Assembly (NCBI GenBank): GCA_964648855.1
Contig: CAZYLT010000003.1
Coordinates: forward strand, 30,001-62,000
Origin: an uncultured archaeon
Lineage (GTDB): Archaea > Asgardarchaeota > Thorarchaeia > Thorarchaeales > Thorarchaeaceae
DNA length: 32,000 nucleotides
Reading direction: 5' to 3'
The first letter of the stretch is position 1; each line of letters opens with the position of its first letter. The position numbers and the translations under genes were made by a program. Under the pieces are notes generated by a model. The model was not told the origin of the DNA, made no database searches, and saw only the letters and a program-made list of their open reading frames with translations. Below, piece after piece: positions 1 through 32,000 of the stretch.

Positions 1-266
1 TGCCCACGAGAAACGAAAATACAGGTCGCTTCGAATACATCACCTTTGACCTTCTTTTGCAGCCATCCAACGAAAGAGGGCATGCTGCTCGTGGTTAGCT
101 TATGTCTCCCTGCGAGGAACGTGTCCAGGGCCTTGCCATCTCGGTAGAAGATGGCCGCTTGATTCTCCATTACAATAAGCTGAGAGCCCCATTCAATTCT
201 GTTGTCCGGATACCGCCAAACAATCTGATCGGGACCCGCATTTGTCCATTCTATAGCATCAGCCAT
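1..266 (-). CDS. SPFH (band 7) domain protein, YdjI-like; 5' part only, continues off the left edge
   Basis: Not in the ORF track. Manual translation from ATG at 266 gives MADAIEWTNAGPDQIVWRYPDNRIEWGSQLIVMENQAAIFYRDGKALDTFLAGRHKLTT..., matching the 'WRYP..I..GSQLIV.E.Q.AIF.RDGKALD.F..G.H.L.T' N-terminus of YdjI-type SPFH proteins. The frame is open to base 1. Confidence 0.85.
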   Translation of the reverse strand, partial: MADAIEWTNAGPDQIVWRYPDNRIEWGSQLIVMENQAAIFYRDGKALDTFLAGRHKLTTSSMPSFVGWLQKKVKGDVFEATCIFVSRG

Positions 267-418
267 TCTGAATACACCCGTAAGTAATTCGAGTACTGAA
301 TGGTTACTACGTGGAGTGGTTTTAAACGTTCACATGCTATAGTAAAAGATGCTAATTCCGTTGCAAACAAGTTCTAAGTTATTAGGTAAGATGCGAAATT
401 ACTTCTGGAGTCCTAGAT

Positions 419-871
419 TTGAAAGCAACCCATGATGAACCTAAAGGAGAGGAACCCGACCAGAAGGAAGACAAAGGGACAAAGCGACGGCCATTCAATT
501 TCATGAGAAGCTATATCGAAATTGGCGCTGGCATAATCGGTAGCTATGTCCTGCTCTATGTTATCGGGTATTTTGCCTTGATTTCCCTGATGCTCTTCAT
601 AATCGTCGTTGTTGTTAGAGAAACCGTCTACATTCTACAAAGCTACGAGTATGGGTTTATCCGAAAGGCTGCTGTATTCAATGTGATTCACGCCGCGGGG
701 TGGTTCATTGTATTGACCATCAATGCATTCACACTACTTGAATATGGTACTCCTTTGATTTTACCCCAATTTCCAACCTTGACCAATATGGCACCATTAT
801 TCATCCTAATGGCACTGTTTGGGTCTAGAAATATCAGTGCGATGTACGTTCCTGACAAGAGGCAATCATAG
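419..871 (+). CDS. Hypothetical membrane protein (about 4 TM)
   Basis: 150 aa with a charged N-terminus then hydrophobic segments; TTG start preceded by GGAG. Confidence 0.75.
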   Translation: MKATHDEPKGEEPDQKEDKGTKRRPFNFMRSYIEIGAGIIGSYVLLYVIGYFALISLMLFIIVVVVRETVYILQSYEYGFIRKAAVFNVIHAAGWFIVLTINAFTLLEYGTPLILPQFPTLTNMAPLFILMALFGSRNISAMYVPDKRQS

Positions 872-875
872 AGGT

Positions 876-1631
876 CTAAACGGTCATCTCCATCAGGTCA
901 TGTCCAAGCAGGACTTCGCTGTCGGATGTTCCTTTAATTATGGATAGAACGCTCTCCGCCGCATTGACAACTGGGGGCGATAGGTGAACGAGAGCCACCT
1001 TGGATGGCTGAGCATCAGCAACTATGGAGGCTAATTCACTTGGACTTGTATGCACTCTTTTTTCATGATTTCCGTCCAACCAGTTGCATTCATGTATCAG
1101 GAGATCAACAGCCGTTGCCAGCTCGGTTATTTCATCACAAGGAGCTGTGTCACTGGAATAAACAATACTCTTCCCCCTGTAATCTACACGATATGCTCTG
1201 GAATCCATATCTCCGTGGGAAGTTGGAACACAGCGAACGGTGAACTCATTGATCTTCACCTGGTCATATTCGCCAAGCTTGTGGCGCATAATGGGAAACC
1301 TCCCCTTCAGGTAAGAAAATGCCGTATCAAAGACACCTTCCCACCACTGATCCATTGCTGACGGGCCATAGACATGCAGCTCATCCCTCAAACCTGAGAG
1401 CCACAAGGTCTGGCACAGGGTCACAAAGTCTGAGCAATGGTCGATATGAAAATGGCTCAAAAGAACATGTTGAATTTTCGTTATATCGTCGACTACCTGC
1501 AGAAGTCTGTGCAGAATTCCCGATCCAGCATCAAGAAGAATCGGTATATCTTCGATTTCGACTAGAACTCCTGACTGAACACGTTCCGGATCCGGATACG
1601 AGGTACCTGTTCCCAGTAATGTCACTTTCAT
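876..1631 (-). CDS. MBL-fold metallo-hydrolase (RNase Z/AtsA-like)
   Basis: LLGTG N-terminus, DAGSG, SHFHIDH (HxHxDH), SSDT, HEC and HTS motifs. Confidence 0.9.
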   Translation of the reverse strand: MKVTLLGTGTSYPDPERVQSGVLVEIEDIPILLDAGSGILHRLLQVVDDITKIQHVLLSHFHIDHCSDFVTLCQTLWLSGLRDELHVYGPSAMDQWWEGVFDTAFSYLKGRFPIMRHKLGEYDQVKINEFTVRCVPTSHGDMDSRAYRVDYRGKSIVYSSDTAPCDEITELATAVDLLIHECNWLDGNHEKRVHTSPSELASIVADAQPSKVALVHLSPPVVNAAESVLSIIKGTSDSEVLLGHDLMEMTV

Positions 1632-1771
1632 TGTATATCCGCTCTCACTACAATTGGGTTCATGCCGCGTTATTATATTTCCTGAAACAGTGAGAAACGG
1701 ATTCTTGCTACAAGAATCTAGAATACACTCTTCGACAGATTAAAGGGTATCTTGTTTCTAATGGAGGATAG

Positions 1772-3013
1772 GTGGGCAAGTCGATGAACTCGGTAGGTAC
1801 AGGAGACGGAAATGACAAGGATGCAGAAGGGAGTATCTCTCAAGGTGAAAAGAAGGCCTTCGTTTCTTCATTATGGGAACAAATCCACCCCTATCTCATC
1901 GTACTTATTCTGATCTCTCTGGCTGTAGCGAAAGTGCTCGTAGTTGGGTTCCTCAATTTCCTCATCGAGTCAGAGCAGGTCATCTACACTGGTTCGTACC
2001 CTGATACTCCCGACCTTCTATTGGCACTTGGCTACCAATGGGACTCAAGACACTTTTTAGCAATAGTTGAAGGGGGGTATCCAGCAAATCCAGATGATTC
2101 TCTTCTCTATGCTTTTGCTCCTCTCTATCCCATGCTCGTGTCGATGGTTGGTTGGCTGACTAACGATATTATCCTATCAGCTGTGCTTGTTTCAAATGTA
2201 TTCTATTTCGCATCGATTCTCTCGTTCTATAAGGTGGCTCGATTATATTTTGATTACGATCGAGCATGCATCGCATCCCTATTGTTGGGTATCTTTCCTA
2301 CCTATTTGGTCTATGGAACATTAGCCTATTCCGAGGCTCCCTACATTTTCTTCGCAACATCATCGTGGTTCTATTTCAGGGATGCCTCCTATAATCTCTC
2401 TTCAGTCCTTATCACACTGGCAATATTGACACGGTATATTGGCATAGTGATTTTGGGTATCTATTTTCTGATTGGATTCTGGCGACTGATTTCGCGAGAT
2501 GTCGCGATAGATGTTCAGACCAATGACTTGAAGGCGGTCCTCTGGTTTATTGTACCAGCAATGTCAGTCATCGCTCTATTTTTTTCTTTTCAATACTTGA
2601 CCGGCAATTTCTTTATTGTAGTGACTGCTCACGGAAGGTTTGATGATTCACTTACTACGCCAGTTCACCAATTCTTCTGGTTTTTCGATGGCTTCTTCGT
2701 TGAACGAAATCCTTGGGTAGATCCCTGGGAGCTGCTTCTTCAGCGATATGCCTTTACCTTGCCCTTCCTGTGCTTATCACTGCTAACTTTGAAAATGGAC
2801 AAAGAGACTGGTTTCTACAGCACTTTTGTTATGATGTTTGTATTGAGCCTGTCGGGCATATCTTCTATTGCTAGTCCTAGAATCATGCTTGCCAGTTGGT
2901 TATCGATTCTACCCTTGGCGAAAAAACGTTGGCTCGTCATCATTTTCATTCCCCTCTTCCTAGCTGTCAGTCTATGGGTTATGTTTCAATTTCAGACGGG
3001 ATTCTTTGCATAG
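1772..3013 (+). CDS. GT-C fold polyprenol-phosphate-sugar-dependent glycosyltransferase (PIG-V/mannosyltransferase-like)
   Basis: Polytopic membrane protein with QWDSRHFLAIVEGGY...AFAPLYP, YSE and LTRYIG motifs; GTG start with GGAGGA RBS. Confidence 0.8.
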   Translation: MGKSMNSVGTGDGNDKDAEGSISQGEKKAFVSSLWEQIHPYLIVLILISLAVAKVLVVGFLNFLIESEQVIYTGSYPDTPDLLLALGYQWDSRHFLAIVEGGYPANPDDSLLYAFAPLYPMLVSMVGWLTNDIILSAVLVSNVFYFASILSFYKVARLYFDYDRACIASLLLGIFPTYLVYGTLAYSEAPYIFFATSSWFYFRDASYNLSSVLITLAILTRYIGIVILGIYFLIGFWRLISRDVAIDVQTNDLKAVLWFIVPAMSVIALFFSFQYLTGNFFIVVTAHGRFDDSLTTPVHQFFWFFDGFFVERNPWVDPWELLLQRYAFTLPFLCLSLLTLKMDKETGFYSTFVMMFVLSLSGISSIASPRIMLASWLSILPLAKKRWLVIIFIPLFLAVSLWVMFQFQTGFFA

Positions 3014-3082
3014 GTTCATTATACGTAGGATTAAAACACTCGATTCATACCATGCCGGGACCTGCTAAAGATGGGGTGTTGA

Positions 3083-3307
3083 ATGAATAGAAGAAAACTC
3101 ATGGCCGGAATGGCGGTTGTGTTTCTGGTTTCTGTCGGGGTGGGCTATTTTGCTGCCCAGACTCCTGTCACTGAGGAACAGGAACTGGAACCCAAGCCGC
3201 CCGACAACCGCACGTGAGAAGACTACGAGTATATTGATACGTCTATCGACAACGTCATGGATGTGTTGTATATTCGTGGGGGCTATAGAGCCGACCTTCG
3301 CTCGTAG
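3083..3307 (+). pseudogene. Probable remnant of a secreted or membrane-anchored protein gene
   Basis: GGGGTG RBS and ATG give MNRRKLMAGMAVVFLVSVGVGYFAA (signal/anchor-like); in-frame TGA at 3215-3217, then 29 more plausible codons to TAG at 3305-3307. Confidence 0.45.
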
Positions 3308-3488
3308 GTTGGATGAGAGGGTTCATTGGAATGCACGATGAGTCTGTTGCGTAAAGCATTGCAGCAATAGTGGAGTACCGGGCTGCACCTGGAATTCCAA
3401 TGAGCTCTTTTCTTGTTTATGAAGAGAGTGTTCTGGCTAGAGGGACGCAAATAGCACGTCAAGTGTGATTTGATAAAATAAGAGGAAT

Positions 3489-3508
3489 CTGGGGAATAGA
3501 GTCCCCAG
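3489..3508 (-). terminator. Hairpin just downstream of the 3521-4078 gene
   Basis: CTGGGGA-N6-TCCCCAG perfect 7-bp stem 12 nt past the stop, followed by pyrimidine/T-rich sequence on the minus strand. Confidence 0.5.
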
Positions 3509-3520
3509 CAGTAGTAAGAA

Positions 3521-4078
3521 CTAGTCTTGATACCCTTTCATGTAGCCTTCCCGCTGTTTCCACTTGTCTTCCAAGCGTTGCATGATTTGCCACATTCGGT
3601 ACGTGTAATTCCAGGCCTCATCAAACTGACCTTGGTTCATGTCGTCCAGAAACTGCTCAGCCACTTCGTTGATTGCTCCGATGTCTTCAATGATTGTACC
3701 ATCGAATTCATACAGGCGGTCCAACTCTTTCTCGTCTATCTTCTCCTTGCTGCCCCAGGAAGCGTATCCATAGTCAGCATATCGGATAGACGATTCCATC
3801 TTGTCAGCCAGGTTTAGCATGCGATCCATGGTTTCCCACGTCTTCGTCAGATTGTAGTCTACCACCATCATCTGGAGCTTCTCAAGATCTTGCTTCACGA
3901 GCCTAAGCTGGTCAGCTAGAAACTCTCGGAGAACCTTGTCCGCTGAGCGGCGCTCCTCCTTCTCTTGGTATCCATGCCATCCAGGCACGTAGTGTGTGAT
4001 TTTGCCGAAGAAGCCGCCTTTAATGTCCTTAGCCGCCTTTTTTCTGATGCGTTTGGCTATTGGGTCATCTTTTCCCAC
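3521..4078 (-). CDS. Conserved helical hypothetical protein
   Basis: 185 aa; 'PGWHGYQEKEERRSADKVLR' and 'IRYADYGY...KIDEKELDRLYEFD' resemble a conserved uncharacterised prokaryotic family; GTG start with GGAGA RBS. Confidence 0.8.
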   Translation of the reverse strand: MGKDDPIAKRIRKKAAKDIKGGFFGKITHYVPGWHGYQEKEERRSADKVLREFLADQLRLVKQDLEKLQMMVVDYNLTKTWETMDRMLNLADKMESSIRYADYGYASWGSKEKIDEKELDRLYEFDGTIIEDIGAINEVAEQFLDDMNQGQFDEAWNYTYRMWQIMQRLEDKWKQREGYMKGYQD

Positions 4079-4096
4079 TTTTGAAATCTCCTAATT

Positions 4097-4121
4097 GTTG
4101 AGTCAACTCTGTTGTATCAAC
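4097..4121. promoter_or_regulatory. Two tandem GTTG-N3-CAAC palindromes, candidate operator
   Basis: GTTGagtCAAC at 4097-4107 and GTTGtatCAAC at 4111-4121, between a TATA-like TTTTTAAG (minus strand, about 4154-4161) and the 4078 start codon. Confidence 0.35.
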
Positions 4122-4207
4122 AGCGTTATCTTGCCTGTGCTGTAACTTGAAGCCTTAAAAAACATATTACGAAACACTCCTTCCACGTCATCGATGAAAT
4201 GCCAGTC

Positions 4208-4909
4208 CTATCTGTTTGGCATGATGTGAATGTGGTCGATATTGCTGGTCTCAGCCTGATCTATGATTGTCCTGAAGGCCTTTGCCACGTCGGTTACTGT
4301 GAGCATCTTTGACCGGTCGACATCCTTACCATTAAACCACGGGGTAGAAACGCTACCCGGATTGATAGTGGCTGCCTTGACGTTGGTCCCCTTCAGTTCC
4401 TCGCGTAATGACCACACCATCGCCTGAACTGCATGCTTTGTTGCCGCATATATGGAGGCTCGAGCTGAAGTTTCAAGACCGAGATTTGATGACGTCACAA
4501 TAACCTGACCTGAGTTCTTCTCTTTCATCCCTGGTAACACTTTCTTGAGATAAAGAAAGACTCCACGGACGTTCGTGTCGAATTGCTTGTCATATTCTTC
4601 TATTGTCAGGTCTTCGAGGTTCCCGAAATAACCAACCCCTGCATTGGCAATAAGCACGTCAATTCTCCCGAACGATTTCTCTATTTGGTTGAAATGCTTG
4701 TCCACATTGGTTTCTTCAGATACATCGCCAATCCCGATGACTGCTTTTCCACCTAAGTCCTCAACTGCAGTCTTAACTTCCCTTAGTCGTTCCTCATTTC
4801 TCCCGATGAGATAGAAGGAATGCCCATCAGGAGCCATCTCTATGGCAACCTGTCTTCCTATGCCGCTCGACGCCCCGGTTATAACGATCACTTTCTTGTC
4901 ATCTGTCAA
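4208..4909 (-). CDS. Classical SDR-family NAD(P)-dependent oxidoreductase
   Basis: TGASSGIG, NAG and YAATK motifs. Confidence 0.93.
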   Translation of the reverse strand: MTDDKKVIVITGASSGIGRQVAIEMAPDGHSFYLIGRNEERLREVKTAVEDLGGKAVIGIGDVSEETNVDKHFNQIEKSFGRIDVLIANAGVGYFGNLEDLTIEEYDKQFDTNVRGVFLYLKKVLPGMKEKNSGQVIVTSSNLGLETSARASIYAATKHAVQAMVWSLREELKGTNVKAATINPGSVSTPWFNGKDVDRSKMLTVTDVAKAFRTIIDQAETSNIDHIHIMPNR

Positions 4910-5056
4910 TGCTTACACACCAAGAAACAAAATCGCATACATATTGAAAAACCTACTACTATATGTCAATTCTATAGAGAATTTAGGATTCTTTGTTTCG
5001 TTGGAAAAAGAGTCGGCAGAAGAGCGATGCGTGTTTTCGCTCTTCGCAATCGTTTT

Positions 5057-6256
5057 TTACCATAGTTGGTATTCGCGTTTCACAAAGCCCTTCCAAACAT
5101 TTGGCAGGTCAGCGATTACCTCGCCAGCAATGCTTGTGACTGAGCCCATGATTTTCGGGATGTCACAATCTCCATATAGCTCGACATTTACCGCCTTTGG
5201 CTCCGTAATGCGTTTCCCGATCTGAGAAACGAGGTAGCAGTATACTTGTTCTATGTCGGGATGCTCCTCTACGACTTGGTTAACAATCTCTCTTGCAGCC
5301 ACATTGTAGGTCTTGCCCACATGACTCACGGGGTTCTTACCTGCCGCAGCTTCTAGGGTCATTGGTCGGTACGGAGTTATCAGACCGTTTGCGCGATTCC
5401 CTCGGCCAACTTGTCCATCGTCGCCGTGCTCAGCAGAGGTTCCGGTTATTGTTAGATAGTAGAGCCCATCCTCGGGGGAGTCGGCTGTATTGACGCTGAC
5501 CTCAGTATCCAAACCATCTATCTTGGCTGACAGGTCGAGCACAAGGTCCTCAATTGCTTCCATAACATTCATGTATTCTTCAGCGTCTTTTGTTTCTGTG
5601 CAGATGATGGCTGCTGCGACCTGGATGTGAAGGTCGTCGCCCATCCGCGTGCCCATGATTTTGATATCTTCTCCAATCTGAGGATACTTCTTCTTGATCT
5701 TCGGTGAGTTCAGTAACCGCTCAGACTCCAATACGAGTTGCTCAGTTGGAGATAGGGGTGCATATGCCACGCCAAAACTGGTGTCATTTGCACGAGGGAT
5801 GCCGCTCTCAACATCGAAGTTGCCTACTAGATCAGTGCTTCCTGCTCTGATTTTGTAATCAATGATGATGTCAGAATTTACATCCAGATGCGGGAGGTCT
5901 TCATGTAGCCATCGCCGTGTATGTTCTACCGAGAACTTGCCCACCGGCACGATTCGTTCATAGTCATCATCTACGACGTCTACAGCTCGACCACTCAGAA
6001 GCAAGTAAATTGGCTCAATGACATCTCCACCACCGAATCGTGAATTTGACTGTCCTCCAACGAGCAGGACTTTGTCCACATTGTGATGTTGCACGCGTCC
6101 GAACTCTTCTAGATAATACTCGCTCAGACGAATGGATAGTTCTTCAGCCGCCTTGTCGCATAATGTATCGGGATGGCCCTTGCCCTTTCGCTCAACTATT
6201 TCAACTTCTTTCTCTGTAAGCGGTGGGCCTTCGCCTCTTGAAACTCTAATATTCAT
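5057..6256 (-). CDS. mat: Archaeal-type S-adenosylmethionine synthetase (methionine adenosyltransferase)
   Basis: [50 protein letters not shown] and [12 protein letters not shown] motifs. Confidence 0.97.
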
Positions 6257-6335
6257 TTGTTATCCTTCCATTAGGATTTGATTTTTTTCCTTCAGTGCTC
6301 CGCGAGTATAATCCTTATATAGCTTCGGGAAGGAA

Positions 6336-6381
6336 ATTACTCTTGGTTATTATTAGAATCAATAAAATAACCTATGGTAAT
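6336..6381. promoter_or_regulatory. Pair of imperfect palindromes ATWAC-N5-GTWAT in the mat/regulator divergent promoter
   Basis: ATTACtcttgGTTAT at 6336-6350 and ATAACctatgGTAAT at 6367-6381. Confidence 0.45.
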
Positions 6382-6395
6382 ATTGGTGTGCACCC

Positions 6396-6932
6396 ATGAT
6401 TGTATCGGAAACGGACCTGAGGCATATGCGCAAAGAGGCTGGAATCACCCAAGAAGAACTGGCGGAGCAGGTTGGCGTATCCCAAGCCTATATTGCGAGG
6501 CTAGAGAAAGGGACTCTGGATCCCAAGCTATCAATAGTCAAGAAGATAGTTGAGATTCTCTCGGCTCCGGTAAGTCGTACATGTGCAGAGGCTATGACAC
6601 CCAACCCGGTGACTGTGGGCGCAAGAAATCCTCTCGCTCAGGCGGCTTCTATCATGAAGCAACGAAACTATTCCCAGCTTCCTGTGATGCGTGGAGGCGC
6701 TGTAATTGGGTATGTGACTGAAAGAGACATTATCCGCAATCTGAATCTGAACATGGAAGAGGTGTCTGTCGAGGCTGTGATGAATCCCGCTGGGGTGCCA
6801 ATTGTGGATGAATCCACTCCTTTGTACACAGTCATTCCACTGTTTCAGCTGTATCAAGCCATCATGGTTCAAAAACAAGGACGGCTGAGTGGTATTATTA
6901 CGCGGTCTGACTTATTGCATATTGATGAATAG
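6396..6932 (+). CDS. XRE-HTH + CBS-pair transcriptional regulator (COG3620-like)
   Basis: LRHMRKEAGITQEELAEQVGVSQAYIARLEKG HTH, followed by two CBS repeats (YSQLPV..GYVTERD; GIITRSDLL). Confidence 0.92.
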   Translation: MIVSETDLRHMRKEAGITQEELAEQVGVSQAYIARLEKGTLDPKLSIVKKIVEILSAPVSRTCAEAMTPNPVTVGARNPLAQAASIMKQRNYSQLPVMRGGAVIGYVTERDIIRNLNLNMEEVSVEAVMNPAGVPIVDESTPLYTVIPLFQLYQAIMVQKQGRLSGIITRSDLLHIDE

Positions 6933-7039
6933 CCATTCTGGAGTATCTAGAATGCGAAATTCCCAGCCTTTTTTAGAAGTCCTACTCAGAATGTTTTATA
7001 TGGCATCGAAAGAAATCAAACTTGGAGTAGGTTGAGACA

Positions 7040-7699
7040 GTGAAACAACTGGAGACCCTTGAGGAATTGAGGGAAGGCATTGACCAATTTGTTGAACGCT
7101 GGAGTAAGATACAGCGCAATTCAGTCAAAGCGATCCAGGCTGTCACTAATACCATTGTCCAAGTTGATCATTTGGATGGGCCCTTAGGAAAACTGGAGGG
7201 CTTCAATAATATCCGTGAAAACACTCGTGGAAAACTCATTGTGAACCTCTTTGATAAATTGGTTCCCGCTCTTGAACGAAGCATCAAGCAATTCACGAAG
7301 CTTATGAAGAATTTTGAAGTGCTGCGTCAGAAGGCATCATCGATTCAAACGTTCGCTGAGAGTTTGAGAGGCAATATAACCGATTCTCCCGAACTTGAAG
7401 ATTTGGTGGGTTTCTTGGACCTCATTATAATGAGTATCCAGGATATTCTTTCGATGTTCGAAAGTGAGTTCTTAGTGAAGATTACTATCTATAGAGATCT
7501 TGAAGACGGCACCGCCGAAATGAGCGTCGTGAGCAACTATCTCACAATCTGGTCTGCCGAGCCGAATATTGAGCCTCACGCCCTTGAGAAACTGCTGAAT
7601 GATTTGGACGAACATTTCGAATTGCTCAGAGATGTATTCGCGGGAAAGACGGGAATCCAAGTTCCAGATGTTTATACGAAAGTATCGAAGCGATACTAG
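7040..7699 (+). CDS. All-helical protein resembling eukaryotic CINP / C1orf109
   Basis: 219 aa; MFESEFLVKITIYRDL and YLTIWSAEPNIE resemble my recollection of CINP C-terminal motifs (M.xxE.L.K / YLxxWxxQPx.E); GTG start. Confidence 0.6.
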   Translation: MKQLETLEELREGIDQFVERWSKIQRNSVKAIQAVTNTIVQVDHLDGPLGKLEGFNNIRENTRGKLIVNLFDKLVPALERSIKQFTKLMKNFEVLRQKASSIQTFAESLRGNITDSPELEDLVGFLDLIIMSIQDILSMFESEFLVKITIYRDLEDGTAEMSVVSNYLTIWSAEPNIEPHALEKLLNDLDEHFELLRDVFAGKTGIQVPDVYTKVSKRY

Positions 7700-7973
7700 A
7701 TTATTAGCCCCAAGGATTCGCGCAATTGTTTGTTGTCGGATTCAGATTATTTTCTTTGATGATTGAAACAGCAATTGCCTTTATAGATGGACTTGCTACC
7801 CCTTTTGCTGCAGCCAACAAAACGAAAAATCTTTCATTCCACGAATCAATTCTGATCTCCTCGAGTCAAGAATAATATCGGTTCTGGGGATTCATGTCTT
7901 TCCAGAAGAGGCGCTCTGGTGCGTAACAGACCAGATGCTATCTCCATGAAATTGAAAGCACCCGTATCAGATT

Positions 7974-9170
7974 TTACGATCTTCTCCTACGGTAAATTTC
8001 TATTATAATAACTCCAATGACAATCGAAACAGGAGCCAATATCAATCCCCAGTCTAGTAGAATATCTGCCCGTTCCTTAATCTCCAATTCAATGGATTCG
8101 GAATTTCCTGCTCCATCAAGGAATTGAATTGTGAGGTTATGTCGTCCCTCCTCAATATCAGCAATAGTGATTTCAATCAAGCCAGATTGCCAATATCCTC
8201 GTTCGATCGTGACAACATCAAGATATGTGATGTAATCCAAGGGAAATGGGTCTTCAACCTCCAATGAAACTGTTCTGGAATCACCTGCTACCACCAAATC
8301 TATTGGCTCGTTTATAGTAGGCGGTTCAGTATCGGACAACACTCTCGGAAAATTATCGATAGACTCTGCATCGCCGTGCAGTTCCATTGGACCGATACCA
8401 TCATAATTGCTATAGGCATTTCCTAGCGATTCGCCATCATCGAATGTATTATTCTGTCCATCATCAATGATGTGCCGTATTTCCAATGGGGCTATGCTTC
8501 CACCGTTCCAGCCAAATGAATTGTTCACCACTGAATTGTTGGATGCCCATTCATTGAATTGCAATCCCCAAAACGTGTTGGAGTAGATCTTATTATCCGT
8601 GAATGACGAATTCACAACATTGTTGCAGGAAATTCCCTTGCTACCACCCGCTGCGACGCAAGACGAAAATGTAATTTCACTTCCCGAATGAAATCTGTAA
8701 GCCGTTTCACAATCGAGAACAATGCATGAAGCAATAGCTGTCATATAGCCATCCCAAATATCGATGCCGATTCCGCCTCCTTCGATATACAATCCCTCTA
8801 ACTTGCAGTAGTCTGCGTTACTCAGTCTGATGAGTTCTGCTGTATTCCCCTCCGAACCCAGAATTCTACAGTTTCTGATTGTAAAGACTGCGTCTACGCC
8901 AAATTCGACATGAATTGCATAACCTGCTGAAGTTATAGTTAGATTCTCGATGATATACGGGTCTTCTATTGTGCCCGAACCCTCAAATCCAAGCAGTGGA
9001 AAATCGTCCTCATGCTGAATGATTACCGGCTCATGCTCCTGATAGACTTGTTGTGGATCTAATTGACCCGACCAATTTGCAGCTGTTCTGGCGTGTCTAG
9101 TAATCAGAGGCACAATGCATATGAGAAGGAACACTCCGAGAGTAGCTAATCTTTTTTCCTCTCTTTTCAT
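7974..9170 (-). CDS. Secreted right-handed parallel beta-helix (NosD/CASH-like) surface protein with Ig-like segment and C-terminal TM anchor
   Basis: Signal peptide, GSGTIEDPYIIENL, Asn-rich PbH repeats, C-terminal hydrophobic helix followed by YRRRRS. Confidence 0.85.
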   Translation of the reverse strand: MKREEKRLATLGVFLLICIVPLITRHARTAANWSGQLDPQQVYQEHEPVIIQHEDDFPLLGFEGSGTIEDPYIIENLTITSAGYAIHVEFGVDAVFTIRNCRILGSEGNTAELIRLSNADYCKLEGLYIEGGGIGIDIWDGYMTAIASCIVLDCETAYRFHSGSEITFSSCVAAGGSKGISCNNVVNSSFTDNKIYSNTFWGLQFNEWASNNSVVNNSFGWNGGSIAPLEIRHIIDDGQNNTFDDGESLGNAYSNYDGIGPMELHGDAESIDNFPRVLSDTEPPTINEPIDLVVAGDSRTVSLEVEDPFPLDYITYLDVVTIERGYWQSGLIEITIADIEEGRHNLTIQFLDGAGNSESIELEIKERADILLDWGLILAPVSIVIGVIIIEIYRRRRS

Positions 9171-9189
9171 TCGCTGTCCCCCAGTTCAA

Positions 9190-11037
9190 TCATATTTTGC
9201 CTTTTCTTCGCAAGAGAACAACCAATACGCCTAGTATGGCGACAGTAACTACTGCTGCAATTGCTCCAATGAGAATGTAGTTTGGCTCAGGACCGATGGG
9301 GATTTTGATTGATGGGTCCATCAACTCCATTGGGTAGTTGTCCTTACTTCCGGCAGGCCCCTCGATTTCATAAGCGCCGGTGCCATTGTAATTACTCCAC
9401 CAGTTGCCAAGGTCAATCTCATTGTCCCAATTGTTGTTTTGTCCCGCATCGACGGCATTGCCTTCCTCATTCCAGCCAATAGCGTTTCCAAAGATGCGAT
9501 TGCCTGTTCCACTGTGGAATCGGATTCCATAGCCAGTATTGTTGGATATCCAGTTGTTATATACCAAACAGCCATCCGATTGATAGAACTCAATTCCGTG
9601 CTTTGAGTTATTGTAGATGATATTCCTCGTGATATTAGTCCGGTCTGCATATTGGACCAGTATTCCTCCGACCTGGGCATAGGGATAATAGCCATTACCC
9701 CAGATTCTGTTGTCATCGATTAGAATGTTCTCAGTTCGAGTCAAGAATAGCCCACCGTGAGTATTGTTCATGATGGTTGAGTTCTCTATTGTGCAGTCAG
9801 TTGAATAGGCAATTGTGCCACCCATGGTCGTTTTCTTGAGGTTAGCTCCTGATACCGTTATGTTCTGGCAGTTCGCAATTACGAGTTGCGAAATATTTGA
9901 TCCATCGACATGTCTGTCCTGCTCTGCATTCAAGTACAGAATCTCGCCCCCGGGTAGTTTATTGTCAGAGAATTCATGATTCCATGAGGATGGTGCTGTG
10001 CCCAATATCTGGATTCCTCTCCTCATGGAGTTGTTCTCCACAACGAACCCGACTGAGTTACTCAGGTAAATGTCATAGAACTCGACAGATCTGAATTCGT
10101 TATTTCGGATAATATAATCCTCGCAGTTACCGAGATATATTCCGCCAATCTTCGCATCAATGATATTAGAATCGAAGATATCTCCTGCAGTCATCCACTC
10201 ATTTCGAATAGCTACTCCTGATGTTTGGAGATGATTGTTGAGAAACACATTACCACCCTCTTCCGAGCTTGTCCGCACACAAGGATTGGCGTTTTTGAGA
10301 GTATTTCCTCTGATGGTCCAATTCTGGGCGAAAAAGGATACACTTAGGGCTGCAGCGTCAAACCAGTGTTCGGGTGGCTCAACTCTATCAACAATGTTTC
10401 CTTCGATTGTGGAGTTTTTCCCGATGCCGAGTAACTCGATTCCTGAGAATTTGCTATTCTCGATGGTATTGGAGGAAATCCTACTATTTTGAGAATAGCC
10501 GAGTAGAAATCCACGATCAGATTCATCCACTTGATTATCAGAAAAGATGGAATCCATAATAACGAAAGCAGCAAGCGCCATCGAATTATTCTGAAAGGTA
10601 CAGCCCTGAACGGCTGAGTAATTCATAGTCCATGCTTCTAAGCCATCATTACAATCCATAAAGGAGCAGTTAGAAATTGTGGCATGAGTTACATTATCTA
10701 TCCGGATACCATCACCAGTATTTTCTCCGTTGAAGATTGAATCTCGGATTTCAAAATAGGCGGTCGTATTTGCAATAGAGATGCAGAGGCCGTCATCCAC
10801 AATCTGAATGCCCTCGATAATATATGGATCTTCCTCTGTTCCTGAACCCAAGAACCCAAAGTCCGAGAAATTGGCGTTATGGGTGATATTGAATGGCGGG
10901 TGGCTTGTCTGGCCATATTGGATATCGCCTTTGTGTTGGTAGTCAACTCCACCATCTACTATCCCAGTGAGTGTCACACTCAGTGACAAAATTGATCCAC
11001 ACAGAAGCAGAGCAAAAAGTTTCTTTCTATTGATCAT
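9190..11037 (-). CDS. Secreted right-handed parallel beta-helix (NosD/CASH-like) surface protein with C-terminal TM anchor
   Basis: Signal peptide, GSGTEEDPYIIEG, many 'N.I..N...GI' repeats, GNWWSNY..DNYP cap, TM helix followed by RRKGK. Confidence 0.9.
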   Translation of the reverse strand: MINRKKLFALLLCGSILSLSVTLTGIVDGGVDYQHKGDIQYGQTSHPPFNITHNANFSDFGFLGSGTEEDPYIIEGIQIVDDGLCISIANTTAYFEIRDSIFNGENTGDGIRIDNVTHATISNCSFMDCNDGLEAWTMNYSAVQGCTFQNNSMALAAFVIMDSIFSDNQVDESDRGFLLGYSQNSRISSNTIENSKFSGIELLGIGKNSTIEGNIVDRVEPPEHWFDAAALSVSFFAQNWTIRGNTLKNANPCVRTSSEEGGNVFLNNHLQTSGVAIRNEWMTAGDIFDSNIIDAKIGGIYLGNCEDYIIRNNEFRSVEFYDIYLSNSVGFVVENNSMRRGIQILGTAPSSWNHEFSDNKLPGGEILYLNAEQDRHVDGSNISQLVIANCQNITVSGANLKKTTMGGTIAYSTDCTIENSTIMNNTHGGLFLTRTENILIDDNRIWGNGYYPYAQVGGILVQYADRTNITRNIIYNNSKHGIEFYQSDGCLVYNNWISNNTGYGIRFHSGTGNRIFGNAIGWNEEGNAVDAGQNNNWDNEIDLGNWWSNYNGTGAYEIEGPAGSKDNYPMELMDPSIKIPIGPEPNYILIGAIAAVVTVAILGVLVVLLRRKGKI

Positions 11038-11230
11038 CTTAATTCTCCTATCACGTTATTGGTCCTGCTGACCATCATACATTCGCTTAACTGTTCCAAT
11101 TCCTTGCTTAAAAACTTTTGATTCTTCAGTGAAAATATCTAGTAGTCCTTATCTACCATCACGCTTAATTGGATGTGTCACTCAGCGAAGTCCTAGCCGC
11201 TGTCTATGGCCGTCTAATGAGGAACGAGCA

Positions 11231-12382
11231 ATGGCAAACAAAGACGATGAAGAGATGCTGGTCACGCCGTGGGAAGTGCGCGGGAAGGTCGATTATGACC
11301 GCTTGATAGAGGAGTTTGGCACTGACCGGATCGACGAAAAACTGCGGAAGCAAATATACGATATTGCTGGAGAAAAGCATTTCATGTTAGAGCGAGGTGT
11401 CATCTATGCTCATCGTGACCTGGACTGGGCTCTAAAGGAATATCGTAAGGGCAACAAGTTCATCATATACACCGGCAGGGGTCCAAGTGGCCATGTACAT
11501 ATAGGACACATGGTTCCCTGGGTTTTCACAAAATGGTTCCAAGAACAATTCGACACGCGGCTGTACTTTCAGTTGACAAACGACGAGAAGTTCTGGTTTA
11601 ACCAAGACCTGACCATTGAACAGGTCAAGGAGTTCACCTATCAAAATGCATTGGATTTTTTGGCACTTGGATTTGAGCCTGAAGATACATTTGTCCTGCA
11701 AGATATTGAGCACATTGACCTCATGTATGAACTAGCCGTGCAGGTTGCAAAGAAGGTGACCTTCAGCACAGCACGAGCTGTGTTTGGATTCGATAACTCA
11801 ATGAATATCGGCGGCATCTTCTATCCGGCTATGCAAGCGGTGCCCGCATTTCTCCACTCTTGGATCTATGGCAAGAAGACGCCATGCATTATCCCCTGTG
11901 CTATCGATCAGGATCCCCACTGGAGAGTCACTCGTGATGTCGCCGAGAAGCTCGGGTTCTACAAGCCAGCGTCTATTCAATCCAAGTTCGCGCCAGGACT
12001 GGGCGAGGGTGGGAAGATGAGTGCCTCGGATGAGTCAAGCGCCATCTTCACAACAGATTCACCAAAGAAAGCCAAAAAGAAGGTGATGGCATCCTTTACG
12101 GGTGGTCGCGCAACGGCTGAAGAACAACGACGCCTCGGCGCAAACCCGTATATTTGCCCAGTTTTTCATTACTACGAATTCCTCTTTATGCCGCATGATG
12201 AAGACCTGAAGGACATTGAAAAGAAATGTACTGGTGGCGAGATTCTGTGCGGCGAATGCAAACAGATTCTGGCTCCACTTGTCGAAGAGTTTCTAGAGGA
12301 GCATCAGGCTGCAAGAGAAGAAGTCAAAGACCGACTGCACGAGTTCTCTGCTGACCGTTTGAGAGAAGATTTGCGTCGCTAA
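11231..12382 (+). CDS. trpS: Tryptophan--tRNA ligase (archaeal/eukaryotic type)
   Basis: VTPWEV, YTGRGPS, HIGH, AIDQDP and KMSAS motifs; start moved from 11129 to ATG 11231 (GAGGA upstream). Confidence 0.97.
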   Translation: MANKDDEEMLVTPWEVRGKVDYDRLIEEFGTDRIDEKLRKQIYDIAGEKHFMLERGVIYAHRDLDWALKEYRKGNKFIIYTGRGPSGHVHIGHMVPWVFTKWFQEQFDTRLYFQLTNDEKFWFNQDLTIEQVKEFTYQNALDFLALGFEPEDTFVLQDIEHIDLMYELAVQVAKKVTFSTARAVFGFDNSMNIGGIFYPAMQAVPAFLHSWIYGKKTPCIIPCAIDQDPHWRVTRDVAEKLGFYKPASIQSKFAPGLGEGGKMSASDESSAIFTTDSPKKAKKKVMASFTGGRATAEEQRRLGANPYICPVFHYYEFLFMPHDEDLKDIEKKCTGGEILCGECKQILAPLVEEFLEEHQAAREEVKDRLHEFSADRLREDLRR

Positions 12383-12458
12383 ATATCTCAGTGCTTGAAA
12401 ATGAAATGCAAAAAGACTTAACATAAGTCGAAGAAGTATATACAACCCCTGGTGGAGT

Positions 12459-12803
12459 ATGGGCATGCGAGCACCAAGCGAATCTAACAAATTTACGAAA
12501 GAGTTTGATGGTCTGAGCTCTGCAGAAACCAATGATCGTTTCAGTGAGTTGGGGAGTACTGTAGCCGGAGCTGATATTTCAGACTTCGAACAGGCACTAA
12601 GAGAATTGTTGCAACCGGGCATCATAGACATCACGAATTGGGCTGGACCAGCAGTTCGCTCTCTCTTGATCGTCGCATCGGAGAGGGGTATCCAAATAAA
12701 TCTGAAGCGGGGACGAAGGACAATTTCACCTCTGAGTTTTCCCAAGAAAAGCATGTTTCTTGACTACTTCGCTGAAGAGATAATCATTAGCGAGCCTTGG
12801 TAG
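12459..12803 (+). CDS. Hypothetical protein
   Basis: 114 aa ORF with GGTGGAG RBS-like sequence and globular composition; no recognised motif. Confidence 0.65.
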   Translation: MGMRAPSESNKFTKEFDGLSSAETNDRFSELGSTVAGADISDFEQALRELLQPGIIDITNWAGPAVRSLLIVASERGIQINLKRGRRTISPLSFPKKSMFLDYFAEEIIISEPW

Positions 12804-13431
12804 CTGAGTGGGATGTGCCAGATGATTGTATGGTAATGATGACAAGATCGAGCTACAAATCACCAATAAAAACATCTGAATTTTGAAAACTAGTGGTAAA
12901 TTTGAATAACCCTCTTTTGCCGTATATTCAGACTTCCATTGGAAGAAAAGAAGTGTGAGCGAAGCAGAAAATAGACTTCGTGCTTCGCAGTCCGACGTTT
13001 TTGTTAGCTAATCACCATGGCTCATGAATATAGCCTAACTTGAAGGTCCATGGCTCTTGCTCAGAATCTGGCGGAAAATCGCCGGGTCCAATCCGCACAG
13101 TTTCGGGGAGTGTGTTACAGTTAGTCATGCTTATTGATGAGCTTCCACCCTGACAAATTACCCATAAAGAAAATGTCGGATTACTCCTACAAAAACGGAT
13201 TTTCCTGGCCTTGTATGCTACTCAAAAAGGGGGTGGAAAACGTGCAGATTATATGCTGGCAATACTACTGGTTTGGTTTCACGCCGCCCTGAAATACTAT
13301 TATGTCCACGTATAATGCCAATGCACTACTCTGCCTTGGCTTCGAAGTGTAGTTGGCCATGAAAACTACCTCTATGTCTTGTGCTATTGAACTACTAAAA
13401 GCTTCTCTCATGCAGCTCATTTCGTGGTCAA

Positions 13432-14325
13432 TCAAGATTCTTTCATCATTCTGCTTACAAGAGCTTTCATTATTTGCCGTCGCATCGCCCCCATCTTCAC
13501 CATCTTCCAGCCTAGGATATCAAGATATAGCGTCGTTGGAACCACTTGGATTTCGTCTCTATAGAATAACCATCCAACGATCGCTGTTGCCATCATTGAC
13601 GCTCTGACACGACAGCCAATGGAGATTGCTGGTGACTTGCCTAGTCTTCGACGTTCCTTGGACAACTCCATGTCAATTCCGTGGGGGCGTGAAGCAATGA
13701 AGCTTAAGCCATAATTCAAGATGTAGGTATCCCATTCCTCAGTGCCCCTGTCAGGAATAGGGCCAAAGAAGTCCTCAAAGGACGGGCTTTGAACAGGATC
13801 GAAGACGCCCAAGCCCGCACCAAATCCTATGGCTGGACTTGTAAACACTGGAATTCCTCTAATTCTGGCATTATCGAAGAGCGCTTTTCTCTCATGCATC
13901 ACTTCGATATCTATGCCATCAATTGCGATATCCATGCCCTCCACGAAACCCGAAGCATTTTCCAGTGTGATTCCTTGAGAAAGCACCTCAATCTCTGCAT
14001 CCGGTGCGATTCGTCGAAGCTCGATGGCTACAGCGTGTGCCTTGTTGAAGCCAAGGTTGTCGACATAAGCTCCTAGCTGACGATTCAGATTGCTTGCTTC
14101 GAATATATCTGGGTCGGCAATACGGAAATGGCGGAATCCCATTTGAACCAATGTAAAGAGAATATCGGCGTTCCCTCCGGTTCCTGCAAGTGCAATCTTG
14201 GTGTTTTGGATGATATCCTGTTGTAAGGGTGTGAATATTCCCAAGTTTCTACTGGTGACAATCGAATAATCGTGTGCCTCCGAATCCAGACTTGATAGGT
14301 CCTTCAGTACTGAATCCAAAACCAA
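13432..14325 (-). CDS. ThiF/E1-like adenylyltransferase, PRK08223-like subfamily
   Basis: SRNLG...Q..., AGTGG, ADPDIFEASNLNRQ, K-A, DGID, VFDP..PSFEDFF; lacks the MoeB/ThiF CxxC zinc motifs; TTG start abuts the GH3 stop. Confidence 0.9.
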   Translation of the reverse strand: MVLDSVLKDLSSLDSEAHDYSIVTSRNLGIFTPLQQDIIQNTKIALAGTGGNADILFTLVQMGFRHFRIADPDIFEASNLNRQLGAYVDNLGFNKAHAVAIELRRIAPDAEIEVLSQGITLENASGFVEGMDIAIDGIDIEVMHERKALFDNARIRGIPVFTSPAIGFGAGLGVFDPVQSPSFEDFFGPIPDRGTEEWDTYILNYGLSFIASRPHGIDMELSKERRRLGKSPAISIGCRVRASMMATAIVGWLFYRDEIQVVPTTLYLDILGWKMVKMGAMRRQIMKALVSRMMKES

Positions 14326-15864
14326 CTAAATCACTTCGCATGTGTCTAGAACAGTTGTGTCAGTGGTGAGTGGAATTGGTTTTGCCTGCATGTGCGTGCT
14401 CTTCACTTTGTTTTCATAGGCTGAGCTTGTCATTCGCATCAGTCTTGTAGGGGCAAGCGCTCCGGTCTCTCTATTGAATTTGAACTCCTGATTCGATGCA
14501 CATATTGCGTCCTCAAACTGGTGGATGAATTCCACTGGGGCAAAATCAAGAGTTTTGAACATGGCAGCCAGCGTATAGAATGCAAGGCCGTCCTTGACCT
14601 CTCCAACTACTGAATAGTCCATCACATTTGCGCCTGTCTTATGGCAAGCCTGCTTCAGTGCCTCCGATACATGCGCCTCACTGAGTTTCTCTCCGCTGAG
14701 ATTGACTACTCTTCCCTTTCTGGCTATGTTTCTGATTGTATATGGGTCTGTACTAGTGAAAGTCATCAGGTCTCCTGTGCGATAGCGATACCAGCCTATG
14801 TTGTTAGTCAACACCATCTCGTATCTATTGCCACGCTTCACATCTGAGAGTGGAATCACCTCTGGGATTGGATTATCCAATTCATCTTCATGAATGAACT
14901 CGTAGTAATTTATGTGTGGAGAGAGTTGCACTCCGACTCCTGGCAATAACTGAGCTCCGTAGAACCCTTCACTGCCGCCATAAACTTCCCAGATTGTCGC
15001 GTCAGGAAGAGTCCTCTTCAACCATTCGTGGTAGGGTTCTGTGTCAATCCCTGATGCTAAGAACAATCTAGCATCAGGACATAGTGCTGTAACATCAAGT
15101 TTTCCATCATCACCCAAGGCATGCCTAATCCGCCGCTCGTACTTTGTACCTTTGAACTCATCCAGTAGCATTGGTCCATACATATTTTGTAGACGGCGAA
15201 TCAGGGCGAGGCTGAGTGTAGTGATGCCTTGAAACGCAGTGACATCTCTGGTCGCCACGAGTTTAGCATACTCCCACATTTTGAGTTCCATATTCATTAT
15301 GTTGAATATCTCTTCGCCTGGCTCTATCAGCCTTTGAAACAGAGGGTTCTGGTGGCGAGCATATACTCCTGTGGCATATCCAACCGGAACTCCGTTTATG
15401 TGGCCCATAACTGCAGGGGCCCCAAACGTAACCAGGGTTCCATCAACTATTCTGGGATTATCTTCATCCTGATTCAAGAATCCCATCCAGCCAAGCATCG
15501 TACCTTTGGCAACATCTTTGAGACCCTGTTGAGTTGTTGGTAACTTTTTAGGCGTTCCAGTGGTGCCGCTCGTTTGGAGGTACCATACAACCGGATCCGC
15601 TGTCATAACTCCTTGGGGATTGTCATATGTCATTCGGACATATCGCTCCATCTTAGCAGCATCCACCAAGGGGACTTCTTCTTTGAATCGTTCTGGCGTG
15701 TGTATGTTTGCAAATCCATGCTCTTGCCCGAGTACAGTATCTCGGTGACGGGTAAGAATCCGCATGAGCGTTTCCTCTGATTCCTCAACTGTATAGTCTA
15801 AGACTCGGTCGATATTCTTGGATTTGCGTTTCGCCATAAACGATACCAATTTTCTCATAATCAT
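14326..15864 (-). CDS. GH3-family acyl acid-amido synthetase
   Basis: GH3 motifs TSGTTGTPK, YGGSE and YRYRTGD, plus GEKLSE; start probably ATG 15864 (alternative 15897) rather than 16008. Confidence 0.92.
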   Translation of the reverse strand: MIMRKLVSFMAKRKSKNIDRVLDYTVEESEETLMRILTRHRDTVLGQEHGFANIHTPERFKEEVPLVDAAKMERYVRMTYDNPQGVMTADPVVWYLQTSGTTGTPKKLPTTQQGLKDVAKGTMLGWMGFLNQDEDNPRIVDGTLVTFGAPAVMGHINGVPVGYATGVYARHQNPLFQRLIEPGEEIFNIMNMELKMWEYAKLVATRDVTAFQGITTLSLALIRRLQNMYGPMLLDEFKGTKYERRIRHALGDDGKLDVTALCPDARLFLASGIDTEPYHEWLKRTLPDATIWEVYGGSEGFYGAQLLPGVGVQLSPHINYYEFIHEDELDNPIPEVIPLSDVKRGNRYEMVLTNNIGWYRYRTGDLMTFTSTDPYTIRNIARKGRVVNLSGEKLSEAHVSEALKQACHKTGANVMDYSVVGEVKDGLAFYTLAAMFKTLDFAPVEFIHQFEDAICASNQEFKFNRETGALAPTRLMRMTSSAYENKVKSTHMQAKPIPLTTDTTVLDTCEVI

Positions 15865-16221
15865 GACATCTACTTCCTCGCGCCTTAGGACCTTCATCCT
15901 AAGTTCTCTTTCTTGTTCCAGTAGAAGGAGAAAACAAGCATAATTCTTAGCCCTACAGTCTCTAACCTCTATGCGAGCACAGAATGTCGAAAAACGAATA
16001 CAATTCAATCAAAATACTATTTGGGGCTTTCATAACCTCTTTTTTGACTCATATGAGTTTATTTGCTCTCACATGCTATATCCATCATCGCAAACGGCAC
16101 AACAAAACTCTACTTTTTGCACTTTTCGGGATAAACTGAAAAAGGCAAGCGCCATTAGCAAATCACGCAAAGAGAGGTCATTCGGCTCTCCCCGTTTCAT
16201 GAATTGACAGTAAGGTATAGG

Positions 16222-18192
16222 ATGTTTTGTACCATGCAAGATGTTATTGCATTTGTCAAGGGCGATATTGTTGAGGCTAAATTAGAATGGGGTCTCAATG
16301 GACCACTCATCCATGCATTAGGCGAAACTTTCGAAACCGGAGTACAATACCGTCCTAAGTATGCAATAGGTCCATTGAATTCGAAAGGTCAGGACATTTC
16401 AGTTGAACTACCTAGAGAATTCACTATTGAACTCAAACCAAACCGCAGATATTTCGGCTACTATTCAATTAAAGCAGATGGCGACGATAATGTCTATCCT
16501 CCGTCGACATTGCACTGGTATAGTCACACTGCATCTATAGGTAGATTGGCGGCATTCTATATTCAAAAAACGGACTTGGAATCCAAGCTTTGGCTGACTA
16601 TCCTTGATTACTCAACCGAGAATGTCCTTTTTTCTCATCCCATAAACTACTATGAAGGGCAGTCCTATTGGGCTGATGAAGGTTATGAAAAGTGGTTAAC
16701 TCAGCGGAAAGAGGACTGGAAGGAGCAACATGGTGAAATTCTCAAATGGTTTAACGATTTACTGGCAAGTCCTCCTCCATCATGGGAACAGCTAGATAAG
16801 CTAGTTTCGGGGGCTCCAGTGAGAAACCTCAAGAGGGGCAAGAATATGCGGGAAACCCTTGACGCCATTGTGCCAGATGAACTCTCAGAGTTTCTAAGAA
16901 TACAATTGATGGCTTTTCTTGCATGGACCATGAATCGGGAATCCGAAATTCCCCAAGTAAATTTTAGAGAGATTTCCAATCTGTATTCATCTGCTCCAAG
17001 CTTCAGTGCTCTAATGAAAAACCATCTTGCAGCAGTACTAAGGTCGGAAGCCCCACCTGCGTATGTTCGTCTCATGCATATTGCTGAAGCAGAGGCCAGA
17101 AAATCTGAATCGTATGCCAGAGCGTTTCTTTACAAGTTTCATACGATGGTTACCGATTCCGTGCCCACTGCTACAATTGACTTAAGCGAATTGGATCCCA
17201 ATAATATTCTTCATCAGATATCTACTTTGCAGAAAAGGGCTAAGAGGGATAAGACCGTTTGGTTGAAGACCCTGATCTATTACTTCAGCAACCTACGTCT
17301 TCGCGGAAATATTAACCACTGGGCATTAGGCTTGCAGAAGCTTGTCTATTTAGGCACCGCATATAGGTGGCCACATAAGCATCTTGCTTGGGCCTTGGAG
17401 TTAGATCACAACAAAAGATTCAATCCACGATTCAATGTCTTAGCTGTACCACAGAGGTCAGTGCCAGAAATCCGCAGAATTATGAATATTCAAGAAATAG
17501 ATTGGATGAATAAAGTGATTAATCCACAACTGAGGGGTTCTGAAGGTCAATGGTATGTTGACTGGAACCGATTAATGCACAGTATTGATACAAGAACCAC
17601 GCTAAAACATTTGAAGAATGAATATGGCCCTGGGTCTGTTAGATCGGCTGTTATTTCGAAGGAGGAGGCAAGATACCTAGATTTCATTAATGTTGGTTTC
17701 AGTGTGGCCTCTGTTGGTAGCCCATCAACCTATCCCGGCTTTACTGAAGTCACTAGAGAGGAGGTTTCTGAGAAAATTGACCAGTTGCGAGAGAGAGGCA
17801 TAATCTTCAATCTACATCTCTTAGATGTTTCGCTTGTGACTACAGACAGGCAACAACCGCTTCAAACAGTCATGATGATCCTTGAGGGTGAGCCTAAAGG
17901 AATTCTGTCAATTATTCGCGCTCTGATGCGGTATGTCCCAGCCGCTACACCCTTTCTAACTCGTAAGGGTTCCCGGGCATATGTCCTGACTCGCCTCGTA
18001 AGAGATGAACCACGTTTAACTGACATGGCAATAGCCGCGAAGTCCATGGGTGTGAAAGTTGAATTCCACGATATCAAGTTATATCGTAATTGCCTTTATT
18101 CTCTCTACGATCGTCTCTGGATTGATGAGGGTAAGTGGGACGACGACCTGTCCGGTTTAGTATCGCAATCGATGTTCAAAACCCCCAAATGA
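16222..18192 (+). CDS. Large hypothetical protein with possible C-terminal wHTH + Lrp/AsnC-like alpha/beta module
   Basis: About 655 aa ORF (start 16204, 16222 or 16234 uncertain); 'VTREEVSEKIDQLRERGII' is wHTH-like and is followed by alternating beta/alpha sequence. Confidence 0.6.
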   Translation: MFCTMQDVIAFVKGDIVEAKLEWGLNGPLIHALGETFETGVQYRPKYAIGPLNSKGQDISVELPREFTIELKPNRRYFGYYSIKADGDDNVYPPSTLHWYSHTASIGRLAAFYIQKTDLESKLWLTILDYSTENVLFSHPINYYEGQSYWADEGYEKWLTQRKEDWKEQHGEILKWFNDLLASPPPSWEQLDKLVSGAPVRNLKRGKNMRETLDAIVPDELSEFLRIQLMAFLAWTMNRESEIPQVNFREISNLYSSAPSFSALMKNHLAAVLRSEAPPAYVRLMHIAEAEARKSESYARAFLYKFHTMVTDSVPTATIDLSELDPNNILHQISTLQKRAKRDKTVWLKTLIYYFSNLRLRGNINHWALGLQKLVYLGTAYRWPHKHLAWALELDHNKRFNPRFNVLAVPQRSVPEIRRIMNIQEIDWMNKVINPQLRGSEGQWYVDWNRLMHSIDTRTTLKHLKNEYGPGSVRSAVISKEEARYLDFINVGFSVASVGSPSTYPGFTEVTREEVSEKIDQLRERGIIFNLHLLDVSLVTTDRQQPLQTVMMILEGEPKGILSIIRALMRYVPAATPFLTRKGSRAYVLTRLVRDEPRLTDMAIAAKSMGVKVEFHDIKLYRNCLYSLYDRLWIDEGKWDDDLSGLVSQSMFKTPK

Positions 18193-18412
18193 ACAAAAAG
18201 TAGGAACTTGTTGTGCCGTTCGCGATGACAGATAGTCCATATGAGGGTTATGAGTGCTTTTTTTGTGATATAGGTATTTTTAATCGCTTCTTTCCGAATT
18301 AATGGGTTTTTTCATTTCTATAATCATCTAATATGTAGTATCATGACTTATCCTATGGCATCGCATATCTTTAGTATCTTTGTTTCACGTTACCTCCTTG
18401 AAGTGAAATCCG

Positions 18413-19126
18413 ATGATTGAGCTTGCAAGGATAATGAAGGAAATCGAGAATGAAGAGCGGCGTGAATTGGGTCTCGCCAGACAGCTTGGAATAATGTTTG
18501 GAAGCAGAGACTATTACATTAACTCTGTGAAATGGGACGGCTGTCGTATAATCATAAGAGCCGAATTGATGTCAAGCTTGTTAAGTGCCTTCCCTAGATT
18601 TGCGGAGTCAGATGGCATGTTCACTCCCGCTGATTTGCTGGCTGTGGTACCAGTTACCGCCATTATTGTAGAGGACCGCATTCCCGAATTGGAGATGTGT
18701 GTACTGGAGAAGGCAACCGGCGCATATTTACTCCTTGGGTTTTCAGGTGAATCAACAGACAATCTTGCCTTGGCGATTTGGCGTGTCTTGAAAAGATGGG
18801 AAAACCTTGCAGCAGTACTTTACAAAACGATTGAGCGGAGTTATCCTCTGGAAATCGATTGGAGAGAGTTCCTAAGTGGAGAATCGGGGTTTGTCACAAT
18901 CAAGGCACATAGGAGCCTCACACATACAGAACGCAAAAGAGCTCTAAACAACGTATGCTTAGCATGTGCTTCACTTCTACGTTCCGTATTGGACGATACC
19001 GCATGGTCCGATAGCAGAGTTCGCCGTCTCATATCATTCATGGCTAACTTGCAGGCACAGGAAGACGTTCCAAGCATGGAGGTGCGCACACCTGAATTAG
19101 AGGTGGCGGGAGGTGCCATGAAATGA
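18413..19126 (+). CDS. Hypothetical protein, first gene of the long operon
   Basis: 237 aa; follows an AT-rich 220-bp intergenic region; ATGA overlap with the radA-like gene. Confidence 0.8.
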   Translation: MIELARIMKEIENEERRELGLARQLGIMFGSRDYYINSVKWDGCRIIIRAELMSSLLSAFPRFAESDGMFTPADLLAVVPVTAIIVEDRIPELEMCVLEKATGAYLLLGFSGESTDNLALAIWRVLKRWENLAAVLYKTIERSYPLEIDWREFLSGESGFVTIKAHRSLTHTERKRALNNVCLACASLLRSVLDDTAWSDSRVRRLISFMANLQAQEDVPSMEVRTPELEVAGGAMK

Positions 19127-20163
19127 CTGAGTTGGAAGCGGTAAGCGGTATTGGGCCTGGAACCGCAAAGAAACTCCAGGATGTGTTTGTCACAACAGCT
19201 GAGATTCTAGCCGTGCAGAACCCTCTTGAGCTTCAGGAGAAAACTAAGATTGGTGAGGGGACTTGTCATAGCATCATTCGATCTGCACGGATGTTGATTG
19301 GCAAGTATGGCTTCAAGACAGGTCTCGAAATAGAAGAGCAAATGGCGACCAGTGCAAAGCTTACAACTGGTATCGAAAAACTGGATGAAGCTCTCCTTGG
19401 AGGAATGGAGGAGGGTAGTATCATCGAGCTATATGGGCCCGCCAGAGGTGGCAAGACCCATTGGTGTTTCTATTTCGCCGTCAGAGCTCAATTGCCTGCA
19501 GACAAAGGCGGGTTAGGGGGTCGGGTTCTCTGGCTTGATACAGAGTCCAGCTTTAAACCCTGGGTAATTAGAGGTATTGCTCTGAGATTCGGATTGGACC
19601 CGGAGGCCGCCTTGGGAAATATCTCGCTGGCTGAAATATTCCTGTCAAGTCAGATCCCCGAAGTCTTCGAGAACATACCGCAAATGTGCGCAGAACAAGA
19701 CTACAAACTAGTCGTCATCGATTCGTTTACTGGGCTGTTCAGAGCAGAGTATACTGGCCTAAGTGAGTTGAGGGTAAGGCAACAAGACATGAACAGAATA
19801 CTCAACCAAATGAGGCGGACAGGTGTAGCAACCGGAGCCACATTCGTCTATACAAATCAAGCCATGGCGAATATCAGTGCTTACGGCGGGAACCCAAACG
19901 CTCCAGTTGGAGGGCATATTTTGGCTCATGCATCTGATTACAGATTCTACGTCCGCAAGCTGAAGGATGATGAACGGCAAATTGTGTTGCGAGACAATGC
20001 AGGAGTTCCAGAGTTTCATGAGAAACTCAAGCTGGGATGGGGTGGTTTCTATCAGGATTCGAAATCCAAGAAGCAACACGAGCCGAATATTCTAGAAAAG
20101 ATACGTGCCAGCGGCAAGGCTGGCTTCTTGAAGGCTGAAGAAGAGATTGAGGAGGAGGAGTAA
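19123..20163 (+). CDS. Divergent full-length RadA/Rad51-family recombinase paralogue
   Basis: N-terminal HhH (VSGIGPGTAKKL), GFKTG polymerisation motif, Walker A GPARGGKT, DTESSF, Walker B LVVIDS, FRAEY..RQQ, TNQ and GGHILAH. Confidence 0.92.
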   Translation: MTELEAVSGIGPGTAKKLQDVFVTTAEILAVQNPLELQEKTKIGEGTCHSIIRSARMLIGKYGFKTGLEIEEQMATSAKLTTGIEKLDEALLGGMEEGSIIELYGPARGGKTHWCFYFAVRAQLPADKGGLGGRVLWLDTESSFKPWVIRGIALRFGLDPEAALGNISLAEIFLSSQIPEVFENIPQMCAEQDYKLVVIDSFTGLFRAEYTGLSELRVRQQDMNRILNQMRRTGVATGATFVYTNQAMANISAYGGNPNAPVGGHILAHASDYRFYVRKLKDDERQIVLRDNAGVPEFHEKLKLGWGGFYQDSKSKKQHEPNILEKIRASGKAGFLKAEEEIEEEE

Positions 20164-20588
20164 TGTTTCGCGTCTACCGTTGCTCTTGTTGCAAGTACAT
20201 TGGCTATGCTGAAGTAGAATCGAAAAGCTCTGATAATTCCTGTGCTCTCTGTGGAAACGCGATTCATCCGTCTGAGGAGAGCATCTATGTTGCCGAACGG
20301 AATGAAGCTAGAAGACTAGCCACACAGCAAGCCATGAAATTCTCACGTTACAATCGTCCCACTGTTCAGCGTGGACTGGGAGTTAGAAAGAGGGTTCTGA
20401 ACATTGTTGCAGCATTAATTGAGATGAATCGAGGGCAGCCCGTTGAACGTTCAGATATAATAGCAGAATGCAATAAAGCGGATATTGTAGAGAGTCGCGC
20501 TGAGCATTTTCTCTCTCAATTAGCACAGGAAGACATTGTGCAACTGCTTTCTGGAAATCGAATCGCCCTTAGTGGAGGGATGGTCTAG
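20163..20588 (+). CDS. Zn-ribbon + C-terminal winged-helix protein
   Basis: CSCC...CALC (two CxxC); C-terminal 'RSDIIAECNKADIVESRAEHFLSQLAQEDIV' resembles an MCM-tail-type wHTH; TAATG coupling. Confidence 0.75.
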   Translation: MFRVYRCSCCKYIGYAEVESKSSDNSCALCGNAIHPSEESIYVAERNEARRLATQQAMKFSRYNRPTVQRGLGVRKRVLNIVAALIEMNRGQPVERSDIIAECNKADIVESRAEHFLSQLAQEDIVQLLSGNRIALSGGMV

Positions 20589-21182
20589 TTGGCGGTTACG
20601 AGCAGAACTGTTCCTGCGCATGTTCCCAATAGAGAGGCAATCGCATTGGTCAATCTATTGCTGAGAAGAGAACCTACCAAGCTTACTATCATACAGCTTG
20701 GGCAAATTGATCCAAATCCAGAGCTGTTCGTCGTTACCAGAGTAGACTGGAGAAAAGCGAATCTTCCTCTCCTTGCCCAATTGCCAACTATCCTATCCTA
20801 CCTTGACACTATGCGTGGGACGAAAGGAGTTCCGGAAAGAATCCATCTTGAAGGTGGAGATGGTGTTGAACTATTCATTCCGACGAAAGTCAAGGCAAGT
20901 CAAATTCCGAGTGGGCCTCGCGAGGCATATGAGTTCCTCTTGAGTTTAGTGAAAGATACGGTTTCGTTCATCCATAGGACGGCGAGCGAGGTGGAAGAGA
21001 CCTTCTGGTCTATTGCCCGAAAACGAGGATTCAGCCCGGAGATTGTAGCAAAGATAGAGGAATCTGCTCCTGGTTTCAGCTTGCCTGAGTATCGGTACAG
21101 ATTCAGCAAAATCCTAGAAACATACTTCTCTACAAGATTTACGATACACACCGCAGAAGCCGTATTGCATGTTGAGGAATAA
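20589..21182 (+). CDS. Hypothetical soluble protein
   Basis: 197 aa; TTG start directly after the upstream TAG, GGAGG RBS. Confidence 0.8.
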   Translation: MAVTSRTVPAHVPNREAIALVNLLLRREPTKLTIIQLGQIDPNPELFVVTRVDWRKANLPLLAQLPTILSYLDTMRGTKGVPERIHLEGGDGVELFIPTKVKASQIPSGPREAYEFLLSLVKDTVSFIHRTASEVEETFWSIARKRGFSPEIVAKIEESAPGFSLPEYRYRFSKILETYFSTRFTIHTAEAVLHVEE

Positions 21183-21184
21183 CA

Positions 21185-23146
21185 ATGTCTGAAAGCATCC
21201 CTGATCCAATGAATTGGTTTCCCTACAAACCAAGACCTCATCAAGAGGATGCTGTATTTTTCGCATCGGATATCTACAAAGAACAGACTGTTGGAATATT
21301 ATCCGCTGATTGTGGAGTCGGCAAGACTATCGCAGCTCTGTCTGGATATGTTGCCGCCAGAGAACAAGAGCCTGACAGTCGATTGTTTATACTGACAAGA
21401 ACGCATTCACAGACAACAGTCTTCGAAGATGAGATTGCTATCCTTCGTTCACGCGGGGCCTCTTTTCTCACATCCACCAGTATGATTAGTAGGGCCCATG
21501 TATGTCCCTTGAAGGCTGAGATTGACAACCAAACCTCAGCAGGATTTCTCCGCGGCTGTGCCATGATGATTCGCACAGGTCGATGCCGATATTACTGGTC
21601 ATTCTATCGTCGCCATGGAGATAATTCCCGCCCAGTCATACGAAACCGTGCACGCCAACTTGTCAATGAAGCTCTGCTGCGTGGCGTGGTAAATCGAGAA
21701 GTCGTGGAAGAAATAGGATCCTCTGAATCTATTTGCCCGTATGAGCTACTCCGATGGACATCTCGAAGTAGTAGAGTCATAATAGGGCCGTATTCGTACC
21801 TATTCAGAAGCAGAATTAGAACCGCGATATTGAACAGTCTGGGACTTGACGTATACGATATCGATCTTCTAGTCGATGAGGCCCATAATCTCAGTGAACA
21901 TTCTTTGGATATTGAGTCAAGTTCCTTGACCGGAGAAGACCTTCGGTGGCTGAGAGAGAATAAGCAAGCAATCCAACGGGAGAGCGGTATTTCCTGGTTA
22001 GGCGAATGTGTGGACTTTCTTTGGAACACTCTTATTGAGAAGATTGCTCTATTCGGTGATGGTCGAAGAGAGATTACGCTGGATACATGGGATGCTGTTC
22101 CACGCTTCATTGAAGCAGGTCACGTATCCGCGCTTATGGAACAAACACAGGTCATTGAGAATGATGAAAACATTCCCTCTGAAACACCTTTTGACCGGCT
22201 GATTGATTTTCTTTACACTGGAAGGCGGGCCATAGATGGCAAGGATTGGCATATCATAGTAAGGATACGACACTCATGGAAGCTGGAGCATCTTGGTATA
22301 GATGATATGGAGATTCTAATTCAACCCCTAAATGCAGCGGGACTAATCGCGCCCGTGTTACGTGGAGTGCGCGCGGCTCTTCTCATGAGTGGAACACTGA
22401 GACCCACAGAGTTGTATGCATCTCTTATGGGCATTCGTGGTGCAAAGACCCAAGAGTTGGCGAGCCCTTACCCCAGAGGCTCACGACTAATTCTCATAGA
22501 GAACTCCTTGTCGACGAAATACTCCGAACGGAGCCCGAATTTATACAGAAAGCTGGCAGAACGGGTCAATACTGCATTATCAGCAATGCCGGCAGACAAG
22601 TCGGCATTAGTGGCATTTCCTTCTTATCGGATGATGGAGGAGGTTTTGAGCTATAATATAGAATGTGCTTTCCGACGTAGAATTGTTGAAACCAGATCGG
22701 CTCTGTTAGAGGATTTAAAAGAGCAAATGGAAACACAACCCTGTGCTGTCTTTCTTGTTTACGGTGGAAAGTTCAGTGAGGGCATTGACCTTGTGAAGAA
22801 TGGAGATTCATTGGTCAACTTGATCATCGGAGTTGGTATTCCCTTCACCCCGCCAACATCATATCAACAAGCCTTGCAGGGTTGGTATGAAGAAAAATTT
22901 GGTGAAGGAACAGGGTTCTATTATTCATCTGTTATACCGTCAATTCGTAAAGTGGTGCAATTAGTCGGAAGACTACGGAGGTCTCCAAATGATTGGGGCG
23001 CAGTGGTACTCCTCGATAGAAGGTTTCAGAGATACATCAACATGTTCGGAGCTGATGTTGCAGCCGACATCTGGCCATATGCAACATCCAATGAAATTGG
23101 TGATGCGATTTCAGTATTCATTGAGAATAGGAGGGATGGGTGTTGA
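21185..23146 (+). CDS. XPD/Rad3/DinG-family Fe-S 5'-3' DNA helicase
   Basis: Q motif (PYKPRPHQ), ADCGVGKT, RTHSQ, four Fe-S cysteines (HVCPL, RGCAM, GRCRYY, ICPYE), DEAHN, SGTL, SEGID, QLVGRLRR and DRRF. Confidence 0.93.
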   Translation: MSESIPDPMNWFPYKPRPHQEDAVFFASDIYKEQTVGILSADCGVGKTIAALSGYVAAREQEPDSRLFILTRTHSQTTVFEDEIAILRSRGASFLTSTSMISRAHVCPLKAEIDNQTSAGFLRGCAMMIRTGRCRYYWSFYRRHGDNSRPVIRNRARQLVNEALLRGVVNREVVEEIGSSESICPYELLRWTSRSSRVIIGPYSYLFRSRIRTAILNSLGLDVYDIDLLVDEAHNLSEHSLDIESSSLTGEDLRWLRENKQAIQRESGISWLGECVDFLWNTLIEKIALFGDGRREITLDTWDAVPRFIEAGHVSALMEQTQVIENDENIPSETPFDRLIDFLYTGRRAIDGKDWHIIVRIRHSWKLEHLGIDDMEILIQPLNAAGLIAPVLRGVRAALLMSGTLRPTELYASLMGIRGAKTQELASPYPRGSRLILIENSLSTKYSERSPNLYRKLAERVNTALSAMPADKSALVAFPSYRMMEEVLSYNIECAFRRRIVETRSALLEDLKEQMETQPCAVFLVYGGKFSEGIDLVKNGDSLVNLIIGVGIPFTPPTSYQQALQGWYEEKFGEGTGFYYSSVIPSIRKVVQLVGRLRRSPNDWGAVVLLDRRFQRYINMFGADVAADIWPYATSNEIGDAISVFIENRRDGC

Positions 23147-23331
23147 GAGCAATGACAGGATATGCTGGAATTGGTTGTGTGGCAGTTGTTTTCCCCCTGC
23201 TACTAAGAGCCAGTATTACAGCTGTCTTGTTCACTTTGCTACTGATATCGATCATTTTCCATGTGGAAAAAGTGGCTCGTCGATTCGAACCATGGCATAT
23301 TGGAGATTTCATTCGGAGGAATTTGATTTGA
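23143..23331 (+). CDS. Small hydrophobic (1-2 TM) membrane protein
   Basis: About 62 aa; GGAGG RBS; TTGA overlaps at both ends (alternative GTG start 23140). Confidence 0.7.
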   Translation: MRAMTGYAGIGCVAVVFPLLLRASITAVLFTLLLISIIFHVEKVARRFEPWHIGDFIRRNLI

Positions 23332-23924
23332 GCGTTATGGAATCCATAGAGGTTAAGTGGATGATTCCAGCTGCTTTAGGAGTCGCCTGGAGCTTCAAGC
23401 TTGGCTTATCTTCTACTATCTCTGAACAGCTTATCGGATTGAGCGGCATAGGCTCCTTACTGATATTGATGGTGCTCTACCAGACTACAAGAAGAAACTT
23501 CTCGTTACACTGGGATGAAAAAACCGGTGTACTTGCAATTGTTCGAACTTGGTCTGTGGAGATGTACACCACAAGATTGATTGCAAGTGTACCTCAGGGC
23601 ATAGACCTTCAGCACTCGGCCTCCCGTGTGTTAGCATCTATGCATGCCAGATACGAAGAAGATGGAAAGGGAATCCTAGAATTCCATGTATGCAGGCCTC
23701 TTCGAAACGGTCCTTCTCTGGTAGGATTCACAGTTTGCCGCAAACAAATTCGCACTCAGCCTCTGAAGCGGCAAATGGAGTCTCTTTGTCAACAAGTGCA
23801 GGAGGACGGCATGATTTTGGAATCTGCGATGCATGCATCATACCCGCACACTCCAATTGAGAGAGCGAAACTGGAACACAACCTGATGATACGTAGTGGA
23901 GGGACAGATGTCTTTGCGAGGTAA
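23328..23924 (+). CDS. Membrane protein, 2 N-terminal TM + soluble alpha/beta domain
   Basis: Start re-assigned from 22989 to TTG 23328 (GGAGGA at 23315-23320, TTGA overlap); 198 aa. Confidence 0.75.
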   Translation: MSVMESIEVKWMIPAALGVAWSFKLGLSSTISEQLIGLSGIGSLLILMVLYQTTRRNFSLHWDEKTGVLAIVRTWSVEMYTTRLIASVPQGIDLQHSASRVLASMHARYEEDGKGILEFHVCRPLRNGPSLVGFTVCRKQIRTQPLKRQMESLCQQVQEDGMILESAMHASYPHTPIERAKLEHNLMIRSGGTDVFAR

Positions 23925-24180
23925 TAATAATGCTAGGTTTGTTCGTCTACCGAAAAACCTGACTATGCAGGATGCTATGCAGGCACTTAGAGTTGGACTT
24001 GGTTATGACTGGATCCGACTCACGTCGGAAACTGTGGCTTTGGGGATTCCTCCTAATCACTCACTTCCGGACTTGATTGCTGTAAAGACCGAATTTGTCA
24101 CATCAGCAACTGAAGATGATGTGAAGCGACTTGAAACTGCATTGAGAGCAATTGTTGTGCAAAATGGGGTGATGGCTTGA
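23908..24180 (+). CDS. Small hypothetical protein
   Basis: ATG 23908 with GGAGG RBS; 90 aa; fills the operon gap with overlaps on both sides. Confidence 0.7.
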   Translation: MSLRGNNNARFVRLPKNLTMQDAMQALRVGLGYDWIRLTSETVALGIPPNHSLPDLIAVKTEFVTSATEDDVKRLETALRAIVVQNGVMA

Positions 24181-26489
24181 CAAGTGGAATCCTTGGATCT
24201 AAGCCTGGTGAGGATCCTCTAGAGGTTATGTCAAAAGAGAAGTTCTCAATCACCCAGAGTGACGCAATTCGGTGGTCAAACCGAAAAATACGGCGAGGGT
24301 GGAATCTCCCTATCTTGTTGGTTCTAGGCGCATTTGTTGGGGCATTTCAATTTCCATTCCATCTCATTGGCATTACTATAATGGTTTCAATAGTTCTAGT
24401 ATTGGTTCCACGAATATTGGATGGCGTAGGTGGTAGATGGAGTGAGGTTTCTAAACCAGACATCATATACGAAGAGAAATCTAAAACCGTGAGATGCAAG
24501 GGGCTTGGAAATGCACACATTGTCGGGTTAGACCTGAGATGGATTCCAGCACGTGTGCCAAATTCCTTGGCTCAACTAATTCGAGCTCTACCAATGGAGC
24601 ACGGTTTCTGCCTATCGGTCGCAATGTCTATTGAAGACCCAGATAAGGTATTGCAACACGACACTCTTGATGATATACTTGAGAAAGCTCTGCGATTCAA
24701 AGACCCCGATAATGTTGAAGACTACTTCCGCTTCAGATATGGTCTTTGGAAAACTCGAGTTACCCATATTGGACTCGTGCCAAATGCAAGTGAAAGCGGA
24801 CAACATGTTGCAGCTGTCAAGGGTGCGCTACCTTCGAAGGAATGGCATTTAATCAAGCCAAAGTCTCTTGAAACTGACTTGGTAGCTAAGAACACGATCA
24901 AACAGAACGGACAGTTCTACATGGTCGGCGAGGAACTGACCGGATGGCTCGTTCAGCTCAGGAGTGAGCTGTCCCAAGAAGTTGGTATTAGCATCCCCGG
25001 GCAATTCCTCATTGATATACGTCCAAAAGAGTTCGATTATGAACTAGGTAGAGTCCTCAATCCTGATACGCTCCGCCAAGGACCAGCAATTGGGTTGACG
25101 CACAACGAAATATCTGAAGGTCTGCTTGTCTGTGGTGGATCGTATAATCAAAGGAGCGATATCCTAGGTACTCTGATTCGAGGGCTAATTAGAAATGAAA
25201 AACGAGTGGTACTCATAACAAATAGGTCGGAATATCTGGAATTGACTGGCTTGTCAGATGCAGCTGTGGGAATGAGGCTAGGAAAAGATTTGGTACTGAA
25301 TCCCGTCGACTCCGATGGTGTTCCTCGAACAGAGTATGTTCCCCAACTACTGTCAGCCCTTGAAGTGTTCACAGAAAGCAACCTGGGGACTGCGGCTTCT
25401 TTGGAAACCGCATTGAATCGAGCCGTGGCACTTGGTGATGCAACTATTGCTGATGTCAAAGAGGGTGCGGATGAGATTCTGACCACAGAAATAGAGTCCT
25501 CGGAATCAAGGAATATTGAAACGGATAAACAATCAAAGAAAGGGTTTGACGCGATTACTCGCTTGTACGAAGGGACTGGCGCACGGGCCTTCTACGGAAC
25601 ACAGTCAGTGCGATTCAAAGACCTAACACAACAGCCCCTGAGTGTGATTGTAGTATCCACTGGAACGAGCTCAATGGACATGTTTGCTGAAGATATACTA
25701 TCCATGAAGCTCACAGGTCTAGAGGACGACAAAGACTTGGTCGTTGTTCTAGATGAGATTGAAGGGCTCAGAGTCACCACAAGGCGATATTCAAGCCGTG
25801 AACCATGGGTGGACCGAATCACAAAGCGAATAGCTGACAAATTCTCATTGGTTGTATCATCAGAACACCCATCCTATCTAGGCTCTAGTGTGAAGAATCT
25901 CCTATCATCCTGTATATCCTTACGAATGAGAAGTGAAGATGATATTGCATCTGTTAACGCTATTCTCGGATTCAATGTAATTAGTCATGGGCTTCATTCA
26001 AAAGCTCGTTGGTCCCCCAGAGAAACAACCTACCTGCGAACTATGGAAGACGGGCATGCGCTTCTTGTGAGAGATACGGTAGAAACTTGCCAGCCAATCC
26101 TACTATTAGAAGCCGATTCTTTGGAAGCGCCGTCATCTTATGAAATGAATAGACGATTGCAGTCAATTTTGAAACCAACACAAGATGACGGGGGCGCTGA
26201 AAAGTCTGTAATTGCACGAATCGCCAGTGGCAAGGATAGCGGTTTCGTAAAGAAAGTACTACGTCTGCTGGAAAGATATGAACCTCTAACTGAAGAATCT
26301 ATGAAGAAATTCATCCAATCGTCTGGTGATAGTGGCGATGTTGAAGGAGTAGTACTGAGGCTTCGCGAGGCAGGCCTTATTCTCGAAGGACACGAAAGTC
26401 ATGCTGGGGTGTCGTACAAGAACTATCGGCTTACCATGAAGGGTACTATGACTCTCCGGCAGCTGGAGAAGGGAGGGTTGAAAGGATGA
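24177..26489 (+). CDS. Membrane-anchored HerA/FtsK/VirB4-superfamily protein with degenerate ATPase motifs and C-terminal wHTH
   Basis: N-terminal TM hairpin; 'YELGRV...IGL...GLLVCGGSYNQRS...RVVLITNRSEY...LVLNPV...VVVLDE...SLVVSSEHPS' follows the HerA/DUF87 motif order; C-terminal 'VEGVVLRLREAGLILE...YRLTMKG' wHTH. Confidence 0.75.
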   Translation: MTSGILGSKPGEDPLEVMSKEKFSITQSDAIRWSNRKIRRGWNLPILLVLGAFVGAFQFPFHLIGITIMVSIVLVLVPRILDGVGGRWSEVSKPDIIYEEKSKTVRCKGLGNAHIVGLDLRWIPARVPNSLAQLIRALPMEHGFCLSVAMSIEDPDKVLQHDTLDDILEKALRFKDPDNVEDYFRFRYGLWKTRVTHIGLVPNASESGQHVAAVKGALPSKEWHLIKPKSLETDLVAKNTIKQNGQFYMVGEELTGWLVQLRSELSQEVGISIPGQFLIDIRPKEFDYELGRVLNPDTLRQGPAIGLTHNEISEGLLVCGGSYNQRSDILGTLIRGLIRNEKRVVLITNRSEYLELTGLSDAAVGMRLGKDLVLNPVDSDGVPRTEYVPQLLSALEVFTESNLGTAASLETALNRAVALGDATIADVKEGADEILTTEIESSESRNIETDKQSKKGFDAITRLYEGTGARAFYGTQSVRFKDLTQQPLSVIVVSTGTSSMDMFAEDILSMKLTGLEDDKDLVVVLDEIEGLRVTTRRYSSREPWVDRITKRIADKFSLVVSSEHPSYLGSSVKNLLSSCISLRMRSEDDIASVNAILGFNVISHGLHSKARWSPRETTYLRTMEDGHALLVRDTVETCQPILLLEADSLEAPSSYEMNRRLQSILKPTQDDGGAEKSVIARIASGKDSGFVKKVLRLLERYEPLTEESMKKFIQSSGDSGDVEGVVLRLREAGLILEGHESHAGVSYKNYRLTMKGTMTLRQLEKGGLKG

Positions 26490-28684
26490 GCCAATCCGGA
26501 ATGGGCAAGCGCATTGTAACTTGGCTTGAATCATCTGGCATCTCCCCGCGAGGAGTACAGCTTGAAGCAATGGAGGCGGGATTGCTTGAGGGTAACAGTG
26601 TCTTGGTATGTAGTCCAACCGGGTCGGGGAAGACATTGATCGGCGAGATGGCTATGCTTCGTGCGGTAAACTCGGGATTCAGAGGCATCTATCTTGTTCC
26701 CCTGAGAGCACTCGCTTTTCAAATCGCAGCGAACATGAAGAAGCGTTACGAGCAATATAATATCCGAATTGGCATTTCAACGGGCGACTTCGAATCTAAT
26801 GGTTCTGAGATTTTGGATTATGATATACTTGTTACAACCTACGAGAGAGCAGACTCGCTTCTGCGGCATAATTCAGTTTGGATGAATGAGATTGGCACTA
26901 TGTGTGTAGACGAAGTACAAAACATATCGGACCGATTAAGGGGGGCGCGCTTGGAGAGTGTAATGGTTCGAATGATACGGCTGATACCGGACTTGCAGAT
27001 TGTTGCGCTTTCGGCAACAATTGAATCTCCTGAACAGTTGGCAGACTGGCTTGGCGCTGAACTTGTGTTGAATACTGAACGCCCGGTTCCGCTACATACT
27101 GCAGTCAGTATTAATCCTAGTAGAGATGAAGGCATCAAGAAATTTGCTATGACTACTGTTCAAAGAGATGGTCAATGTCTCATCTTCAATCGGACAAGAA
27201 ATTCGGCTGAGAGTACTGCATTGAAGCTAGCCGAACACGTTGCAAAGCAGCTTCGAGTGGAAGAGAATATCAAAATTCAACAGATGTTAGATTCTCTTGA
27301 GTATGTCAACGTCCAGATTCCACGCGAGCTGCGTCATTGTCTCTCCAATGGTGTAGGATATCACCATGCGGGTCTCAGAAGCTCTGCTCGTCATCTTGTT
27401 GAAGAAATGTTCCGAGAGGGCTTAATTCGGATAATTTCGTCGACCACCACTCTTGCATCTGGCATGGATCTTCCAGCTCGCACTGTGATAATATCAGACA
27501 TTCGTAGTCCTCATGATTACAGAGAGTTGTTGCCAACAAATAGAGTACACCAGATGCTTGGCAGAGCTGGAAGGCCTGGCATGGACAGACGAGGTTTTGG
27601 AGTCATCATTGTAGATTGCAAAGGACAACAGCGAGAAGTCGTATCCAGATACTTCGAGAGCATCAAGGATGAAGCAACAGGCACAGTGATGCTGACACCG
27701 AAGTATGATCCAGTGATTAGTCACTTCGGAAACTCAAGCTCTCTAGAAGAGCAATTGCTAATCGTTCTTGATAAGGAACGAAAGGCGGCTCTCGAGGAAA
27801 TTGAAGATGGCATTCTGGCTGAATCGTTCTATACTCATCAAGGAATAAGAAATGTGAAGGCGCCAATGCGTTTGCTGTGCATTAATGAGGTGACAGCTGA
27901 AAGCGCAATTGAACGTCATGCGTTACTGGAAACAGTCCGTGCTGCACGTAACGGAGTACTAGGAACCGCAACAATAAGAGAAACAACCAATGAGGTTCTT
28001 GGCGGAATGATTAGCGGTACGTTGGAGGGAACGGCAAGTTGCAGGTTTTCTGTACGCTCGACAGTTAACGGCTTACTAGAGGGTCCGATGTGTTCATGCG
28101 GCCAATCACTAGAAGATGGAATATTATGTGAGCATCTTGTGATTCTGGGACTGAAAGCATCAAAAAGACACGAGAGTCTGGCAAATTATGTAATTCCACT
28201 TTCGCTGGGAGAAACCAGTCCACTTAGACGTTTGGTGAGAATGGGGTTGGTAGAGGGTGGAACTGACGGAATGCTAAGGATAACTAGGTTGGGCTCCTTA
28301 GTATCTCGATTGTACCTTCGGATCGGCACTGCCGCTGAGCTTCTGGCGTGGCTACCCACCATTAAAGACACTCAAGATGTCTTATCGTTGATACGTCACC
28401 TCGCCGCACTAGAGAGCGGTCGTGAATTTGACGAATCCTATGATGCTATCATAGCGCGACTTGCAGCAACGCGAGAATCGATGGAGGCCATATCACGTGA
28501 AACTGGCGTATCAGTTGGAGACCTTTACCTCCTTGCCGACCGAGCGAGGTGGCTGGCTTACGCAGTTATGGTGATTTCAGAACATGGGAAGTTGATGGAC
28601 ATTAGAAAAGCTGCAATGAATCTCTGGGAGGAGATTGATTCACGATTTTCAACCCTGGAGGATAATAGAAATGGTGACTACTGA
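26486..28684 (+). CDS. Ski2/Hel308-like SF2 3'-5' helicase with inserted SWIM zinc finger
   Basis: SPTGSGKT, VPLRALA, TYE, DEVQ, SAT, HHAGL, TTTLASG and QMLGRAGRPG; SWIM CSC-x9-CEH. Confidence 0.9.
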   Translation: MSQSGMGKRIVTWLESSGISPRGVQLEAMEAGLLEGNSVLVCSPTGSGKTLIGEMAMLRAVNSGFRGIYLVPLRALAFQIAANMKKRYEQYNIRIGISTGDFESNGSEILDYDILVTTYERADSLLRHNSVWMNEIGTMCVDEVQNISDRLRGARLESVMVRMIRLIPDLQIVALSATIESPEQLADWLGAELVLNTERPVPLHTAVSINPSRDEGIKKFAMTTVQRDGQCLIFNRTRNSAESTALKLAEHVAKQLRVEENIKIQQMLDSLEYVNVQIPRELRHCLSNGVGYHHAGLRSSARHLVEEMFREGLIRIISSTTTLASGMDLPARTVIISDIRSPHDYRELLPTNRVHQMLGRAGRPGMDRRGFGVIIVDCKGQQREVVSRYFESIKDEATGTVMLTPKYDPVISHFGNSSSLEEQLLIVLDKERKAALEEIEDGILAESFYTHQGIRNVKAPMRLLCINEVTAESAIERHALLETVRAARNGVLGTATIRETTNEVLGGMISGTLEGTASCRFSVRSTVNGLLEGPMCSCGQSLEDGILCEHLVILGLKASKRHESLANYVIPLSLGETSPLRRLVRMGLVEGGTDGMLRITRLGSLVSRLYLRIGTAAELLAWLPTIKDTQDVLSLIRHLAALESGREFDESYDAIIARLAATRESMEAISRETGVSVGDLYLLADRARWLAYAVMVISEHGKLMDIRKAAMNLWEEIDSRFSTLEDNRNGDY

Positions 28685-30335
28685 CACTAAAGAAGAATTA
28701 CCGATATCTGAAGAAAATCCTACTGAAGAAGACTTGGTGGGTAAGAGCACTACGTCTGAGAGTAGAGTAGAACTAGAAGAGAAATATGACATCGTGGATG
28801 TTCTTCAGCAAGCGAATCATATCACGAAGACCTACCCCAATGGAATCACATTGGGTATACGATTCAATCCAATATCTGGGGCAAGAACTGTTCATGCTGA
28901 TATGGTCTATGTCTTGGACTGGCGCAGAGCGACATTCCCGCGGAATTCAACCGCCATGAAAGCTGCAATTCTGGAGGTTATCGACCGAGATACAGTAGAT
29001 GTATTTAGAGACTTTGGTTTGGAACACAGACTGGATGTTCTGGAACGAAGGACCACGAAGGGCTCCGTATCATTACGTGTTTTGAAACAGGAGCGGGGCG
29101 AAAGGAAGTCTTTCTTCCACGAAACTCGCAGCGTCTACGTGGTCACCAAAGATACTGCTCCGCCCGTTGATTTCTCCTGGCTTACGGACCCTGGCCGTGT
29201 TGTCGGTGCTGACAATTTTCTGTTGGCTAGAAAAAGTGACATCCGTTCAGTGACCCCCGAAATCGAGAAACGGATTGAATCCCAGAAATGGGGTGTTCTT
29301 CAATCTGGAATTGAATTCAGTTGGGCAGGATTGCTTCTTGCAGTATTTTCCATGATTTCTGCTGGAACTGCTTTCTATGCTTACTTGAAACAAATCGCCA
29401 GCATCTGGTTTCCTCTTGCTGCGGCCATTGCGGGCGTATCTGCATGTCTTGGCAGTGTCATACTGGCCCGAAGAAGAATATCAGAATTCAATGAGCTACT
29501 GAGTATAGAAAGAGAGGATATCGAGCGAGTGGGCGATGACCATAGAATTCAGAAAACGAAGCTGAGCAACCAGAATCTGCTTGATACTCTTCGTACTATG
29601 CGATTTGTAATATCACCTCTTATGGGACGAGTAGTAGGGTCTCTTAATGTTAGGGACTTAAAGGGAGCGTATTTGGCTGGGGAAACTGTACTCGATGAGT
29701 TAGTCAGATTATCTCCCTATGAAGAGATGGAGAAAAAATCCGACTCTGGGTTGAACAAATTTCTAACTTTATTTCAATACTTGGACCCTGAGTATGATGA
29801 GGCTGCTCTCTCAATGGCTTATGTGGCATTCTCCGACCCTAGTTCAGGCATTATTGAGTCAGGACGGATTATTGATTATGCTAGTATCTTATTGGAAGGG
29901 CTCTATCGCAGTGGCATCATTCCGCCTGAATCCAAAGCACAAATGGATGAAAAATTGAGTGAACGAGGTCTGAAGGAATTCAAGGGCAAACTGGATGCAA
30001 CTTTCGCTGAGCTGGGCGAACCCGATATTGAAACGGCAGAAGCAGTCCATACAGAAACCGACGAGGATGATATTGACGCCCTTGAATCGCATGTGCTTGG
30101 GCTGATGGAGGAAGATGAACCCCTACCCAAACCAGTGTCACCTGATGGTGAAGTGTACTATGAAGAAGGTAGTAGCATTCCAGTCATTTTTGCTAGGACT
30201 GCTGATAGAGGACCCTTACAACGAGCAGAAGATAATCTGTCCACAAATGGGAATGTGTCTCCAACTGATGAAACGTCAGCTCACGTGGTAGAGCGGATGA
30301 TAAAGGGCAACAGCGGCAGCAAGAGAGGCGAATGA
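28671..30335 (+). CDS. Membrane protein with central TM hairpin and acidic termini
   Basis: ATG 28671 with GGAGGA RBS (alternative TTG 28635); TMs WAGLLLAVFSMISAGTAFYAYL and IWFPLAAAIAGVSACLGSVILA. Confidence 0.8.
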   Translation: MVTTDTKEELPISEENPTEEDLVGKSTTSESRVELEEKYDIVDVLQQANHITKTYPNGITLGIRFNPISGARTVHADMVYVLDWRRATFPRNSTAMKAAILEVIDRDTVDVFRDFGLEHRLDVLERRTTKGSVSLRVLKQERGERKSFFHETRSVYVVTKDTAPPVDFSWLTDPGRVVGADNFLLARKSDIRSVTPEIEKRIESQKWGVLQSGIEFSWAGLLLAVFSMISAGTAFYAYLKQIASIWFPLAAAIAGVSACLGSVILARRRISEFNELLSIEREDIERVGDDHRIQKTKLSNQNLLDTLRTMRFVISPLMGRVVGSLNVRDLKGAYLAGETVLDELVRLSPYEEMEKKSDSGLNKFLTLFQYLDPEYDEAALSMAYVAFSDPSSGIIESGRIIDYASILLEGLYRSGIIPPESKAQMDEKLSERGLKEFKGKLDATFAELGEPDIETAEAVHTETDEDDIDALESHVLGLMEEDEPLPKPVSPDGEVYYEEGSSIPVIFARTADRGPLQRAEDNLSTNGNVSPTDETSAHVVERMIKGNSGSKRGE

Positions 30336-30336
30336 T

Positions 30337-31014
30337 TTGCTCGACAATCCACTGAACAAATTGACTCAAGAGAAAACGATTACCCATATCGGAGGAGCCA
30401 GCGGATCAGGTAAGACCATTCTCGCCGCCGAGCTAGCAGCTCAGAAAAGCAGAACAAATTCAGTTGATTGGCTATGTGCTGATGGCAAAAGAGCCTTCAT
30501 TGGATATCTGAAACGTGCTGTGAAATCCTCTGGCGGAGTTCAGAGCAATCTCATTCTAACTGTCGCTGATAATCATCAGGATGTCTTACAGTCAATTCTA
30601 TCCACTCCCGATCGCCTAAGATCCAACACTGAATTCATCGTTGTTGATCCGATAACTAGGGTCTTGGATATGTCTCGTAAAGATGAGATTATGTGGGGCA
30701 GAACTCTCTTCGAAGAAGCACTACCCACCCTTGTAGGTTTGAGCATTCAGAGGGACCTATCGCTTTTGATAACTAGCGAAGTGAGATTTAGGGGCGACAA
30801 GACAACACCTGTATTCTGGGATACTCTCAGAACTTGGCTTGATGCTGACTTCTTAATCAAGAGACTACCCGATTCGAATATATCTGAAATCTATGACGTA
30901 ACTGACCCGAATACTGAGAATTTCTTAACGAGTTTTACAGTGAATGAAGACGGGCTTCACTTTATTGAAGACGAATCCAAAAGGGGGACAAAGGAAAATT
31001 GCTCGGAGGAATAG
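30337..31014 (+). CDS. RadB-like RecA-fold ATPase (core only)
   Basis: ITHIGGASGSGKT Walker A, IVVDPIT Walker B, LLITSEVR; no N-terminal HhH domain. Confidence 0.8.
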   Translation: MLDNPLNKLTQEKTITHIGGASGSGKTILAAELAAQKSRTNSVDWLCADGKRAFIGYLKRAVKSSGGVQSNLILTVADNHQDVLQSILSTPDRLRSNTEFIVVDPITRVLDMSRKDEIMWGRTLFEEALPTLVGLSIQRDLSLLITSEVRFRGDKTTPVFWDTLRTWLDADFLIKRLPDSNISEIYDVTDPNTENFLTSFTVNEDGLHFIEDESKRGTKENCSEE

Positions 31015-31952
31015 TATACCGCATAGTCAAATGGGCTATCATAGCTGCGGTTGCATTACTAATCGGCTCGCAGCTGATGTCCTCCGTGTATTCTATTGTG
31101 CTAGCGTTCAGATTGGGCAACTCAGTTCCCTTCATAGGAGTCTTACTTGTTGCTACAACTCTAGCCTGGCTATCAGGGAGAAATTACGATTGGAATCTGG
31201 CAGACCTTCTCATCAATGTCATTGCAGGTGTAGCTCTCACTCTTTCGATGCTCTCAGTCTTCTTTATACTTCTATCATATGGAGTTCTCATATCGATTAT
31301 CGGTAGCAGTGTTTATGTTGGACTTCTGACAATCATTCGTACACCGGAACTGGCTAAGCGAATGCATGAGAGCCAGATAGCAGGATCTCTTCAATATATG
31401 GATTGGATTTCTGGGACACAGAGCAAGGGTTTCTTGGTTCACAAGATGCTAGAAAGTCTGGACGTGTCGGTCTCCTTGCTGCCGACTGGGAGCATCAGCA
31501 GAATCCTGCCACTATTGAAAGATAGACCACGGCTTCCCATTGTCATTACCCATTTCTTGGATGCCGATGCTCTCTTTGTCAGAAACCCACACTCAGAAAA
31601 GATGAACAAAATCCTTGAGTTACTGAAAACCGTGGACGTGCTGCCGCTGAACACACCATCTAACTTTTTTTCGCGATTTATCCTGAGCCTTCCCATGTTG
31701 GACAATAGTGAATCCCATCATGATTACGTAGTTGTTCAAGATGCCTCTGCCGTCGAGAGGTTGCTATCAGAGGAGTTAGCAGAATTAACCCTCTACGCCT
31801 CTCCTATTGGGCCCGTAATGGTGGTCGCGAAAAGCGATGCCTTAGGGATGGATGCAGTTGACATCCCAAAACGCTATTTGCCAACTATCCTCGTCAAACG
31901 AGATATTGAGGGATTGTTATCTTCAATTGAGGTGGAGCCGGCTGCCAAGTAA
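30999..31952 (+). CDS. Membrane protein, about 4 N-terminal TM + soluble domain
   Basis: First about 110 aa strongly hydrophobic; overlaps the upstream gene by 16 nt. Confidence 0.8.
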   Translation: MLGGIVYRIVKWAIIAAVALLIGSQLMSSVYSIVLAFRLGNSVPFIGVLLVATTLAWLSGRNYDWNLADLLINVIAGVALTLSMLSVFFILLSYGVLISIIGSSVYVGLLTIIRTPELAKRMHESQIAGSLQYMDWISGTQSKGFLVHKMLESLDVSVSLLPTGSISRILPLLKDRPRLPIVITHFLDADALFVRNPHSEKMNKILELLKTVDVLPLNTPSNFFSRFILSLPMLDNSESHHDYVVVQDASAVERLLSEELAELTLYASPIGPVMVVAKSDALGMDAVDIPKRYLPTILVKRDIEGLLSSIEVEPAAK

Positions 31953-32000
31953 GACTCTCACTCTAGACAACGCAGAGGAGAATGACCTATCAATAGTGGC
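31942..32000 (+). CDS. Possible next operon gene (partial, CTG start)
   Basis: GAGGTGG RBS-like sequence at about 31929-31935, then CTG CCA AGT AAG... (MPSKTLTLDNAEENDLSIV) open to the window end. Confidence 0.4.
   Translation, partial: MPSKTLTLDNAEENDLSIV

Follow-up and report, generated by a model that had tools for sequence, protein, structure and literature searches.

A membrane-anchored VirB4/CedB-like pseudo-ATPase with a C-terminal winged helix, encoded among recombination-enzyme paralogues in Asgard archaea

Results

The FtsK-HerA-VirB4 ATPases are the standard motors that move DNA through rings and across membranes. We describe a relative from a Thorarchaeaceae genome whose sole core domain appears to be consistently dead and is yet constrained like that of a working helicase. 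This dead but constrained core, a range confined to Asgard archaea wherever the source is named, and the neighbouring paralogues of Hel308 and RadA together point to an uncharacterised membrane-associated recombination system, one that has neither a Pfam family nor an annotation. Our tentative reading, which we place a little short of probable, is that the protein stems from the VirB4/CedB/CedD branch of the FtsK-HerA ATPases, has lost its catalytic activity and acts as a non-catalytic membrane hub, most like CedB and CedD. Its features are listed in Table 1, where positions are those of the window, the whole stretch of 32,000 nucleotides that was analysed.

Table 1. Positions of the target gene, its parts and selected neighbours in the window
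Feature	Position	Strand	Remark
Whole gene: 770-aa membrane-anchored VirB4/CedB-like pseudo-ATPase with C-terminal winged helix-turn-helix	24177..26489	+	
Cytoplasmic N-terminal tail, residues 1-42	24177..24302	+	conserved LGxKPxxDP and IRWxxR motifs
TM hairpin, residues 43-83	24303..24425	+	sequence variable, hydrophobicity retained
Alpha/beta N-domain, residues 97-240	24465..24896	+	resembles second half of VirB4 N-domain
Conserved segment, residues 247-285	24915..25031	+	low model confidence; candidate partner-binding region
RecA-like ATPase-fold core, residues 288-650	25038..26126	+	catalytically degenerate; from VIA and hhalign
Degenerate P-loop LLVCGGSYNQRSDIL	25122..25166	+	G320 and G321 retained; no Gly-Lys-Ser/Thr
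Walker B remnant LVVVLDEIEGLR	25737..25772	+	D526 conserved, E527 unconstrained, acidic residue at 529 conserved
SEHP at the HerA/FtsK TQRP position	25860..25871	+	family reads E/D-H-P
Basic loop GLHSKARWSPRE	25989..26024	+	family-specific, conserved; disordered in model
PadR-like winged helix-turn-helix, residues 688-764	26238..26468	+	H-H-H-strand-strand-H in model
Upstream 198-aa TM protein	23328..23924	+	lies within an over-long 311-aa ORF
Divergent RadA paralogue	19123..20163	+	canonical RadA on contig C5
XPD-type helicase paralogue	21185..23146	+	Walker A and DEAH intact
Hel308-type SF2 helicase paralogue	26486..28684	+	motif I (GSGKT) and motif II (DEVQ) present

The reading frame opens with a TTG codon and is free of internal stops, in agreement with the intact 770-aa frame of the first-pass annotation, and every motif string quoted there occurs at its place. 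The start overlaps the stop codon of the upstream gene (TTGA) and is preceded by a Shine-Dalgarno-like site, GGGGTGAT; its placement is supported by the conservation of the N-terminal LGxKPxxDP motif in the homologues. A TM hairpin near the N-terminus is followed by a VirB4-type N-domain, a RecA-like core and a PadR-type winged helix. The target has no match in Pfam even at E<=10 (the CagE_TrbE_VirB, AAA_10 and DUF87 signatures are all absent), its sole NCBIfam match is HerA_antiphage at E 0.16, and PADLOC and PHROGs yielded none. A search of the PDB with the single target sequence returned noise and one weak HerA match.

Fold and domain architecture

Comparison of structures and profiles confirmed that the protein has a fold of the FtsK/HerA/VirB4 group, as had been proposed from the order of its motifs. 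Foldseek found 153 matches to the target model at E<=1e-3, the best being TrwK/VirB4 (2e-11) and HerA (about 1e-10). In VIA the core scored Z 28.2 against the C-terminal domain of VirB4 (4ag5_A; rmsd 2.7 over 322 aa), 25.3 against DndH-C (7es4), 25.2 against Sulfolobus HerA (SsoHerA, 4d2i_A), 20.3 against TrwB and 14.9 against FtsK, and full-length TrwK aligned across model residues 90-660. An hhalign comparison matched the family to the eight DUF87/HerA paralogues of the same genome (probability 94.5%, E 7.5e-8, 333 columns); because this profile-profile alignment is significant, the assignment of the HerA motifs is not a chance resemblance. The family profile also reached DUF87 proteins with an intact Walker A motif, at E 1e-4 to 1e-6 among 1.84 billion representatives, and in a profile search of the PDB four HerA entries matched the same core region.

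The N-domain folded alone with a pLDDT of 83 in a domain-only model. When this model was submitted to Foldseek the first 11 matches listed were all TrwK/VirB4 chains (E 1e-3 to 1.5e-2), and the wide VIA search gave a single match at Z>=8, to 7o42_A (Z 8.4, 152 of 163 residues aligned); HerA N-domains were absent from the structural matches of both searches. Both domains of the target find their best structural counterpart in VirB4/TrwK of the bacterial type IV secretion system (T4SS), the N-domain of VirB4 being matched in its second half only (chain residues 215-387). The body of the protein consists of two domains, VirB4-type N-domain then ATPase-fold C-domain. That N-domain, and the TM/NTD/ATPase-like layout reported also for CedD (PMC11868833), place the target closer to VirB4, CedB and CedD than to HerA.

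The TM hairpin of the first-pass annotation is real: there are Kyte-Doolittle hydrophobic segments at residues 43-86, AF2 helices at residues 43-58 and 60-83, and a TM-like segment in 38 of 40 full-length orthologues. The basic flank that precedes it is consistent with an N-in topology, and W33 and R36 of the IRWxxR motif are invariant in the homologue alignment. Residues 247-285 combine an entropy of 1.08 bits and an omega of 0.075 with a pLDDT below 50, and form the N-terminus of the ATPase-like gene in those other Asgard families where the gene is split. The split N-module genes of these families matched the N-terminal part of the target in hhalign (97.3%, E 1.9e-11) and also matched the family of the upstream 198-aa protein (94.5%, E 7.7e-8), in which the median length of the homologues is 200 aa. 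Direct alignment of the 198-aa family with the N-terminal part of the target was not significant (probability 2.3%). The 198-aa protein is thus a putative free-standing paralogue of the TM and N-domain module, linked to it solely through the split N-module genes.

The C-terminal winged helix that the first-pass annotation had recognised can be assigned to the PadR-like type. The C-terminal profile, A3, matches the PadR structures 3l7w_A (1e-5), 7wjp_A (8e-4) and 3hhh_A (2e-3) and dozens more PadR/MarR entries, Pfam PadR matches 12 of 30 family members, and the secondary structure of the model agrees. It is the most conserved domain of the protein (entropy 1.04 bits).

Loss of the catalytic motifs

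The degenerate motifs are GGSYNQRS (residues 320-327), TNRSEY (348-353), VVLDE (523-527), IADK (552-555) and SEHP (562-565). In the hhalign alignment with the HerA paralogues, R326 takes the place of the Walker A Lys, with Q325 in that of the preceding Gly; T348 to Y353 align with D-P-H-x-D-Y; D526 and E527 match the acidic pair of Walker B, A553 matches the Arg of GRKFG, and E563-H564-P565 match Q-R-P. The alteration of the catalytic positions reported for this one sequence extends to all orthologues and distant relatives, the same motifs being lost down to about 20% identity. Among the relatives, of which there are about 155 and for which Asgard archaea are the only sources named, GK[ST] never occurs at the Walker A position: it is absent from all 62 Thor-type sequences, close orthologues included, and from all 94 distant ones. 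Position 326 is Arg in 60 of 62 Thor-type and 74 of 81 distant sequences. In the family alignment position 327 is variable and position 325 is S, E, D or Q, with positions 323-325 acidic or polar in most members; the second Gly of the P-loop is gone, and the P-loop helix begins three residues early in the model.

The statement in the first-pass annotation that Walker B alone survives is correct in part. VVLDE is indeed present in the target, but only its Asp is conserved: across the 62 Thor-type sequences position 526 is D in 53 and E in 7, while position 527 reads E18/D16/G14/N7/S4, and P0002, which is 86% identical to the target, has Q there. The E527 of the target is unconstrained because this position varies across the family. 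The Arg-finger position (A553) reads K24/S10/A7/R7. In the basic loop, R611 is invariant family-wide. Judged from these residues, the target would no longer hydrolyse ATP and probably no longer binds Mg-ATP; its conserved Gly-Gly...Arg P-loop could hold some ligand.

Selection and distribution

Purifying selection, proposed earlier as a check on the loss of Walker A, acts on the target with a strength akin to that on its Hel308 neighbour: dN/dS (omega) was 0.08-0.14 in six pairs for the target and 0.06-0.11 for Hel308. The degenerate core, with an omega of 0.088, ranked second-lowest among the five segments compared. Full-length open frames were present in more than 50 genomes. A pseudogene, or decay confined to one lineage, was rejected on the omega values and the uniform loss of the motifs. 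The operon that contains the gene was not found in several fairly complete genomes of the family, including one of the same genus, and is therefore not essential.

The operon

Some 15 genes, the target among them, make up an operon that is syntenic across the Thorarchaeota loci examined, with an identical gene order in 45 loci and tight, overlapping junctions. The operon encodes a divergent RadA, paralogues of XPD and Hel308, two more Rad51-like proteins, an XPG/FEN1-like nuclease and several membrane proteins; further copies of RadA, XPD and Hel308, to which those of the operon are paralogous, lie elsewhere in the genome. The start of the Hel308-type gene overlaps the stop of the target, which is translationally coupled to it, and the genes that follow encode a 566-aa TM protein, a RadB-like protein, a 317-aa TM protein, a Rad51-like protein and the XPG/FEN1-like nuclease. 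TM segments are predicted in the 198-aa, 566-aa and 317-aa neighbours. Among distant Asgard families the split gene pair adjoins Hel308-like, RadA-like or RadB-like genes in 8 of 12 loci. A fused form of 1,235-1,310 aa also occurs in Asgard archaea.

The active HerA/VirB4 paralogue that had been suggested as a power source, perhaps downstream, is neither there nor anywhere in the operon. A genome-wide search for a partner found no AAA_10 or CagE/VirB4-type gene, and the eight DUF87 genes of the genome are all on other contigs. NurA, Mre11 and Rad50 were absent from the operon genes scanned. Profile searches recognised no VirB6/CedA-like channel and no VirB2/CedA1-like pilin among the operon proteins; for the 317-aa and 566-aa membrane proteins these searches gave no match in PDB or Pfam, nor did the 566-aa protein have one in the ESM Atlas, and no paralogy of either with the target was found. 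A 63-aa hydrophobic ORF before the 198-aa gene (23140-23331) was considered as a conserved pilin and discarded, being confined to the nearest subclade. The fixed synteny and the lack of PADLOC and PHROG family matches led us to reject a defence island or a conjugative element.

Discussion

The closest parallels to the target are found in the archaeal Ced and Ted systems, which are domesticated T4SS (PMC9905601). CedD, a protein induced upon DNA damage and necessary for DNA import, combines a TM segment, a VirB4-like NTD and a HerA/VirB4 ATPase domain, and roughly half the CedB, CedD and VirB4 proteins of Ced systems carry their own TM segment (PMC11868833). Like the target, CedD and CedB of the Sulfolobales (TedB of the Thermoproteales) are archaeal and chromosomal and have a TM segment, a VirB4-like N-domain and a HerA/VirB4-type core; the Ced system is functionally linked to repair by homologous recombination (PMC11868833, PMC9905601), and the target is found beside recombination paralogues. 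We compared the target with CedB and CedD through their published descriptions and through ESM features, which place it near archaeal DUF87 clusters and adjoining a CedB cluster and are a lead only. Unlike CedB and CedD, the target has dead catalytic motifs and an added PadR-type winged helix, belongs to an operon of RadA, XPD and Hel308 paralogues and occurs in Asgard archaea; unlike Ced, its locus has no recognised CedA or CedA1 counterpart.

The target differs from VirB4 in being without Walker A, the catalytic Glu, the Arg finger, the Pfam VirB4 signatures and other recognised T4SS components, and it has its own TM hairpin, whereas VirB4 uses VirB3. It shares with HerA the fold of the core and profile homology to DUF87 proteins; unlike HerA, which is marked by an N-terminal HAS beta-barrel and a NurA partner, it has an alpha/beta VirB4-like N-domain, has lost the catalytic residues and has no NurA/Mre11/Rad50 neighbour among the operon genes scanned. 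FtsK/SpoIIIE share the overall logic of the target, being anchored in the membrane at the N-terminus, built around a ring-forming RecA-like core from the same superfamily and ending in a winged helix, which in FtsK is the DNA-reading gamma domain. The relation to the core of FtsK is more remote (Z about 15) and the motor of the target is apparently inactive; since its winged helix is of the PadR type, the layout shared with FtsK is convergent. A precedent exists in EssC and EccC of type VII secretion, which have kept degenerate FtsK-type ATPase domains that serve a membrane machine in regulation or structure, but there they are fused to an active domain in one chain, whereas in the target the sole core domain is the dead one.

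The place of the target in a conserved operon with surplus recombination enzymes suggests a previously undescribed machine that handles DNA at the cell membrane. The first-pass annotation had inferred a dead scaffold or a DNA-binding ring; in our reading the target may be the membrane-anchored structural hub of this machine, probably in the form of a ring. One side of it would dock the 198-aa N-domain paralogue and the other membrane proteins, and the other side would dock DNA and the soluble enzymes by way of the winged helix, the 247-285 segment and the basic loop at residues 605-616. The motor would be supplied by the translationally coupled Hel308-type helicase, by XPD or by both, the flanking helicases that the first-pass annotation had named as its second possible power source. 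By analogy with Ced-type import, DNA would most likely be handled at or across the membrane, and it would then most likely be passed to a dedicated toolkit of RadA/Rad51 paralogues and a flap nuclease. It is possible, if doubtful, that the whole is a domesticated T4SS/Ced-like apparatus of Asgard archaea that takes up and recombines the DNA of other cells. Its VirB4 motor would then have turned into a passive ring in the membrane, the SF2 helicases (the Hel308 and XPD paralogues) would pull, and the RadA/Rad51-paralogue/flap-nuclease set would be its own. Were DNA import true, chromosomal DNA exchange of the Ced/Ted type would be extended to the closest archaeal relatives of eukaryotes, and the pairing of a passive ring with SF2 motors would be a new division of labour.

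The data on fold, selection and operon also fit a membrane-anchored repair platform, where chromosomal DNA that is broken or being replicated is tied to the membrane by the dead ring together with the spare recombination enzymes, repair is organised at that site and nothing crosses the membrane. We consider this unlikely: the missing channel and pilin homologues and the dead motor are in its favour, but the nearest characterised relatives (VirB4, CedB/CedD and TrwB) all serve trans-membrane transfer (PMC11868833), and four or five membrane proteins per operon are many for a simple tether. Decay of a HerA/VirB4 gene in one lineage, or its carriage as the cargo of a conjugative element or defence island, is highly improbable in the face of full-length frames in so many genomes, an omega of about 0.1, the same motif loss in distant relatives, the fixed gene order and the absence of PADLOC/PHROG matches. 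In favour of such an origin, VirB4-like genes typically occur on mobile elements, and defence systems often contain HerA.

Two other explanations were considered. The Gly-Gly-x4-Arg loop might bind ATP, ADP or another phosphate ligand without turnover, so that the state of the ligand gates assembly or helicase recruitment, in a manner comparable to the degenerate domains of EssC/EccC. Conservation of G320, G321 and R326 exceeds that of the residues around them, D526 persists along with an acidic residue at 529, and the low omega of the core agrees; we nevertheless think such a switch quite unlikely, given the loss of the second P-loop Gly and of the Mg-binding Ser/Thr, the acidic or polar residues at 323-325, the early start of the model helix and an unconstrained Arg-finger position. 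PadR-type domains are usually those of transcription factors, and the strong conservation of this domain would suit a membrane-tethered regulator that binds an operator and controls the recombination operon, with the dead body and the TM hairpin as its sensor. It would be unusual, however, for a sensor to consist of a 650-aa VirB4-like body that has a paralogous N-module partner, and the gene lies mid-operon and is translationally coupled to Hel308; FtsK shows that a winged helix on a membrane-anchored ring of the same superfamily can serve DNA handling and not regulation. Transcriptional control is for these reasons decidedly improbable.

The non-catalytic membrane hub that we favour comes with parts that can be tested: R326, the 247-285 segment, the basic loop, the winged helix and the 198-aa N-module paralogue. 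In combining Hel308 with Rad51 paralogues the operon echoes the eukaryotic partnership of HELQ with RAD51 paralogues.

Results

The 770-aa pseudo-ATPase combines a VirB4/CedB-type body with a transmembrane anchor, a PadR-type winged helix-turn-helix (wHTH), a consistent loss of catalytic residues and strong constraint, and it holds a fixed position in an operon of recombination and membrane genes. As the first-pass annotation described, the 770-aa reading frame is intact; it runs uninterrupted for 770 codons from a TTG. This start codon shares bases with the stop of a 94-aa ORF upstream (TTGA) and is preceded by a ribosome-binding-like site, GGGGTGAT, and the gene's own stop runs into the ATG of the following gene (ATGA).

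Features of the operon, the pseudo-ATPase and related loci
Feature	Place in conserved order	Position
Adjacent GH3-family adenylating enzyme and ThiF-family protein		13432-16008 (-)
237-aa protein	1	
RadA'	2	19123-20163
141-aa protein	3	20163-20588
197-aa protein	4	
XPD'	5	
63-aa ORF		23140-23331
'311-aa' ORF	6	22989-23924
198-aa gene (likely)		23328-23924
94-aa ORF	(7)	
Pseudo-ATPase	8	24177-26489 (+)
Transmembrane helices		residues 43-58, 60-83
Alpha/beta N-domain		residues 97-240
Low-confidence linker		residues 243-282
Conserved segment		residues 247-285; 24915-25031
RecA-like core		residues 288-650
NPDTLxxGP		residues 295-303
GGSYNQRS		residues 320-327
TNRSEY		residues 348-353
GKDLVLNPVD		residues 369-378
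FYGTQ		residues 472-476
VVLDE		residues 523-527
IADK		residues 552-555
SEHP		residues 562-565
Conserved loop		residues 605-616; 25989-26024
HSKARxSxRE		residues 607-616
C-terminal H-H-H-beta-beta-H unit		residues 688-764
Hel308'	9	26486-28684
566-aa protein	10	28635-30335
RadB-like	11	
317-aa protein	12	30999-31952
Rad51-family protein, 272 aa		same contig, L099 853-1671
XPG/FEN1-like nuclease, 329 aa		same contig, L099 1674-2663
Canonical RadA		contig C5, L096 1031-2056

The AF2 model (pLDDT 72, pTM 0.60) contains the transmembrane hairpin that had been proposed, and Foldseek against the PDB gave 153 matches at E<=1e-3, headed by TrwK/VirB4 (7o42_A, 2e-11) and HerA (8xau and 4d2i, about 1e-10). 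VIA-align superposed it on the VirB4 C-domain 4ag5_A with Z 28.2 (rmsd 2.7 A, 322 residues), followed by DndH-C (Z 25.3), Sulfolobus HerA (25.2), TrwB (about 20) and FtsK (about 15); the full-length TrwK alignment spans model residues about 90 to 660. With the N-domain modelled separately (pLDDT 83), the first 11 listed Foldseek rows were TrwK/VirB4 chains (E 1.3e-3 to 1.5e-2, TM 0.5-0.62) and the following match stood at E 0.06, while a Foldseek-independent scan of 48,161 chains returned only 7o42_A at Z>=8 (Z 8.4, 152/163 residues, chain 215-387). The anticipated HerA/VirB4-type fold thus resembles VirB4 across both domains, beyond a mere HerA-like core. The expected C-terminal wHTH proved to be of PadR type: a profile built from the C-terminal 100 residues matched PadR structures (3l7w_A, 1e-5; 7wjp_A, 8e-4; 3hhh_A, 2e-3), with many further PadR/MarR entries below 0.1, and Pfam found PadR in 12 and HTH_34 in 9 of 30 family members and one or other in distant relatives. 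Both the conserved segment and the conserved loop of the table are among the protein's most conserved stretches and have the lowest AF2 confidence, which is compatible with folding that requires a bound partner or DNA.

At the sequence level, a profile of the 32-sequence family alignment matched four different HerA entries in the PDB (E 0.009 to 2), each time on the one stretch that runs from Walker B as far as the TQRP region. Alignment of the family with the genome's eight DUF87 paralogues by hhalign gave a probability of 94.5% (E 7.5e-8, 333 columns), and the farthest matches of an exhaustive search were DUF87/HerA_C proteins with intact GSGKT-type P-loops. Catalytic columns were read from the hhalign register and from hmmalign of unique sequences, 62 of Thor-type and 94 from farther afield. 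Every motif string quoted in the first-pass annotation was found (see the table). Among Thor-type sequences G320 is glycine in 62/62 and G321 in 56/62; position 325, the Walker A Gly preceding the Lys, is S/E/D/Q, the Lys column is Arg (60/62 Thor-type, 74/81 ungapped distant sequences) and position 327, the Ser/Thr column, is R/L/H/M/K and others. GK[ST] is absent from the P-loop of every family member in both sets; the few regex matches lay elsewhere in the protein or in canonical DUF87 outliers. Walker B, thought to survive, does so in part: the Asp persists (D53/E7), but the column of the catalytic Glu is E18/D16/G14/N7/S4 in the 62 Thor-type sequences, with Gln in the closest relative (86% identity). 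The HerA GRKxG arginine column is K24/S10/A7/R7 and the TQRP position reads [E/D]-H-P. Other features are conserved specifically in this family: position 529 is acidic, the motifs NPDTLxxGP, GKDLVLNPVD and FYGTQ recur, and a basic loop, HSKARxSxRE, carries an R611 that does not vary anywhere in the family.

Nei-Gojobori omega, estimated from six pairs of orthologues whose dS was unsaturated (0.29-0.89), was 0.08-0.14 for the pseudo-ATPase against 0.06-0.11 for the adjacent Hel308 paralogue. By region it was 0.088 in the ATPase-like core, 0.075 in the 256-295 segment, 0.16 in the N-domain and 0.13 in the tail and wHTH. The Walker A loss is consistent among orthologues, and the gene is under purifying selection: it encodes a maintained protein, with the dead core one of the regions under tightest constraint.

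The protein went unrecognised by PADLOC, PHROGs and Pfam, the last at a cut-off of E<=10, and the sole NCBIfam match was HerA_antiphage (E 0.16). Word-indexed searching of 5.8 billion proteins brought up 47 relatives. Every one is 'hypothetical', and most are 760-787 aa long and 38-90% identical; the named sources are all Thorarchaeota/Promethearchaeota MAGs, and the 32-sequence alignment has a mean column identity of 58% and 70 invariant columns. Only 136 of 1.84 billion representatives matched the profile at E<=1e-3 in the exhaustive search. One species-level genome scan gave 45 loci. A phylum scan located the gene in 53/85 genomes of the source's taxonomic family and picked up weaker relatives in another nine Asgard families. 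The operon Hel308 paralogue then served as query for five genomes of the taxonomic family that had given no match, including one from the source genus: in two the operon was cut by a contig end, and three (G386, of the source genus, G324 and G346; 90-93% complete) showed canonical XPD and Hel308 alone, with the operon copies absent. Widespread and vertically stable as it is, the operon is perhaps not universal in the taxonomic family, and may be dispensable, or else unassembled, in these three.

Searches of the 45 orthologous loci with the window's proteins (tblastn) recovered a single gene order wherever the locus was long enough. Beyond the window end lie a Rad51-family protein and then an XPG/FEN1-like nuclease, the following gene being on the opposite strand. 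The operon RadA scores 194 bits to Pyrococcus furiosus RadA and the canonical copy 390 bits, and second XPD-like and Hel308-like copies lie on contigs C2 and C4, so that a second, divergent toolkit is encoded in the operon. XPD' has intact Walker A and DEAH motifs. Hel308' keeps GSGKT, reads DEVQ rather than DEVH/DEIH at motif II and matches the Pfam archaeal helicase domain 4 weakly (E 5.7e-4). Among the neighbours, the 198-aa, 566-aa and 317-aa proteins have predicted transmembrane segments. The 566-aa protein has a central transmembrane hairpin, and the 317-aa protein four or five N-terminal transmembrane helices and a soluble domain; neither matched anything across Pfam, PDB and ESM Atlas, and both are conserved across Thorarchaeota (omega 0.15-0.27). 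An active paralogue, suggested to lie downstream, did not materialise: the operon holds no active HerA/VirB4 gene, the eight DUF87 genes (7/8 with intact GK[ST]) are all on other contigs, and searches of the 94.6%-complete genome turned up no AAA_10 or CagE/VirB4-type gene.

The 141-aa protein has an N-terminal CxxC...CxxC zinc-ribbon-like motif, to which its weak PADLOC match to LmuB (E 0.004) is probably due alone. The hydrophobic two-helix 63-aa ORF, between XPD and the 198-aa gene, has equivalents in the nearest subclade alone (loci L001, L002, L043 and L038); XPD directly adjoins the 198-aa homologue in most Thorarchaeota. The GH3-family and ThiF-family genes lie upstream of the operon.

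At nine loci of other Asgard families (L084-L091, L095) the homologue is split into a 235-362-aa transmembrane protein (profile positions about 13-250) and, as the next gene, a 489-572-aa protein (about 250-777, including the wHTH). Two loci of another family (L092, L093) have fused forms of 1,235-1,310 aa with a second N-module. A Hel308-like, RadA-like or RadB-like gene lies within a few kb at 8/12 distant loci, and their Hel308 genes are more similar to the operon copy than to the second one. The '311-aa' ORF is too long as called and overlaps XPD; given a median of 200 aa among its homologues, the real gene is likely to encode 198 aa, with one or two transmembrane segments. By hhalign the split N-module genes matched both this 198-aa family (94.5%, E 7.7e-8) and the N-part of the pseudo-ATPase (97.3%, E 1.9e-11), so Thorarchaeota carry two transmembrane-plus-N-domain modules, one free and one fused; direct comparison of the 198-aa family with the N-part was not significant. 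On these profile matches, the 198-aa protein is a remote paralogue of the fused module.

Discussion

We suggest that the pseudo-ATPase acts as a non-catalytic hub, probably a ring, which would join membrane proteins, including the N-module paralogue, to DNA and soluble enzymes, with the coupled SF2 helicases as the putative motor supply. The closest characterised proteins are CedD and CedB of the Sulfolobales Ced system. CedD has a transmembrane segment, a VirB4-like NTD and a HerA/VirB4 ATPase domain, is damage-induced and is needed for DNA import, and the N-domains of CedB and CedD do not cover the same part of the VirB4 NTD (PMC11868833). Both systems, Ced and Ted, are domesticated T4SS (PMC9905601). 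That the operon's machine imports DNA is a tentative reading, less likely than not yet more probable than any one of the alternatives below.

The divergent recombination toolkit and its membrane neighbours could instead form a repair platform at the membrane without transport, which we consider unlikely. A nucleotide-binding switch seems less likely again, and a pure regulator is the least credible of these. Decay or mobile-element cargo is effectively excluded. In its layout of transmembrane segment, putative ring core and wHTH the pseudo-ATPase also parallels FtsK, through convergence.
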